Below, one piece after another: positions 1 through 64,000 of a stretch of DNA of 64,000 bases. A program made the position numbers and the translations under genes. The notes under the pieces are model-generated. The model did not search any database, was not told the origin of the DNA, and worked only from the letters and a program-made list of their open reading frames with translations. Source of the DNA: Pseudomonadota bacterium (lineage in GTDB: Bacteria > Pseudomonadota > Alphaproteobacteria > Caedimonadales > UBA1908); contig JAIUNT010000002.1 of the NCBI GenBank assembly GCA_020161545.1, forward strand, positions 4,980 to 68,979. The letters run 5' to 3'. The number at the start of each line of letters is the position of its first letter. The first letter of the stretch is position 1.

Positions 1-651
1 TCCAAGCCCAAGGGCGAGAGTGAGCTTGCGTTTATTTCCTGCCATATAGGTGGAAAGGGACGGCAGGACGATGGAAAACCCGAAGGTTGTGAGGAGCATA
101 CTGAAGGTGGCGGGCACCTCCCTGGGCTCAAAGGCGGTCAGATTGTGGGGCTTAATTTCAGGTAAGCTCACGCAGATGATCAACAAAAGAAAGAGGACCT
201 TCGCGCCCGTAATCCATTGATTGACTTGCGCTAAGTTCCCAAGCCCGCTGTAGATAATGCTGGCAACGATGCCGGTGAAGATGATCTGTGCGGTGGTTTG
301 GGGGACGAGCATCCCAAGGGGCTTGTGGGACAGCTCCACAATCCAGTTCGCCCCTACTGTGATGTACATGCTCACGAGGGCGAAAAGCAGACACAGATAA
401 CAGATGCGCAAGATCCACGCGGCGCGGCCCCCCAAAAGGCCCAGTGACATGGTATCGAGATCAGCGTCTTGGGCAAAGTAAAGGCGTGCGCGCAGCATGT
501 TGAGGGCAGCGTAGGTCATGAAGGCGCCCGTGATGACAAGGGCCACAAGTGATCCCCAAAATCCACAGCTCGCCGTGGACAGGGGAAGCGCCAGAATACC
601 GGCACCCACACTGGTGCCAACAATCAGAAAGAGAGAGTGTGCAAATTTCAT
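1..651 (-). CDS. Aromatic amino acid permease, HAAAP family (TyrP/Mtr/TnaB-like); 5' part only, 3' end lies outside the window
   Basis: My own minus-strand translation from ATG 651-649 gives MKFAHSLFLIVGTSVGAGILALPLSTASCGFWGSLVALVITGAFMTYAALNML... The GTxxGAGxLAxP N-terminus is typical of tyrosine/tryptophan-specific transporters, and several hydrophobic segments follow. It is absent from the ORF track because it runs off the window edge. Confidence 0.7.
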   Translation of the reverse strand, partial: MKFAHSLFLIVGTSVGAGILALPLSTASCGFWGSLVALVITGAFMTYAALNMLRARLYFAQDADLDTMSLGLLGGRAAWILRICYLCLLFALVSMYITVGANWIVELSHKPLGMLVPQTTAQIIFTGIVASIIYSGLGNLAQVNQWITGAKVLFLLLIICVSLPEIKPHNLTAFEPREVPATFSMLLTTFGFSIVLPSLSTYMAGNKRKLTLALGLG

Positions 652-950
652 AGCAATTTACTCATTGTATTTCATAAGAGATCTGTCTTAAGAGAAGACA
701 ACACAGCATGCAAGAGGGTATGGGAGATTCATGCGCGGCTAGCGCGCAAAGGAGAACAAGAAGGAGGTCACAAGCATTTCCATAGGAGCACTGTAAGGCA
801 CAGTCTACTTTTGCGCAAGCAATTATGACAAGAAGATGAAAAATCCACACATGCTTGCCCACTTCTTTGGCGCTAAAACGCGCAAACCCCTTGCGGGTCT
901 GGTATATTTGGCCTACCTTTTTGTAAAGGGAGTAGCGCGCTAAGGGAGCC

Positions 951-3596
951 ATGGGCAGTACCACAACCACCACAACCATGGTTGAGACCAACCAATCCTT
1001 GTCCTTAGGGCAGGGCGCCCTTGTTTCCGGCACCTTGAACATGCGCGAGTTCTCAGGGGAAGAGATCCTGTCTCAACCTTTTGAGTATAAGCTCTTCATG
1101 ACCTCTCAAGAAACGAGCCTGGATCTGGATAGCTTTGTGGGTGCGCCCGCAACGGTTGCCTTTAACAGCGGCGCAGGTGTACGCTACTTTAACGGCATTG
1201 TGGGGCAGATGTCCCAAAGCCAAACGGCTCAATCCCCCAACGACGACAACGAGACGTTTTATGAGGCGGTACTTTATCCCAAGTTCTGGACTCTCAAATT
1301 TGTGACGGACTGCCGCATTTTCCAAAATATGCCCACCATGCAGATTGTCATGACGATTCTTGAGGAAAATGGTGTGAGTTCGGTCCAGGACATGACTGCA
1401 ACCCACGGCAAAACACCGCGGGAATACTGTGTCCAGTATAATGAGACCTGCTTTGATTTTGTGTCGCGCCTTTTGGAGGAAGAGGGTGTTTACTACTACT
1501 TCACCCATGTGGACGGGGACCACACTATGGTCATGGCGGATCTTCCGGGGGGGCACGCGCCCTGTCCTGCCGTCTCCACAGCCCAGTTTATGAAGTCGCA
1601 ACAGTCTGACTACCATGAAAATGTAGTGAGCTTTTGCAAAGTCCTGGAGCGTGTGGTGCCATCGTCCCAAGCCCAGGCAGACTATAACTTCACGACCTCT
1701 ACGACACCTCTTTTTGCGCGCTTGGACGGCGAGGCAAAGGGGGGGCTTATCTATGAATATCCCGATCAGACGGACCAGGAAGATATCCCAAAACAAGAAA
1801 CCGTCAGCTATTACACAGGCGTGCGCCACGACGCGCATCTTTGGCCCCAGCGCGCCCTTGAAGGCAAAGGCACCATCCCGTTCTTTACCCAGGGTCATAT
1901 GTTTAACCTTGTGGGGTATGACAAACCTGGTGCCGACGGGGCTTATGTGCTCTACCGCGTGCGCCACCACGCAACCGCTTCCAGCGAGCTCTACGACGGC
2001 CACGCCATTTACGAGAATTCCTTCATTGCGTTTCCCCAAGCGACGGTTTTCCGTCCCATGGAAAGGACGCCTAAGCCCAAGATTCACAGCATGCAGACGG
2101 CGCGGGTCACAGGCCCCCCTGGCGAAGAGATCTGGACAGACGAATATGGGCGCATCAAGGTCAAGTTCCACTGGGATGAGTCCGGTCCCCACGCGGGGCC
2201 AAGCGATGATAAGAGCTCATGCTGGGTGCGGGTGCGTGAGGGCTGGGCCGGGGACAGCTGGGGCATTCTCTTTACGCCGCGCATTGGCATGGAGGCCGTT
2301 GTTACCTTTATCAATGGGAGCCCCGATCGTCCCCTCGTCATTGGATGTGGGTGGAACAACCCAGGGCACATGCCGCCCTATTTGCCACAAGTGCCCACCA
2401 AAAGCACCATCAAAAGCCACTCCACCAAGAACGGTGGTCCCGACAACTATAACGAGTTCCGTTATGAGGATTTGAAAGGCTCAGAGCAGGTCTATTTCCA
2501 AGCAGAAAAAGACTATGACGCCTATATTAAACAAAACTTCACTGAGCATGTGGAGTGGGGCAACCAGTGGTACTGGATTGACAGAGGCAACCGCGACACG
2601 GCCCTTTTGCGTAAGGACAACGCCAAAGCTAAAACAACGCCCGTTGGTCAAGATCTGCCAGCAGGCGACGGTGACGACAACCTTGAAATCACAGGTGGCA
2701 ATCTCAATGTCTCCATGCTGTCCAGCCACGGCCCCATCGCCCACAATCACTTCACCGTTCAAGGAGACTATAACTACAAAATCGGTGAAGGAAACATGTT
2801 CAAGCTGCAAGGCAAGGGTACTTACTTTCATCAGATGAACGAAGGCGGGTATGATCAGTACATGATGAAGGGGGACAAGTCCCTGACCATTCTTGAGGGC
2901 TGGCGCTCTAAATATATTGAGCGAGGCAATGACAGTCTGCAGATCGCCAATGGTAACCAGTCCATGTTCATCAATACAGGAAACCAGTTTACGAACATCA
3001 ATCAAGGTGATCGCATCAAGGTGATTGATACGGGCGGAGATTACGAGGTTCTTTGGCAGGGGAACAAGTACTCCACCATCGGCACGGGCAATAACGTTTG
3101 GAAGATCTATGAGGGCGATCAGACTATTCAGCTCTTTGCGGGCAACCGCACAAAGGAGTTGTTTGCAGGAAACGAGTATTATTTCAACAACGGAAATTTC
3201 ACCCAAGATGTGACGGGCAACTATACCCTGAATATCCAAGGGGACTTGACCATTGTGGTGGAGGGCACGATCTCCGTTGTGGGCATTGGGGGGATTTCCA
3301 TGTTTACGCCGGCCTCCATTTCCATGACGGCGGGTGAGAGCATTAGTATGACGGCAGGTACTGCTGTCAATACCACGGCGGGTGTTGGGATTACGGAGAC
3401 GGCTGGAGCCACAATTAACGAAGATGCAGGCGCCGATATTACCATGACGGCAGCAGAGGTGATCTCAGCCGAGGCAACCATGGATGTGAATATCACAGCC
3501 GGGGTCGATGTGTCCATTGATGCAGCGGCGGCTGTGACTGTAGAGGCGGGGGCAGATATTGCCCTGACCGCGCCTACTATTTTGCTCAATGCCTAA
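951..3596 (+). CDS. vgrG: Type VI secretion / phage-type spike protein VgrG (gp27-gp5 fusion)
   Basis: 881-aa ORF. The N-terminus has REFSGEEILSQPFEYKLFM and YFNGIVGQMSQ (gp27/GPD-like). The gp5 OB-fold motif is GILFTPRIGMEAVVTFINGSPDRPLVIGC, followed by PPYLPQVPTKSTIKSHST...NEFRYEDLKGSEQVYFQAEKD. About 300 aa of G/N-rich beta-helix repeats follow, ending ISMTAGESISMTAGTAVNTTAGVGITETAG. The true start may be ATG 978 (MVETNQ). Confidence 0.85.
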   Translation: MGSTTTTTTMVETNQSLSLGQGALVSGTLNMREFSGEEILSQPFEYKLFMTSQETSLDLDSFVGAPATVAFNSGAGVRYFNGIVGQMSQSQTAQSPNDDNETFYEAVLYPKFWTLKFVTDCRIFQNMPTMQIVMTILEENGVSSVQDMTATHGKTPREYCVQYNETCFDFVSRLLEEEGVYYYFTHVDGDHTMVMADLPGGHAPCPAVSTAQFMKSQQSDYHENVVSFCKVLERVVPSSQAQADYNFTTSTTPLFARLDGEAKGGLIYEYPDQTDQEDIPKQETVSYYTGVRHDAHLWPQRALEGKGTIPFFTQGHMFNLVGYDKPGADGAYVLYRVRHHATASSELYDGHAIYENSFIAFPQATVFRPMERTPKPKIHSMQTARVTGPPGEEIWTDEYGRIKVKFHWDESGPHAGPSDDKSSCWVRVREGWAGDSWGILFTPRIGMEAVVTFINGSPDRPLVIGCGWNNPGHMPPYLPQVPTKSTIKSHSTKNGGPDNYNEFRYEDLKGSEQVYFQAEKDYDAYIKQNFTEHVEWGNQWYWIDRGNRDTALLRKDNAKAKTTPVGQDLPAGDGDDNLEITGGNLNVSMLSSHGPIAHNHFTVQGDYNYKIGEGNMFKLQGKGTYFHQMNEGGYDQYMMKGDKSLTILEGWRSKYIERGNDSLQIANGNQSMFINTGNQFTNINQGDRIKVIDTGGDYEVLWQGNKYSTIGTGNNVWKIYEGDQTIQLFAGNRTKELFAGNEYYFNNGNFTQDVTGNYTLNIQGDLTIVVEGTISVVGIGGISMFTPASISMTAGESISMTAGTAVNTTAGVGITETAGATINEDAGADITMTAAEVISAEATMDVNITAGVDVSIDAAAAVTVEAGADIALTAPTILLNA

Positions 3597-4242
3597 GGCG
3601 CGGTGCCCCAGCACACTGTGGCTGCCCGTCGCACCGGGCGTTGTCTTGGAGGAGTCGCGCGTCACCGTGCGATGGGCGACGGCCCAGGACTGGCGCACGA
3701 GGGGGCGCATCGTCTATCCGGATCTTTTAACACTGGATCTGGATATTCTCACTGACGCCTTCAAAACATGTTTTTTCAACAATCCGAAAAGCAATGACCT
3801 CATTGCTAAGCAGGACATCTGGCGTGTGGATGTGAGGCATGAGATGACCAAGCCTTTGGCCGGGGTGTTCGCGCCCATTGTGCGCGCCATGGAGCGTGAG
3901 AATAAGCGCCGCTTGGACGCCCTTGAGCGGGTGCGGCTCTTGGAAGGATACGCTGTCCCTGACCCACATGTGACCCAAACGTGGGTTGAGGTTAAGATGT
4001 CGGACACGCTTGTGGGTGCATATTTAGGGGAAACCATTGCCGCCCCCGCGCCGACCCTTGAGTGGTTCACCTATTACCAGGGTCTTTTTGGTCCCAATCG
4101 GGTGAGCGCCCTGGACCTGTGGGTGGATCTTTTTACAAAGGGGGCGCATCTTGAGGGCAATCAGGGGAGCTTTGCTTTTCTTGTGTCCCTCGACGCTGGT
4201 GGTGACGCACGCCACATGTATAGTCAGTTTGAGAGGATTTGA
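3589..4242 (+). CDS. Hypothetical protein, translationally coupled to vgrG
   Basis: 217-aa ORF. ATG 3589 overlaps the vgrG stop by 8 nt, and its TGA (4240-4242) lies 2 nt before the next ATG. It has no signal peptide and no motif I recognise. Confidence 0.45.
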   Translation: MPKARCPSTLWLPVAPGVVLEESRVTVRWATAQDWRTRGRIVYPDLLTLDLDILTDAFKTCFFNNPKSNDLIAKQDIWRVDVRHEMTKPLAGVFAPIVRAMERENKRRLDALERVRLLEGYAVPDPHVTQTWVEVKMSDTLVGAYLGETIAAPAPTLEWFTYYQGLFGPNRVSALDLWVDLFTKGAHLEGNQGSFAFLVSLDAGGDARHMYSQFERI

Positions 4243-4244
4243 AA

Positions 4245-5393
4245 ATGCACGTGACGCGCTTTGTCCTTGCCCTCGTGGCCACGGGTCTTTTGTCGGGGCC
4301 CCTTCTGGCTAATGACACAACTGCAACCATTGCGGGAGGGGTGATTACCTATGCCCTCACGGATCAGATCAGTATGGACAGCGAGGTTTTAGAAATCAGT
4401 GCAGACAACATCAAGGTTGATTACGCCTTTACGAACCACAGCCCCAAAGACATTGAGACAGATGTTGCCTTTCCTCTGCCGCCCTCTCCTGTCACCCTTT
4501 TTGACCGTGCTCGCGCCTGGCCAAGTTGGGATGAGACCTATCACGCACACCGGTATTTAGAGGATGTAAATTCCCAGGAGCAAAGCCACGTCACGCCATT
4601 GCGGGCATCTGTTTCAGGCGCCGCCTTTACAAATTTTACCCGCACCTCAGAGGGCCAGACTTACGGCGCAAGCGTTCAGGTGAAGGCCATAGACAGAAAC
4701 GGAAAAGATATTACCTCTCTTCTCAAAAAGCATAAAATCCCCCTCTCGTCCCTTTATCTTGGTGGCTTTATGGAGGAGCCCGCGCTCCATAGAGACGCGG
4801 CGCTGAAGAAAAAGCTGGCTGGGCTTAAACTTCTGGGGGAGGGTGACACCCCCCTTTGGCAGACCTATATCACCTATTACTGGCGCCAAATATTCCCGGC
4901 CAATAAGACCATTCAGGTCACCCACGCCTACCGACCAAGTGCGGGTTACCAGTGGGTGTCTTACACGCCCAAGAAGCCGGGGCAGGATGTCTCTTTGGAT
5001 GACATCGTTATCCATCACCGCGACACGGACGCTTCCGGGAATCCCGAGAAAAAGAAGCTTACGGATTATGCCATCAGCGGAGAAGACAAGGCGGCACTTT
5101 TGGTCATGTTTGGGAGAGATGCGGCGGCAAAGGAGAATGAAGAAAACAGCGCGCATCCCATCACCTACGGTATGCGCGAGGTCCGCTATATCCTGACCAC
5201 AGGCGCCCACTGGAAGGGGCCCATCACATCTTTCCGCCTAGAGGTAACTCCCCCAACCAAAGACACCCTTGTTTTGACGTCTTTTGACGGGGTGCTTAAC
5301 AAGGGGAGCGATGGCGTGTACCGTTTTGAGGCAAAGAACTTCACGCCCACAAAGGACTTAAAAGTGCTTTTTATTGACAGAGCGCGTTTTTGA
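4245..5393 (+). CDS. Secreted protein, possibly DUF4424 family
   Basis: The signal peptide is MHVTRFVLALVATGLLSGPLLA-ND. The mature N-terminus TTATIAGGVITY...MDSEVLEISADNIKVDYAFTNHSPKDIETDVAFPLPP resembles my memory of the DUF4424 N-terminal pattern. The family assignment is not verified. I chose ATG 4245 over the track's TTG 4239. Confidence 0.55.
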   Translation: MHVTRFVLALVATGLLSGPLLANDTTATIAGGVITYALTDQISMDSEVLEISADNIKVDYAFTNHSPKDIETDVAFPLPPSPVTLFDRARAWPSWDETYHAHRYLEDVNSQEQSHVTPLRASVSGAAFTNFTRTSEGQTYGASVQVKAIDRNGKDITSLLKKHKIPLSSLYLGGFMEEPALHRDAALKKKLAGLKLLGEGDTPLWQTYITYYWRQIFPANKTIQVTHAYRPSAGYQWVSYTPKKPGQDVSLDDIVIHHRDTDASGNPEKKKLTDYAISGEDKAALLVMFGRDAAAKENEENSAHPITYGMREVRYILTTGAHWKGPITSFRLEVTPPTKDTLVLTSFDGVLNKGSDGVYRFEAKNFTPTKDLKVLFIDRARF

Positions 5394-5485
5394 GTTTTAT
5401 GTAACGGGCCGTCTCATTTCTTGACAAAAAGACACAAGTCGTGCATTTTTTCTTTGTGATTTATGCCGTGTTCGAGATTTAAGAA

Positions 5486-7057
5486 ATGAAAAAAGCATTT
5501 TTGGCCTTTGTCCTATTAACCCAGAGCCCCCTTGGATGGGCCAGTGCCACTGGTGAGAAAGAATTGGTGTGCGAGGCGGATTTATCGCCGGCGTCCTTTC
5601 GCCCAAGCCAGCTTGTGCCTTTGGCTGCGTTCCTTGAGGTCCAAGCCGGGCAAACAAAAGAGACTGTGTATGCTGAGAGGTTTTATGATGGGGCAAAAGC
5701 GATAGGGATCGCAATCCCAGTTCTTGAGAACTTTTACAAAACAGGAGCTCAAAAGGGAGGGGCGCGCAAAGGTGCAGCGCGCAGCGAAGAGCGGTTTTTT
5801 TTGCCACCCATGGGCGTAAGAGAGAAATTTGAAAAGCTTGTCAGCATAACCATTATTAATATTTATAACAGTTTGTGTTTTGTAATACCAGACATGGCAG
5901 AGCGTCTTCATGGCCATGGCCGAGATGAGGTCACAGGGCCTCTTTTTCTTAAGCACAAGGATCTTTTCGACGCGTACGGCCGCTTTTGTAACTTTTACGT
6001 GGACGCCCTGAAGCAAATGCATCCGGAAAGTGATCTCGCAAAGGGTGCACGCTACGGGTCCTTGCCAGGAAAACAAAACGAAGGGCTTTTGTTCATAAAG
6101 GACGACAATGACTATTTAATGGCGACGCAACTGCCTGTTTCTCCAGTTTCAGGCCTTGCATCCAGCTATTTTGTTCCAACTCTCAAGCGTCCCTATATGG
6201 GGTCAGCGCTTCTTTACGACGCGCGTGGGCGGGTGATTACGGGATGTGGTTTGATTCTAAATCATGTGCCTGGATACGACGAGATCATTGACTTGGGCCG
6301 TGGCCCCGAGAGGCGCCTGGTTGAATGGCAGATCAGGCTCTGTGCGCCTGATTTTTACTTGTCCCCCATGGTGAAGCAGTTCGAAACGGGATATTTCCAG
6401 ACTGAAAATAAAGCCGCGCGCAAAACGCTTTCTGAAACACCTCGTGCCGATGAGGCCATGGTCGATACCCTGTTTGCATCGAGTGTGCGCACGTTTTTAG
6501 CAAACGGTGATTTGGAGAATAACGGCGTGGTGGATTATGTGCCCCTGCCCACAACTATCCAAGACCAACGGATCCTGCGTCTTTTGATGCTGGAAGAGGA
6601 ACGCCTTGCTCTCGCCCATGCCCAGGAAATGGAGACGCATATCCAAGAAGTAGGTGCTGAAGAAAAAACAGTCGCGCCTTATGCAGACGTCATTGCTGCT
6701 GTTGAAGAAGAGATGCACTCTTTGGAGGCGTTACTTGTGGATGCTGAGATTCGTGTCCAGCAAGAGGCTATTTCAAAACGCGTTGTACGTGATGCACAAA
6801 AGGCCTCTGCAAGGCCATCTCGCAACAAAGGGGGCAAGAAACGAGGCGGCAGAAATCGGGGTGGGGACACCAAGGTTGTTGTGGCGTCCTCCAGTGCGCC
6901 TGTCTCCCCAAGTGGGCCATCGGCAGAGATGATCGAGGCGGCCAGGTCCCATGTGAACGCCCTTAAGATCGAGGGGCGTGTGAAGTGGCGCTCTCTCTTG
7001 GTCATGTCAATACACTCATATCCCAGGGCCTTGTGGCCGCCAGTGACGTGCGTATAG
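5486..7057 (+). CDS. Orphan 523-aa protein with N-terminal signal-like sequence, coiled-coil-like acidic region and basic RGG-like patch
   Basis: The ORF starts MKKAFLAFVLLTQSPLGWASA-TG. The E/A/L-rich segment is LMLEEERLALAHAQEMETHIQE...LEALLVDAEIRVQQEAI. The basic patch is RPSRNKGGKKRGGRNRGG (6812-6865). I recognise no catalytic motif. Confidence 0.5.
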   Translation: MKKAFLAFVLLTQSPLGWASATGEKELVCEADLSPASFRPSQLVPLAAFLEVQAGQTKETVYAERFYDGAKAIGIAIPVLENFYKTGAQKGGARKGAARSEERFFLPPMGVREKFEKLVSITIINIYNSLCFVIPDMAERLHGHGRDEVTGPLFLKHKDLFDAYGRFCNFYVDALKQMHPESDLAKGARYGSLPGKQNEGLLFIKDDNDYLMATQLPVSPVSGLASSYFVPTLKRPYMGSALLYDARGRVITGCGLILNHVPGYDEIIDLGRGPERRLVEWQIRLCAPDFYLSPMVKQFETGYFQTENKAARKTLSETPRADEAMVDTLFASSVRTFLANGDLENNGVVDYVPLPTTIQDQRILRLLMLEEERLALAHAQEMETHIQEVGAEEKTVAPYADVIAAVEEEMHSLEALLVDAEIRVQQEAISKRVVRDAQKASARPSRNKGGKKRGGRNRGGDTKVVVASSSAPVSPSGPSAEMIEAARSHVNALKIEGRVKWRSLLVMSIHSYPRALWPPVTCV

Positions 7058-7209
7058 GGGGATCACACATGGTGATGCACACCCAAACGGGATCGCCTGT
7101 GACTTTGGTGCGCCCCCACGGCAAGCGCGACGCCATTTGGGCGCACGTGGCCAAGGACGCCCTCATGGAGATGGTTTTATCTACCCAAAAGAACGCCCTG
7201 ATACAATAA
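6985..7209 (+). CDS. HicA/YcfA-like mRNA-interferase domain ORF, either stand-alone or the frameshifted C-terminus of the preceding ORF
   Basis: VNTLISQGLVAASDVRIGGSHMVMHTQTGSPVTLVRPHGKRDAIWAHVAKDALMEMVL aligns by eye with the HicA pattern (L-x-x-x-G ... GSxH ... P-R-H-G/P ... K-x-x-L). This frame is open from 6967 and overlaps the upstream ORF by 73 nt. No HicB-like partner is visible. Confidence 0.4.
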   Translation: MALSLGHVNTLISQGLVAASDVRIGGSHMVMHTQTGSPVTLVRPHGKRDAIWAHVAKDALMEMVLSTQKNALIQ

Positions 7210-7291
7210 CACTGCGTGTCCCCCCTTGCATTTGGGGGGCGGGGTGCGTATCGTCACATACGATGGATTTTTTGTATGATGACGGACGCCG

Positions 7292-10072
7292 ATGACGGAC
7301 TATAAAGACACGGTTTTTCTACCCAAGACCGACTTTCCCATGCGGGGCAACTTGCCCCAAATGGAGCCAAAAATGCTTGAAAAGTGGCGCGCCATGGGTC
7401 TTTACGACCGTGTGCGCGCTGCCTCCAAGGGAAAACCCCTCTACGTGCTGCACGCGGGACCGCCCTACGCCAACGGACATTTGCATATTGGTCATGCTTA
7501 TACGGGCATCCTTAAAGACATCGTGGTGCGCTATAAGCAGCTCCAAGGCTATGACGCGCCCTTTGTGCCTGGCTGGGACTGCCACGGCCTTCCCATCGAG
7601 TGGAAGATCGAAGAGCGCGTGCGGGCAAGCGGCAAGCACAAAGAGGACGTGCCACTCTTAGATTTTCGGGCCCAGTGCCGCACCTTCGCCAAGGGGTGGA
7701 TGGACGTGCAAAACGCGGAGTCCCAAAGGCTGGGAATCCTGGCTGACTGGGCGCGCCCCTACAACACCATGGATTTTGCGTCGGAAGCCATTACAACAGG
7801 GGAGCTTCTCAAGCTTCTCATGGCCGGCAAGCTCTATAAAGGCGTCAAGCCCGTCATGTGGTCCGTTGTGGAGAAAACAGCCCTGGCCGATACAGAAGTC
7901 GAGTACCGCGATCATACGTCTTTCTCCATCTTTGTGCGCTTTCCCATTGTGAAAAGTGAACGCGCGGATCTTGTGGGGGCCAGTGTCCTCATTTGGACGA
8001 CGACGCCTTGGACACTGCCGGGTAACCGTGCGGTTGCCTATCACAAGGACGTGACCTATAGCCTTATCGAGGTGAGTGATCCCCCTGAAGGGTCTCTGGC
8101 CCTGCGCGGTGAAAAGCTCATTGTGGCCAGCGATCTTTTGGAGGCGGTTGCCACCCAAACCCACCTAGGCACTGTTAAAACCCTTGCTACTTTTGAGGGA
8201 AGCGCCCTTGAGGGCACCTTTGCGCGCCACTGTTTGTGGGAAGAAGGATACGACTTTGAAGTGCCCCTTTTATACGGCGATCACGTGACAACAGACGCGG
8301 GTACAGGACTTGTGCACACTGCGCCCACCCATGGTCCCGAGGACTTTGCTCTGGGTAAGAAATACGGCCTGGAGATTCCCGATACGGTGTCACCCGAGGG
8401 TATTTATAATCCCAGTGTCAAAGCCTTTGCAGGCCTCCATGTTTTTAAAGCCCATGGGCCAATCCTGGACGCTCTCGTGGCCCACGGGCGCCTTTTGTTT
8501 AGCACAAAGCTCGTCCACAGCTATCCCCATTCATGGCGCTCAAAGGCGCCTCTGATTTACCGCACGACACCCCAGTGGTTCTTGTCCATGGACGGATTGC
8601 GGGACGAGGCCCTTCACGCCATCGAAGGGGTAACCTGGTATCCCGCCCAGTCGCGCAACCGTATCCGGGCCATGGTGGAAGGGCGCCCTGACTGGTGTCT
8701 GTCTCGCCAGCGTGCCTGGGGCGTGCCTTTGGCCATCTTCATGAATAAACACACGGGGCAACCTCTTCTGGACGAGGCTGTGAACGCGCGCATTGTGGCC
8801 GCCACGAAAGAGCATGGCTGTGACGCGTGGTTTGCCACGGACCCCCAAGTGTTTTTGGGCAGCGCTTACAAGGTGGAAGATTTTGAACAAGTGCGGGACG
8901 TCTTAGACGTGTGGTTTGACTCCGCCGCCACCCAGGCCTTTGTGCTGGAGGAAAGAGATGAGCTGGTGCGGCCAGCGGACCTTTACCTTGAGGGCTCTGA
9001 CCAGCACCGCGGTTGGTTCCAGACATCCCTTCTTTTGGGGTGTGCGGCGCGCGGAAGTGCTCCTTTCAAGGGGGTTGTCACCCACGGCTTTGTGCTGGAC
9101 GAAAAGGGACAGAAGATGTCTAAGTCCTTGGGTAACGGCGTTGAGCCCCAGGCCGTGATGGATAAAAGCGGCGCTGAGATCCTGCGTCTTTGGACCGTGA
9201 ACAGCGACTATACGGACGACTGCCGCGTGGGGCCTGAGATTTTGAAATCCCAAGAGGATCTTTACCGGCGCTTCCGCAACACCCTGCGCTATCTTTTGGG
9301 GGCACTCGATGGCTATGACGCGAGCCGCGAGGCGATCTCCTTTGACCAGATGCCTGAGCTTGAGCGTTATATGCTTCACCAAGTTCACGCACTTCATCAT
9401 ACGATGCAGACGTGCCTTGCTACACATAGCTATCAAGCCTGGTTTGCAGTGCTTCACACCTTTTGCGCCGTTGATTTGTCGGCTTTTTACTTTGATATGC
9501 GCAAAGACGTTTTGTACTGCGACGCGCCCTCAAGTCTTGCCCGCCGTGCAACGCGCCATTTTATGTCCATCCTCTTAGAGTTCTTGATGCGGGCGCTCGC
9601 GCCTGTTTTGTGCTTTACGGCCGACGAGGCTTGGGGCTCATTGGGACGAGAGGGCTCCGTGCATATGGCAACCTTTGAAGCCCCAGATGAGGCATGGAAA
9701 GACGACGCTTTGGCTGCACGTTTTGACACCATGCGCGCCCAGCGCCGTGTGATGACGGGTGCTTTGGAAGTTGCCAGAAAAGACGGCCTTGTGGGGTCAA
9801 GCCTGCAGGCACACCTTGTGCTCTATGACCCAAACGGCCTTTTGGACCACACCCAGCCGTGGCACGCGCTGACCATCGTGTCCTCCTTTGAGGTCGTCAA
9901 AGGGGAGGCGCCCGAAGGAGCCCACACATCCTCGGATATACCGGGCTTGGGGGTTGTGGTGCAAAAGGCTAAGGGTGAGAAGTGTCAACGGTGCTGGCAG
10001 GTGCTGGAAGAAGTGGGACAAAGTGCCCTCCACCCGACCTTGTGCGCACGCTGCGAAAAGGTTGTGGCATGA
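7292..10072 (+). CDS. ileS: Isoleucyl-tRNA synthetase
   Basis: 926 aa. The HIGH motif is PYANGHLHIGH and the KMSKS motif is KMSKSLGN. The C-terminus has a Zn-finger-like CQRCW...CARC. Confidence 0.97.
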   Translation: MTDYKDTVFLPKTDFPMRGNLPQMEPKMLEKWRAMGLYDRVRAASKGKPLYVLHAGPPYANGHLHIGHAYTGILKDIVVRYKQLQGYDAPFVPGWDCHGLPIEWKIEERVRASGKHKEDVPLLDFRAQCRTFAKGWMDVQNAESQRLGILADWARPYNTMDFASEAITTGELLKLLMAGKLYKGVKPVMWSVVEKTALADTEVEYRDHTSFSIFVRFPIVKSERADLVGASVLIWTTTPWTLPGNRAVAYHKDVTYSLIEVSDPPEGSLALRGEKLIVASDLLEAVATQTHLGTVKTLATFEGSALEGTFARHCLWEEGYDFEVPLLYGDHVTTDAGTGLVHTAPTHGPEDFALGKKYGLEIPDTVSPEGIYNPSVKAFAGLHVFKAHGPILDALVAHGRLLFSTKLVHSYPHSWRSKAPLIYRTTPQWFLSMDGLRDEALHAIEGVTWYPAQSRNRIRAMVEGRPDWCLSRQRAWGVPLAIFMNKHTGQPLLDEAVNARIVAATKEHGCDAWFATDPQVFLGSAYKVEDFEQVRDVLDVWFDSAATQAFVLEERDELVRPADLYLEGSDQHRGWFQTSLLLGCAARGSAPFKGVVTHGFVLDEKGQKMSKSLGNGVEPQAVMDKSGAEILRLWTVNSDYTDDCRVGPEILKSQEDLYRRFRNTLRYLLGALDGYDASREAISFDQMPELERYMLHQVHALHHTMQTCLATHSYQAWFAVLHTFCAVDLSAFYFDMRKDVLYCDAPSSLARRATRHFMSILLEFLMRALAPVLCFTADEAWGSLGREGSVHMATFEAPDEAWKDDALAARFDTMRAQRRVMTGALEVARKDGLVGSSLQAHLVLYDPNGLLDHTQPWHALTIVSSFEVVKGEAPEGAHTSSDIPGLGVVVQKAKGEKCQRCWQVLEEVGQSALHPTLCARCEKVVA

Positions 10073-10572
10073 CAAACGCGCCCCTTTTCTTTTACCAGCG
10101 GCCAGCCTTTTGGGGCTGTGTGACGGTGACCCTGAGCTTTGCCTTAGATCAGCTGACCAAGTGGTTTCTTTTGGCACATGTCATGAATCCACCTCGCAAT
10201 ATCCCTGTGACGTTTTTCTTTGATATTGTGATGGCCTTCAACCGAGGGGTCAGCTTTAGCCTATTTGCGCAGGATTCACGCACGGGCGTTCTTGTTTTAT
10301 GCGCTGTGGCCCTTGGCATTGTCGCGCTTTTATCCTATTGGATGTTGCGGGCTCCCTCAAAGATCCTGGGCGTTGCCTTGGGGCTCATGATAGGGGGTGC
10401 CCTTGGAAACCTCATTGACCGCTTGCGCATTGGCGCAGTTGTTGATTTTTTGTATTTTCACTGGGGGCCCCACGGTTTCCCAGCGTTTAATGTGGCAGAT
10501 ACAGCCATCACCATTGGTGTGGGGCTGATTTTGCTGGATAGCTCTTTAGAAGGAAGGAATCGTTCAAAATGA
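10069..10572 (+). CDS. lspA: Lipoprotein signal peptidase (signal peptidase II)
   Basis: The ATG overlaps the ileS TGA (ATGA). It has four hydrophobic segments and the motifs NRGVSFSL and GGALGNLIDR...VVDF...FPAFNVAD. Confidence 0.9.
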   Translation: MTNAPLFFYQRPAFWGCVTVTLSFALDQLTKWFLLAHVMNPPRNIPVTFFFDIVMAFNRGVSFSLFAQDSRTGVLVLCAVALGIVALLSYWMLRAPSKILGVALGLMIGGALGNLIDRLRIGAVVDFLYFHWGPHGFPAFNVADTAITIGVGLILLDSSLEGRNRSK

Positions 10573-11024
10573 TGCATAAGACGTATGTATGGGCGCTTGT
10601 TGCAACCAGTGTTGTTCTTAGCGGCTGTGATAAGACAAAAGAAGCTTTGGGACTCAAGCGCGAGCAACCCGATGAGTACACGATTCTCTCTCGCCCTCCC
10701 TTGAGTGCGCCTCCTTGCCTGGCGCTTAACCCTCCTAAGGCGGGTGAAAAGCCACGTTTTGAGGCGGCGGGAGAGGATAGCGCCAAGGAGGCCCTTGGGG
10801 TTTCAGGAGAGGCGAGCGCGCGTCCATCTTCCGCAGAAGACGCGCTGCTGACAAATGCCAAGGCAAGGCCAGAAGACGAAAAAGCACCTTCTCCAGAGCG
10901 AGAGGAAGCCGACGATGAAGTCCCTTACCTTTTTGGCGCGCCCAATAAAGGCACGGTCATTGATCCAAAGGCTGAGCAGGAAAAGTACAAGGATAAGACC
11001 GCAACGACCGGCAACAAGGCTTAA
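10569..11024 (+). CDS. Lipoprotein, DUF3035-like
   Basis: There is a classical lipobox VVLSGC, then PDEYTILSRPPLSAPP. Its position after lspA and before the M16 peptidases is common in alphaproteobacteria. It has an ATGA overlap with lspA. Confidence 0.65.
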   Translation: MMHKTYVWALVATSVVLSGCDKTKEALGLKREQPDEYTILSRPPLSAPPCLALNPPKAGEKPRFEAAGEDSAKEALGVSGEASARPSSAEDALLTNAKARPEDEKAPSPEREEADDEVPYLFGAPNKGTVIDPKAEQEKYKDKTATTGNKA

Positions 11025-11053
11025 GCAAACAGATACGAAAACGAGGGGCACAC

Positions 11054-12439
11054 ATGGGACATATTGCACGGTGGTTAGGGCGCGCACTTTTCATTGGGGG
11101 GCTGACGCTCACCTCTGCTTGGTCGGAAGGTCTTTATAATCCAAAATCCTTTACCCTGGACAATGGCCTTAAAGTAGTGGTGTTAGAAAATCACCGTGCC
11201 CCCATTGTGGCCCAGTTTTTGTGGTTCAAGGTGGGATCGTGCGACGATCCCTTGGGCAAGTCAGGTATTGCCCACTTTCTAGAGCACCTGCGCTTTAAGG
11301 GCCCCAGTGGCTCTGCTTCTAGCGAGATCATGCGTCAGGTGGAGGCCGTCGGGGGATCCCAAAACGCCTCGACCTCCTATGACTTTACGAACTTTTATCA
11401 GGTGGTAGCCAAGCAACACTTAGAGCGCATTATGAAACTTGAGTCCGAGCGCTTAGGTCGCCTACAAACCCTACCAGAACAGGCAGCCACTGAGCTCAAG
11501 GTCGTACAGGAAGAGCGCCGCATGCGAACGGATAATGAACCAACCGGGCGCTTTGTTGAGGCACTGAACTCCCTTTTCTACCGCACGTCCCCTTACCGCA
11601 TTCCGCCCATCGGGTGGCCTGAGGAAATTGCCCGCCTCACCCTTGATGATGCTCGATCCTTTTACGAATACTGGTACGCCCCTTCCAATGCCATCCTCTT
11701 CTTGGCGGGGGATGTGACCTTGGAGGAGGCAAAGGTCCTTGTTGACAAGTACTACGCACCCTTGCCAAAGCGTCCTGTCCCTGTGCGCACGCGCTTGGGC
11801 GAAACGATTCCTCTTTCGGGTCAAACACGCTTCACCTATCCGGCCAAAGACATCCAAGTACCGCTTCTCATGCGCGCGTACCCCGCACCCAACTATTTGG
11901 ATGACAACGGCGGGCACCGCTATACAGCGCAGCTCATCGAGAATATGCTGGGTGCCCAACCCACCGGTTATGTCTACCAACAACTGGTTGAAAAACAAAA
12001 AGTTGCCAGCGGATTGCACGTGGATTACACGGTTTTTATGCGCGGCCCCAGTTCCTTTAATGTCATTTTGCAACCAACCCAAAACACCTCCCTTGAGACC
12101 TTAGAAAAAGCCCTCGATGAGTGCTTGCGTTCCTTTGCCAAGGAAGGCCTGACTGAGGAGGCACTGGCCAAGGCCAAAAGCCGCATGCTGGCTAGCATCG
12201 AGATTGAGCGGGACAGCCCACTTGCGGGCGTGGACAACTTAGCTCAGGGCCTTGTCATGGACATTCCCCTGGAGGAGCTTGATCAGTGGGACAAGAAGAT
12301 TGAGGCGGTGACCCTTAAGGATGTGAAGGCGCTTTATGCGCGCATTCTGGCGGGGGAAACCCATCTCACGGGTTTACTTGTGCCGCCACACAAAGACGCA
12401 TCAGCGACTAAGAAAGAAGAAAAAGGAGCACGGCCATGA
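11054..12439 (+). CDS. M16 (pitrilysin) family zinc peptidase, active subunit
   Basis: It has a signal-like N-terminus and the inverted zinc motif HFLEHLRFKG (HxxEH). Confidence 0.9.
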   Translation: MGHIARWLGRALFIGGLTLTSAWSEGLYNPKSFTLDNGLKVVVLENHRAPIVAQFLWFKVGSCDDPLGKSGIAHFLEHLRFKGPSGSASSEIMRQVEAVGGSQNASTSYDFTNFYQVVAKQHLERIMKLESERLGRLQTLPEQAATELKVVQEERRMRTDNEPTGRFVEALNSLFYRTSPYRIPPIGWPEEIARLTLDDARSFYEYWYAPSNAILFLAGDVTLEEAKVLVDKYYAPLPKRPVPVRTRLGETIPLSGQTRFTYPAKDIQVPLLMRAYPAPNYLDDNGGHRYTAQLIENMLGAQPTGYVYQQLVEKQKVASGLHVDYTVFMRGPSSFNVILQPTQNTSLETLEKALDECLRSFAKEGLTEEALAKAKSRMLASIEIERDSPLAGVDNLAQGLVMDIPLEELDQWDKKIEAVTLKDVKALYARILAGETHLTGLLVPPHKDASATKKEEKGARP

Positions 12440-13767
12440 GAGCATTAAAACAGATTATCTTAAGTGTTCTGGTTGCATGCTTTGCAAATAAGGCTGAGGC
12501 CCTTAATATTCAGGATTTAAAGACCAAGAGTGGCCTCACAGCCTGGTTTGTTGAAGATCACAGCGTGCCCGTTGTGTCCCTTGTGATGAGTTTTCAGGCA
12601 GGGAGCACCCAGGCGCCAAAGGATAAGGTTGCTCTTTCCGACTTTCTGGCCTCGATTTTGACAGAGGGTGCCGGAGATCTTGATGCCAAAACCTTTGCTG
12701 AGCGCCTTCAGGATAAGGGTATTTCTATTTCTGTATCCAGTACGCCAGACCGCTTATTTGTGGCCATGCGCGCGCCGCGCAGGCACTGGCAAGAAGGGCT
12801 TTCTCTTTTGAAACTGATGCTGACCAAGCCGCGCTTTGATCCCGATGCCTTTGAGCGTGTGCGCCAGTCCATGATCCAGGGTTTTGAGAATGCTAAACTT
12901 ACACCTGGATGGAACGCAAGTGAGGCGCTGTCCCAAGCCCTTTATAAAGACCATCCTTACGGCGCAACCGTGAAATCTGCAGCCGATATCAATGCCATTA
13001 ATGTGAAGGATCTGTATCACTTTTTGCGTCAGTGCGTTGCGACCGACAGCATGATTATTGGCGCATGTGGTGACGTGGCGCCCAAGGATCTTACATCTGC
13101 GGTCGAAGAGATTACAAAATCCCTTCCCATTAAAGGAGATTACAGAGAGGTTCTTGAAGCCTCTTTTCCTGACCATGGCGAGACCCGCTCCTTGGCAACG
13201 CCCCACCCCCAAAGTGTTGTGTTGTTTGCCCATCCAGGTCTTCATGTGACCCACCCGGACGCTCTCAAACTCTATGTCCTCACCTATGTTTTGGGCGGGG
13301 GGAGCTTTCATTCTTGGATGATGGAAGAGATCCGTACACGCAAGGGGCTGGCCTATGATGCGGGTTGTGGAACGTCAAGTCTTGCCCACGCGGCCCTTGT
13401 GAAGGGGAGTGTGCAGAGCGATGCCAAAACAGTGTTTGCTGCGATGGATTTGATCAAGTCCCTTGTCACAAAGCTCAAGAATGAGGGTATTTCCCAGGAG
13501 GAACTGGACGCAACCAAGAGCTTTCTTGAGGGAAGTCTTCCCTTGGAGCTCAGCTCATCTTTGAAAATCGCAACGGCTCTGCATGAGTTGCAGGTGGACA
13601 AGCGCCCCATCGATTATCTTGATAAGCGCGCCGCACGCATTCAGGCCCTCACGCTCAAAGACGTGAACGCCTTTGCCAAGTCTTTTTTTGACCCCAATCG
13701 TATGATTACCATTGTGGCGGGCTCCCAAGGCCCCCTGCCAACCCCTAAAAGCGGAGACAAATCATGA
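12436..13767 (+). CDS. M16 family peptidase, non-catalytic partner subunit
   Basis: It is paralogous in length and architecture to the upstream M16 gene but has no HxxEH motif. It has an ATGA overlap and a signal peptide. Confidence 0.8.
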   Translation: MRALKQIILSVLVACFANKAEALNIQDLKTKSGLTAWFVEDHSVPVVSLVMSFQAGSTQAPKDKVALSDFLASILTEGAGDLDAKTFAERLQDKGISISVSSTPDRLFVAMRAPRRHWQEGLSLLKLMLTKPRFDPDAFERVRQSMIQGFENAKLTPGWNASEALSQALYKDHPYGATVKSAADINAINVKDLYHFLRQCVATDSMIIGACGDVAPKDLTSAVEEITKSLPIKGDYREVLEASFPDHGETRSLATPHPQSVVLFAHPGLHVTHPDALKLYVLTYVLGGGSFHSWMMEEIRTRKGLAYDAGCGTSSLAHAALVKGSVQSDAKTVFAAMDLIKSLVTKLKNEGISQEELDATKSFLEGSLPLELSSSLKIATALHELQVDKRPIDYLDKRAARIQALTLKDVNAFAKSFFDPNRMITIVAGSQGPLPTPKSGDKS

Positions 13768-15023
13768 CATTTGTAACCCAGGACCTGTCGACCTTTGGCC
13801 AGTCGAGCGCCTACACCCAGGGCGTTGTGGCGGCGGTGGAAAGCGTGGTGCAAAAAGAGGTGTCTGGCGCCCTGCCTGCCCTTTCTTGCGTTATGCGAGA
13901 GGATGATTTGGAGGACTTTGGGCACCTCGCACGTCATCTGGCCGGCTTTGAGCATCTTGTGCTTTTGGGCACAGGCGGCTCCAGCTTGGGTGCCAAAAGC
14001 CTGCTTGAGCTTGTCAGGCCTCCCCTTGGATATAAGGGCAAGTCTTTTCATTTTGTGGAGAACGTGGATCCCCACACGCTTGCAAGTTTGCGCGCCTACC
14101 CACAGCCCTCCAAGACCGGATATCTTGTGATCTCCAAGTCGGGCACGACTGCCGAGACACTAGCGCAGTTTTTATGTGTTCTAGACGCACTGCGTTTAAG
14201 CGTTGGAGATGGGCACGTGCGTGATCACGTGCTTGTGATAACCCAAAATGATGATACCCCACTGCGCGCCCTTGCCAACAAATACGATATCCCTGTGTGT
14301 GACCATCCCAAGGATATTGGCGGACGCTTTTCCGTTTTCTCGTGCGTGGGGATGATCCCAGCGCTTTTGATGGGTGTGGACGTAAGTGGGGTAAGAAATG
14401 GGGCACGTAGCGTTCTTGAGCGCCTGCGTGTTGAAAAGGCAACCCACGCAGCCGCAACGGGTGCGGCCGCTTGCGTTGCCCTTGCTCAAGAAGGTAAAGG
14501 CGTGCACGTCATGATGCCCTATAGCGACCGTTTGGCTGTTTTCTCCAAGTGGTGGGTCCAGCTTTGGGCCGAGAGCTTGGGTAAAGAAGGCCAAGGTACC
14601 TTTCCCGTTGCGGCCCTTGGGACCGTGGACCAACACAGTCAACTGCAGCTTTTTCTGGAGGGCGCACCCCTTGGTGCCTACACACTTCTTTTGACAAATC
14701 CTCAAGGACGGGGTGATGCCTTTAATGTTGCGGATTTGAGTTTAGATCCACGCCTATCATATTTTTCTTCCCGCACCGTGGGAGATCTTCTCGCGGCGGA
14801 GCAAGAGGCTACCTTGATGTGCCTGCGCTCCGCCAAGCGTCCCGTGCGCACCCTATGCATGGACGACGTGACGCCCCAAACCCTGGGTGCCCTCATGATG
14901 CACGCTTTTTTGGAGGTGATCCTGGCGGCTGAGCTCATGGGAATTGACGCCTTTTCCCAGCCTGCCGTTGAAGAGGGTAAAATTCTCACACGCCAATTCA
15001 TGCAGGAAGGATACGCTGCGTGA
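13764..15023 (+). CDS. pgi: Glucose-6-phosphate isomerase (short bacterial type)
   Basis: SIS-domain motifs LLGTGGSSLGAKSL, VISKSGTTAETL and GGRFSVFSCVGMIPA are present. Confidence 0.88.
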   Translation: MTFVTQDLSTFGQSSAYTQGVVAAVESVVQKEVSGALPALSCVMREDDLEDFGHLARHLAGFEHLVLLGTGGSSLGAKSLLELVRPPLGYKGKSFHFVENVDPHTLASLRAYPQPSKTGYLVISKSGTTAETLAQFLCVLDALRLSVGDGHVRDHVLVITQNDDTPLRALANKYDIPVCDHPKDIGGRFSVFSCVGMIPALLMGVDVSGVRNGARSVLERLRVEKATHAAATGAAACVALAQEGKGVHVMMPYSDRLAVFSKWWVQLWAESLGKEGQGTFPVAALGTVDQHSQLQLFLEGAPLGAYTLLLTNPQGRGDAFNVADLSLDPRLSYFSSRTVGDLLAAEQEATLMCLRSAKRPVRTLCMDDVTPQTLGALMMHAFLEVILAAELMGIDAFSQPAVEEGKILTRQFMQEGYAA

Positions 15024-16882
15024 GTGTGATTCGCCGTCTTCCCACGACCTTAGTCAACCAGATTGCCGCGGGCGAGGTGGTGGAGCGCCCCGCCTCTGTC
15101 CTGAAAGAGCTCGTGGATAACGCGCTGGACGCGGGCGCTACCCATATTGAGATTCACATGCGAGAAGGCGGACGCTCTCTCTTGCGTGTCACCGACGATG
15201 GATGCGGCATGAGCCGTGAGGATCTGCCCCTGGCCCTTGAGCGCCACGCCACCTCTAAGCTCCCTGACGAGGATTTGTTTCACATCAAGACCATGGGGTT
15301 TCGTGGAGAGGCGCTGCCGTCCATTGCATCTGTTGCGCGCTTGAGCGTGACCTCGCGCGCGCGGGGCGCGAGTGAGGGGTGGCTCCAAGAGGTTGAAGGT
15401 GGTCAGGACCTGGGGCAAAAGCCCGCTGTCCACCCCCAGGGCACGACGGTGGAGGTACGGGATCTTTTTTTCGCAACGCCCGCGCGCCTCAAGTTTCTCA
15501 AGTCCGCCTCAACGGAAAGCGCCCATGTACAAGAGGCGCTTAACCGTCTTGCCATGGCGAGCCCTTATGTGAGCTTTCGCCTGGTGCAAGAAGGCAAGGT
15601 TGTGTGTGATCTGCCAGAAGCCGCGCGTGAGATGGACGAGGCGGGTGCGCGCCTTATGAGGCTGACCAAAATTATGGGTGCGGACTTTGGCGCCAACGCC
15701 CTTCCCATTGACGCCCACCGGGAAGGACTTCGCTTGTCCGGCTTTGTGGGGCTTCCCACCCTAAGCCGGGCCAGTCCCTCCCACCAGTTCCTTTTTGTGA
15801 ATGGTCGTCCCGTGCGTGACAAAGTCCTACAAAGCGCACTGCGCCTTGCTTACCAAGATTTTCTGGCGCCCGCGCGCTATCCCCTTGTGGCGCTTTTTCT
15901 GGAGATTGATCCGGCGGCGGTGGACGTTAACGTTCATCCGGCCAAAACTGAGGTGCGCTTTGCGGACCCTGGGATTGTGCGCGGCCTTTTCGTGGGTGCC
16001 ATTAAGGACGCCCTGCGCGCGGCAGGGCACCGGGTTGCCACCACCGTTTCCCAGGCGGCCCTTGGCGCCTTTCGCGCAGCACCAGCGCCGAGTGCGCTTT
16101 CCCCGTCACCTTTCCACCAGCCCACCTTTGCGCCCGCGCCCATGGCCAGGTCGTTCTCGGCCCCCCAAGGGCCGCGTTACACAACCCAGGGGCATGTGGC
16201 ATCCTTTCTTGCGTCCGGGGTGGCAGCTGTCTCTCAGGACGGCCCACAGTTTGGAGTGGCAGAAGGCGCACCCTATGAAACAAGCGCTGCGCCTGGTGAG
16301 AGCCATCCCTTGGGACACGCCGTTGCTCAGCTCCACGGCACCTATATTGTGGCTCAAACCCAGGACGGGCTGATCCTTGTGGACCAGCACGCCGCCCATG
16401 AGCGTCTTGTGTACGAAGACATGAAAGCCCAGCTTGCCAAAGGACGCATGGTGGGGCAGGGGCTCTTGGTGCCTGAGATCGTCGAGGTCTCCCCGCGACA
16501 CGCTGCTTTACTGACCGAACACGCCGGGCTCCTTGAAGAGCTTGGCCTTGTGGTGGAAGCCTTTGGGGGAGGCGCCTTTGTTGTGCGTGAAACCCCAGCG
16601 CTTCTGGGCGCCGTTGACGCGCGCGCGCTTTTGCAAGACGTGGCTGATTCCTTAGAGGTGTCCTGCGAGCCCCATCTTTTGAAGGAGCGTCTGCTTGAGG
16701 TTCTGTCCACGCGCGCCTGCCACGGCAGTATTCGGGCAGGGCGCAAGCTCACACTTCCTGAAATGGACGCTCTTTTGCGCCAAATGGAGACAACACCCCA
16801 CGCAGGTCAGTGCAATCACGGGCGTCCCACCTATGTGGAGCTTCAACTCACGGATGTGGAAAAGCTGTTTGGTCGCCGCTAG
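15020..16882 (+). CDS. mutL: DNA mismatch repair protein MutL
   Basis: The N-terminus reads LVNQIAAGEVVERPASVLKELVDNALDAG. Further motifs are GFRGEALPSI and the C-terminal dimerisation region ending CNHGRPTY. Confidence 0.95.
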   Translation: MSVIRRLPTTLVNQIAAGEVVERPASVLKELVDNALDAGATHIEIHMREGGRSLLRVTDDGCGMSREDLPLALERHATSKLPDEDLFHIKTMGFRGEALPSIASVARLSVTSRARGASEGWLQEVEGGQDLGQKPAVHPQGTTVEVRDLFFATPARLKFLKSASTESAHVQEALNRLAMASPYVSFRLVQEGKVVCDLPEAAREMDEAGARLMRLTKIMGADFGANALPIDAHREGLRLSGFVGLPTLSRASPSHQFLFVNGRPVRDKVLQSALRLAYQDFLAPARYPLVALFLEIDPAAVDVNVHPAKTEVRFADPGIVRGLFVGAIKDALRAAGHRVATTVSQAALGAFRAAPAPSALSPSPFHQPTFAPAPMARSFSAPQGPRYTTQGHVASFLASGVAAVSQDGPQFGVAEGAPYETSAAPGESHPLGHAVAQLHGTYIVAQTQDGLILVDQHAAHERLVYEDMKAQLAKGRMVGQGLLVPEIVEVSPRHAALLTEHAGLLEELGLVVEAFGGGAFVVRETPALLGAVDARALLQDVADSLEVSCEPHLLKERLLEVLSTRACHGSIRAGRKLTLPEMDALLRQMETTPHAGQCNHGRPTYVELQLTDVEKLFGRR

Positions 16883-16929
16883 GTTATTTGCCTGCAGGGC
16901 CTGCGGGAGCCGCGCACAAAACAAGGCAT

Positions 16930-16960
16930 AAAAAAAGCCTCCCGTGGGAGGCCTTTTTTG
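16930..16960. terminator. Bidirectional intrinsic terminator between the convergent mutL and patatin genes
   Basis: AAAAAAGCCTCCC-GTG-GGAGGCCTTTTTTG is a GC stem flanked by an A-run and a T-run. Confidence 0.7.
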
Positions 16961-16976
16961 TTTGAGCGGCAAACAC

Positions 16977-18104
16977 TTAGTCTGAAGAGACGTGAGCGCC
17001 ACTGATGAATTTGTGGACCGTGCAACCCTTGTGGGATGGCTTGTCCTGGATCCAGGGGGCCTTTTCAAGGGCGCGCTGCATGTCATTGTAACCATGCTCG
17101 GCGCGGTCCTTGATGGAGCTCTTGGAGAACTCGCAGTCCTTGGACTTGACTTCATAAGCAGGTGCGTCATACACCGTGTGCACAATGTCAAAATCCGTAT
17201 CCGTGGCAAAGCCCTCAAGCTCCTTAATGATAGGATCTTTTTTGAGGTCATTTGGCAGCTTGGATACCACGTGGGAAAGCGCTTTTTGAAGATTGTGGCG
17301 ATTAGTGACATGGCCAATATGGTGGGCCGTACGGCTTGTGTACAAAATATCCTTTGAACGGATTTCCACATCGTCCATATCTTCAGGCTCATGCCCCACA
17401 GGGTTGAACAGGTCAATCATGAAGCACAGGGTGTTGACCTTGGGTTGTGCATTGAAGATGCCTTCCAGGGGTGTGTTGGACACGCATCCACCATCCCAGA
17501 ACATGTCACCGTCAATGCGCATGCCAGGAAAGCCTGGAGGCATGGAGCCAGAGGACATGACGTGCTCTGGGCCAATCTTCATGTTTGCGCTGTCAAAGAA
17601 CACAAGTTCACCATTTTTGACCCGTGTGGAGCCAAGAAGGAGACGTGTTTTACCGCTATTGATGCGATCAAAATCTACGAACTCTAGAAGGGTGTCATGG
17701 AGCTTGCTCGTGTCATAATAGCTGGTAGCCTCCAATGTGCCCTTCTTTTGCATTTTGGGACCAGGCACGCGGGGCGTGAAGAAGTTTGGTTGACCAAAGA
17801 TGAATCCTTGCAAGGATGTCAACGTATTATGGTACTTCTTCATCTCAGCTGTTGCATTGGGCAGTTGTGGCATATCTGGCCAAGAGATGGTATCCCAGAA
17901 TGCCTGCAGTTTAGCCACGCGGTCAGCAGGGTCATTGCCTGCGATGATGGACGCAGTGAAGGCGCCAATGGAAATACCTGACACGATATCAGGATGATAT
18001 CCATGCTCAGCCATTGCCTTGTAAGCACCAATGTGATAGGCGCCCAGTGACCCGCCTCCCTGGCAAGCAAGGGCAATGCGTTGGTATTTACCGTTTTTCT
18101 TCAT
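16977..18104 (-). CDS. Patatin-like phospholipase family protein
   Basis: It has the oxyanion GGGSLGAY motif, the lipase motif GISIGA (GxSxG) and a DGG motif (FWDGGCVSNTP). The C-terminal extension resembles DUF3734-type patatins. Confidence 0.85.
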   Translation of the reverse strand: MKKNGKYQRIALACQGGGSLGAYHIGAYKAMAEHGYHPDIVSGISIGAFTASIIAGNDPADRVAKLQAFWDTISWPDMPQLPNATAEMKKYHNTLTSLQGFIFGQPNFFTPRVPGPKMQKKGTLEATSYYDTSKLHDTLLEFVDFDRINSGKTRLLLGSTRVKNGELVFFDSANMKIGPEHVMSSGSMPPGFPGMRIDGDMFWDGGCVSNTPLEGIFNAQPKVNTLCFMIDLFNPVGHEPEDMDDVEIRSKDILYTSRTAHHIGHVTNRHNLQKALSHVVSKLPNDLKKDPIIKELEGFATDTDFDIVHTVYDAPAYEVKSKDCEFSKSSIKDRAEHGYNDMQRALEKAPWIQDKPSHKGCTVHKFISGAHVSSD

Positions 18105-18250
18105 AACGTGACTCCTCCCGATTATTTATTTTTATGTGACGCTTTAAAGTATACGCTCATTTACATGTGGCGCACAATAATTGTTTTTTCGCCAGTCATA
18201 AGTCCATTATATGCCTGAAAACGTTTCGAAAAGATTAAGAGAGGTGTCGG

Positions 18251-18889
18251 CTAGATCGTCCCAAAGAGACGGTCCCCCGCGTCCCCTAGCCCTGGAATAA
18301 TATAGGCGTGGGCATTGAGGTGCAGGTCCTGGGCGGCTGTGTAAAGGGCAACCTCGGGGTGCGCGTTGAAGAAAACTTCCAAGCCCTCGGGGGCTGCCAC
18401 GAGGGAGAGGAAAAGAATGGAGGAGGCGGGTACACCGCGTGCGCGCAGCAGGCTGACGGCGTAGGCGGCCGAGTGTCCCGTGGCCAGCATGGGGTCGACT
18501 AAAATAAAGGTCTTATCCTCCACCGGGGGAAGCTTGACCAAATACTCGACGGGGCGTTTTGTCTCGGGATCCCTGAAAAGACCGATGTGTCCCTCAAGGG
18601 CCAAGGGGAAAAGGTCCATAAGTCCTTCGGCCATGCCGATACCAGCGCGCAAAATGGGTACCACCACCAACCGATCTTCATGGGTTTTTGTGGCCAGCAT
18701 AGAGGTCATGGGGGTCGTGATGCGTGTTTCAAAAACGGGCAGGTGCCGGGTGATCTCATAACCCATGAGGAGGGCGATCTCCTTCAAGAGACGACGAAAG
18801 GTGGGTTTGTCCGTGTTCACATCACGCATGCAGGACAGCTTGTGCTGGATAAGGGGATGGTCAAGAACGTGAAGATGCGTGTGTTCCAT
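18251..18889 (-). CDS. upp: Uracil phosphoribosyltransferase
   Basis: The sequence [17 protein letters not shown]...[15 protein letters not shown]...[14 protein letters not shown] includes the PRPP-binding motif. I chose the start at MEHTH. Confidence 0.9.
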
Positions 18890-19008
18890 GGGTGTGCGCT
18901 CATTTTTGATTTTGCCGTATGCTATCCCAGACTTTGGGCGCAGGCAAGATGATTTCATAAACGATCAAAGGGTTATGCGCGAGCGACGGGGATGCCTTGT
19001 ACAGCTCG

Positions 19009-19023
19009 TTAAGACATTCTTAA
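19009..19023. promoter_or_regulatory. CtrA-type box TTAA-N7-TTAA in the upp / Q1 divergent intergenic region
   Basis: The site is TTAAgacattcTTAA, 46 nt upstream of ATG 19069. Confidence 0.5.
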
Positions 19024-19068
19024 TCAACAGTGGCTACGGTGGGCGTGTCTAGCAAGGGAGTGTTGCAC

Positions 19069-19473
19069 ATGGTTCAAAAAGGCATCTATTTAGCGGGAAT
19101 TGTGATGGTGACCTGTATGACGGGGCACGTTTTCTCTCTTTCAGCCGTTTCCACTCCCCCATCTTTTACCATAGCTCAAGTGGAGCCAGGTGACAGACAA
19201 TGCCCAAAGCTTTCCCCGGGTGGCTCACTGATCACTTATATCTTGAAGGGAAACGCCAATAAAGATCCTACCCAAGAAACTGCAATTCTCCTCAATGGGC
19301 AGCGATGGCGTCTTATTGTTCACGAGAAAGCCGGAGCGCCTGCGCCGAAAGAGCCTGAGGTAACCTACTTTGGAGCTAGGCGCTACGCCGCCACAGAAGC
19401 AAGAACCTGCGAATACCACTTTGCTGGCCAGAAGGCTTTCGAAATTTCCCTGATTGAGGGTGTGCGGCCTTGA
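19069..19473 (+). CDS. Small secreted protein, Q-family paralog 1 (divergent)
   Basis: It has a hydrophobic N-terminus. The conserved pair CPKLSPGG...TCEYHFAGQKAFEISL matches CPGLKLGD...SCEYQYVKGNSSFMVTL in the next gene. Confidence 0.5.
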   Translation: MVQKGIYLAGIVMVTCMTGHVFSLSAVSTPPSFTIAQVEPGDRQCPKLSPGGSLITYILKGNANKDPTQETAILLNGQRWRLIVHEKAGAPAPKEPEVTYFGARRYAATEARTCEYHFAGQKAFEISLIEGVRP

Positions 19474-19603
19474 GGCGAGGGTGTTTTGAAGCAAAAACCC
19501 TCAGAGCCAAAAGTTAGACTCAATGGGGTGGCCAGAACCCAGAGTGTCGACCTCCTTCTTTGAGGGAACGGCCCTTTCCCACCTTGCTGCTGAAATGCGT
19601 TTT

Positions 19604-19618
19604 TTAACCATTTGTTAA
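19604..19618. promoter_or_regulatory. CtrA-type box TTAA-N7-TTAA (contains the TTAACCAT half-site) upstream of Q2
   Basis: The site is TTAAccatttgTTAA, 50 nt upstream of ATG 19668. Confidence 0.6.
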
Positions 19619-19667
19619 TTTAATTCTTTTATCACCAAAGCGGTAAAAGCCTTAAAAGGGATCATCA

Positions 19668-20183
19668 ATGGGAACAAAATTTTTTCTGGGATTGGCCGTT
19701 CTTGCAGGCCTTGCCGGCACTGCTTCTGCGTCTTTTCCATCTGCTGTCCAAAGAAACGCGTTTAATGTGTCCATGAATGATGAAGGGTGTCCCGGGTTGA
19801 AGCTTGGTGATCCACTTTTTGTATATATTCATGAAAGGTTTAAAGCGAATCAAATGCGCGGGACTCTAACTATCAACAGAAAAACATGGACGATGGATCT
19901 AGAAGAACGTTTTCTCGCTGTACGCGGTAAGTTAAATGATTTTCCTGAAAGCTTAGATGCTGTCCATGCGCCCGTTGGCAGCTGTGAATACCAATACGTC
20001 AAGGGGAATAGCTCTTTCATGGTTACGCTAAAGCCCACTGAAGTCACAAGGGGGCCCGGCATTAGGGAGGATAAAGGCCCGGCCTTGGAGGAACTGAGGG
20101 TGTATATGCGCGAACTAAAGGGCAAATTCCCTGGGCTGACCCAGAGCGACTTTCTCTCTGTTGTGAAAGACGCTTTTAAATAA
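19668..20183 (+). CDS. Small secreted protein, Q-family paralog 2
   Basis: The signal peptide ends LAGLAGTASA-SF. It is paralogous to 20339-20842 over its whole length and has two conserved Cys. Confidence 0.65.
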   Translation: MGTKFFLGLAVLAGLAGTASASFPSAVQRNAFNVSMNDEGCPGLKLGDPLFVYIHERFKANQMRGTLTINRKTWTMDLEERFLAVRGKLNDFPESLDAVHAPVGSCEYQYVKGNSSFMVTLKPTEVTRGPGIREDKGPALEELRVYMRELKGKFPGLTQSDFLSVVKDAFK

Positions 20184-20274
20184 GAGTACGTCCCTACGCA
20201 GAACGCCGGGGCCTTAATCCCGGCAGCCTTCATTAAGGATACCGGTCTTCTAACCTTGCTATGGACACGGTCTT

Positions 20275-20289
20275 TTAACCCTTTGTTAA
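20275..20289. promoter_or_regulatory. CtrA-type box TTAA-N7-TTAA upstream of Q3
   Basis: The site is TTAAccctttgTTAA, 50 nt upstream of ATG 20339. Confidence 0.6.
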
Positions 20290-20338
20290 TTTTTTGCTCT
20301 CATCCTAAGTTAAGTGTAACTCATAGAAAGAGGTTTTG

Positions 20339-20842
20339 ATGAGAAAAGGGATTTTTGTGGGTGTGCTTGTGTTTGCAGGCCTTGCGGGCACCGCGCATGG
20401 GTCTACGTCGTCTGCTGTCGAAGGAAATGCCTTGCATGTGACAATGGACAAAGAAGGATGCCCTGAATTGAAGCTTGGCGATCCACTTTTTGTGTATATT
20501 CATGAAAGATATGATGCGCGCCAAGAGAAAGCGGCCTTGATCATTGACGGAGAAAAATGGACTATGTCTACATCACGAGTATTTATGTCCATTGCCAGCC
20601 ATACGGAACACGACAGTCAGGAAAAGATTTTATCCCTCTATGCACCCCGCGGTGCGTGCAGATACCAATATGTTAAGGGTGAAAAATCCTTCACAATTGA
20701 TATGAAAAAGGTGACTAGTATAGATGAAGATCAAAAAAACAAAGACATGTCGTCTCTGAGTGGATATCTACGTCAGTTGAGGAGCACATTCCCCAAATTG
20801 ACGCAAGATGACTTTCACTCTGCTGTAAAAGGCGTTTTTTAA
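20339..20842 (+). CDS. Small secreted protein, Q-family paralog 3
   Basis: The RBS is AGAAAGAGG and the signal peptide ends FAGLAGTAHG-ST. The shared core is CPELKLGDPLFVYIHER...ACRYQYVKGEKSF. Confidence 0.65.
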   Translation: MRKGIFVGVLVFAGLAGTAHGSTSSAVEGNALHVTMDKEGCPELKLGDPLFVYIHERYDARQEKAALIIDGEKWTMSTSRVFMSIASHTEHDSQEKILSLYAPRGACRYQYVKGEKSFTIDMKKVTSIDEDQKNKDMSSLSGYLRQLRSTFPKLTQDDFHSAVKGVF

Positions 20843-20879
20843 GAACAACTAAGCCATCGTACGTGCAAGTGCCGGGGCG

Positions 20880-21350
20880 TTAGTCCCGGCCGCCTTCTTT
20901 AAGGGTGCGGCCCTTTTCGCGCTGCCAATCACGCTCTTTCATGGTTTGACGCTTGTCCGTCAGCTTTTTACCCTTGGCGATGCCCAGTTTCAACTTCACA
21001 AGACCCCGTGGGTTAAAGTAAAGCGCCATGGGAATCAGGGTATATCCCTTCCTTTGCACAGCCACCATAAGCTTGCGGATCTCGCGTCGGCGCAGGAGGA
21101 GTTCGCGTGGGCGCTTGGGCTCGTGGTTAAAGCGGTTGGCCCCCGTATATTCGGGGATGGTCATGTTGAAAAGGTAAAAAATGCCTTGTTTCTCGGCCGC
21201 GTGGGCCTCAACAATGCTGGCCTTTCCTTGGCGCAGGGATTTGACCTCACTCCCCACAAGGCGCAGGCCCACCTCAAGAGTTTCTTCGATAAAGTAATCA
21301 AAGGCGCCGCGGCGGTTGTCGGCGATGGTCTCTCCGTTAGCCTTAAGCAT
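20880..21350 (-). CDS. smpB: SsrA-binding protein
   Basis: The sequence is [40 protein letters not shown]...[20 protein letters not shown]. Confidence 0.93.
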
Positions 21351-22239
21351 GGCGGGCCTGTCCTGGTGTGAGAAGTCCTGCCTTGTGCAATGTCGCCTCC
21401 ACGAAAGCGCGCGCGGGGGGCGAGGCTGGGGTTAGGGGCAGGCGCAGCTCATCCCTGCACAATCCCATGAGGGAGGCAGCGCACTTCAGGGCAATAGGGT
21501 TGGTCACGCACAAGACCGCTTTGGACAGGGGGAAAATGGCGTCGCGCGTCTTAAAAAACGTTGCAAGGTCTCCTGCGCGCCACGCGTCGTGGAGGCGTGC
21601 GTAAAGGTGCGGAACAACGTTGGCTGTGACGGACACGGTCCCGTCTCCCCCTTGGGCCAAGAAAGCGGCGCATGTGAGGTCCTCGCCAGACAAAAGGGCG
21701 AAGCGATCACCAAAGCGTTGCTTAAGGGCAAGGGGCCAGGTGAGGTTGTCCGTGGAGTCCTTAATGGCCAAAAGGCGGGGAAGGGATGCCAGCGCCTCAA
21801 GGGTGTCATCTTCGAGTTTGCCGCATGTGCGCCCTGGGTTGTGATAGAGCATGATGGGCAAATCGACTGCCCCGTGGGCGGCCGCAAAGTGGGCAACAAG
21901 CCCTTCGCCCAGTGGTTTCACCACAGACGGCGTCATGATCATAAGACCCTGCACACCAATCTTTTGGGCGCGCTTGGAAAGGGTGACGGTCTCGTGAGTT
22001 GTGACAGCGCCCGTGGAGGCAATGATGGGCAGGCGCCCGGCGGCCCCTTCAAGGGCGCACTTCAGGAGATATTCATGCTCATCTGGCGTGAGGGAATTGC
22101 CTTCGCCCGTGCATCCGCCCACCACAAGAGCGTGGGTTCCTTGGGAGGCGTGCCAGTCCACAAGACGCGTCACAGCCTGGCCGTCAATGTGGCCATCTTT
22201 AAAGGGCGTAAAAAGTGCCACAACTGACTTTTTGAACAT
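21343..22239 (-). CDS. dapA: 4-hydroxy-tetrahydrodipicolinate synthase
   Basis: The sequence is [10 protein letters not shown]...[18 protein letters not shown]...YHNPGRT...IKDST, which includes the catalytic Lys context. I chose the start at MFKKS. Confidence 0.9.
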
Positions 22240-22282
22240 AGCGTTTCGTCCCAATTAAGGATAGAATCCCCACACCATAGCG

Positions 22283-24286
22283 TTGAGGAATGCTGGCGGC
22301 AAGGGGATTGTGGTAATGGGCGCGCGTGTTTGTCTTATTTTGATGGGTTTTTTTGTGGCTGGCGAGGTGTCGGCCCAGGGGTGCGCGACGCGCCTGAAAG
22401 AGGCCTTTACCTATCGCTCTTTAAAAAGCGCCCACGCCCTTTTTGAAGATGGGCACTGCGCTCTAGAGAAGAAACTCATCACGTGGCACTACATGCGCGA
22501 AGGGTCACGGGAGCCCTCCTTTGAGGATTACACCCGCTTTGCAAAACACCACGACACATGGCCCTGGATGTTCCGGGTGCGCAAATACGCCGAAAGCCGC
22601 TTGTCTCCCCAAACGCCTTCCTCCCATGTTTTGGCTTGGTTTGAGGATAATCCCGTCAAAACCCTGGACGGGGCCCTCGCCCTTTTAGATATTGTGTCCA
22701 AGTCCAGCGAAGCCAAAGCAAAAGCCCACGCCCGCGAGATTTGGAAAGAGGTCAGCTTAACGCCTGAGGAAACAAAGACCTTTATGACGCGCTATGGGCG
22801 GTTCTTGGGCACCCAGGACCATAAGGCACGGGTGCGGGCCTTTCTGCAGCGGGAGGACATCACACCTGCCCAGGCTCTGGTTTCCTATGTGGATCCCAAG
22901 ACCCGTGTTCTTTTTGAAGCCTGCGCCGCGCTCATTCAAGGGGACAAGAAAGCCCTTGCCCTCTATGAAAAGGCAAAGGTGCATGCCAAGGACGATATGG
23001 ATTTACGCCTCGCGTATCTCATTTGGCTGCGCAAAAATAAGACCCTGGAGGGCGCGACCTTTTTAACGCGTAATCCACGCCTGGCGTCCTACGCCCCGAC
23101 CCTCGTGTGGAAGCAGGCCCATATATTGCTGCGCCGCGCCCTTGAGAAGGGGGACCGTAAGACGGCGCTGGCCCTGGCCAACATGGGGCACGCCACGTCT
23201 GGCGAAGATTATGCCCAGGCTCAGTTCCTAAAAGGATTTTTCACACTCGATAAGGATCCAGCGGCTGCCTTTGCCATCTTTGAAAAGACCGCTGCCTCCA
23301 TGAAAAGTGCCATATCCAAGGCGCGCTTTGCTTACTGGGCTGGGCGTGCCCTTGAGGCGCAAGGAAGTGAAAAGGCCCATACTTGGTTTGCCAAGGCCAG
23401 CCGTTATCCGTCCACATACTACGGGCAACTTGCCGCCAAGAAGCTTGGGAAAACCCTTGACGCGCCTGAGCCCCTGAACGTTGCGCCAGAGCTTCTGGAG
23501 AAGGTGCGCAAAGATGAACGCTTCCAAGCGGCCAGAACACTATATAAGGCTGGGCGCGAGCGTGATGGCACAGAGTTTTTATTCATGATGGTGAAAAACG
23601 CTTCGTCTCAAAAAGAACGCGAGGCCATTGTGAAGGTGGCGGCCCAGCTTTCTCCAACCCAAACCGTGGGCCTTGCCAAGGAGGCGGCCACCAAGGGCGA
23701 GATGTATTGCACGGAAGCCTATCCCGTTCTGGGCAACCTCCACGCCCGTGCCATGGAGGAGGTGGATCCAGCGCTTCTCCACGCAGTCATTCGCAAGGAA
23801 AGCGCGTTTAATTCACGCACCGTCAGCAGTGCGGGCGCCGTGGGGCTTACCCAAATGCTGCCCTCCACCGCCAGGGATGTGGCGAAGAAAATGGGCGTGT
23901 CCTACAGCCAGGATATGCTCCTCAATGACGATGTATACAATGTGCAATTGGGCGCGCGGTATTTGAAGAGCCGCCTGGAGGCCTTTGATGATAACCCGTA
24001 TTTGGCGCTCGTTGCCTATAACGCGGGTATCAAGTTTGCAAACGAGTGGGTGCAAGGCTTTGGTGATCCCCGCAAGGATGTTGATCCGACGGTATGGAGT
24101 GAGCTGATTCCCTTTGGGGAGACCCGCAACTATATTCACCGCGTGCTTGAAGCTAGGCACGTCTACGCTTTGGGCCCCGTTCAAGAGGCACGGATAAATG
24201 GCAGCCATACGGCCCACACGCCAAGGAAAAAGGCGTCTTCAGTGCCTGACGCTAAAGGTGACAAAAAATCTCGCGCATCAAAATAA
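22283..24286 (+). CDS. slt: Soluble lytic murein transglycosylase (Slt70-like)
   Basis: It has a signal sequence and a long helical superhelix region. The C-terminal SLT domain reads IRKESAFNSRTVSSAGAVGLTQMLPSTA...AYNAG. The start may be ATG 22316. Confidence 0.85.
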   Translation: MRNAGGKGIVVMGARVCLILMGFFVAGEVSAQGCATRLKEAFTYRSLKSAHALFEDGHCALEKKLITWHYMREGSREPSFEDYTRFAKHHDTWPWMFRVRKYAESRLSPQTPSSHVLAWFEDNPVKTLDGALALLDIVSKSSEAKAKAHAREIWKEVSLTPEETKTFMTRYGRFLGTQDHKARVRAFLQREDITPAQALVSYVDPKTRVLFEACAALIQGDKKALALYEKAKVHAKDDMDLRLAYLIWLRKNKTLEGATFLTRNPRLASYAPTLVWKQAHILLRRALEKGDRKTALALANMGHATSGEDYAQAQFLKGFFTLDKDPAAAFAIFEKTAASMKSAISKARFAYWAGRALEAQGSEKAHTWFAKASRYPSTYYGQLAAKKLGKTLDAPEPLNVAPELLEKVRKDERFQAARTLYKAGRERDGTEFLFMMVKNASSQKEREAIVKVAAQLSPTQTVGLAKEAATKGEMYCTEAYPVLGNLHARAMEEVDPALLHAVIRKESAFNSRTVSSAGAVGLTQMLPSTARDVAKKMGVSYSQDMLLNDDVYNVQLGARYLKSRLEAFDDNPYLALVAYNAGIKFANEWVQGFGDPRKDVDPTVWSELIPFGETRNYIHRVLEARHVYALGPVQEARINGSHTAHTPRKKASSVPDAKGDKKSRASK

Positions 24287-24474
24287 TACGTGGTGGATTA
24301 TACAGTTTCCTAGAGGCACAATAACGAAGAGCCTTGACAGACCGTCTTTATATCTGGCAAATTGAAATGCTTGCTGCTTCGCGCTGCTCCTTGTAACCCT
24401 TGGAGAGTACGTCGCTTCTTTCGCAAGTGCTCCCATGACAAAACAACCTTAAAAGCCCTTGTGGGAGAAAAAAC

Positions 24475-26250
24475 GTGATCTATACATCCGGCGTGTGTGC
24501 TTTTTTATGGCACTATGTGAAACAGTATCCTGTGAGCTTTCTGCTGCGCACGTTGACCATGCTTGTCTGGTCCGTGAACGAGGCCCTCTTCCCCTATTTT
24601 ATCAAAGAGATCATCGATGTGCTGGCTGTTGCGCCAGCCCATGCGTCTGCGTGGGCCCTTGCGGGGGGGACAGTCTATCAGATCATAGGTCTTTGGCTTT
24701 TCATGGACATCTGTATGCGCTTTGAAGGGTTTTTGGGTGTACGCTTGACGGCCAAATTCTGTAGACAAATCCGTCAGGAGGCTTTTTCCCATCTGACAGG
24801 GCATACGCCTCAGTTCTTTAATAACAACTTTGCGGGGAATGTTGCAAATAAAGTCAATGACTTGCCAAGAGGGGCGGAGTTTCTTGTTGAGCAAATCATG
24901 CACAGCTTCTCGCCGATTCTTTTTATGCTTCTTTTGTCCGTCATTTTGATGGCCAAGGTCAGCTTCTTTTTTGCTGGCGTGATGGTGACATGGTTTTGTC
25001 TTCATAGTTTCATTGTGCTGATCAACTTGAGAAAAGTGACCCAAGGATCATCTGACTTGGCTGACGCCACGTCCCAGGTTGCGGGCAAGGTGGTGGATGC
25101 GCTGTCAAACATTCTCTCCATGCGCCTTTTCGGCCGCCGTTCCTATGAGCAGACATATTTTGGCAAGATCCAGGACATGGAGGCGGCCAGACGTACAACG
25201 GCGCGCAGCCGTATTGCGTGGCTGAATTGTTATCTGGGTGCGCTGACTTTTGTGCTTCTTGTGGTGACATTTGTGCTGCTCATGAAGGGCTGGGAGGAAG
25301 GTTGGGTAAGCGTGGGTGAGGTCTCCCTTATCTCCATGTTGACCTTTACGCTCATAGGCCTTATTTGGCACCTAAGCTTTGAGTTAAGCTCCTTCTTCAA
25401 GGAGATGGGGCTCATTCGCGCGGCCCTGTCGTTCTTGCGTGTACCCTACAGCATCGTGGAGGCTCCCAACGCCAAGACCTTGCATGCCCCCCATGGGGAG
25501 ATCCGTTTTGAGAACGTGACCTTTGGGTATCAAGAAAACACATCTCCTCTGTTTCAAGATTTGAGCGTGCGTTTGGTTGCAGGAGAGAAAGTGGGCCTTG
25601 TGGGCTTTTCGGGATCTGGTAAGACCACTTTTGTGAATATGATCGTGCGGGCCTTTGATCCACAAAAGGGGCGCATCACCATCGATGGCCAGGACATTCG
25701 TGATGTCAGCACCGCAAGTCTTGCTGGCGCCATTGCCTTTATTCCCCAGGATCCTTCTCTGTTTCACCGGACGCTTTTGGAGAATATTCGCTACGGGCGC
25801 CTTGAGGCAAGTGACGCGGACGTTTTTGCTGCCGCGCGCCTGGCCCATGCGGACACTTTCATTGAAGCGCTTCCACAAAAGTACCACACAAGCGTGGGGG
25901 AGCGGGGGTTGAAGCTTTCGGGGGGCCAGCGCCAGCGCATCGCTATCGCAAGGGCCGCCCTCAAAAACGCGCCTATTCTGATTCTGGATGAGGCGACATC
26001 TGCCCTTGATTCCGTCACAGAGCGCCTGATCCAGGATAGCTTCCATGAGATCATGGGCGGGCGCACGACCCTTGTCATTGCTCACCGTTTGTCCACGCTT
26101 CAGGATATGGATCGCATTCTTGTGTTTGACCATGGGCGCATTGTGGAAGACGGCACGTGTGAGGCTTTGCTTGCCAATGAGAACGGCGCTTTTGCCAAGC
26201 TCTGGCGCATGCAAAGTGAAGGGTTTTTGCCGGACAAGGAGGAGGGTTAA
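24475..26250 (+). CDS. ABC exporter, fused permease and ATPase (MsbA/multidrug type)
   Basis: It has six N-terminal TM segments, Walker A GFSGSGKTT, signature LSGGQRQRIAIARA and Walker B ILILDEATSALD. Confidence 0.9.
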   Translation: MIYTSGVCAFLWHYVKQYPVSFLLRTLTMLVWSVNEALFPYFIKEIIDVLAVAPAHASAWALAGGTVYQIIGLWLFMDICMRFEGFLGVRLTAKFCRQIRQEAFSHLTGHTPQFFNNNFAGNVANKVNDLPRGAEFLVEQIMHSFSPILFMLLLSVILMAKVSFFFAGVMVTWFCLHSFIVLINLRKVTQGSSDLADATSQVAGKVVDALSNILSMRLFGRRSYEQTYFGKIQDMEAARRTTARSRIAWLNCYLGALTFVLLVVTFVLLMKGWEEGWVSVGEVSLISMLTFTLIGLIWHLSFELSSFFKEMGLIRAALSFLRVPYSIVEAPNAKTLHAPHGEIRFENVTFGYQENTSPLFQDLSVRLVAGEKVGLVGFSGSGKTTFVNMIVRAFDPQKGRITIDGQDIRDVSTASLAGAIAFIPQDPSLFHRTLLENIRYGRLEASDADVFAAARLAHADTFIEALPQKYHTSVGERGLKLSGGQRQRIAIARAALKNAPILILDEATSALDSVTERLIQDSFHEIMGGRTTLVIAHRLSTLQDMDRILVFDHGRIVEDGTCEALLANENGAFAKLWRMQSEGFLPDKEEG

Positions 26251-26277
26251 CGCCTCCTCCTTCCTGACAGCGCGCAG

Positions 26278-27495
26278 TTAGGCGCGCGCGATTTGCCCAC
26301 GGCGTTCTTGCCACAAGAGCGCCGCAAAGCCCGCGGCCCCCAAAATAAGGGCGACCACAATGACCGAGATGCCGTAGGTGAAGGACACCTTTTCACCCAT
26401 AGACTCGCTCAGCTGAATGACCCCTCCAATGGCGGCGTGAAAGGCGTATCCAAAACCCATGATGATCATGTTGGCCAGGGCGGTTGTCAGGCCCGCAATG
26501 TCCTCTCCCACATAGGTGGAAGCTTTGTAGATCGCAATGATCTGATAGGCGCAGGCAACGCCCACCATGATAAAGCCAATGGACAAGCTTGCAATGGTCA
26601 TTTGCCCCGTTAACATCACGGCAAAGACGCCAAGCATTGTGGCAGCACTTAAGGTGATGACGCCCAAGTCACTGCGTACCTTTGCGGCCAGCGCACTCAA
26701 AAACGGCGCGCCAAAACACATGCCCACAAAAATCAAGGACGGAAGGCTCTTGGCGCGTGTCGCCTCCAAACCGTATACTTTTTCCAAGAACGCACTTCCC
26801 CAAACGTCCGCAAATCCTTCCATGGGGCCGACCATGAGCCCTGCCAAAAAGCACACCGCCAAGACGCGTGGGTTGGTCAGGACTTCTTTGATCTGTGCCC
26901 AGGGTGTCTTCGTGCGGGGCGCTTCTTGTATGGCTGGAATCACCATGTAGGTGGCCACAGCCAAAGCGATGCCTAAGACACATAGCACCTCTAAGACAGC
27001 GTTGGTGCCAAAGGTTTGACACAAGTAAGCCACCGGGCCTCCCCCGTAAATGGCGCCCACAAGTCCAACGGAGACGCACAGGCTCAACATGCGCGTGAAG
27101 TGCTTTTCCTCAAACCCCATGCGGATGATCTTGAAGCTGCCTAAAATGGCTGCCGATGAGCCAATACCCATCAAAAAGCGTCCTGCCGTGGGCCAGATCC
27201 AGTGCTGGGCCATGATCATGGGCAAGGTGCCCAAAACCGTGAATAGAATACATACGGGCAGGACTTTGCGTGGACCAAAGCGGTCAAAGGCCAGTCCCAA
27301 GGGTAAGTGAAAGAGGGCGTACCCGATGTAATATACACCGCAAAATTGTCCGAAAGTGGCTGTATCCATATGAAAGTGGGTCATAATATCTTGCATCATG
27401 ATGCTGGGGCTGACCCTCAAAATGAATTGATATGCATAAAAAAGTGCGCCCATAAGCCACATGCTCCAGGCGGCTGCGCGTTTAGTGCGTGTCAT
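26278..27495 (-). CDS. MFS transporter
   Basis: About 12 hydrophobic segments are present, with an MFS loop 2-3 motif GLAFDRFGPRKV. Confidence 0.85.
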   Translation of the reverse strand: MTRTKRAAAWSMWLMGALFYAYQFILRVSPSIMMQDIMTHFHMDTATFGQFCGVYYIGYALFHLPLGLAFDRFGPRKVLPVCILFTVLGTLPMIMAQHWIWPTAGRFLMGIGSSAAILGSFKIIRMGFEEKHFTRMLSLCVSVGLVGAIYGGGPVAYLCQTFGTNAVLEVLCVLGIALAVATYMVIPAIQEAPRTKTPWAQIKEVLTNPRVLAVCFLAGLMVGPMEGFADVWGSAFLEKVYGLEATRAKSLPSLIFVGMCFGAPFLSALAAKVRSDLGVITLSAATMLGVFAVMLTGQMTIASLSIGFIMVGVACAYQIIAIYKASTYVGEDIAGLTTALANMIIMGFGYAFHAAIGGVIQLSESMGEKVSFTYGISVIVVALILGAAGFAALLWQERRGQIARA

Positions 27496-27724
27496 AAGAC
27501 TTCTCCAAAAAATCGTTTATAGGTCCTGTCCTTTCGAGGGCAGGGGAATTACAGGTATGGGGATGTAAGAAAATATGCTCCGCCCTAGCGGAGGAGGAGA
27601 AGACCGCGGGAGAGAACAGCAAAGAAAGGCGCGTTGCTTTTCAAAACAAAAATCCCAAAGGAACAAAAGGCGGGCCACAGCGGCGCGCACTTGGTCTATT
27701 ATATGAGGCCTAATAGGCAAAGTG

Positions 27725-27758
27725 TCAAGAAAAGAAAAGGGGGAGTGTCCACTCCCCC
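27725..27758 (-). terminator. Intrinsic terminator of the 1000-aa gene
   Basis: The minus strand reads GGGGGAGT-GGAC-ACTCCCCC followed by TTTTCTTTTCTT. Confidence 0.55.
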
Positions 27759-27770
27759 AAGTAGAACCCT

Positions 27771-30700
27771 CTATGCCCCCAGTGGATGGATACCAAAGGC
27801 CAAGAATTTATAGATGGTGACGTTGTCCATGGCTTGGATAAAGTCAATGGGAAGGCGCGTATCCTTCTCGTGCGCACTGTTGATGCGTGCATCGCGGTCA
27901 CCGTCTTTCCAAGTGGACGGGTCTTTAAGGCTTGTGCCCTTGTGATCGAAAAAGTGCGTAAGCGGCCCACTTAAGTCACCCCCATGGCCGTCTTTGAGCG
28001 TCATAACATGAAACAGTGCCTCGTTGGACAGACTTTGGATGCGGGCAATCTCATGGGCCGAGTGCTTTTGTGCAGCGTCTACCTCCACGATCATGGCATT
28101 GCGCATGTCCTCATCCCACGTATCAGGATGGGGCGGGATAGGGATGTGTGCGCCAAGGCGTGCCTGCATGTGCGGATCCTGGCTCGGGCGGATGCCAAAG
28201 GCGAGATAATCGTAAATGGCCGCATTATCGTACTCCTGGATAACGGGGATTGGCAAGCCGCTTAGCCCTGCCACGCGCAAAATCATATGATTGCGATGGG
28301 GGTCATCCCATAGGGGGGCCGGACGCAGGGCAGGCCCTCCACGCTCTAAATAGTGGGCAAGGTGGGTGAGGGACATCATGGCGTGCTCCACGTCAGGGGA
28401 CACATTTTGCTGGGCTGTGAGCTTGTGGCTGAAATCCATCACTGTATAAGGCACACCCATGGCACTTGCAATGATCGTGCCGTGGAGGCGCCCCGTGATG
28501 ACGTGGTAGGACTTTGCAATTTTTTCAAGGGCCTTTTTGGGTGTGAGGTCGGACTCGATAACCTTCTTATGTCGATAGCGAAGCTCTTTGAGTAAGCTCG
28601 AAATACTATCTCCATAATAGACCTTAGCCCTGGGGAAATGCTCCTTTGCTAGGGCAACAAGATCCCTATCTGGATCAAAATTGAGAAGTGCAGGATCTTT
28701 TGGACCTCCCCAATTCATCACGAGGAGTTTCGCGTCGTGCTCTGCAAGCAGTGCCTTGATACGTGCGCGTACCAGCTCTTGCCCTGTATGTACGGAGCCC
28801 GTGGGGATAAGTGTGACATACTTTCTACGACGCTCTGGTTCGATGGACAGCACACTCGGTGCGAGGTACCCCAAATCGGGATAGTAACGCACGCGGGCTG
28901 CGGCTTCTGGGGCAAGGGCGCCTTGCAGGAGGCGCGCGTCCATGGGGGTACGTGCGAAAATAAGACTGGCTTGCTCAAGAAAATCAAGGGTAGTCAGTTC
29001 CCCTTCTGGGATAGAGGACGCGGGATGAGCAAAGCTGAGCTCGGCCGCCATGCTTGACGAGGACGAGGTTGTTACAATGCGCACGGGTGACAGAGTAACG
29101 GATCCTGCGCTACCACCACCTAAAAGCGCACGCACGTCCGAGGGCGTTGGATTTTTAAGGGTTGTTTGGACGCCGACAGAGGTGAAGACCACTGGCTTGC
29201 GCATTTGAAGTGCGCGCTCAATATGGTAGCGCAGTGCACTACGGCCGAGGTTCTTTAGGATGCCTCCACCGCCCACGACAAGCGCATCAAACGCCAGATC
29301 AGCCCGCTTATCGTTCAGTTCCATGAAGAGGCCGTCCGTTGACACACGCACAGTGTCAGGGGCGTAAAAGACCTCAAAGTTACTCTTTAAGTAGTGCTTC
29401 AAAACAGCGGGGTAGAGTTCGTCGCCTATGTTGCCATAGCCTCCTGCGCCCAGAACAAGGACCGTCTTTTGATCATTGTTGAGGCACATGTGACACTCTG
29501 TACCTTTATGGGTTTTGGGCGCCGGGAAAGTTTCATGGGGGCCCACCATGGGCACCGGACGTCGGCAGGCGTCGCACAAAATAAGGGGATTGAAGGGGAT
29601 ACCAAGCTTTTCAAAAAGGCCATAATACCAAAAAGCTTTATCGGCCATGTAGCTATTGGCATCCAGGTGGCGCCTGAAGAGCCCACTTTCTTGGGTACCG
29701 TCAATTTCTCTCGGGTTAAAGATGGCATCACCAATTTCCTGGGGAAGACCAACACACTTTGTTCCAGTCCGAATGGCATGGGCCTGGTACCAGATATCGT
29801 CGGCGCAGGGTGTCAGCAAGTTAAAGAGGGGATTAAAGTCTTTAATCACACGCTCACCCAGAGCGCCTGGAAAATACTGCACACCTGAGAAACCTTCAAA
29901 GATTCCGAAAATAGGCGGGCCATAGTGGGGCTGACAAGGACCATATGGACCAGGTTGTGGCTCGGACCCTTCTGGATAAACAACGTCTTGTGCAAGGTAA
30001 TTGATGCCACCCCCATGTGGATAGGTGACGTAGGAGCGCACATGGGCGGAAACGATGCATCCTGGGTGTTGGGCGTACTGCTCTTGGTACGCACGGGTCA
30101 TCATAGGGGAATAAATGCGGTCATCATCAATTGTCGTGATGAATGCATTTGGAAAAGTCCCGTAGCATGGCAGAAGTTTTGTGGCGACCTTGTAGTTTGT
30201 GGAAGAAAAGCGGATGGAGAGCCCGCGGCGCCCCAGCGCCTTTAGGCTTGGGTGCAGGTATTCGCTTTCAAAGACGTGCCTCCTGTCATGGAATAGCTTC
30301 TTGTAATCGCCCTCGTAGAGCCATAAAATGACTTGATGGGCTTTTATTTCTTGACGAAGAGCTGACTCAAGGGCTAGCCACGCTGTATTAATGCGATCGC
30401 CGTGGGTTGTCATTGAGATGATTTCTTGCGTCTCGCCGTGTTGCAGTGGACGAACACCATCGCCTTGCGCATAAAAATTCACATAGACTTGGTATGGGGT
30501 CGGGTTTCCTTCCAGAGGGAAAAACTCTTGGAATTGATCGGGGTGAAACCACATGTTGGGCGCAGTGTGTAAGTTTGTATCGCTCTTAAATTGCGTCCAA
30601 AATTGCTTCTTTGAAAAGGCGCGCTCACTCTGACCTGTGTGTCGCGCGTATGATTTATAATCAAAATCGGCATAGGCAAGCTCCTCTGCGCCCCCGCGTG

Positions 30701-30773
30701 CCGATGAGAAGGCGTCTCCTCCTATGCAAGACGCCGCCAAAAGAACAACTGAAACAAATGAACCGATTTTCAC
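27771..30773 (-). CDS. Exported or lipid-anchored multidomain protein: DXD glycosyltransferase, polysaccharide pyruvyl transferase and three C-terminal repeats
   Basis: The N-terminus MKIGSFVSVVLLAASC has a signal peptide and a possible lipobox. GT-A-like motifs are ISMTTHGDRI, TTIDDDRIY (about 30121-30140) and CADDIWYQ (about 29781-29810). The PS_pyruv_trans-like region runs from VLVLGAGGYGNIGDE (29421-29468) to ITGRLHGTIIASAMGVPYTV (about 28441-28510). Confidence 0.75.
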   Translation of the reverse strand: MKIGSFVSVVLLAASCIGGDAFSSARGGAEELAYADFDYKSYARHTGQSERAFSKKQFWTQFKSDTNLHTAPNMWFHPDQFQEFFPLEGNPTPYQVYVNFYAQGDGVRPLQHGETQEIISMTTHGDRINTAWLALESALRQEIKAHQVILWLYEGDYKKLFHDRRHVFESEYLHPSLKALGRRGLSIRFSSTNYKVATKLLPCYGTFPNAFITTIDDDRIYSPMMTRAYQEQYAQHPGCIVSAHVRSYVTYPHGGGINYLAQDVVYPEGSEPQPGPYGPCQPHYGPPIFGIFEGFSGVQYFPGALGERVIKDFNPLFNLLTPCADDIWYQAHAIRTGTKCVGLPQEIGDAIFNPREIDGTQESGLFRRHLDANSYMADKAFWYYGLFEKLGIPFNPLILCDACRRPVPMVGPHETFPAPKTHKGTECHMCLNNDQKTVLVLGAGGYGNIGDELYPAVLKHYLKSNFEVFYAPDTVRVSTDGLFMELNDKRADLAFDALVVGGGGILKNLGRSALRYHIERALQMRKPVVFTSVGVQTTLKNPTPSDVRALLGGGSAGSVTLSPVRIVTTSSSSSMAAELSFAHPASSIPEGELTTLDFLEQASLIFARTPMDARLLQGALAPEAAARVRYYPDLGYLAPSVLSIEPERRRKYVTLIPTGSVHTGQELVRARIKALLAEHDAKLLVMNWGGPKDPALLNFDPDRDLVALAKEHFPRAKVYYGDSISSLLKELRYRHKKVIESDLTPKKALEKIAKSYHVITGRLHGTIIASAMGVPYTVMDFSHKLTAQQNVSPDVEHAMMSLTHLAHYLERGGPALRPAPLWDDPHRNHMILRVAGLSGLPIPVIQEYDNAAIYDYLAFGIRPSQDPHMQARLGAHIPIPPHPDTWDEDMRNAMIVEVDAAQKHSAHEIARIQSLSNEALFHVMTLKDGHGGDLSGPLTHFFDHKGTSLKDPSTWKDGDRDARINSAHEKDTRLPIDFIQAMDNVTIYKFLAFGIHPLGA
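27774..28316 (-). repeat. Three tandem protein repeats of about 45-60 aa at the C-terminus of the 1000-aa protein
   Basis: R1 is PLWDDPHRNHMI...IPVIQEYDNAAIYDYLAFGIRP. R2 is DTWDEDMRNAMI...IARIQSLSNEALFHVMTLKDG. R3 is STWKDGDRDARI...IDFIQAMDNVTIYKFLAFGIHP. Confidence 0.6.
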
Positions 30774-30821
30774 GTGACGCCTCCCTTTTTTATAGATTTT
30801 TTAAGGGTATGGCAGGGTAGG

Positions 30822-30836
30822 TTAAGAAAAGTTTAA
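30822..30836. promoter_or_regulatory. CtrA-type box TTAA-N7-TTAA(C) upstream of the 1000-aa gene
   Basis: The site is TTAAgaaaagtTTAAc, 49 nt upstream of the start codon at 30773. It is embedded in an 11-bp perfect inverted repeat, GAAAAGTTTAA-cggat-TTAAACTTTTC (30826-30852). Confidence 0.5.
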
Positions 30837-30869
30837 CGGATTTAAACTTTTCCTTTTTCTATGAGTGTG

Positions 30870-31697
30870 TTACGAGGCGGGTGCGTCGGGAAGGCTTGGA
30901 TAGGTTGCATTGGCGCGCCAGCCAAGGCATGTCACAATGTCAAGATGTAGTGTGAGGTCTGCTAAGTGCTTTATTGCGGCCCCATAAAAGGCGCGGTTTG
31001 GTGGGGGTGAAGCGCTTAAAGGAATCTGGGCGCCGCGCGCGCGCAGAAAGTGCTGGAGGCTTTTAGCAGTTTTAAAGGAGAGCATCACACGCTCCTCATC
31101 ACAGATGCACCCGGTAAATCCGGATCGCGTGAAAAGCGTGAGTGTTGTTTGCATGTCCATCATGGGAATAGTGCGCGCACGCGCGCCCCTGGAGGCCTCA
31201 AAATCGGCCTGAATGAGGGCGTCACGCAGCTGGGCCAAGGACGCGCCTCCCATAAATTGGGTGAGAAAAAAACCGCCCTCGCGCAGCAGTTGGAAGAGGT
31301 TAGCAAGGGCAATGGGCGGGCGCTCGCATACTTGGAGGGTGAGGCAGGAGAGAATGATGTCAAAGCTGCCTTTCTCAAAGGGGGCGTCTTCTTCCCAAAA
31401 CACAGCCCGCTGTGGCGTGCTTTGGTCAAGGGCGGCGGCGCACCAGTCCGCCGTCACAATCATGGCCTTGGGGAAAAGGCGCGTACAAAGCGCATAGAGA
31501 GCGTCTGTGCGAGCGCCGTAAATCAAAATGCGCCGGGCAAAGGTGGAAGGAAGGGAGAGATCCTCAAGACGATGTGTCAGACTTTCGTCCACGCACCCAT
31601 AGAGGGGGCAGGTGGCCGGGTCAAAGGTGTTGGCGCTTAGAGACCTTGTGGCCTTGAGGCGCCCCCTATGGAAAAGGGGGCGCGCATTATTAGACAT
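30870..31697 (-). CDS. Class I SAM-dependent methyltransferase, BioC/NDUFAF5-like
   Basis: The N-terminus LFHRGRLKATRSL...LTHRLEDL resembles the NDUFAF5-type leader. An LIYGART Rossmann-like strand and FDIILSCLTLQ...LREGGFF are present. The start overlaps the RND gene stop. Confidence 0.65.
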   Translation of the reverse strand: MSNNARPLFHRGRLKATRSLSANTFDPATCPLYGCVDESLTHRLEDLSLPSTFARRILIYGARTDALYALCTRLFPKAMIVTADWCAAALDQSTPQRAVFWEEDAPFEKGSFDIILSCLTLQVCERPPIALANLFQLLREGGFFLTQFMGGASLAQLRDALIQADFEASRGARARTIPMMDMQTTLTLFTRSGFTGCICDEERVMLSFKTAKSLQHFLRARGAQIPLSASPPPNRAFYGAAIKHLADLTLHLDIVTCLGWRANATYPSLPDAPAS

Positions 31698-34600
31698 CCT
31701 CGGGCACGTCCACCAAAGGTTTGTGGGTGGCACGGCTCAGGAACGTATAGACAGCTGGCACTACAAACAAGGTGAAGAGTGTTCCCAGTGTCATACCGCC
31801 CACAATCACAAGACCAATGGGGCGACGGCTTTCGGCGCCCGCACCAGCCGCAAAGGCCAAGGGCACAGCGCCAAGGACCATGGCAAAGGTGGTCATCAGG
31901 ATAGGACGCAGGCGCAGCTTAGAGGCTTCAATGACGGCGCTTAAGCGGTCAAGACCGTCTTCCTTGCGCTTGTTGGCAAAGTCCACAATGAGAATACCGT
32001 GCTTGGTAATGAGCCCAATGAGGGTCACAAGACCAATCTGGCTATAAAGGTTCATGCTTTGCCCAAAGAGCTTCAACAGGAAAATACCCCCCGCCAAGGA
32101 CAAAGGCACACTCAGCATAATGATCCATGGGTCGCGCCAGCTTTCGTACTGGGCCGCCAGCACCAAGAAGATGAAGGCCAGCGCCAGGCCAAAGATCATG
32201 TACACGTTGCTGCTTTCCTTCAGGTAACGGCGGCTTTCTCCGGAGAAGTCGACGGAAATACCTTCGGGCAGGATTTCGTCGGCTTGACGCTTAATTTCCG
32301 TCAGGGTGTCGCCCAGGCTATAGCCAGAGTCGAGCTTGGCGGTGATAACCATGGAGCGAAAGCCCATGAAGTGCCCAATTTCTGTGGGGGCAAGCTGCTT
32401 TGTGATGGTCACAATCTCAGACAAAGGCACAAGGGAGTCGCGCTTATCCTTGATGCCCTTGATGAAGAGCCCCGTGAGGTCCTCAGCGGATTTGCGGAAT
32501 TTCTCCTCAATCTCCACACGCACGGCGTACTCTTTGCTCTCCTTAATAAAGCGACCCGTGGGGCGCCCGCCAATGAGGGTATGGAGGGTGTCGGAGATGG
32601 TTGAAACGTCAACACCAAGGGCTGCCGCCTTATCGCGGTCAATGGTGATCACGTACTCTTGACCGAGGTTGCCGATGTCCGACAGAACGTTGCTCACACC
32701 AGGTATTTTGCCGATGAGCTTTTCAACGTCTTTACCGGCAGCCGTCAATTCCTTGTGGGACTTGTTGGTTTGCACCACAATCTCAATAGGCGTGTCTGTA
32801 TCACCACCACCCACGAGGGTTTTACCCCCCATGCTGGGGTAAACGGACAGACCTGTGACCTCTGCTAAGGGTTCGCGCAGACCGTCAGCAATGTCTTTGC
32901 TGGAGCGCTTTCGGTCTTCCCAGTTCTTCAGGGACAGCATGGATGTTGACTCCCCAGGCGCACTGATCATGGTCAGGCGCTTGTCTGTCGCCTCAGGGAC
33001 GGAGGCCAAAATCTTGTCCACCTTTTCCATATACCTGTCTGTGTAATCAAGGTTTGCCCCAAAGGGTGGGATGGCGCGGGCAATGACAAAGCCTTGGTCT
33101 TCACGCGGGACAAGTTCAGACGGCAGCTTCAGGCCAATGACGTAGCCTAAGAACGCAATGAACGCGCCCATACCCAGGACCCAGACGCGCTTCTCGAGAC
33201 AAAAGCGCAGCAAGTGGGCGTAACTGTTGTCCAGATGATCAAGAATTTCGCCCATGCGCGCACTGATACGACCCCAGGTGCCGTGAACGTTGTGCTCTTC
33301 CTCGAAGGACACAAGGAGCCTGCCGCACATCATGGGCGTCAGGGTCAGGGCAATGAATCCCGACAAAAGGACGGCGCCCGCCAAGGTGATGGCAAACTCC
33401 GTGAAGAGCTTTCCTGTCATGCCGGGGGACAGGGCAATGGGCGCGTATACGGCCGCCAAAGTAATGGTCATGGCGATGATGGCAAAGCTGATTTCCTTGG
33501 CACCCTTAAAGGCGGCGCGAAGGGGTGTTTCCCCATCCTCAATATACCGGTGAACGTTCTCGAGCATCACAATGGCGTCATCCACCACAAGCCCAATGGC
33601 CAGAACCAAGGCCAAAAGGGTTAAGATATTGATGGTAAAACCAAGGGCGTACATGAGGGCAAAGGCACCAATGAGCGACAAGGGGATGGTGACGAGCGGA
33701 ATGAGCACCGCGCGCCCTGAGCGCAAGAACGCAAAGATCACCAAAATCACGAGCAGGGTTGCGATGGCGATGGTTTCATACACTTCCTCGATGGAGCGCT
33801 CCATAAAGACAGTACGGTCGCGCGCAATGTCCAGCTTCATACCCTTGGCCAGGCGAATGTCCGGCAAGATTTTCTTGACGTCCTGGGCAATGGTCAAGGC
33901 GTTCCCAACGGACTGCTTCGTGATCCCGATGGAGACGGCACTCTTTCCGTTGAACAGAACCCGGTTTTGGCGGTCAATGGCGTTGAGCTCTGCGTGACCT
34001 ACATCAGACACACGGATGAGATATCCGTCCTTTTCACCGATGATGACCCGATCAAAGTCCACCTCGTTTAAGAGGCGCGCCTTGGTGGTGACCACAAGCT
34101 CTTTATCGGACGTCACGATGTTACCCGCAGGTTTTTCAATGTTTTGCTTTTTAAGCGCAGCCGCCACGTCTTCGGGGGTCAGGTTGTAGCCCGACAGCTT
34201 GACGGGATCGAGGATGATTTTCATCTCGTATACCCCACCACCGAAAATATCGATGCTGGAAACCCCAGGGACCGCCTCAAGGCGTGCTTCAAGATAACGA
34301 CTGGCATAGTCCGCAAGTTCGCGCACGTCATGGCGATCGCTGGACAGAGCCAGATGCAAGAAAGCCACCGCGTCGGCGTCAGCCTTTTTGATGACCGGTT
34401 GTACGATACCTTCAGGCAGTTTTGCGTTGTTACGGTTGATTTTATCACGCACGTCGTTGGCGGCAGCGTCAATATTGCGACCAATCTCAAAGGTGAGGGT
34501 GATACGGCTGTTGCCGATTTCAGAGCGTGAGGTCATGGACTCAAGGCCCTCGAGACCACCAAAGGCGTTTTCAAGAATCTTGGTAATCTGGGTCTCAATA

Positions 34601-34773
34601 ATCTCAGGGCCCGCACCTTCAAGCTGGGTCCACACGCTGATCTGAGGTTGGTCGATATTGGGATACTGACGCACTTGCAGGCGCGACCACGACACAAGGC
34701 CCAGGATCACCACCACAAGGGAAATCACTGTGGAGAGGACTGGACGACGGATACAGGTCTGGGTGAGCTTCAT
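31690..34773 (-). CDS. RND efflux pump, inner-membrane permease (AcrB/HAE1-like)
   Basis: 1027 aa. The N-terminus is MKLTQTCIRRPVLSTVISLVVVILG. It has 12-TM architecture with two large periplasmic loops, and the VVDDAIVMLENV motif. Confidence 0.95.
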   Translation of the reverse strand: MKLTQTCIRRPVLSTVISLVVVILGLVSWSRLQVRQYPNIDQPQISVWTQLEGAGPEIIETQITKILENAFGGLEGLESMTSRSEIGNSRITLTFEIGRNIDAAANDVRDKINRNNAKLPEGIVQPVIKKADADAVAFLHLALSSDRHDVRELADYASRYLEARLEAVPGVSSIDIFGGGVYEMKIILDPVKLSGYNLTPEDVAAALKKQNIEKPAGNIVTSDKELVVTTKARLLNEVDFDRVIIGEKDGYLIRVSDVGHAELNAIDRQNRVLFNGKSAVSIGITKQSVGNALTIAQDVKKILPDIRLAKGMKLDIARDRTVFMERSIEEVYETIAIATLLVILVIFAFLRSGRAVLIPLVTIPLSLIGAFALMYALGFTINILTLLALVLAIGLVVDDAIVMLENVHRYIEDGETPLRAAFKGAKEISFAIIAMTITLAAVYAPIALSPGMTGKLFTEFAITLAGAVLLSGFIALTLTPMMCGRLLVSFEEEHNVHGTWGRISARMGEILDHLDNSYAHLLRFCLEKRVWVLGMGAFIAFLGYVIGLKLPSELVPREDQGFVIARAIPPFGANLDYTDRYMEKVDKILASVPEATDKRLTMISAPGESTSMLSLKNWEDRKRSSKDIADGLREPLAEVTGLSVYPSMGGKTLVGGGDTDTPIEIVVQTNKSHKELTAAGKDVEKLIGKIPGVSNVLSDIGNLGQEYVITIDRDKAAALGVDVSTISDTLHTLIGGRPTGRFIKESKEYAVRVEIEEKFRKSAEDLTGLFIKGIKDKRDSLVPLSEIVTITKQLAPTEIGHFMGFRSMVITAKLDSGYSLGDTLTEIKRQADEILPEGISVDFSGESRRYLKESSNVYMIFGLALAFIFLVLAAQYESWRDPWIIMLSVPLSLAGGIFLLKLFGQSMNLYSQIGLVTLIGLITKHGILIVDFANKRKEDGLDRLSAVIEASKLRLRPILMTTFAMVLGAVPLAFAAGAGAESRRPIGLVIVGGMTLGTLFTLFVVPAVYTFLSRATHKPLVDVPEDV

Positions 34774-34821
34774 GGGGTATTCTCCTGTAGGGAAAGGGAG
34801 CGAGTCATGGGGGCCATGGTG

Positions 34822-36327
34822 TTAGGGCTTTGGCGCGTCCTGAGGGGCCAGCGCTGCTGGTGCTGTTTGCGTCGCGGCTCCTTCCGTTGCAGGCACGGCG
34901 GGTGCCGTCGCCTCAGGTGCCGGTGTCGCAGTCGCTCCGTCTGTTGCCGGTGCCGCCTCAGGTGCGGGCGCTGCGGCTGGGACTGCCTCAGGTGCCGGCG
35001 CTGCGTCACCAGGCGTCGTTGGGGCAGGGGCGTCCCCTTTGGCCTCAGCGGGCTTGTCCGCTGCCGGTGTTGCTGCTGCTTCCTGGGGCTTAGTTTCAGC
35101 CACCTTATCTGCAGCCGTTGGTGCGTCTGGCTTAGCTGCAGCTGGCTGTTCTTCGGCTTTGGCCTCTTCCTTGGGGGCCTCCTTGCCCTCAGACTTGTCC
35201 TTCGCTTTTTCCAGAAGCTTTTTGAAAGCTTCTTCATCAAAGGCGTAGTCTTTGCCGTTTAATGTATAACGCACGGGCGTATTGTCGCGGATCTTCATCT
35301 GGCCAACGGTCACCACATGGTCGCCGGGGTTAAGGCCGCGCACGACCTCGATGTTATCACCTTCCTGGATGCCAGTGATCACAGGCACGTGGATGGCAAG
35401 GCCTTCCACAACCTTATAGACCATTTCTTGATCGCCTTGTTTTTCAAGGGCAGCCGTCGGCACAATAAGGGTATGATCCTTGGCGCCCACCACCACATCA
35501 ACACGGGCAAAAAGACCGGGCTTTAAGAGGTTTTTCTTGTTGGGCACAACGGCGCGTGCGCCAATGCTGTGGGTCACAGGATCAACCTTAGAGTCAATGG
35601 CCTCAATCAGGCCTGGGAAAGGCGTTTTACCAAAGCCGTCCACGACCACGCTGACCTTCTGGCCTGTGCTGACATAGGGCAAATATTCGGCGGGAATACG
35701 GAAGTCCACCTTGATAGGGGTCACGTCCACAAGGGTTAGAATCTCTTTGTTGCTATCAATGTGGGAGCCCACACTCAGGTTATGGATGCCCACGATTCCC
35801 TCAAAGGGCGCGCGAATCTTTGTCTTGGCAAGATCGGACTCGGCGCGCTCAAGCTTTGCTTCTGCAATCTTGAAACCAGCTTCCGCCTCGGCAAAAGTCT
35901 TCTTGTTGGTCGTGAGTTGGTTGGCAGACAGCTTTTGGGCGCGCTCATAAGCCAGACGTGCGTTGGTCAGCTGGGCTTCGGCGCTTTGAACTTCGGCTCG
36001 GAAGGAGCGATCATCGAGGGTAAAAAGAAGTGTGCCAGGCTCAACATACTCACCTCCGCGCACATTCACCTGGGTAACAATGCCGGCAACTTCTGCACGC
36101 AGCTCCACCATTTGGTTGGCGCGCAGGGTTCCCACGGCAGTGATGGTGCGCGTCAAGGATCCCACACGGACTTCTTCAACTTCCACTGGGACAGCGTGTT
36201 GCTTTCTTTGCGCTTCATCGGACGACTTCAAAGCAAGATACCCACCATAAATAATGGCAAGGGTTGGCAGAACAATTGCAATGGCAAGAAGGGGCTTTTG
36301 TTTGATAAAAGTAAGGATTTTATCCAT
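34822..36327 (-). CDS. RND efflux periplasmic adaptor (membrane fusion protein) with a 138-aa Pro/Ala/Glu/Lys-rich tail
   Basis: It has an N-terminal TM segment, a lipoyl / alpha-hairpin / beta-barrel pattern (VELRAEVAGIVTQVNV...TKIRAPFEGIVG) and then a low-complexity C-terminus. Confidence 0.9.
   Translation of the reverse strand: MDKILTFIKQKPLLAIAIVLPTLAIIYGGYLALKSSDEAQRKQHAVPVEVEEVRVGSLTRTITAVGTLRANQMVELRAEVAGIVTQVNVRGGEYVEPGTLLFTLDDRSFRAEVQSAEAQLTNARLAYERAQKLSANQLTTNKKTFAEAEAGFKIAEAKLERAESDLAKTKIRAPFEGIVGIHNLSVGSHIDSNKEILTLVDVTPIKVDFRIPAEYLPYVSTGQKVSVVVDGFGKTPFPGLIEAIDSKVDPVTHSIGARAVVPNKKNLLKPGLFARVDVVVGAKDHTLIVPTAALEKQGDQEMVYKVVEGLAIHVPVITGIQEGDNIEVVRGLNPGDHVVTVGQMKIRDNTPVRYTLNGKDYAFDEEAFKKLLEKAKDKSEGKEAPKEEAKAEEQPAAAKPDAPTAADKVAETKPQEAAATPAADKPAEAKGDAPAPTTPGDAAPAPEAVPAAAPAPEAAPATDGATATPAPEATAPAVPATEGAATQTAPAALAPQDAPKP
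34825..35238 (-). repeat. Low-complexity coding repeat (PAPEA / KAE units)
   Basis: The DNA unit GCCTCAGGTGC(C/G)GG recurs at least three times. The region is open in several frames on both strands. Confidence 0.7.
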
Positions 36328-36483
36328 GGGACGCGTCGCTCCTGGGGAATAAATTCCCCGTAAATCTGTTATCCGTAAGAACAGTATATCACACGACGCG
36401 CAATTTTTTTACAAAATAGCGCGTTTCTATGGGGTAAGATAGCATAGAAGACAGACAGAACCATAAGAAATGAGAAAAAAACA

Positions 36484-37656
36484 ATGAGTGTGACGTATTC
36501 TATGCCATCGGCGGTTTTGCAAGTGTTGCCAAAGCTGGGGGCAGGCGGCGTGGAGCAGGGCACAATCGATATTGCCAAAGCCTTGATAGGCAATGGTTAC
36601 AGATCACTTGTGGCGTCCCAGGGGGGCATGCGTGTGGAGGAACTTATGGAGGCCGGGGCACACCATGTGACCTTGCCACTGGCATCCAAAAATCCCGTCA
36701 AGATCTTGGGCGAGAATACAAAAGCCCTCCATAGTCTCATTGTTGAGGAAAAAATTACCCTTGTGCACGCGCGCTCTCGTGCGCCTGCCTGGAGTGCCTA
36801 CCGCGCGGCGCGCTTGGCGGGTGTGCCCTTTGTGACAACATTCCACGGCACTTACAATTTTTCCAACTTTGCCAAGAAGTGGTACAATTCAGTGATGGTG
36901 CGAGGCGCCCGTGTAATTGCCATCTCCGACTTCATCAAAGACCATATTTTGGACAACTACGGCTCTTATATTACCGAAGACCGCATTACGGTGATTCCCA
37001 GGGGTATTGATCTGTCGCGCTTTGATCCAAGTGCCATCGATGAGCACGCCGTGCGCCAGTGGCGCATGGACAATGGGATCTCCCTCAAGATCGCGCTTCT
37101 TGTCATGCCGGGAAGGCTCACACGCTGGAAGGGGCACAGTGAGGTCTTAAGAGCCTTTTCTCGCCTTGTGCCGGGAAGTGCGCACCTGGCCATCATTGGG
37201 GATCATCAAGGGCGTGTGGCCTACCTTGATGAGCTGCAGGCGTTGGCGCGCACCCTGGGGGTTGCTCCTTATGTGTCTTTTCTGGATCATACAAACCAGA
37301 TGCCCCTTGTGTACGCCAGTGCCCAGGGGGTTGTGCACGCCTCCACGGACGCGGAAGCCTTTGGGCGGGTGGTGGCGGAGGCCCAGGCCATGGGTAAGCC
37401 CTGCCTTGTATCAAAGCTCGGGGCGCCCAAAGAGATTGTTTTGGAGGATGAGACTGGCTGGGTTGCTGATCCACACGACGCGCGGGACCTATATGAGGGG
37501 CTGCAGGAGCTTCTCAATGTATCGCCCGACCGCTTGGGTTACATGGCGCATTTGGCACGCGCGCGCGTCTTATCGCTTTTTTCCCTTGAGCAAATGACAG
37601 GGCGTACGCTAGAACTCTACAAGGATCTTTTGGAGACACATCACCGTGAAGCTTAA
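36484..37656 (+). CDS. Glycosyltransferase family 4 (LPS core type)
   Basis: The sequence is LQVLPKLGAGGVEQGTIDIA...STDAEAFGRVVAEAQAMGKPCLVS, which contains an E-x7-E-like motif. Confidence 0.85.
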   Translation: MSVTYSMPSAVLQVLPKLGAGGVEQGTIDIAKALIGNGYRSLVASQGGMRVEELMEAGAHHVTLPLASKNPVKILGENTKALHSLIVEEKITLVHARSRAPAWSAYRAARLAGVPFVTTFHGTYNFSNFAKKWYNSVMVRGARVIAISDFIKDHILDNYGSYITEDRITVIPRGIDLSRFDPSAIDEHAVRQWRMDNGISLKIALLVMPGRLTRWKGHSEVLRAFSRLVPGSAHLAIIGDHQGRVAYLDELQALARTLGVAPYVSFLDHTNQMPLVYASAQGVVHASTDAEAFGRVVAEAQAMGKPCLVSKLGAPKEIVLEDETGWVADPHDARDLYEGLQELLNVSPDRLGYMAHLARARVLSLFSLEQMTGRTLELYKDLLETHHREA

Positions 37657-38629
37657 CCGTATTCTTGTCATTCGCCACGGCGCGTTGGGTGACCTTATCA
37701 TGGCAACGGGCGCCTTTGCAGCCATCAGAAACGCGCACCCAGAGGCGCATATCACGCTGCTGACGGGGTCCTCCTTTAAGGGTTTTACCGGGATGATGGG
37801 ATTTTTTGATGAGATTTGGACGGACAGACGCTCAAAGAATCCGCTTCAAATCTGGCAGGTGGTGCGCCAAATCAGACGCGGCCAATTTGATTTCGTCTTT
37901 GATTTGCAAAACTCAAAGCGCACGGGTCTTTACCACTCTATTTTGAACCTGACAGGAAAGCCCCTGCCTTGGAGCGGTATTGCCAGTGGATGTACACATC
38001 CCCAGACGCGCCCTGACCGGGAAGAGCTGCATTCCTTCTGGCGCTACCATGATCAGCTGCGCGCGGCGGGGCTACCCCTTGAGGGGGAGGCGCTTTTTTC
38101 CGAGCTTTCATGGATGAGCGGGGACCTTACGGCCTTTGACTTGCCTGAAAAGTTCGTGATCCTGATTCCGGGGAGCTCTTTGTCGGGCTCCTATAAGCGG
38201 TGGGGAGCTACGCAGTACGCCGCCCTTGCACGCACCTTAAGTGACTACGGTGTGGGCAGCGTTTTGGTGGCAGGTCCCGAGGATAACGAACCTGTGGATT
38301 ATTTGCGCGCCCACGCGCCAGAGGTGGTGGATCTGAGTATGAAGTTGACACTTCCTCAGATTGCGTCCCTGGCAAGGCAGGCCCTTGCGGTTGTGGGCAA
38401 TGACACAGGTCCAACCCATATCGCAGCCGGTGTGCGCACGCCCACCGTTGTGCCCTGGGCGTTGTCAGCTGCCCCTCCCGCCATTTACGCACCCAAAGGT
38501 GATCATGTGCGCGTTGTGGGGAGCCAGACCCTTGACCAACTCTCCCTTGAGGAGGTTTTGCAGGCGTTTTTTGACCTCATTCCCCAAAAGACCCTTGATT
38601 CCAAGGGGCAGAGCCTGGCATCTTCATGA
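37646..38629 (+). CDS. Glycosyltransferase family 9 (ADP-heptose:LPS heptosyltransferase-like)
   Basis: The sequence is ILVIRHGALGDLIMATGAF...VGNDTGPTHIAA. A GTG start overlaps the GT4 gene end. Confidence 0.85.
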   Translation: MKLNRILVIRHGALGDLIMATGAFAAIRNAHPEAHITLLTGSSFKGFTGMMGFFDEIWTDRRSKNPLQIWQVVRQIRRGQFDFVFDLQNSKRTGLYHSILNLTGKPLPWSGIASGCTHPQTRPDREELHSFWRYHDQLRAAGLPLEGEALFSELSWMSGDLTAFDLPEKFVILIPGSSLSGSYKRWGATQYAALARTLSDYGVGSVLVAGPEDNEPVDYLRAHAPEVVDLSMKLTLPQIASLARQALAVVGNDTGPTHIAAGVRTPTVVPWALSAAPPAIYAPKGDHVRVVGSQTLDQLSLEEVLQAFFDLIPQKTLDSKGQSLASS

Positions 38630-38668
38630 CAATTGTTTTAAACGCAGGATAAGTGAAGGGGTGCAGCT

Positions 38669-40615
38669 ATGGTGCGCTTAAGTCTGCCCGACGGGTCAGT
38701 CAGGGAGTTTGAGAAGGCGGTGACAGGTTTGGAGCTTGCAAAAAGCATCAGCTCAAACCTCGCCAAGAACGCTGTTTTCATTGAGGTCAACGGGGATGCG
38801 TGGGATCTGACGCGCCCCATTGACCAAGACGCAAAGGTACGCCTTGTCACGCGCGCAGACGAGGAAGGTCTTGACTTGTTGCGCCACGACGCGGCCCACG
38901 TCTTTGCTCAGGCCGTCAAAGAGCTCTACCCCGAGACCCAGATCTCCATTGGCCCCTCCATTGAAAACGGCTTTTACTATGATCTCTTGCGTGAGGAATC
39001 CTTTACGCCCGAGGATCTGGCGCGTTTAGAAGACCGTATGCGGGAGATTGTGGACCGGGATGAGCCCATTGTGCGCGAAGTCTGGGAGCGGGACAAAGCC
39101 ATTGCGTACTTCAAGTCCATTGGTGAGCATTTAAAAGTCGAGATCATTGAGGGTATTCCCGGTGATGAGCCTCTGTCTTTCTACCGTCAAGGTCCATTTA
39201 TTGACCTATGCCGTGGTCCCCATTTGCCGTCCACAAAGCTTCTTGGAAAAGCCTTTAAGCTGATGAAGCTTGCGGGCGCGTACTGGCGCGGCGACTCAAA
39301 TAACGTCATGCTCCAGCGTGTGTACGGCACTGCTTGGGCGGACCAAAAGCAGTTGGATCAGTATCTTTTCATGCTTGAAGAGGCAGAAAAGCGCGACCAC
39401 AGGCGCCTGGGCAAGGCGCTCGATCTTTTTCATATTCAGGAAGAGGCGCCGGGTAGCATTTTCTGGCACCCCAATGGCTGGGCCGTATATTTGTCCCTGC
39501 AGCAGTACATCCGCGATCGCATCAGTAAACAGGGTTACCAAGAGGTCAACACGCCCATGCTTGTGGACCGGGCCCTTTGGGAGGCGTCCGGCCACTGGGA
39601 GAAATTCCGCCACGCCATGTTTGGCACCAATGAGGCGGAAGACAAGCATCTTCTCGTCAAGCCCATGAACTGTCCATGCCATGTGCAGATCTTTAAACAG
39701 GGCCTTAAGAGCTATCGCGATTTACCCTTGCGCCTGGCGGAGTTTGGCTCCTGTCACCGTAATGAGCCGTCGGGCTCCCTTCACGGCCTCATGCGCGTGC
39801 GTGCCTTTGTTCAGGACGACGCCCATATTTTTTGTACCATGGAGCAAATCGCGTCCGAGACCGTGTCCTTTGTGACACTGCTTCTGTCCGTCTATAAGGA
39901 TCTGGGCTTTGATGACGTGCGCGTGAAGTTTTCTGACAGACCCGAGGTGCGTGCGGGATCCGATGATGTGTGGGACAAGGCGGAAGCGGCACTTCTTGAG
40001 GCGACAAAAGAGGCGGGCCTTGCCTATACCCTCAACCCAGGCGAAGGCGCATTCTATGGGCCAAAGCTGGAGTTCGTGATTAAGGACGCTATGGGGCGTG
40101 ACTGGCAGTGCGGAACGCTTCAAGTGGATATGGTGTTGCCTGAGCGTTTGGGTGCGACCTATATCGGACAGGACGGCGAGAAACACACGGCTGTGATGCT
40201 GCACCGCGCCATCCTTGGCAGCTTTGAGCGCTTCATGGGTATTCTCATTGAGCACCACGCGGGGCGCTTCCCCACGTGGCTGGCGCCCATCCAAGTGGTC
40301 GTGGCCCCCATCACCAGTGAGTGGGACGACTACGCCCAGGAGATCCTTAAAACACTCATTGAAAAGGGTGTGCGTGCGAAAAGTGATGTGCGCAACGAAA
40401 AGATCAGTTATAAGATCCGTGAGTGGAGTCATCAGAAAGTGCCCTTTATTTGGGTTGTGGGTGAAAAAGAAGCCACAAATAACACAGTGGCTGTGCGCAC
40501 CCTTGGATCCCAATCTCAGGAAGTGCTTGCGCTTGGTGACGCACTTGATAAACTGTTGGTTGAATGTGAAAGCCCAGCCAAACGTGGTGAGGCGGTTTTA
40601 GGAGTACTAGGTTGA
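38669..40615 (+). CDS. thrS: Threonyl-tRNA synthetase
   Basis: It has an N-terminal TGS domain, class II motifs (FRNE-like [25 protein letters not shown]) and [11 protein letters not shown]. Confidence 0.97.
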
Positions 40616-41169
40616 GAGAAAAAGAAGAAAACACACAGCGTCAAGGACCAGGGCGTCCAACCCAAGACGGACCCCGTGTGAACGAGCAAATCCGCTCGCC
40701 CAAAATTCGTCTCATTGATGAGAATGGTGATATGGTGGGTGTTGTGACTCCTCGCGAGGGGATGGAACGTGCGCGTTCGCTGGGTCTTGATCTTGTGGAG
40801 ATCTCGCCCGGTGCCGAGCCCCCCGTGTGCAAGATTTTGGACTATGGTCGCTTTAAGTACGACGCACAAAAGAAAAAGGCTGCGGCAAAGAAGAACCAGA
40901 AGATCGTTGAGATCAAGGAAGTGAAGCTGCGCCCCGGTATTGGTGAGCATGACTATCAGGTGAAGCTGCGCAGTATCCAACGCTTTATTGGCGAGGGAGA
41001 CCGCGTGAAGATCACCATGCGTTTTCGCGGACGTGAGATCACCCACCAAGAGCTCGGCTTGAAGGTGCTGGACCGTGTGAGTGCGGACGTGGCCGAGATC
41101 GCCAAAGTTGATCAAGCGCCTCGCCTAGAGGGCAAGCAAATTCTGATGCAGCTTTCGCCAAAGGCCTAA
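40612..41169 (+). CDS. infC: Translation initiation factor IF-3
   Basis: The sequence is [26 protein letters not shown]...[17 protein letters not shown]. The N-terminal region has no in-frame ATG. The candidates are TTG 40612, which overlaps the thrS stop, and GTG 40678, so the start is uncertain. Confidence 0.88.
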
Positions 41170-41330
41170 GGAAACACTTGTCTTTTTGCCTTGAAGCTGA
41201 TAGAAGAGGCCATGTGTGGTGACGGGCGCGTATGGGCTGCCTGGTCGCCTTGTAAAAAGGCTTATGTTACATAAGTCTTTTAGGAGTTGGGATTTTTATA
41301 AAATCCCCTTGAAGATGTAAGGATAGAAAA

Positions 41331-41534
41331 ATGCCCAAGCTTAAGACAAAAAGCAGCGTAAAAAAGCGCTTTAAGCTGACAGGAACCGGTAAGGTCGTTA
41401 TGGCCCAAGCTGGTAAGCGTCACGGTATGATCAAGCGCACGAATAAGCAAATTCGTAATCAACGTGGGACAGTCATCATGTCCGAGCCTGATGCCAAGAG
41501 GGTTCATCGTTATTTTGCCCCCTATGGTCTATAA
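41331..41534 (+). CDS. rpmI: 50S ribosomal protein L35
   Basis: The N-terminus is [22 protein letters not shown]... Confidence 0.95.
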
Positions 41535-41547
41535 GGAGAGTACTTAG

Positions 41548-41910
41548 ATGGCACGCGTTAAAAGAGGAACCACAGCCCACGCTCGTCAGCGTAAAGTGGT
41601 AGGAATGGCCAAGGGATACCGTGGCCGCTCAAAGAATTGTTTCCGTATTGCGCTGCAGCGCGTTGAAAAAGCGCTTCAATACGCCTACAGAGACCGCCGC
41701 ACGCGTAAGCGTGACTTCCGCGCTCTGTGGATTCAACGTATCAATGCAGCCGCACGTCTTTACGATTTGACGTATTCACAGTTCATGAACGGCATTCATA
41801 AGGCCGGCATCGACGTGGACCGTAAAGTCATGGCAGATTTGGCAGTGCGCGAGCCTGCTGCGTTTAAGGCCTTGGTAGATAACGCAAAGGCGGCACTCCA
41901 AGCGTCCTAA
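41548..41910 (+). CDS. rplT: 50S ribosomal protein L20
   Basis: The N-terminus is [17 protein letters not shown]...[22 protein letters not shown]. Confidence 0.95.
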
Positions 41911-41935
41911 ACATTTGATGCTTTTAAAAACAGGA

Positions 41936-41969
41936 AGAGCTGTCTTTGCTTTGACAGCTCTTTTTTTTT
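41936..41969 (+). terminator. Intrinsic terminator or attenuator after rplT
   Basis: AGAGCTGTC-tttgcttt-GACAGCTCT is followed by TTTTTTTT. Confidence 0.7.
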
Positions 41970-41986
41970 CATTTTTATAATGGAGA

Positions 41987-43081
41987 ATGACGATGACATC
42001 CCCCCACCCGTCTGGCCAGGATCTGGCGGCCAAGCAAGGACAATACTTGGCGCGCATTGAAGGTGCAGCGACCTTGGAAGCCCTGGAAGAGGTGCGTTTA
42101 GAAGCCCTTGGCAAACAAGGTGACATAACCCAGCTCATGAAGAGTCTGGGCGGCATGTCGCCCGAGGAGCGCAAGGAAAAGGGTGAGGCGTTTAATCAGA
42201 TTCGCGTCGTTCTCCAGGACGCCATTGGCGCAAAACGCACGCGCCTTGAGAAGGAAGCACTTCAGGAGAGCCTTTCCAAGGAGTGGGAAGACGTGACGCT
42301 TCCTGGGGCGAATCTCCAAAAGGGGCGCATCCATCCCTTGTCTCAAGCCATGTTTGAGGCCCTCGAAATTTTGGGCGATATGGGCTTTTATGTTGCGGAA
42401 GGCCCTGATATTGAGGACGATTTCCACAACTTTACGGCGCTTAACATTCCAGAGCTTCATCCCGCGCGCCAGGACCAGGATACGTTCTATTTTCCAAAGG
42501 ACGCCAAAGGTGAGCGTCTTCTTTTGCGCACCCATACGTCTCCTGTGCAAGTGCGCACCATGATGAACAAAAAGCCGCCCATTCGTATTGTGGCGCCGGG
42601 ACGCGTTTACCGTAGCGACTATGACCAAACCCATACCCCCGTCTTTCATCAGATCGAGGGACTTTACATCGATAAGGATATTCACATGGGGCACCTAAAG
42701 GGGTGCTTGGAGACCTTTTGTCAGCGCTTTTTTGAGTGCCCAGATCTGCCCGTGCGTTTTCGACCCGGCTTCTTTCCCTTCACGGAGCCCTCTGCCGAGA
42801 TCGACATTGGATGCGGGCGTAAAGACGGCCGCCTTGTGATCGGCGGGGGCGAGGATTGGCTAGAGATCCTAGGGGCCGGCATGGTGCACCGAAAGGTTTT
42901 GGAAAACTGCGGCGTTGATCCCGATGAGTATCAAGGCTTTGCCTTTGGCATGGGCGTTGAGCGGTTGGCGATGCTGAAATACGGACTGACGGACTTGCGG
43001 GCCTTTTTTGAGTCCGATGTGCGTTGGCTGGAACATTACGGAAAATCACCCTTTGCGGGTCTGATGGGGGGAGTGCTTTAA
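41987..43081 (+). CDS. pheS: Phenylalanyl-tRNA synthetase alpha subunit
   Basis: Class II motifs are present: [25 protein letters not shown] and [13 protein letters not shown]. Confidence 0.95.
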
Positions 43082-43082
43082 G

Positions 43083-45485
43083 ATGAAAGTTCCTTTGAAT
43101 TGGTTGGCGGCGCACCTTGAGTCGGACGCGCCCCAGGAAGCGATCGTGAAAGCCCTGTCCTCACTAGGCCTTGTTGTGGACGGCGTTTTGTCTCCGGGTA
43201 AGATCTATAAGGGCTTTATCATTGCGCAAATCGTTGGGGCCGAGAAGCACCCACAGGCGGACCGTTTGCAGGTATGTGATGTGGACACGGGAACGGCGCG
43301 CCTCCAGATCGTGTGCGGTGCGCCCAATGCGCGCGCGGGGATCAAGGTGATTTTGGCCCAAGAAGGCGCTGTTGTGCCGGCCAATGGCATGGTCATAGGG
43401 CGTGCGAAGATGCGCGGCGTGGAAAGCTGTGGGATGCTGTGCTCATCGGCGGAGCTTGGCCTTCCAGACGCGGGACCTGAGGGCATTTTTGAGGTTGAGG
43501 ACGATGTGGCCCTGGGCACACCGCTTGCGGTCTATCTGGGCCTGGAGGCGGACGTGCTGGACGTGGACGTGACTCCCAACAGAGGTGACTGCTTCTCCAT
43601 GCGCGGTATTGCCAGGGACCTGGCAGCAAAGGGCCTTGGAGGCCTCGCTCACTTGAGCATTCAATGCGTGCCAGTGACCCACGCCGATGCTCTTCCCGTG
43701 TCCATTGAGGAAGCCGCAAAGGACATGTGCCCCCATTTCACGGGACGCGTGATTCGCGGCGTGAAAAACGGCCCCAGCCCTTTGTGGCTGAAGAAGTTGC
43801 TGCGCGCGGCTGGCCAGCGCTCCATCAGCGCGCTGGTGGATGTGACCAACTATATGGCCATGGACCTCGGGCGTCCCATGCACGTTTTTGATGCGCGCAA
43901 AATACCCCAGGGCCTGCAGGTGCGCCCCTCTAAAGCAGATGAGTCCTTCGAGGCCCTCGATGGCCAGACTTATACCCTGCCTGCGGGCCTCCTTGTGATT
44001 GCCAGTGGCGACGAAGTGACGTCCTTGGCCGGCGTCATGGGCGGCATGAAAAGCAGCTGCGATCTGGAGACCGTGGACGTTTTCTTGGAGTCTGCGTACT
44101 TTACGCCCGCAACCATTGCCAAAAGCGGTCAGGCGACAGGCATTTTGTCCGAGTCGCGCAGTCGTTTTGAGCGCGGCACAGATCCTTCCCTTGTGCTTAT
44201 GGGGCTTGAGCGGGCAACGCGCCTGATTGTGGAGCTGTGCGGCGGCGAGGCGGGGCCAGTTGTTACGTGCGGCGCGCCTGCCCAGATTGCCCACACCATC
44301 ACCTTGCACCCCTCCCACATCATGAAGCGCCTTGGCTGGATGCCTGACTACGACGTTTATCACAGGATTCTAGAGGGCCTGGGATGTATGGTCACACCCC
44401 TTGACGAGGACGCTGTATGCGTGCTGACGCCTTCCTGGCGCCATGATCTGGCGGGGGAAGATGATCTGGTGGAAGAAATTGCCAGGGTTGTGGGGTATGA
44501 CCAGATCCCAAGCGTGGCTCTGCCCCATGGGAATGCGGCTTTGGAAGCCTTTGAAAGCGCCCCAGGCGCCCACACCCGCGCGCGGCGTGAGTGGATTGCG
44601 CGGCGCGCCTTAGCGGCGCGACACATGGCGGAGGTCGTGACCTATTCCTTTGTGTCCGAGTCCCAAGCAACCCTTTTTGCCGAGGGCGCGTCTCTTTTGA
44701 CGCTGGATAATCCCATCAGCCAAGAGCTGAACACCATGCGTCCGCGTCTGTTGCCGTCCCTGATTGTGTCGGTCAAGCGGAACGTGGCCAAAGGGCAGGC
44801 GGATGTGTCCCTTTTCGAGGTAGCCAGTCACTATGGCGGCGCGCACCCTAGCGCCCAACGCCGCATGGTGGCCGGTGTGCGCTTGGGGGCAACTCACCCC
44901 CGCCACTGGCGCGAGGCGCCCCAGGTCTTCACCTGGGCCCACGTGAAGGACGATGCCTTTGCCCTTCTGGACGCGTGTGGGGTGGACACGCGTGACGTTG
45001 GGATCAGCCGCGACGTGCCCTCCTTCTATCATCCTGGCAGAAGCGCCACGCTGATGCTTGGCGGGCAGGTCATTGGCGTCTTTGGTCAGCTGCACCCAGA
45101 GATGCTGCGCGCCTTAGACGCGCCCATGACGCTTGTGGCCTTTGAGGTCTTTTTGGACGCGCTACCAGAAATGAAAGGGGCGAACGCGCCGGCTGCGATC
45201 TCCAGCCTCCAAAGCGTGGAGCGCGATCTGGCCTTTGTGATGGACGCGCGCGTTGAGGCAGCACGGGTGATTGCAGCTGTCTATAAAACCGACGCACTTA
45301 TTGGTGACGTGCGGGTTTTTGACGTGTATCAAGGTCCCCATGTGGGCGATGGAAAGAAGTCTTTGGCCATTACTTACCGCATGGATCCCGTCACTCAAAC
45401 CCTGACGGACGCTCAGATCCACGACATTATGAACCGGGTCATTGCCCATGTTGAAAAAGAAACAGGAGGAGTGCTACGCGCATGA
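43083..45485 (+). CDS. pheT: Phenylalanyl-tRNA synthetase beta subunit
   Basis: 800 aa. The tRNA-binding domain reads [18 protein letters not shown]...VCGAPN. B3/4, B5 and FDX-ACB regions follow. Confidence 0.95.
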
Positions 45486-47284
45486 CCCAGACGAGTTTTA
45501 TTCGTAACTTTGCCATTATTGCCCACATTGACCACGGCAAGTCGACACTAGCTGACCGCCTGATCCAGGTGTGCGGCGGCGTTGAACTGCGCGAGCTTAA
45601 GGAGCAAATGCTGGACAACATGGATATCGAGCGTGAGCGCGGTATCACTATTAAAGCCCAGACCGTGCGCTTGAAATATAAAGCCAAGGATGGGCACACA
45701 TACCAACTGAACCTCATGGATACGCCGGGCCACGTGGACTTTGCCTATGAGGTGAGTCGGTCCTTGGCGGCCTGTGAAGGCTCGATCTTGGTTGTGGACG
45801 CCAGCCAAGGCGTGGAAGCCCAGACGCTGGCCAACGTCTACCAAGCCATTGAGCATGATCACGAGATTATCTTGGCCCTCAATAAGATTGATTTGCCCGC
45901 CGCTGAGCCTGACCGTGTGCGCGAGCAGGTGGAAAATGTGATCGGTATTGACGCCAGCGAAGCGGCCCTTGTGTCAGCCAAAAGCGGCCTTGGTATTGAT
46001 GATCTCTTGGAAAAGATTGTGGCGCGCATTCCCGCACCTAAGGGTGACGAAAAAGCACCCCTCAAGGCTATGCTGGTGGATAGCTGGTACGACCCGTACT
46101 TGGGCGTCATCATCCTCGTGCGCGTCATGGACGGGGTTTTGTCCCAGGCTCAACGCATTCGTATGCTTGCCACAGACGCAGTCTATCAGGTTGATAACGT
46201 TGGTTATTTCTCGCCCAAAAAGCATATGGTCAAGACCCTTCACCCAGGTGAGGTGGGTTTTATCACCGCCAGCATTAAACACGTGGCAGACTGTAAGGTG
46301 GGTGATACCATCACGAGTGAGCGTGGGGGTACAACGGACCCGCTGCCTGGCTTTAAACCCAGTATTCCTGTCGTGTTTTGTGGTCTTTTTCCAACGGACG
46401 CGGCCAACTTTGAGGAACTGCGGGATAGCTTGGCGAAACTGCGCCTCAATGACGCGAGCTTTTCCTTTGAGGCGGAGACGTCCGCCGCCCTTGGTTTTGG
46501 ATTCCGCTGCGGCTTTTTGGGGCTACTGCACCTGGAAATCGTTCAAGAAAGGCTCGAGCGCGAGTTTGACCTGGATCTTGTGACGACGGCGCCCAGTGTT
46601 ATCTACCGCATTCACCTGCGTGGCGGCGAGGTGGTGGAGCTTCATAACCCAGCCGACTTTCCCGACGTGATGAAGATTGAGCACATTGAAGAACCCTGGA
46701 TTAAGGCCACTATTCTTGTGCCAGACGAGTATTTGGGCAGCGTCCTGTCTCTTTGTACAGAGCGACGGGGTGAGCAGATTGACATGACTTATGTGGGCGG
46801 GCGCGCCATGCTTGTGTACCGCTTGCCTCTCAATGAAATTGTCTTTGACTTCTATGACCGCTTGAAGTCTGTGTCGCGCGGGTACGCCAGCTTTGACTAC
46901 GAAATCGATGACTACCGCGAGGGCGATCTTGTGAAGATGACCATCTTGGTGAACGGCGAGATCGTGGACGCTTTGTCGTGCGTGGTGCACCGGGCTCACG
47001 CAGAATCCAGAGGCCGCGCGCTGTGTGCACGCCTCAAGGATCTGATCCCACGTCAGCTCTTCAAGATTGCCATCCAAGCGGCCATCGGCGGTAAGATCGT
47101 GGCCAGAGAGACTGTCTCGGCCATGCGCAAGGACGTGACGGCCAAGTGCTATGGCGGCGACGTTTCCCGCAAGCGCAAGCTTCTGGATAAGCAAAAAGAG
47201 GGTAAAAAGCGCATGCGCCAATTTGGTAAGGTGGAAATTCCCCAAAGTGCGTTCCTCGCGGCCCTGCGCACAGGAAAAGAGTAG
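45482..47284 (+). CDS. lepA: Elongation factor 4
   Basis: The sequence is [20 protein letters not shown]...DTPGHVDF...NKID, with the characteristic LepA C-terminus [25 protein letters not shown]. Confidence 0.97.
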
Positions 47285-47290
47285 GCAAGC

Positions 47291-47746
47291 GTGGACGGGC
47301 AGGCGACCTTTGCGCTTCTCATCGAGGGCAATGGACCCGATCTTGCCCGTCTCCACGCCCAGTGTTTTCCCTTACCCTGGTCCCCTGAGAGTTTTGAGGA
47401 GCTCCTGCGCAACGACGCAGTTCATGCCTCAGGCGCGTGGGCGGGAAGGACCTTGGTGGCAGCCCTGCTCGTGCAGTGCGCCGGCGACACAGCCGACATT
47501 GTGACCCTGATGACAGCGCCCAGCATGCGACAACAAGGATTGTCAAAAGAACTTATGAGACTTTTCTTGCGGGATTTTTTACAACACCCTCAAAAGACAT
47601 GCTTTTTGGAGGTTGCTCAGGACAATATACCCGCACTCGAACTCTACAAGTCTTTGAATTTTAAGGTGTGCGGTGCGCGCAAAGATTACTACGACGGGCC
47701 CCACGGGTCGCGGGACGCGTGGGTTTTGCGCCTTGGGCGAACATAA
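47291..47746 (+). CDS. rimI: GNAT acetyltransferase, RimI-like (ribosomal protein alanine acetyltransferase)
   Basis: The motifs are IVTLMTAPSMRQQGLSKELM and FLEVAQDNIPALELYKSLNFKVCGARKDYY. The start is GTG. Confidence 0.75.
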   Translation: MDGQATFALLIEGNGPDLARLHAQCFPLPWSPESFEELLRNDAVHASGAWAGRTLVAALLVQCAGDTADIVTLMTAPSMRQQGLSKELMRLFLRDFLQHPQKTCFLEVAQDNIPALELYKSLNFKVCGARKDYYDGPHGSRDAWVLRLGRT

Positions 47747-47816
47747 AATAAATTTTTTTTTAAATATACTTGATTATATGTCAGAAGTATTCTAAGACAG
47801 TCTTGAGTATAAAACG

Positions 47817-47831
47817 TTAAGGCATTCTTAA
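47817..47831. promoter_or_regulatory. CtrA-type box TTAA-N7-TTAA(C) immediately upstream of mucR
   Basis: gTTAAggcattcTTAAc is a perfect GTTAAG-N5-CTTAAC palindrome, 18 nt before ATG 47849 and within a strongly AT-rich 100-bp leader. Confidence 0.55.
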
Positions 47832-47848
47832 CATCATAGGAGAAAAAA

Positions 47849-48292
47849 ATGAGTTTTCAGGACGCAGACTTGCATGCCCTCACGCCTGCAGAGATTTTGA
47901 GCATGGCCGCCGATATTACGGCAGCTTATGTTTCTGGTAATAAAACAGAAATTGCACAAATCCAAGATGTGATGCGCAGCGTGTACGCAACCCTGTGTGA
48001 GTTCAATAGCCGCGGTGGTTCCGTGCTTGGTCGCCCAGATCCAGTCATTTCCATCGAGGACTCAGTACATGACGATTACATCGTGTGCTTAGAAGACGGC
48101 AAGCAACTGAAGATGTTGAAGCGTCACTTGAAGACAGCTTACAACATGACACCTGAGCAATACCGTGAACGTTGGGGTCTGTCCGCAGACTATCCAATGG
48201 TTGCGCCAAACTACGCACGTCAACGCAGCGACTTGGCCATGAAAATTGGTCTTGGTCGCCGTCGCAAGAAGCTTGAGCAAAAAGCAGCCTAA
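47849..48292 (+). CDS. mucR: MucR/Ros family zinc-finger transcriptional regulator
   Basis: The sequence IVCLEDGKQLKMLKRHLKTAYNMTPEQYRERWGLSADYPMVAPNYARQRS is the canonical Ros/MucR core. Confidence 0.92.
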   Translation: MSFQDADLHALTPAEILSMAADITAAYVSGNKTEIAQIQDVMRSVYATLCEFNSRGGSVLGRPDPVISIEDSVHDDYIVCLEDGKQLKMLKRHLKTAYNMTPEQYRERWGLSADYPMVAPNYARQRSDLAMKIGLGRRRKKLEQKAA

Positions 48293-48316
48293 GCTTCTTT
48301 ATAAGATGCGATAAAA

Positions 48317-48354
48317 AGGCGCGTGGGTTGAAAATGACCTGCGCGCCTTTTTTT
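48317..48354 (+). terminator. Intrinsic terminator after mucR
   Basis: AGGCGCGTGGGT-loop-ACCTGCGCGCCT is followed by TTTTTT. Confidence 0.65.
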
Positions 48355-48458
48355 ATAGCTAACCCTCATAATTTTGGGTGGCAAGGTTCGTTGCTCGTGT
48401 AGACCTATACACGTCGCTTTCCTCACGCTCTGTCCTAAAATTAAAGTGCTTTAGCTAT
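48355..48458. repeat. Imperfect terminal inverted repeats flanking a 104-bp element (MITE-like or structured RNA)
   Basis: The left arm is ATAGCTAAccctcaTAATTTTGGG. The reverse complement of the right arm is ATAGCTAAagcacttTAATTTTAGG. The interior contains two short hairpins, GCAA-ggttcg-TTGC and CGTGTA-gaccta-TACACG. Confidence 0.35.
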
Positions 48459-48499
48459 ATTGTTTAAGTAAAACGTTAATCCTGGAATAAAGCTTTCTG

Positions 48500-49861
48500 A
48501 TGAAAAAGGTGCATATTAAAACCTACGGTTGCCAAATGAACGTGTATGACTCACAGCGCATGGCAGACCTTTTGTCCCCACTTGGTTTTGAAGAAACAGC
48601 CACGCCCGAAGATGCGGATCTTGTGATCCTCAATACCTGCCACATTCGCGAGAAGGCTTCTGAGAAGATGTATTCTGACCTTGGCCGTCTTAAACCCCAT
48701 AAGGAAGCAAGGCAAGAGGAAGGCAAGAGTCAAATCATCGCGGTGGCCGGTTGTACGGCCCAGGCGGAAGGCGCCCAAATCATGAAGCGCATGCCCCTGG
48801 TGGACGCAGTTTTTGGCCCCCAGTCCTATCATAAGCTGCCTGAAATTATCGCCCGTGCCATGCGCTCGGCCGACAAGGAAGAGAGGCGTGGGCGCGGCAT
48901 CTTGGAGGTTGATTTTCCGGCCGAGTCCAAGTTCGATAGCCTGCCAGACGCCAGGGCCCAGGGGCCAGCCGCCTTTTTGGCGATCCAGGAAGGGTGCGAT
49001 AAGTTTTGTCACTTCTGCGTTGTTCCTTACACCCGCGGCGCTGAGTTTTCACGCCCAGCCGCAGACGTTTTGAAAGAAGCCAAAGCCCTTGTGGACCAAG
49101 GGGTGAAAGAGATCACTCTTTTGGGCCAAAATGTCAACGCCTACCACGGGGATGGTCCAGGGGGAGGTACGTGGAGCTTAGGGCGCCTCATCATGGAGAT
49201 GGCCCAGCGTTTGCCGGACCTGCGTCGCTTGCGCTATATGACCTCTCACCCCAGGGACGTGGATGAGAGCCTCGTTGCAGCGCACCGTGATGTGGGCATT
49301 CTCATGCCTTATTTGCATTTGCCCGTTCAAGCAGGATCCGACAAGATCCTCAAAGCCATGAACCGTCAGCATACGCGCGATACTTACCTGCGTATTTTAG
49401 ATCAGTTTAGGAACGCGCGCCCTGATATCGCGTTTACGTCTGACTTTATTGTGGGCTATCCCGGTGAAACCGAAGAGGACTTTGAAGATACCCTGCGTAT
49501 TGTCAGGGAGGTTGGTTACGCGGCCGCTTACTCCTTTGCCTACAGCAAGCGCCCCGGCACACCTGCTGCAGCGCTGGAGCACCAAGTGGCGGAAGAGGTG
49601 AAGAAAGAACGCCTCTCAAGGCTCCAGGCCCTTCTTCAAGAGTACCAAAAAGCCTTCAATGCAAGCATGATTGGCCGCACCATAGACGTTCTTTTTGAGC
49701 GAGATGGACGTTACGAGGATCAGCTCATGGGGCGTTCGCCCTATTTGCAGTCCGTGCATGTGAAGGCGCCTAAACGCTTGATGGGGGAGATTCTTCCTGT
49801 CACAATAACAGGAGCAACACTGAGCAGTCTTTCTGGGCAGTTGGATATCATTGACGCCTAA
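48500..49861 (+). CDS. miaB: tRNA-i6A37 methylthiotransferase
   Basis: It has N-terminal [12 protein letters not shown], the radical-SAM cluster motif [11 protein letters not shown] and a C-terminal TRAM domain. Confidence 0.95.
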
Positions 49862-49902
49862 AGACCACAAAGGGTCTGGGGATATAAAAGTAAGGGGGTG
49901 GC

Positions 49903-50889
49903 GTGGCCAATATCATAACGAAGGAGCTGTCCTTTGAGGACGCTGGGTTAGTGTCACTGACCCCTGAGCTTCAAGATTTACTGCGCCACATTACCCAAAC
50001 CTTGGATGTGAGTATCGAGCTTGCGGGGTCTTCTCACCTGCGCCTCACGGGGCCTGAGGATAAAGTCGCCATCGCCGAGACGGTCATTGGACGCCTTTAC
50101 GCGCGTCTGTCCCAAGGCAACACCATGTCCCAAGCCGAGATTGAGGCAGCCATGCGTATGGCCTCCATGGATATGGGGCGCACACAGAATCCCGATTTGC
50201 CCCCTCAGGCCTTTGAGCTTTCCATTCCCACAAGCCGCTATATGGTCTTGCCGCGCAGTGCCGGGCAGGGCGCTTATATGGACGCACTTAAACAAAGCGA
50301 GCTTGTCTTTGTGGAGGGGCCCGCAGGAACGGGTAAGACTTACCTCGCCGTCGCCATGGGCGTCTCCATGCTTTTGGCCGGGGTTGTGGACCGCATTATC
50401 CTGTCGCGTCCTGTGGTAGAGGCGGGTGAGCATCTCGGGTTTTTACCCGGAGACTTAAAGGAAAAGATCGATCCGTACCTGCGCCCTTTGTATGACGCCC
50501 TCTTTGACATGATGCCAGGCGACAAGGTCAGTAAGCGCATTGAGCGCGGTGAAATTGAGGTGGCGCCACTGGCGTTCATGCGCGGGCGTACGCTGTCCAA
50601 AGCTTATATCATTCTGGATGAGGCCCAAAACACCACCGAAATGCAAATGAAGATGTTCCTCACACGCCTGGGCGAAGGATCGCGCATGGTCATCACAGGG
50701 GACTTATCCCAGATTGACTTACCAAACGGCGTGCGCTCGGGCCTTCGTCAGGCCCTTTATGTGGTGGAGGGCATTGAAGGCGTGCGCATGTGTCGCCTGA
50801 ACCGCTCAGACGTTGTGCGCCACCCCCTTGTGGGACGCATTGTGGAGGCCTATGAGAGCAAAGTGGGTCTGGCCACAACACGCACGTGA
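49903..50889 (+). CDS. ybeZ: PhoH-like ATPase (YbeZ)
   Basis: It has Walker A GPAGTGKTYLAV, ILDEAQNTT and ITGDLSQIDLP. Confidence 0.9.
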   Translation: MANIITKELSFEDAGLVSLTPELQDLLRHITQTLDVSIELAGSSHLRLTGPEDKVAIAETVIGRLYARLSQGNTMSQAEIEAAMRMASMDMGRTQNPDLPPQAFELSIPTSRYMVLPRSAGQGAYMDALKQSELVFVEGPAGTGKTYLAVAMGVSMLLAGVVDRIILSRPVVEAGEHLGFLPGDLKEKIDPYLRPLYDALFDMMPGDKVSKRIERGEIEVAPLAFMRGRTLSKAYIILDEAQNTTEMQMKMFLTRLGEGSRMVITGDLSQIDLPNGVRSGLRQALYVVEGIEGVRMCRLNRSDVVRHPLVGRIVEAYESKVGLATTRT

Positions 50890-51437
50890 CAAGCCAACCT
50901 CTCATCGAAATCACCTGTGACGCCGCCGCCTGGGAGGGCCTTGATCTTGATTTGGAGGCCATGTTTACGGAGCTTGCGCAGACTGTTGGGGCGCGCCTTC
51001 TTCCCTGGGTCACCTCCCCTTGGCACGTGAGTGTGCTGCTTACAAATGACGAGGGCATTCGTCCTTTGAACGCCCAATACCGCGGGAAAGATAAAGCCAC
51101 AAACGTTCTCTCATTTGGGGTATTGGAAGTGCCTGTGACCCAGGACGCGTGGGAGGCCCTTTTCTTGCCTGGTGTGCCGTTCTTACTGGGTGACGCAGCC
51201 CTTGCCTTCGAGACGATCGTGGCAGAGGCAGACAGAGAAGAAAAAACCCTCTCCCAGCATCTTTCCCATCTCTTTGTCCATGCACTTTTGCATCTTTTAG
51301 GGTATGACCATGAGACGGAGGACGAAGCGCACGCCATGGAATCTTTGGAGGTGGAGATTTTGGCTAGCGCTCGTATTCCAAACCCTTATATACTGGACCA
51401 TATTTGTGACAATGAAAGTGAGCAAGTAAACCCATGA
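50886..51437 (+). CDS. ybeY: rRNA maturation endoribonuclease YbeY
   Basis: The zinc motif is HALLHLLGYDHETEDEAHAM. It has a GTGA overlap with phoH. Confidence 0.9.
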   Translation: MTSQPLIEITCDAAAWEGLDLDLEAMFTELAQTVGARLLPWVTSPWHVSVLLTNDEGIRPLNAQYRGKDKATNVLSFGVLEVPVTQDAWEALFLPGVPFLLGDAALAFETIVAEADREEKTLSQHLSHLFVHALLHLLGYDHETEDEAHAMESLEVEILASARIPNPYILDHICDNESEQVNP

Positions 51438-52264
51438 TGACGCAGCTGCGACGTCTTTTTCAACGACCCTCCCCCATGACGCGGCGTGAGCGCGTGCGTC
51501 AGCTTCTTGACCAAACGGAGCCTGACCCGGCGTCCCTCGACCGGGAAGAGTGTTATTTATTATCAAATATTTTAGAGCTGCATACGGTGACCGCGGAAGA
51601 GGTCATGGTCCCGCGCGCCGAGATTCAGGCCGTAGGCCGGGACGTCAGCCTTCAAGATTTTGGGGCCTTTGTGACCAAGGCGCCTTTCACGCGCCTTATA
51701 GTATACGGCGATGATCTCGATGATGTGCGTGGGTTCGTACGCGTCAAGGATATCTGTCAATTCCTTGATACGGATAAAGAATTTTCCTTGAAATCCATCA
51801 CGCGCAAGATTCTTTTTGTCTCGCCTGCGCGTCCCGTTTTGCACCTTCTTATGCAGATGCGGGTCAGCCAGACCCCCATGGCCATTGTGGTGGACGAGAT
51901 GGGCGGGGTGGACGGCCTTGTGACCTACGGCGACATCGTGCGCAAGATTGTGGGCGACATTGACGACGTTTCCTTGGAGGATACGCAACCTCAGTTGATA
52001 GAGGTATCACAGGGTGTTTACGAAGCGGACGCCCGTTTGCCCGTTGAGGCGCTGACCCAAGCTTTTGGTCTGACCCTGTCAGAGGCTGAGGAAGACGATG
52101 ATGTGGAAACCCTAGGCGGCCTTATTGTCTCGTTTTTGGGGCGCGTTCCGGACCGGTTGGAGGTGGTGACCCACCCGAGCAACTTGGAATTTGAAATCCT
52201 GGAGGTGAACCCCCGGCGTGTTCTCAAGGTGCGTATTCGTCAGGTTGCCGACAAGAAAGGTTAA
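51434..52264 (+). CDS. corC: CBS-domain HlyC/CorC family protein
   Basis: It has a tandem CBS region (VMVPRAEI..., PMAIVVDEMGGVDGLVTYGDIV) and a CorC_HlyC C-terminal domain (ETLGGLIVSFLGRVP). Confidence 0.85.
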   Translation: MMTQLRRLFQRPSPMTRRERVRQLLDQTEPDPASLDREECYLLSNILELHTVTAEEVMVPRAEIQAVGRDVSLQDFGAFVTKAPFTRLIVYGDDLDDVRGFVRVKDICQFLDTDKEFSLKSITRKILFVSPARPVLHLLMQMRVSQTPMAIVVDEMGGVDGLVTYGDIVRKIVGDIDDVSLEDTQPQLIEVSQGVYEADARLPVEALTQAFGLTLSEAEEDDDVETLGGLIVSFLGRVPDRLEVVTHPSNLEFEILEVNPRRVLKVRIRQVADKKG

Positions 52265-52269
52265 GAACA

Positions 52270-52566
52270 ATGATATGCTTTTTGAAGGTGTGTCTTGTGC
52301 TTGGGCTGACAGGCTCTGTTTTTGCCAGTGACGCTGAGGAGCGCCAGGATAGCGACGCAAAGCACGAGACGCGCAGTGCGCTCTGCTTGGTGCAAGATGA
52401 TGAGGCCCGTCGCCGTATGGAGGCGCGTCTTCATCACGCAGAAATGCTCTATAATTCTACGATTGCAACGGGCGATACATGGGCATGCTTGCCGACGCAA
52501 CAGCATGAAAACTTGTGTGTAGCACTCGACGAGACAAGGATTCTGCTGCAGGTCATCAAACAGTAG
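52270..52566 (+). CDS. Orphan small secreted protein P1
   Basis: The ATG lies 5 nt after the corC stop. The signal peptide is MICFLKVCLVLGLTGSVFA-SD. Confidence 0.45.
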   Translation: MICFLKVCLVLGLTGSVFASDAEERQDSDAKHETRSALCLVQDDEARRRMEARLHHAEMLYNSTIATGDTWACLPTQQHENLCVALDETRILLQVIKQ

Positions 52567-52617
52567 CGTTTTAAAAGCGGTTCCAGCAGACGGCTTGTAT
52601 TTTATAGGAGAGTCAAG

Positions 52618-53289
52618 ATGTTGAGTCGTTTTTCGCTTGTCTTGTTTTTTCATTTGAGTGCCTTGATTCCTTCATGTGGGGCGACATCTGAAGATCTGCT
52701 GTCAGAAATGGAAAGCATATCTGCGCGCATGCTGGCAGCTCAAAGTTTGCGTCTTGAAGAAGCGTCATGTATGTCTGACATGGGCGCTTCGCAATCTTGC
52801 GTTTTCGCGATTTCTGAAAGTGCACTTCGGGCCTACGTCTTGATGGAGAAGTATGTGGGTGGGGTGTCCCCAGATGAGGTCTCGTCCCTGGATCTCTTGA
52901 ACACTCTCTTGTGCCTTGGAGACGAGGCCTATGATGAGGTCCGCTCAATGGCGAGTGCCGCCGAGATTATGGACTTGCGCGCACGCCTGCAGAGTACCTA
53001 CAAAGTCTATGACCCGGATGTTGTTCTCGCAGTCCGTGAGGTGACCTGCGCACGCTACTATTTTGCAAGAGAGAGCACTCACATTACTGATCCTGTGGCC
53101 TATGCGCTTGGGTTCGCCCACCGTACACTTGCCCTCTTTCTTGGGGACATTTTGGATGAAGGACTTTTCCCGGGTGAGACAGGAATTGTGGGTCGGAGCT
53201 ACTTCACCCCGCGTCAACAGTCGTCTGTCTTTTTAGCAGCTGCGCCTGGGCAACTTTTATCCATTGTGCGAAGTGAGTGGAGCGAGTAA
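52618..53289 (+). CDS. Orphan secreted protein P2 (CGAxxED-leader family)
   Basis: The RBS is AGGAGAG. The leader is MLSRFSLVLFFHLSALIPSCGATSED. It is clearly paralogous to 56331-56933. Confidence 0.65.
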   Translation: MLSRFSLVLFFHLSALIPSCGATSEDLLSEMESISARMLAAQSLRLEEASCMSDMGASQSCVFAISESALRAYVLMEKYVGGVSPDEVSSLDLLNTLLCLGDEAYDEVRSMASAAEIMDLRARLQSTYKVYDPDVVLAVREVTCARYYFARESTHITDPVAYALGFAHRTLALFLGDILDEGLFPGETGIVGRSYFTPRQQSSVFLAAAPGQLLSIVRSEWSE

Positions 53290-53435
53290 GTAAACGCACC
53301 CTTTGCCGCCTCTAAGGTCCTTGTGATCTCAAAATCTTCATGTTTTTGCGCCTAAGATGTTTCTTATTCCCTGTGGCAGGCGCAGACTTCCCTGTCACTT
53401 CTTGCCCTTCTGGATATATTTAAAAAAGTTGGCAT

Positions 53436-53480
53436 ATTTTTGTCAAAAAACTTGATTTGTGAAACTCAGTATTATATATG
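53436..53480 (+). promoter_or_regulatory. Putative sigma70-type promoter with an A/T palindromic upstream element (P3)
   Basis: The sequence is ATTTTTGTCAAAAAAC-TTGATT-N17-TATATG. The upstream block is shared with 57012-57037. Confidence 0.4.
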
Positions 53481-53532
53481 CAGCTATTGTCCCATTTAAT
53501 TGTGGGGTCGCAATGGACAATTTCTGCCTGTT

Positions 53533-54663
53533 ATGTATGAGTTCTTTATGTTTAGATTTTCTTTCTTTTTCTCCTTCTCCTTTTTTGCTTTGTCGTGTGC
53601 TTATGGGTCCTCAGATTCGCCCTGGGACGGGCGCGTCCCATCAAGACAAATGTACTCTCCCACTGCGCTGCACGTTGACGCCGCGACATCTGAACGATCA
53701 GCGGCCTCAGTGGGTTGTTTTGTGCAAGACCTGGGCTTGCACGCTGTGACAAGCGGGCGTGATGCCGCACAGGCTGATTGTGTGCAGGATGTCGAGTATG
53801 AGGATTTGAGAAACGTATGCCATTTTATGGCGAGACTCGGTGGTATCGATGGATTTATGTTTACGAGCAAAGGTCAAGTTGCAATAAAAACACAAAAATG
53901 GAGAGACACAGAAATGAAACTTGATCGGTTTTTGGCCCAAGCAAATGCCTCACAAGCAAGTGATTTTCTTGTGTTAGAGGGGCAAGATCGTACCGAGAGG
54001 TTGAATTGTTTCGTTCATCTGTGCGTTAAAAATGCATTGATGGGGGATTTACATGATGAACAAGAGCATGTCATGCGTAAAATATATGATGCTTTTGACG
54101 TTGATCCTGCCTGGTGCAATGACTGGTATCATTTGTGGAAAGGGCGCTCCAATGGCCATAAACCCATTGATCACTTTATGCGCTCGCTATATGAGGCAAA
54201 TCAAAGGCTTGCATGCAATAAAAGCAAAGTTCGTGAAAAGGTTATGGCCCATGCGTGGCAAAGCTATCAGAAAACATATTTTCATGAAGACTGGCGAACT
54301 ATTGTGGCAGATGTGCTTTCCCAGACTGACTTTCCACAAGAAGTGGTCATGGCAACACTCAATGAGTTGAGTAACTCTATTTTTCCAGCCCTTTCTGTGC
54401 GTCTGGAACAAGAAAGCAGAATACATGCCCTTTGCGGGGTGCGCAGGGCTTTGCCCACAGCAGCTTCTCGTGCGCCTTGTCTTCTGCCCATCATTGCGGA
54501 GCTTTCTCCCGGTTATACCCGCGCGACCCAAGGGGCACCGTCCCATTTACCACACGTGGGTGATGTTGATGCTGTGTCAAACAATGCTCGTCAGAAACGC
54601 CCACGAGAAAGGTCGGGATGCTACTTAAGGCTGTGGGACAACTTTATGGTGAAGAGGTTGTGA
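53533..54663 (+). CDS. Orphan secreted or lipobox protein P3
   Basis: The leader is MYEFFMFRFSFFFSFSFFALSC-AYG. The C-terminus has a basic RQKRPRER patch. There is no recognisable domain. ATG 53548 is an alternative start. Confidence 0.55.
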   Translation: MYEFFMFRFSFFFSFSFFALSCAYGSSDSPWDGRVPSRQMYSPTALHVDAATSERSAASVGCFVQDLGLHAVTSGRDAAQADCVQDVEYEDLRNVCHFMARLGGIDGFMFTSKGQVAIKTQKWRDTEMKLDRFLAQANASQASDFLVLEGQDRTERLNCFVHLCVKNALMGDLHDEQEHVMRKIYDAFDVDPAWCNDWYHLWKGRSNGHKPIDHFMRSLYEANQRLACNKSKVREKVMAHAWQSYQKTYFHEDWRTIVADVLSQTDFPQEVVMATLNELSNSIFPALSVRLEQESRIHALCGVRRALPTAASRAPCLLPIIAELSPGYTRATQGAPSHLPHVGDVDAVSNNARQKRPRERSGCYLRLWDNFMVKRL

Positions 54664-55024
54664 GCAGCGCCGCACCCTCTTTGCAAACGCACCATGAAGG
54701 AGGCATGTCTGCCGCGCGCGCATCCAAAGTGGGCGATGGCACATGGGTCTGCCTTTCACGGACAGAGTATGTACAAACACCTTTCAAATACGTGCGCAGG
54801 GATTAGGCGCAGCACCGCGTTAGGTGTCTTGCGCCACGCTGCTCTTATGTGCGCCTTTCCTTGTTCGCAGGAGAGCGCACAGGGACCTTCACAATGTCTT
54901 TAATTGCTTTTGAAGAGCTGCACATTGACGCTTAGAGCAGATTTCGCTCTTTGTGAACGGGCCATCCTTTGATACAAAGCACCACTAAGGCAACCCTGAG
55001 CCCTTTTACGTATAAGGAAAAGAG

Positions 55025-55675
55025 ATGATATACAAAGCGAGAAAATATATTTGGATGGTTTGCATGATGATCACCAGTGGGCTCCATATGTGTTATGGCA
55101 GCGCGTGTGCAGACGACGATGTGCTTGCGCCGGTTGTGCGCACCTATCAGTATCACCCAGTGCGCACAAATGACGCTTTACAGCTTCTTTCAGTTCTTTT
55201 GAAGGGCGAGCGGTATTGGCAAGAAAATCAGCTGAACGCCCAGGATATACAGGACAGCCTTTCGACATTTTTTCTTTTAGGAGAGCTTCTTTTTGATCCC
55301 CAAAAAATGGTGGCAAAAGAAAAAGTGCGTCGTCACGCATCCCCGAAGGAGCAGGAAATTTTGAGCCGATTCATTGAAGGGCTTGTCCTCCATGAAGAGG
55401 CGCGCATGACCATTTTTCAAAACATTGTCTCGCCCCCTTGTGCGGGAAGAGCATTTGATATGCCAGCTCGATTAAGAAAGGCCTCTTTAAATTTTGATGA
55501 GGTGACGTTGTTCTTGGTCGATGCGGTATTATGCGCGGGGACGAATGCGGTGCGCGACGCCTATACTTCAAAAAAGGCCACGACTCCAGAAGAGGGCCCG
55601 CTCTATCTTTTGAAGGCTCTTCGCGCGTCACACGCGACCATCGTGGGCGCCATCGCTTTGGGGGCACAGTCCTAA
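55025..55675 (+). CDS. Orphan secreted protein P4
   Basis: The RBS is AAGGAAAAGAG. The hydrophobic leader ends CYGSACA-DD. It weakly resembles the central region of P2/P5/P6 (NAQDIQDSL...ASPKEQEILSRF). Confidence 0.5.
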   Translation: MIYKARKYIWMVCMMITSGLHMCYGSACADDDVLAPVVRTYQYHPVRTNDALQLLSVLLKGERYWQENQLNAQDIQDSLSTFFLLGELLFDPQKMVAKEKVRRHASPKEQEILSRFIEGLVLHEEARMTIFQNIVSPPCAGRAFDMPARLRKASLNFDEVTLFLVDAVLCAGTNAVRDAYTSKKATTPEEGPLYLLKALRASHATIVGAIALGAQS

Positions 55676-55779
55676 ATGCGCACACACACCTGGGTCTATG
55701 TGGGTGTGATCTCTTTTTAACACATTGGCTTTTTTCATATTTTGTGAAAAGATCGCATGATTTTTTAAGGAGTGTCCCC

Positions 55780-56295
55780 ATGCATTGTCGTCTCATTTTC
55801 TCGTCCCTTTTGCTTGTTTCATTCTTAAGCCAGCCATGCGGCGCAGCATTTGAAGAAGACTTGTCTTGCGCCGCGCCACCCCGCGCGCAAGCAGAAACCT
55901 TACCGAAATTAGACCCTCGAGTTGAAAGTGCCCTTCGCTCCTGGACCATTATGAGAAAGTGGAACGTCGGGTGGCGTAAGATGGGGCTTTCTCCCCAGGA
56001 TGTGATGATGGCTGTGTTATGGCCGGGAGATGCGAGTTATGATGATATGCGCAAAAAGGCGCCCCAAGAAGATGTGGACAACCTGCGACAACGTTTGGTG
56101 GGGGGCGCAGAGCCCGTGGACAACGTTGTGACGCTCCTCACCCAGATTGCGCGCACATGTGTGGCGCAGAGCCGATCACCCTACCTTGATGAGGTGACGT
56201 CATTTGTGTGTTTAGCCGAGACAAAGGGTCAGTTGAGCATGTTTCTTGCGCCCGATTATGAGGCTGATCGCTGTGTGGCTGAGGCGCCGTACTGA
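55780..56295 (+). CDS. Orphan secreted protein P5 (CGAxxED-leader family)
   Basis: The RBS is TAAGGAG. The leader is MHCRLIFSSLLLVSFLSQPCGAAFEED. The shared block is LSPQDVMMAVL...ASYDDMRKKAPQEDVDNLRQRL. I chose an internal start rather than the track's 55531. Confidence 0.6.
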   Translation: MHCRLIFSSLLLVSFLSQPCGAAFEEDLSCAAPPRAQAETLPKLDPRVESALRSWTIMRKWNVGWRKMGLSPQDVMMAVLWPGDASYDDMRKKAPQEDVDNLRQRLVGGAEPVDNVVTLLTQIARTCVAQSRSPYLDEVTSFVCLAETKGQLSMFLAPDYEADRCVAEAPY

Positions 56296-56330
56296 GTTTG
56301 GTGGTGGGGTAACTGAAAAAGGGAGTCAAT

Positions 56331-56933
56331 ATGTTAAACCGTTTTACGTGCGCGTCTTTGGTTCTGTTTTCTGTTTTGGCGGCGCCTTGCGGGGCGTCGG
56401 CGGAGGACCCCTTTCAAGGCACAAAAAACACGTGCGCGAACGCGTCGACACACCACAGTTTTTATATCTGCGAAGAGGCGCTGCGCGCCTACGTCATGCT
56501 AGAGAAGTGCGAGGGGGGCGTGTGTCCGGAGGCCATCTCTCCCCAAGATTTGCTGAACACAGTGGTCAGTCATAATGACAAAGCCTATGACGGGGTTCGC
56601 GCTTTGGCGAGCGCTGAGGAGGTTGAGGATTTGCGCGCACGTCTCCAAAGCGCCTACAAAGCCGGTGATCCAGATATCGTGTGTGCGATGCTCGGTGAGG
56701 CACAAGCACGCCATCAGTTTGCAAGCAGGTGGCCTCATTTTGGCGACCCAGCTGCCTATGCGCTCCGGTGCGCTCACCAGACGCTTAAGCTCTTTCTTAA
56801 TGACAGGATAGAGAAGACATTTTCGCTAGGTAGGGATGAGCCTGTGGGCCGCACTTCTTTCGCGTCTTCGCAAGAGGCGTTCACGCTTTCATGTACAAAT
56901 CAGCTTTTGTCTATTGTGAGAGAACGTCTGTAG
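56331..56933 (+). CDS. Orphan secreted protein P6 (CGAxxED-leader family)
   Basis: The leader is MLNRFTCASLVLFSVLAAPCGASAED. The core ALRAYVMLEKCEGGVCPEAISPQDLLNTV...AYDGVRALASAEEVEDLRARLQSAYKAGDPDIV matches P2. Confidence 0.65.
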   Translation: MLNRFTCASLVLFSVLAAPCGASAEDPFQGTKNTCANASTHHSFYICEEALRAYVMLEKCEGGVCPEAISPQDLLNTVVSHNDKAYDGVRALASAEEVEDLRARLQSAYKAGDPDIVCAMLGEAQARHQFASRWPHFGDPAAYALRCAHQTLKLFLNDRIEKTFSLGRDEPVGRTSFASSQEAFTLSCTNQLLSIVRERL

Positions 56934-57011
56934 CATGGCTTTGGCACGGTGACCAGCACATCCTGCTTGGTACATAGGCCATCAGAATCAATTGCACGCT
57001 TGAGAATATTA

Positions 57012-57037
57012 ATTTTTGACAAAAAAGATTGATATTT
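57012..57037 (+). promoter_or_regulatory. A/T palindromic element plus TTGATA (-35-like) upstream of P7
   Basis: ATTTTTGACAAAAAAGATTGATATT matches the P3 upstream block ATTTTTGTCAAAAAACTTGATTT at about 20 of 24 positions. The -10 element is unclear. Confidence 0.3.
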
Positions 57038-57094
57038 CTTGCGCGAACTACCACTAAAATACCAAGGGCTGAGCTGTGATTTTTGGTGTTTTGT

Positions 57095-57847
57095 ATGAGA
57101 ATGTTCCTTTTTGGATGTTTGCTTTTTGCCTCTGTTTCTGGATACGCCAGTGATGGGGATGCATCTTGGTGGCAGCTCCTCAACGCTATGTACGGTGCGC
57201 CGTCTTCTCCCATGCAGGAGCTGTGTATTCTTACGCCAGAAGATTTGCCTGACGTTGAGATGCCAATGGTGCGGGAGAATACCCTGTCTCCCATTCATGA
57301 ACGCGTGCCCATGGCTGACCTGTTTGAGGGGAGTTTGATCGAGGCGGACTTGCGATTTTTTCACATGCAAGGGGAGGGAGAGCGCGCTGACACTGACAGC
57401 GGTTGCGCCCAGGCACCTAGCGTTTTGCCACAGGTGAGGCCCTGGGCCCTGCCAGAAGGATGCGAAAGCGTGACAAACATGATCATGGCTGTGGCGCCCA
57501 CGGGGGATACCTTCGCGCCCCAACGCACCAAGAAAAGAGCAGGGCCTTTGGCGCCTCGCCGCCCACTGCCGTACCCCCATTTGAGGAGCGCGCTGTCGCA
57601 GCTCTTTGACAAAGTCGTGCCAGCTACTTTAAGGTGTGACCCAATGCCCCTCTTGGAAGGGGCTAGCCAATCCGCCGATCCGGCGCAAGTCGTACAAAGC
57701 GCGTCGGCAGATCTGGGATCAAATATGACCGGTCATCCCATGGAAGAGGGCAGCGTGCTCAAAAATGCCGTTGCCCAAATTTTTGGGTCCCAGAACAGTG
57801 CGGTGCCAAGATCAATAGATCCTTCCTTTTTGGTGTGGCAAGACTAA
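57095..57847 (+). CDS. Orphan secreted protein P7
   Basis: The leader is MRMFLFGCLLFASVSGYA-SD. It has a Pro-rich basic patch TKKRAGPLAPRRPLPYP and no recognisable domain. Confidence 0.5.
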   Translation: MRMFLFGCLLFASVSGYASDGDASWWQLLNAMYGAPSSPMQELCILTPEDLPDVEMPMVRENTLSPIHERVPMADLFEGSLIEADLRFFHMQGEGERADTDSGCAQAPSVLPQVRPWALPEGCESVTNMIMAVAPTGDTFAPQRTKKRAGPLAPRRPLPYPHLRSALSQLFDKVVPATLRCDPMPLLEGASQSADPAQVVQSASADLGSNMTGHPMEEGSVLKNAVAQIFGSQNSAVPRSIDPSFLVWQD

Positions 57848-57872
57848 TATTTAGTTCGCACATAATACTCAA

Positions 57873-57887
57873 TTAACGTTATTTTAA
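57873..57887. promoter_or_regulatory. CtrA-type box TTAA-N7-TTAA upstream of folE
   Basis: The site is TTAAcgttattTTAA, 48 nt upstream of ATG 57935 and next to TTGACA (57889-57894). Confidence 0.45.
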
Positions 57888-57934
57888 TTTGACAATTGTA
57901 ATATGAAATATTGGCGTTCTTTTTGAGATATGAT

Positions 57935-58498
57935 ATGGCTGATTTAGAGTTGCATCTTCGTGATATCATTAAGCATATGGGTGATGATCCTGACCGCGAT
58001 GGCCTGAAGAAAACACTTCAACGCGTCATACAGGCGCTCTCGGACTTGACCAGCGGATACAACGAAAACCTCGATGAGGTCATTAATGGGGCGATTTTTG
58101 AAAGCCCCAATACAGATATGGTTGTCTTGCGGCACATAGAGTTTTACTCCATGTGCGAGCATCATATGCTTCCTTTTTTCGGCACGTGCAGCATTGCGTA
58201 CTTTCCCAGAGGTAAGGTGCTGGGTCTGTCAAAACTTGCACGGGTTGTGGATCACTTTGCCCATCGTCTTCAGATCCAGGAAACTCTCACAGTCCAAATC
58301 GGCGAAGCCATCGGGCACTATTTGAACACACGGGATGTGGCCGTGACCATTGACGCACAGCACATGTGTCTCATGATGCGCGGGGTCAACAAACAGTCTT
58401 CCGTCACAACGACGTCAAGTTTCATGGGCGTTTTTAAAGAGCATGACACGGTTCGGGGTGAGTTCTTGCAACATCTGCACACATGGAGCGCGCGATGA
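57935..58498 (+). CDS. folE: GTP cyclohydrolase I (type 1)
   Basis: The sequence is [49 protein letters not shown]. Confidence 0.92.
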
Positions 58499-59199
58499 CA
58501 GGGATTGCCATCATTACTGGGGCTAGCCGGGGCATTGGCCGCGCAACCGCGCAAGTTTTTTTGGAAAAAGACTGGCGTGTTGTGAGTCTGTCAAGGAGCC
58601 CATGCGACGTGCCAGGCGTCTTGAATATTGCCATTGATTTTCTCGAGTGTGATTGGCAGGACCTTGCCCACGCCCACATCAGGCAAGCGGTCCAAGGGCC
58701 CCAGCGGATCTGTCTTGTGCACAACGCCGCTATTTCACAGGCAGACACCATCCAAGACCTCGATATTGAAACGTTGGGGAGAAATCTACGCGTGGGGCTG
58801 TTTGCGCCCCTCCTCCTCAATCAAATGCTTCTGCCACTTATGGGGCAGGGATCGTCTATTATTTACATCGGCTCGACCTTGTCTGAAAAGGCGGTTCCCG
58901 GATCGGCCTCCTATGTCATGACAAAGCACGCCGTAGCCGGCGCCATGAAGGCAACCTGTCAGGATTTGGGGGAGAGCCCGAATGTGCATACGTGTTGCCT
59001 TTGCCCAGGGTTTACCCATACACACATGCTTGAGGATATTTTCAGTGAAGAAGGGCAGATGGAAGCTCTTTTTGATCGCGTTTCTCAGCGCCGGCTCATC
59101 AGGCCAGAGGAAATTGGCGCGCTGGTGCACTTCTGCGCCGAAAGTCCTGTGGTCAACGGCTCTGTGATTCATGCCAATTTAGGGCAACTTGAGCACTAG
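58495..59199 (+). CDS. Short-chain dehydrogenase/reductase, candidate pterin reductase by context
   Basis: Classical SDR motifs are present: [11 protein letters not shown] and YVMTKHA (YxxxK). It has an ATGA overlap with the folE stop. Confidence 0.8.
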
Positions 59200-59268
59200 G
59201 CGCGCTTTTTGGCACGCTGTGCGGTCATGGTCATTGTATCTCAAATACCTATGAATAAATCAATTAAA

Positions 59269-59298
59269 TTGACATAAGCGTGCGATGTAATGAATAAT
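59269..59298 (+). promoter_or_regulatory. Putative sigma70-type promoter for P8
   Basis: The sequence is TTGACA-N18-AATAAT. This argues against ATG 59290 as the start codon. Confidence 0.4.
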
Positions 59299-59316
59299 CA
59301 TTTTTTTTACTGGGTT

Positions 59317-60348
59317 ATGGTTATGCGACGTTTTCTGGCAAAGTTTTCTTTTTATTTTTTGTGGAGCGTCTTTCTCTCTCATGTTGTTCTTGCGTCTTCC
59401 CATGGGGAAGAGTTGGTGGAGATGATCCGGCCGACCTCTATCCATGATCTTGCATTTTTAGATGAGGCCGGCCGCAAGGAGTCATACGAGGACACGTTTC
59501 ATGAGATGCAGGCCATGTTTGGCGAAAAAGACACACTCTTTGGTGTTTATCTCCTTAAAGTCAATACGGTCCCCGTTGCGGCCCACGCCCTGTGCGCCCA
59601 TAACCATAACGGTTATCTTGTGGCAGAAGGAATGACCGATGTGCTTGAGAGCCACCAAGGCCGTCGTTACGGAACCATTTTGCGTATGGAGGCCGCAAAA
59701 CTGGCACAAGACGCCATTGAATCTAAAAGGATATTCATGATGAATGAATGCCCAATGACCCTGGATTACCTTTATTCCACCAATGAATGGTTATGGGGCG
59801 AGAATCATCCGTCCCTTAAATCAAGTCTGAATGCGGGATATGGTGTGGCTTGTGTCTCAAGTCATCTGGGTTTGGCGCATCTGCTATTTCCCAAAAACGA
59901 AGCCATGTGGCCGGATGAGCGGGTGACTCATCTCATGGATGCTTCTGCCTTGATTTATAATGCGTATCAAAAAGGGCGCTCCTTAGCCTATGACGCCCAG
60001 GGTCATGAAGGGATCCCATTTGATCAAAATACGGAAATTGTGGATCACTTTAGGTATGTTATAAATGATCTAAATCTTGATAAGGATCATGATGCCATAT
60101 CTTTGCTCAGTTGTTTGCACTTTCTTTTGACAAAGGGTGAGGGTTTGGGCGCAAGGAGAGTGGTTGAAGAGTACTGCAGCGCGCTAGGCGATGCGCGCGC
60201 CCATCAAATGGTGTGCGTGCTGCGCGAGCAAGACGGGCCTGAGTCTAGGTTTCCTGGTGAACTTACAAGATATTTTTCAGTCCGCATGCCAAATGCTTTA
60301 AACTGCTCTGGGCTTTTGCCTTTGCTTGAGCGCGAAAGCAAGGCGTGA
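59317..60348 (+). CDS. Orphan secreted protein P8 with an N-terminal GNAT-like segment
   Basis: The leader is M(V)MRRFLAKFSFYFLWSVFLSHVVLA-SS. YLVAEGMTDVLESHQGRRYGTILRMEAAKLAQ resembles GNAT motif A (Q/R-x-x-G-x-G/A). The C-terminal half is unknown. Confidence 0.5.
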   Translation: MVMRRFLAKFSFYFLWSVFLSHVVLASSHGEELVEMIRPTSIHDLAFLDEAGRKESYEDTFHEMQAMFGEKDTLFGVYLLKVNTVPVAAHALCAHNHNGYLVAEGMTDVLESHQGRRYGTILRMEAAKLAQDAIESKRIFMMNECPMTLDYLYSTNEWLWGENHPSLKSSLNAGYGVACVSSHLGLAHLLFPKNEAMWPDERVTHLMDASALIYNAYQKGRSLAYDAQGHEGIPFDQNTEIVDHFRYVINDLNLDKDHDAISLLSCLHFLLTKGEGLGARRVVEEYCSALGDARAHQMVCVLREQDGPESRFPGELTRYFSVRMPNALNCSGLLPLLERESKA

Positions 60349-60383
60349 GGGTATTTGCAAAAGGTCTGTAATGGCGGGCGCGT

Positions 60384-60848
60384 TTATGTGCGCACAATCT
60401 CGACGATGTTCTTGTCTGTCTCCCATAGCGTGAGTTTGTGCAGACCGTTTCCTGGAATATGGGGGTCTAGCTCTTGCCAGAAGGCAAGGGCAAGGTTTTC
60501 AGTCGTTGGGATGACGCCTTTTAAAAACGGCACGTCGTGGTTAAGGTGATAGTGATCGACCTTGGAGACAATCACGTCTTCTAAGATACGCTTGAGATCC
60601 GTGAGGTTGATGATCATGCCCGTTTGGGGGTCGATTGTGCCTTCAACGCTGACCTCAAGCTGGTAGTTATGCCCATGGCCATTTGTTCTTGCGCACTTGC
60701 CATAAACGGCCTCGTTCCAAGCCTTGTCATAATCAGGATTATACAAGTGGTGAGAAGCGCAAAAGGAGGCGCGCCTTTTAAGTCTGATGCGGGTGTGGCC
60801 TGTGTTCATGGATTGAGGACGCAAGTTTACCTTAATTGAGACTAACAT
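60384..60848 (-). CDS. 6-pyruvoyl-tetrahydropterin synthase / QueD family (PTPS-I-like)
   Basis: FCASHHLYNP...YGKCARTNGHGHNYQLEVSVEGTIDPQTGMIINLTDLK...VDHYHLNHDVPFL...TTENLA closely follows the PTPS pattern FSASHRL...GKCNNPNGHGHNY...TGMVMNLTDLK. The start is uncertain, either 60848 or 60809. Confidence 0.85.
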   Translation of the reverse strand: MLVSIKVNLRPQSMNTGHTRIRLKRRASFCASHHLYNPDYDKAWNEAVYGKCARTNGHGHNYQLEVSVEGTIDPQTGMIINLTDLKRILEDVIVSKVDHYHLNHDVPFLKGVIPTTENLALAFWQELDPHIPGNGLHKLTLWETDKNIVEIVRT

Positions 60849-60965
60849 GGCGCTCAAAGACTTGCCACGATGTTTGATGGAACGCTCCTTTGACCCGAGT
60901 TGCATTGCACTTGCCAAAAAGCTAGGATCTCTCCCAAGTTCATTTGGTTATGTGCGAGACCCCCC

Positions 60966-62528
60966 ATGGGTATAAACACTTTTTTTGAAAAGAGCCCCCG
61001 GGCTTACGGCGGAGCAGCACTCCTTGGGGCGCTGTGTGCGCTGACCCAGGCGCCGGTGTCTTTCTCACCGCTCATTTTTCTTGTCTTTCCAGGGCTTTTT
61101 CTGTTGCAGAAGTCACGCGCCCCCCGGGTGCGTTTGTGGATCGGTTTTTTCTTTGGGCTAACCTACTTTGTGGGGACCCTATACTGGATTGCTGTGGCTT
61201 TTCATGTGGACATGGCCAGTTTTTGGTGGCTGACCCCCTTCACGGTTTTAGGCCTCCCTGCGTTCCTTGCGCTTTTCTTTGTGGGCGTGCCCCTTTGGGT
61301 GTACGGGGAGGCGAGTACGCGCCTTTTTCAAAGGCGAGAGAGCTATCTTCTCATGGCGGCGCTGCTTGCCGGGGGTGAGTGGCTGCGTGGTCATGTGCTG
61401 ACGGGCTTTCCCTGGGCCCTGTGGGGATACACCTGGGCACACAACGACGCACTGACCCAGCTTTTTTCCCTTGTGGGGGCGTATGGTATTTCCCTTCTCA
61501 CCTTGCTGATTGCGGGCGTGGGGCTTCTTTTTCCCCTGCGCGACCTGCGTCGCCGCGCAGCCTTTGGATGTGTGTGCCTTCTGGCCGTCGGCGGATACTT
61601 TTGGGGCGCCCAGCGACTCGCCCACTCGGGCGTGTCCTACGTGACGGGCGTGGGCCTTCGCCTTGTGCAGCCATGTATTTCCCAGAACCTAAAATGGGAT
61701 CCCGGGCACCAGCGCGCCATTTTTGAGCGTCTCGAGACCATGAGTCGCCTTTCCCTTGAAAAAGACGTGACCCATATTATTTGGCCTGAATCCGCGCTGC
61801 CCTTTTTTGCGGCCGAGAGCGAGAGGGCGCTGGCGCGGCTTGCAGGCGTTGTGCCGCAGGAAGGCGGCGCGGTCTTGTTTGGTGTGCCAAGGCGGTCGCC
61901 TGAGGGGCAGCCCGAGCAGTTGTGGACAAGCCTTATGGCGGTGGACAAAAACGCGCGCGTGAGTGCCACCTATGACAAGCATCACCTTGTCCCATTTGGG
62001 GAGTACGTGCCTGGGCGCGCGCTCTTGCCCTCATTTGTGAAGAAGGTCACGGCCGGGGCCATGGATTACAGCGCGGGGCAGGGGCCCCGTTTTGTGAAGA
62101 TACCGAATCTACCGTCTTTTTCGCCTCTGATTTGCTATGAGGTCATTTTCCCCGGCGCTGTGGTGGATCAGGAAAAACGTCCCGCCTGGATGCTTAATAT
62201 CACAAATGATGCGTGGTACGGACGCACCTCGGGTCCTTTCCAGCATTTTGAGATGGCGCGTGTGCGCGCAGTGGAGGAGGGTCTTCCCTTGGTGCGCGTG
62301 GCCAACAACGGGATTTCAGCGGTGATTGACCCCTTGGGCAGATCCGAGGTGCGCTTAGAGTTGGATGAAGAAGGGGTACTGGACGCGCGCCTTCCTAAGG
62401 CATTTGCGCCCACCCTTTACGGGCGCACGGGGGACACACTCTTTGTCTTGCTCTTGTTGGTAGCCGCACTCCTTGGTATGGTGAATCCACACTTAGAAAT
62501 AATAAGAAGAAAAAGGACACGCCCATGA
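60966..62528 (+). CDS. lnt: Apolipoprotein N-acyltransferase
   Basis: It has multiple N-terminal TM segments and a C-terminal CN-hydrolase domain (IIWPESALPF...KHHLVPFGEYVP...PLICYEVIFP...ITNDAWYG). Confidence 0.9.
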   Translation: MGINTFFEKSPRAYGGAALLGALCALTQAPVSFSPLIFLVFPGLFLLQKSRAPRVRLWIGFFFGLTYFVGTLYWIAVAFHVDMASFWWLTPFTVLGLPAFLALFFVGVPLWVYGEASTRLFQRRESYLLMAALLAGGEWLRGHVLTGFPWALWGYTWAHNDALTQLFSLVGAYGISLLTLLIAGVGLLFPLRDLRRRAAFGCVCLLAVGGYFWGAQRLAHSGVSYVTGVGLRLVQPCISQNLKWDPGHQRAIFERLETMSRLSLEKDVTHIIWPESALPFFAAESERALARLAGVVPQEGGAVLFGVPRRSPEGQPEQLWTSLMAVDKNARVSATYDKHHLVPFGEYVPGRALLPSFVKKVTAGAMDYSAGQGPRFVKIPNLPSFSPLICYEVIFPGAVVDQEKRPAWMLNITNDAWYGRTSGPFQHFEMARVRAVEEGLPLVRVANNGISAVIDPLGRSEVRLELDEEGVLDARLPKAFAPTLYGRTGDTLFVLLLLVAALLGMVNPHLEIIRRKRTRP

Positions 62529-64000
62529 GCCAAACACCCCTTATCCCACGCAGGGTTTTTTTCTCTAATCCTGACCATATTGGTACACAAATCAGCCCCG
62601 ATGGCCGGTGGCTTACATATATTGCCCCCCATGAGGGTGTCTTAAACCTCTGGATTGCACCGTTTGAGGATCCCCATCAGGGCACGCTCCTCACCCAAGA
62701 TAAGGGGCGCGGCATTCGTACCTATGCGTGGACGCATCTTGAGAATTATCTTGTCTATCAACAAGACAAGGAAGGGGACGAGAACTGGATCGTTTACGCG
62801 CTCAATGTGGAGACAAAAGCGTTCCATGCGCTTTCTCCCGAGAAGGGCGTCCACGCCACGATCCAGGCCATTGGTGACAAGGTGCCCGGCGAAATTCTTT
62901 TAGGCCTGAATGAGCGAGATCCAACCTTTCATGATATTTACCGCGTGGATTTGGTGTCAGGTAAGCGTATTCTTCTCATGGAAAATACAGCCTGGGCGGG
63001 CTTTTTGTGTGACGAGCACTTAAGTGTGCGCTTTGCCTTTCGCAGCCTGCCCGATGGGGGAGGCGCCTACCACCAGCTTGTGGGCGGAGAGGTGGACGAG
63101 GCGCCTTTCATGACCCTTTCACCCCAGGATGTTTTAACCACATCCATGCTGGGTTTTGATGGGAGCGGTAAAAACGTTTATATGGTGGATAGTCGAGGAC
63201 GCAACACGAGCGCACTGACCCTCATGGACCTTTCAACGGGTAACCATAAAGTGCTTGTTGAGGACTCCCTTGCCGATGTGGACGATCTTTTAATGCATCC
63301 AACCACAAAGGAGCTTTGGGGCGGGGCTGCGACCTATGACCGCAAACGCTGGCAAATTAAGGACGAAAGTGTGGCCAAGGACCTGGCGTACCTGGAGACC
63401 CTGCAAGACGCGGACGTTGAAATCACCAGCATGAGCGCCGATGGACGTGTGTGGGTTGTTGTGTTCACAAAAGACTGCGGGCCCGCCTATTACTATACCT
63501 TTGATAGAGATGCCCGTCACGCAACGTTCCTCTTTTCTGCGCGCAAGTCCTTGGAGGGGCTTCCCCTTACGCGCATGCATCCTCGCCTCATTAAGGCAAG
63601 GGATGGCTTGACCCTTGTGTCTTACTTAAGTTTGCCTGTTGATGTGGACGCAGGAGGTGCCGGCAAAACGTCGCGCTCCGTGCCACTGGTTCTGGACGTG
63701 CACGGTGGGCCACGCGCGCGCGATCGCTGGGGATATGACCCCGTGCATCAGTGGTTGACCAACAGAGGGTACGCGGTGCTCAGTGTGAACTACCGTTCCT
63801 CCACAGGCTTTGGTAAGGCCTTTATCGAGGCAGGCAACGGGGAGTGGGCCGGCAAGATGCATGAGGATCTTCTGGACGCCGTTAACTGGGCGGTGGAAGA
63901 GGGCATCACCACCAAAGAGCAGGTGTGCATTTTTGGGGGAAGCTACGGCGGGTACGCAACCCTTGTGGGGCTTTCCATGACCCCAGACGTTTTTGCGTGC
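62525..64000 (+). CDS. S9 family serine peptidase (prolyl oligopeptidase / dipeptidyl peptidase-like); 3' end lies outside the window
   Basis: My own translation from the ATG overlapping the lnt TGA gives MSQTPLIPRRVFFSNPDHIGTQISPDGRWLTYIAP... This is a beta-propeller region followed by the nucleophile elbow GGSYGGY near 63940. It is absent from the ORF track because no stop falls inside the window. Confidence 0.8.
   Translation, partial: MSQTPLIPRRVFFSNPDHIGTQISPDGRWLTYIAPHEGVLNLWIAPFEDPHQGTLLTQDKGRGIRTYAWTHLENYLVYQQDKEGDENWIVYALNVETKAFHALSPEKGVHATIQAIGDKVPGEILLGLNERDPTFHDIYRVDLVSGKRILLMENTAWAGFLCDEHLSVRFAFRSLPDGGGAYHQLVGGEVDEAPFMTLSPQDVLTTSMLGFDGSGKNVYMVDSRGRNTSALTLMDLSTGNHKVLVEDSLADVDDLLMHPTTKELWGGAATYDRKRWQIKDESVAKDLAYLETLQDADVEITSMSADGRVWVVVFTKDCGPAYYYTFDRDARHATFLFSARKSLEGLPLTRMHPRLIKARDGLTLVSYLSLPVDVDAGGAGKTSRSVPLVLDVHGGPRARDRWGYDPVHQWLTNRGYAVLSVNYRSSTGFGKAFIEAGNGEWAGKMHEDLLDAVNWAVEEGITTKEQVCIFGGSYGGYATLVGLSMTPDVFAC

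Follow-up and report, generated by a model that had tools for sequence, protein, structure and literature searches.

The ybeZYX-lnt operon has been described in E. coli (bioRxiv 10.1101/2023.03.20.533420), and the window analyzed here, a contiguous stretch of 64,000 nucleotides from an uncultured alphaproteobacterium, raises the question of how the last junction of this operon came to be opened, what was placed into it and what the inserted genes might do. The left flank is corC/ybeX (51434..52264, forward strand; Pfam CorC_HlyC and CBS domains) and the right flank is lnt (60966..62528, forward strand; Pfam LNT_N and CN_hydrolase); in the window sequence and its ORF list, a gap of about 8.7 kb lies between the corC stop at 52264 and the lnt ATG at 60966. 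An initial annotation of this DNA had read the gap as an accessory insertion holding eight orphan ORFs (P1-P8), folE, a short-chain dehydrogenase/reductase (SDR) gene and a gene labelled PTPS/QueD. Its gene identities and coordinates were reproduced, including the P1 ATG at 52270, 5 nt past the corC stop; the start of P5, placed at 55531, is most likely 55780, and that of P8 is most likely 59323.

In seven other alphaproteobacterial loci, with corC 44-73% identical to that of the window, lnt directly follows corC and usually overlaps it. The two genes share an ATGA overlap in L008/L009, L010 and L013 (corC 69-73% identical) and are likewise adjacent in L019 (52%), the TARA locus L011 (53%) and Gimibacter soli CP116805 (44%). 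The sister-species MAG (L004) carries all 11 genes in unchanged order, with a nucleotide identity of 88.8% in the island vs. about 93% in flanks and core genes. The synteny check proposed with the initial annotation, which finds the direct junction in seven loci and the insert in the sister species, thus bears out the claim that accessory DNA splits corC from lnt. The approximately 8.74 kb are a derived insertion that occupies the site of the corC-lnt overlap seen in the relatives and is limited to the genus or to a clade only slightly broader.

Junction comparison with L008, L010 and L013 places the inserted DNA at roughly 52241-60980. The terminal seven codons of corC (QVADKKG, 52241-52261) are absent from these relatives, which sets the left breakpoint at about 52240/52241. 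The lnt N-terminus MGINTFFEK aligns with M..SFFEK in the relatives and, as its first five codons (MGINT) are new, the right breakpoint falls at about 60980/60981. Both breakpoints are clean, past "VRIR" of corC and ahead of "FFEK" of lnt; about 29 nt at the operon junction were replaced, leaving corC with a new C-terminus and lnt with a new N-terminus. The arrangement recurs in three independent same-species assemblies (L001-L003, 99.6-100% identity) as well as in L004, and is therefore not an assembly artefact.

The island has a G+C content of 50.1% vs. 54.5% in the remainder of the window, where it forms the lowest-G+C 8.7-kb stretch, and its codon-usage scores are below those of core genes. 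The AT-richness remarked upon initially is thus real but modest, with 41-45% G+C in the stretches singled out at the time. No tRNA gene was found in the 64-kb window and no Rfam match in the island, the direct or inverted repeats flanking the island are short and at chance level, and a Pfam search of alternative ORFs on both of its strands gave zero matches and no integrase, recombinase or transposase gene. The absence of integrase, transposase, tRNA and flanking repeats reported earlier is thereby confirmed. Transcription could plausibly continue from corC into P1, the 5-nt gap between them containing no convincing terminator. At the other end, the PTPS gene lies on the opposite strand, so lnt presumably cannot be co-transcribed with the corC operon and would need its own promoter. 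The best sigma-70-like promoter match of the island, TTGACA-18-AATAAT (59269..59298, forward strand; 11/12, a consensus match only), is situated just upstream of P8.

The island genes fall into two modules, A (the exported orphans) and B (folE, SDR and PTPS). The signal-peptide-like starts ascribed to the orphans were found in all eight, each opening with a hydrophobic stretch and a small-x-small (AXA-like) site, beyond which the mature N-terminus is acidic; the three enzymes of module B have none of these features. Sec-type signals are the sole export signals on the orphans, whose products would be processed by signal peptidase I and would function in the periplasm or extracellularly. The orphans were also rightly called unrecognizable: they are true ORFans in Pfam, NCBIfam, PHROGs, PADLOC and large protein-set searches, they have no homology to known immunity, effector, phage or defence families, and Foldseek searches with structure models (pLDDT 49 and 35) returned nothing.

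Module B begins with folE (57911..58498, forward strand; start possibly ATG 57935), encoding GTP cyclohydrolase I (Pfam 3e-68; TIGR00063 equivalog 220.8 bits, cutoff 181.6; omega 0.04). The SDR gene (58483/58495..59199, forward strand; Pfam adh_short; omega 0.11) overlaps the folE end and is translationally coupled to folE, through an ATGA overlap if it starts at 58495. The encoded enzyme is presumably a reductase of the pterin or sepiapterin type. It matches generic FabG and other SDR models best, all of them below cutoffs, with no sepiapterin reductase model or structure among the top matches; since it fits no sepiapterin-reductase model better than FabG-like ones, the final pterin product is assigned from context only.

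The third gene of module B (60384..60917, reverse strand; omega 0.06), convergent with P8 and divergent from lnt, encodes a 6-pyruvoyl-tetrahydropterin synthase (PTPS) of the PTPS-II type, the true start of which may be internal because the N-terminal 40 aa are unaligned. Its sequence (...GKCARTNGHGHNY...) contains CARTNGHGH, which corresponds to CxxxxxHGH, the PTPS-II signature (PMC5041015). The best PDB matches are rat PTPS 1B66 (3.4e-38) and human PTPS (5e-36), with QueD structures at about 1e-10. Of the former label PTPS/QueD, the first half therefore stands and the second does not: the PTPS-I (queuosine) motif CxxxHGH is precluded by an Arg four residues before HGH, and the TIGR03367 score of 68.5 is below the cutoff of 89.25. 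PTPS-III, the folate bypass of FolB with motif ExxHGH, was likewise rejected, the residue three before HGH being Thr.

Together, the three enzymes would make 7,8-dihydroneopterin triphosphate, then 6-pyruvoyl-tetrahydropterin and finally a reduced pterin resembling tetrahydrobiopterin (BH4), and it is quite probable that this cytoplasmic route is what module B provides. A BH4 pathway is also present in Chlorobium. The module places a rare animal-type PTPS and BH4-like pathway in an uncultured wastewater alphaproteobacterium. Such a pathway is unusual for this organism, as it has been predicted in only about 50 bacterial genomes and is known from Synechococcus (PMC5041015).

Within module A, sequence comparison groups P2 (52618..53289, forward strand; 223 aa; 3.5e-68 to a family HMM built without P4), P5 (55780..56295, forward strand; 171 aa; HMM 2.6e-61; omega 0.26) and P6 (56331..56933, forward strand; 200 aa; omega 0.46) into one undescribed family, with predicted mature proteins of about 150-190 aa that are acidic and contain Cys. 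Paralogy is evident from blastp (P2 and P6, 1e-49; P5 and P6, 1e-13). A conserved feature consists of ...A followed by [S/T]xE[D/E]; the Cys ahead of it follows a Pro and does not occur in every member, and the feature is therefore no lipobox. The fold is probably all-alpha, as in the low-confidence AlphaFold2 model of P6 (pLDDT 49).

The family is rare, with seven matches among 5.8e9 proteins, every one from its own lineage, and 10 clusters among 1.84e9 representative proteins, apparently always in tandem arrays. A JGI metagenome scan recovered the same species only. Arrays are kept in at least three lineages: two members lie immediately 3' of corC in L012 (corC 86% identical) and four in tandem in L017. 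P2 occupies a hypervariable slot, being only 48% identical to the same-position protein of the sister species, with a dS of 1.23 for the pair vs. about 0.35 for neighbouring genes; P5 is 85% identical to its sister-species copy. The family thus grows by tandem duplication and diverges fast, and the P2 slot was swapped for a different allele. Tandem amplification together with slot replacement suggests conflict-driven evolution.

The other five, P1, P3, P4, P7 and P8, are exported but unrelated ORFans, seen in no species other than that of the window and its sister. P1 (52270..52566, forward strand), a 98-aa ORF with a signal-peptide-like N-terminus, is of uncertain coding status; the sister-species version has 82 aa, with a 16-aa indel, and P1 does not match the exported-family HMM. 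P3 (53557..54663, forward strand; about 368 aa from MYEFF..., in an ORF opening at 53500; omega 0.32) had zero matches in Pfam, NCBIfam, PHROGs and PADLOC. Its 3' end is frameshifted relative to a sister-species ORF of 470-511 aa, with a 142-nt indel, and a 62-aa out-of-frame remnant of the C-terminus (54618..54806, forward strand) matches the sister P3 C-terminal ...GDGTWV.LSR.EY.QTPFK.VRRD. On its sequence, P4 (55025..55675, forward strand; 216 aa; omega 0.29) may be very remotely related to the exported family, a membership that is unsupported once P4 is left out (E about 1 with an HMM lacking P4-type sequences; hhalign probability 2%). P7 (57083..57847, forward strand; 254 aa; omega 0.47, CI 0.27-0.83) is proline-rich (10% Pro). 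P8 (59323..60348, forward strand; 341 aa; omega 0.31) was found solely in its own lineage among 5.8e9 proteins; a PDB profile search gave nothing at E<=10 and its AlphaFold2 model is unusable (pLDDT 35). A GNAT acetyltransferase assignment for P8 was rejected (Pfam Acetyltransf_1, E=0.016, 15.9 bits vs. a cutoff of 20.7).

Wastewater and activated sludge are the main sources of the window sequence, which also occurs in some soil, plastic-surface and groundwater metagenomes; no host-labelled sample is among the runs listed for it. A gene for VgrG, a T6SS spike protein, lies at 951-3596 of the window, about 50 kb from the island; it and the dense biofilm or sludge habitat would suit a role in antagonism. 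Tentatively, module A would serve antagonistic biotic interactions, its proteins most likely forming an envelope-located array with a protective, immunity-like or binding function and not a set of injected effectors. A bolder and rather doubtful reading is that corC|lnt is a long-lived hotspot, hosting a hypervariable tandem library of new Sec-exported periplasmic immunity or decoy proteins, or of secreted anti-grazer factors. If true, the proteins would constitute a new family of immunity proteins or effectors, maintained with no mobile-element machinery and expressed in situ at levels above those of housekeeping genes.

The initial annotation had expected a host-interaction or effector island. 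On such a reading, P1-P8 would be secreted effectors of virulence or symbiosis that target a eukaryotic host or grazing protists. The orphans are indeed lineage-restricted, fast-evolving and equipped with export signals, P7 is proline-rich and probably disordered, the composition is atypical, and activated sludge is rich in protists. This reading is nevertheless unlikely, and the expectation found no support: the listed sources are environmental or engineered systems and none is labelled as a host, Pfam found no eukaryote-like domains in the orphans, and there are no secretion genes inside or beside the island. Moreover, Sec takes proteins to the periplasm, and effectors translocated by T3SS, T4SS or T6SS are not marked by such signals; Sec peptides would be compatible only with secretion by T2SS, T5SS or vesicles.

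Selection was estimated between the window and the sister species. P2-P8 have dN/dS values of 0.26-0.47, with all bootstrap intervals below 1, and are real genes; the coding signal named as a check at the outset is weak only for P1, whose omega of 0.76 (CI 0.31-2.45) is indistinguishable from neutral. The values for folE, SDR and PTPS are 0.04-0.11, and that for corC is 0.02. The three enzymes evolve like core genes, under strong purifying selection, and the orphans about 3-10 times faster at non-synonymous sites. In run X23, a single wastewater run represented by a few short Logan contigs and labelled RNA-Seq by what is itself a guess, four of the five contigs that match the 56 kb examined at 99% identity or more map to P5/P6, P7 and P8, and 0 map to flanking core genes. 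They cover 56296-56542 in P6, 57533-57718 in P7 (depth 16.6) and 59910-60209 in P8.

These data also bear on the idea that the island is mostly a horizontally acquired stretch in decay, in which the pterin genes alone are functional and the other ORFs are artefacts of annotation. The neutral interval of P1, the frameshift in P3, the low codon adaptation and the within-species differences in the island, 7/7 of which are non-synonymous, are what such erosion might leave. Against it stand the omega values of P2-P8, significantly below 1, the reading frames and lengths of P4-P8, intact at about 11% nucleotide divergence, the signal peptides kept in all eight orphans, the persistence of family arrays in several lineages and the enrichment of RNA-run contigs on P6-P8. 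General decay is thus quite improbable.

The history of the locus is best seen in L016, from a lineage of intermediate relatedness, where an exported-family member is followed by a 38-aa ORF, lnt (70% identical to that of the window) and an S9 peptidase (82%), with no pterin genes beside the member. From this arrangement, the exported family would first have entered corC|lnt and multiplied there as the founding event, and the pterin genes and remaining ORFans probably arrived later; this order is a parsimony argument, as the L016 contig is only 5.4 kb and pterin genes could lie elsewhere in the L016 array. The 8.6 kb, taken initially as a single unit, are composite, combining Sec-exported ORFans with the folE, SDR and PTPS-II genes, which differ in selection as well as in their association at L016. 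In Agrobacterium, periplasmic pterin-binding PruR and the SDR pteridine reductase PruA follow a logic analogous to a pterin-dependent envelope system. It is very improbable that the island is one such unit, with exported proteins that bind or use the reduced pterin from folE, SDR and PTPS: the modules are interleaved (P7 immediately upstream of folE, P8 between SDR and PTPS) in an order conserved in the sister species, but the family member by lnt in L016 is without adjacent pterin genes, selection differs sharply and Pfam found no recognizable pterin- or molybdopterin-binding domain in the exported proteins.

Overall, the locus seems best explained, with some reservation, by a composite derived insertion carrying an exported immunity-like array and a BH4-like pterin module. 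It offers a clean, datable case of accessory DNA entering an essential, widely conserved operon junction with no recognizable mobility genes, altering both gene ends and putting lnt, as it appears, on its own promoter. It also defines a small undescribed family of exported proteins. By itself the locus opens no long-standing question; it is of value as the source of a candidate new family and as a hotspot with well-defined limits.

Several known systems resemble parts of this island. Orphan and poly-immunity clusters are a described concept for T6SS immunity proteins, and Serratia Rap/Tai4 are all-alpha periplasmic immunity paralogues. Like T6SS periplasmic immunity arrays, the window proteins are small, signal-peptide-bearing, fast-diverging tandem paralogues with slot replacement, in an organism with a VgrG gene. 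Unlike such arrays, they have no sequence or structural homology to immunity families and no adjacent cognate effector, the island and its borders being devoid of any toxin/effector gene, vgrG, PAAR or Rhs; membership is therefore not claimed. Module B is similar to the BH4 pathway of animals and Synechococcus in FolE, PTPS-II and a reductase gene coupled to folE, and differs in that its reductase is a generic SDR and the island holds no BH4-dependent enzyme. In contrast to classical genomic islands, which are tRNA-associated and integrase-bearing, the island has no integrase or transposase, tRNA or flanking repeats and sits in an operon junction, but it shares with them an atypical composition, lineage-restricted presence and accessory cargo. 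Finally, compared with the ybeZ(phoH)-ybeY-ybeX(corC)-lnt operon of E. coli and other Proteobacteria, the flanking genes and their order are alike (miaB-phoH-ybeY-corC ... lnt), whereas the window operon is broken by 8.7 kb and the opposite-strand PTPS gene would uncouple lnt from upstream transcription.

The core genes upstream of the island, assigned by Pfam and NCBIfam, run in the order lepA, a GNAT gene, mucR, miaB (48500-49861), phoH, ybeY and corC (51434-52264), and are followed by seven ORFs without a family match: P1 (52270-52566), whose ATG lies 5 nt past the corC stop, P2 (52618-53289), P3 (about 53557-54663), P4 (55025-55675), P5 (55780-56295), P6 (56331-56933) and P7 (57083-57847). 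Between P7 and P8 (59323-60348), the last ORF of this kind, lie folE (57911-58498) and an SDR gene (58483/58495-59199); the PTPS gene (60384-60917) is on the minus strand, and lnt (60966-62528) is followed by an S9 peptidase gene. In all eight orphan products a hydrophobic stretch at the start leads to a small-x-small site, after which the mature N-terminus is acidic; the products of folE, SDR and PTPS are without signal-peptide-like N-terminal features. The ORF map and family searches thus agree with the coordinates and description of P1-P8 and the pterin genes in the initial annotation, apart from slightly changed starts of P5 and P8.

A search for CorC homologues, followed by inspection of the context of the matches, found corC leading directly to lnt in seven other lineages. 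The two genes overlap by ATGA in loci L008/L009, L010 and L013 (corC 71%, 69% and 73% identical, respectively), which share the rpmI-rplT-pheST-lepA-GNAT-mucR-miaB-phoH-ybeY-corC-lnt-S9 string of the window in full. Direct succession is also seen in locus L019 (corC 52% identical) and in the complete genome of Gimibacter soli (44%), with a 153-nt gap before lnt in a TARA marine contig (L011, 53%), and the ybeZYX-lnt operon is present in E. coli too (10.1101/2023.03.20.533420). Junction alignment with the relatives places the left breakpoint after the corC codons "VRIR" (about 52240) and the right one before the lnt codons "FFEK" (about 60981), such that about 29 nt of the relatives' junction are replaced by about 8.74 kb in the window, so that corC now ends in seven new residues and lnt begins with five. 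The island has a G+C content of 50.1% vs. 54.5% for the rest of the window, the lowest of any 8.7-kb stretch in it, and the codon-usage scores of its genes fall below those of core genes. Judged from these comparisons, the ~8.7-kb corC-lnt island is an insertion, and the proposal of a lineage-specific accessory insertion of exported ORFans was upheld by both synteny (the arrangement is missing in all seven lineages, corC 44-73% identical) and composition. The reported lack of an integrase, transposase, tRNA or flanking repeats was likewise borne out: no tRNA, Rfam element or meaningful flanking repeat was found for the island, and none of its ORFs on either strand has a Pfam mobility domain. 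This clean hotspot between two operon genes, devoid of an integrase, is one of the new points of the analysis.

As the gene directly ahead of lnt, PTPS, is on the other strand, corC transcription cannot extend into lnt, which would have to use a promoter in the divergent region (60810/60918-60965). About 40 N-terminal residues of the PTPS ORF (60810-60917) align to no PTPS structure; the sister species has them in nearly identical form. Translation may in fact begin at an internal Met (e.g. residue 37), and the divergent region would then grow to about 156 nt. Among sigma-70-like matches in the island, the best one (59269-59298) belongs to P8, and no riboswitch or ncRNA was found upstream of folE in Rfam at E<=1.

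Three more assemblies of the window's own species (L001-L003) carry the island at 99.6-100% identity, and as they are independent, misassembly is ruled out. The sister-species MAG (L004, PNJU01000001.1), which is about 93% identical to the window in core genes, has an island with the same gene order at 88.8% identity, and in a further locus (L012, corC 86% identical) two tandem orphans stand right after corC. Sequencing runs holding the sequence come chiefly from wastewater and activated sludge, with some from soil, plastic and groundwater. The sister record is labelled Ca. Puniceispirillum sp. WM.011, a genus label that may be loose, since among marine (TARA) sequences the closest CorC reaches just 53% identity, and the sequences, at about 54% G+C, derive from wastewater or sludge. 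Outside the island, about 100 nt between mucR and miaB (window 48354-48460; about 7028 in the sister MAG) cannot be aligned between the two species, with both flanks at 93%. Within the species, 60 differences separate the window from L001 over 14.9 kb; 46 of them, 42 synonymous, are in miaB, and the stretch from phoH to S9 is otherwise nearly unchanged, as if miaB had received a recombination tract from a diverged strain.

We estimated omega (dN/dS, Nei-Gojobori, window vs. sister MAG; 95% intervals by codon bootstrap) at 0.02 for corC, 0.11 for ybeY, 0.04 for folE, 0.06 for PTPS and 0.11 for SDR. For the exported ORFs the values were 0.76 (0.31-2.45) for P1, 0.38 (0.21-0.57) for P2, 0.32 (0.24-0.44) for P3, 0.29 (0.18-0.48) for P4, 0.26 (0.14-0.46) for P5, 0.46 (0.32-0.65) for P6, 0.47 (0.27-0.83) for P7 and 0.31 (0.19-0.48) for P8, by which measure P2-P8 are judged to be coding but weakly constrained, and the P1 interval includes neutrality. 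In P3, an indel of 142 nt between the two species shifts the conserved C-terminal tail into another frame, leaving a 62-aa ORF (54618-54806), and the orthologues also differ by two 15-nt in-frame indels (window 54380-54830; sister MAG 12760-13340); the frameshifted arrangement is found in every same-species assembly covering it. Against L001, the window shows seven differences within the island, three in P3, three in P8 and one in folE, and every one of them is non-synonymous.

Logan contigs of X23, a wastewater run whose RNA-Seq label is itself a guess, were compared with 56 kb at >=99% identity, and five qualified: one spanning P5/P6 (56296-56542), one on P7 (57533-57718; depth 16.6), two on P8 (59910-60209) and one (6497-6762; depth 14.2) on a 523-aa ORFan downstream of VgrG, with none on miaB to corC, lnt or the S9 peptidase gene. 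Four of the five fall in 15% of the sequence, for which a binomial estimate gives a probability of roughly 0.003 if placement were uniform. The data, although thin, favour expression of P6-P8.

The paralogues P2, P5 and P6 belong to an exported family that is undescribed, a further new point of the analysis. Among 5.8e9 proteins, profile searching recovered family proteins of this lineage only; HMMER, run exhaustively on 1.84e9 representatives, gave 10 clusters in total; and a metagenome scan with a narrower family alignment found only the same species. In contig L016 a family member is followed by a 38-aa ORF, lnt (70% identical to that of the window) and the S9 peptidase gene (82%), with no PTPS, P8, SDR or folE next to lnt; four tandem members are found on contig L017, which comes from that sample too, and two further members (P0133 and P0135) lie among same-strand small genes without a Pfam match. 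The family thus seems to be organized as tandem arrays, located at the corC-lnt junction wherever flanks are visible, and the most parsimonious order of events would have the array older than the pterin genes at this site. At the N-terminus, members conserve an A followed by [S/T]xE[D/E]; the Cys before it is not invariant and comes after a Pro, which speaks for cleavage by signal peptidase I and against a lipoprotein. P2 shares only 48% identity with its positional counterpart in the sister species vs. 74-85% for P4-P6, the dS of the pair is 1.23 vs. about 0.35, and the sister copy is nearer to P6-type sequences; this indicates that the P2 slot was replaced or gene-converted and did not simply diverge between orthologues. 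No match to the family HMM was seen for P1, which by eye had resembled a truncated member, or for P3, P7 and P8, and P4 seemed a member only when included in the query alignment (E about 1 with a P4-free HMM, hhalign probability 2%).

The exported proteins had no match in Pfam, NCBIfam, PHROGs, PADLOC or PDB sequences. AlphaFold2 models of P6 (from an 8-sequence alignment, pLDDT 49) and P8 (pLDDT 35) were discarded, as were Foldseek hits of the P6 model in PDB (only E>0.3, TM<0.3). A sub-threshold Pfam match of P8 to GNAT was unsupported by PDB profile search or NCBIfam, and PHROGs and PADLOC yielded nothing useful for a phage or defence origin. The proteins share predicted Sec export, small size, a probably helical fold and several cysteines, together with tandem amplification, fast divergence, slot replacement, apparent expression and a sludge/biofilm habitat, and a VgrG-led cluster lies in the same window. 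The whole set would fit proteins engaged in antagonistic envelope interactions, and our first-ranked, tentative reading is an immunity-like or binding array. The host-interaction or effector island originally proposed for P1-P8 is ranked lower and seems improbable, because Sec signals argue against directly injected effectors and nothing indicates a host. A single pterin-linked envelope system is unlikely, as in L016 the exported array reaches lnt with no pterin genes next to it, and exported proteins and enzymes are under different selective regimes; on the same grounds the island, initially treated as one unit, is composite.

The VgrG-led region (951-7057) begins with a T6SS spike gene (951-3596; Phage_GPD, Phage_base_V and Gp5_C domains). 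Next come a 217-aa ORF without a match, a DUF4424 protein (4239-5393) and the 523-aa ORF (5486-7057; no Pfam match), and the region looks like a vgrG-linked cargo cluster. Further envelope or interaction proteins are encoded elsewhere in the window, all on the minus strand: a patatin-like phospholipase (16977-18104), a 1000-aa protein with a polysaccharide pyruvyl-transferase domain (27771-30773) and an AcrB/HlyD-type RND efflux pair (31690-36327).

Within the pterin module, FolE passes the equivalog cutoff. The PTPS gene, first annotated as PTPS/QueD, is retained as PTPS and not as QueD: with its product, rat and human PTPS give 3e-38 and 5e-36 and QueD structures about 1e-10, and its motif CARTNGHGH corresponds to the PTPS-II signature CxxxxxHGH, with neither the CxxxHGH of QueD nor the ExxHGH of PTPS-III (signatures from PMC5041015). 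The SDR gene overlaps the end of folE (as ATGA if the start is 58495) and its product otherwise resembles a generic FabG-type reductase, so that its putative role as a pyruvoyl-tetrahydropterin/sepiapterin reductase is assigned from context. The BH4 route has been predicted in only about 50 bacterial genomes (PMC5041015), and this rare bacterial PTPS-II module is another of the new points.
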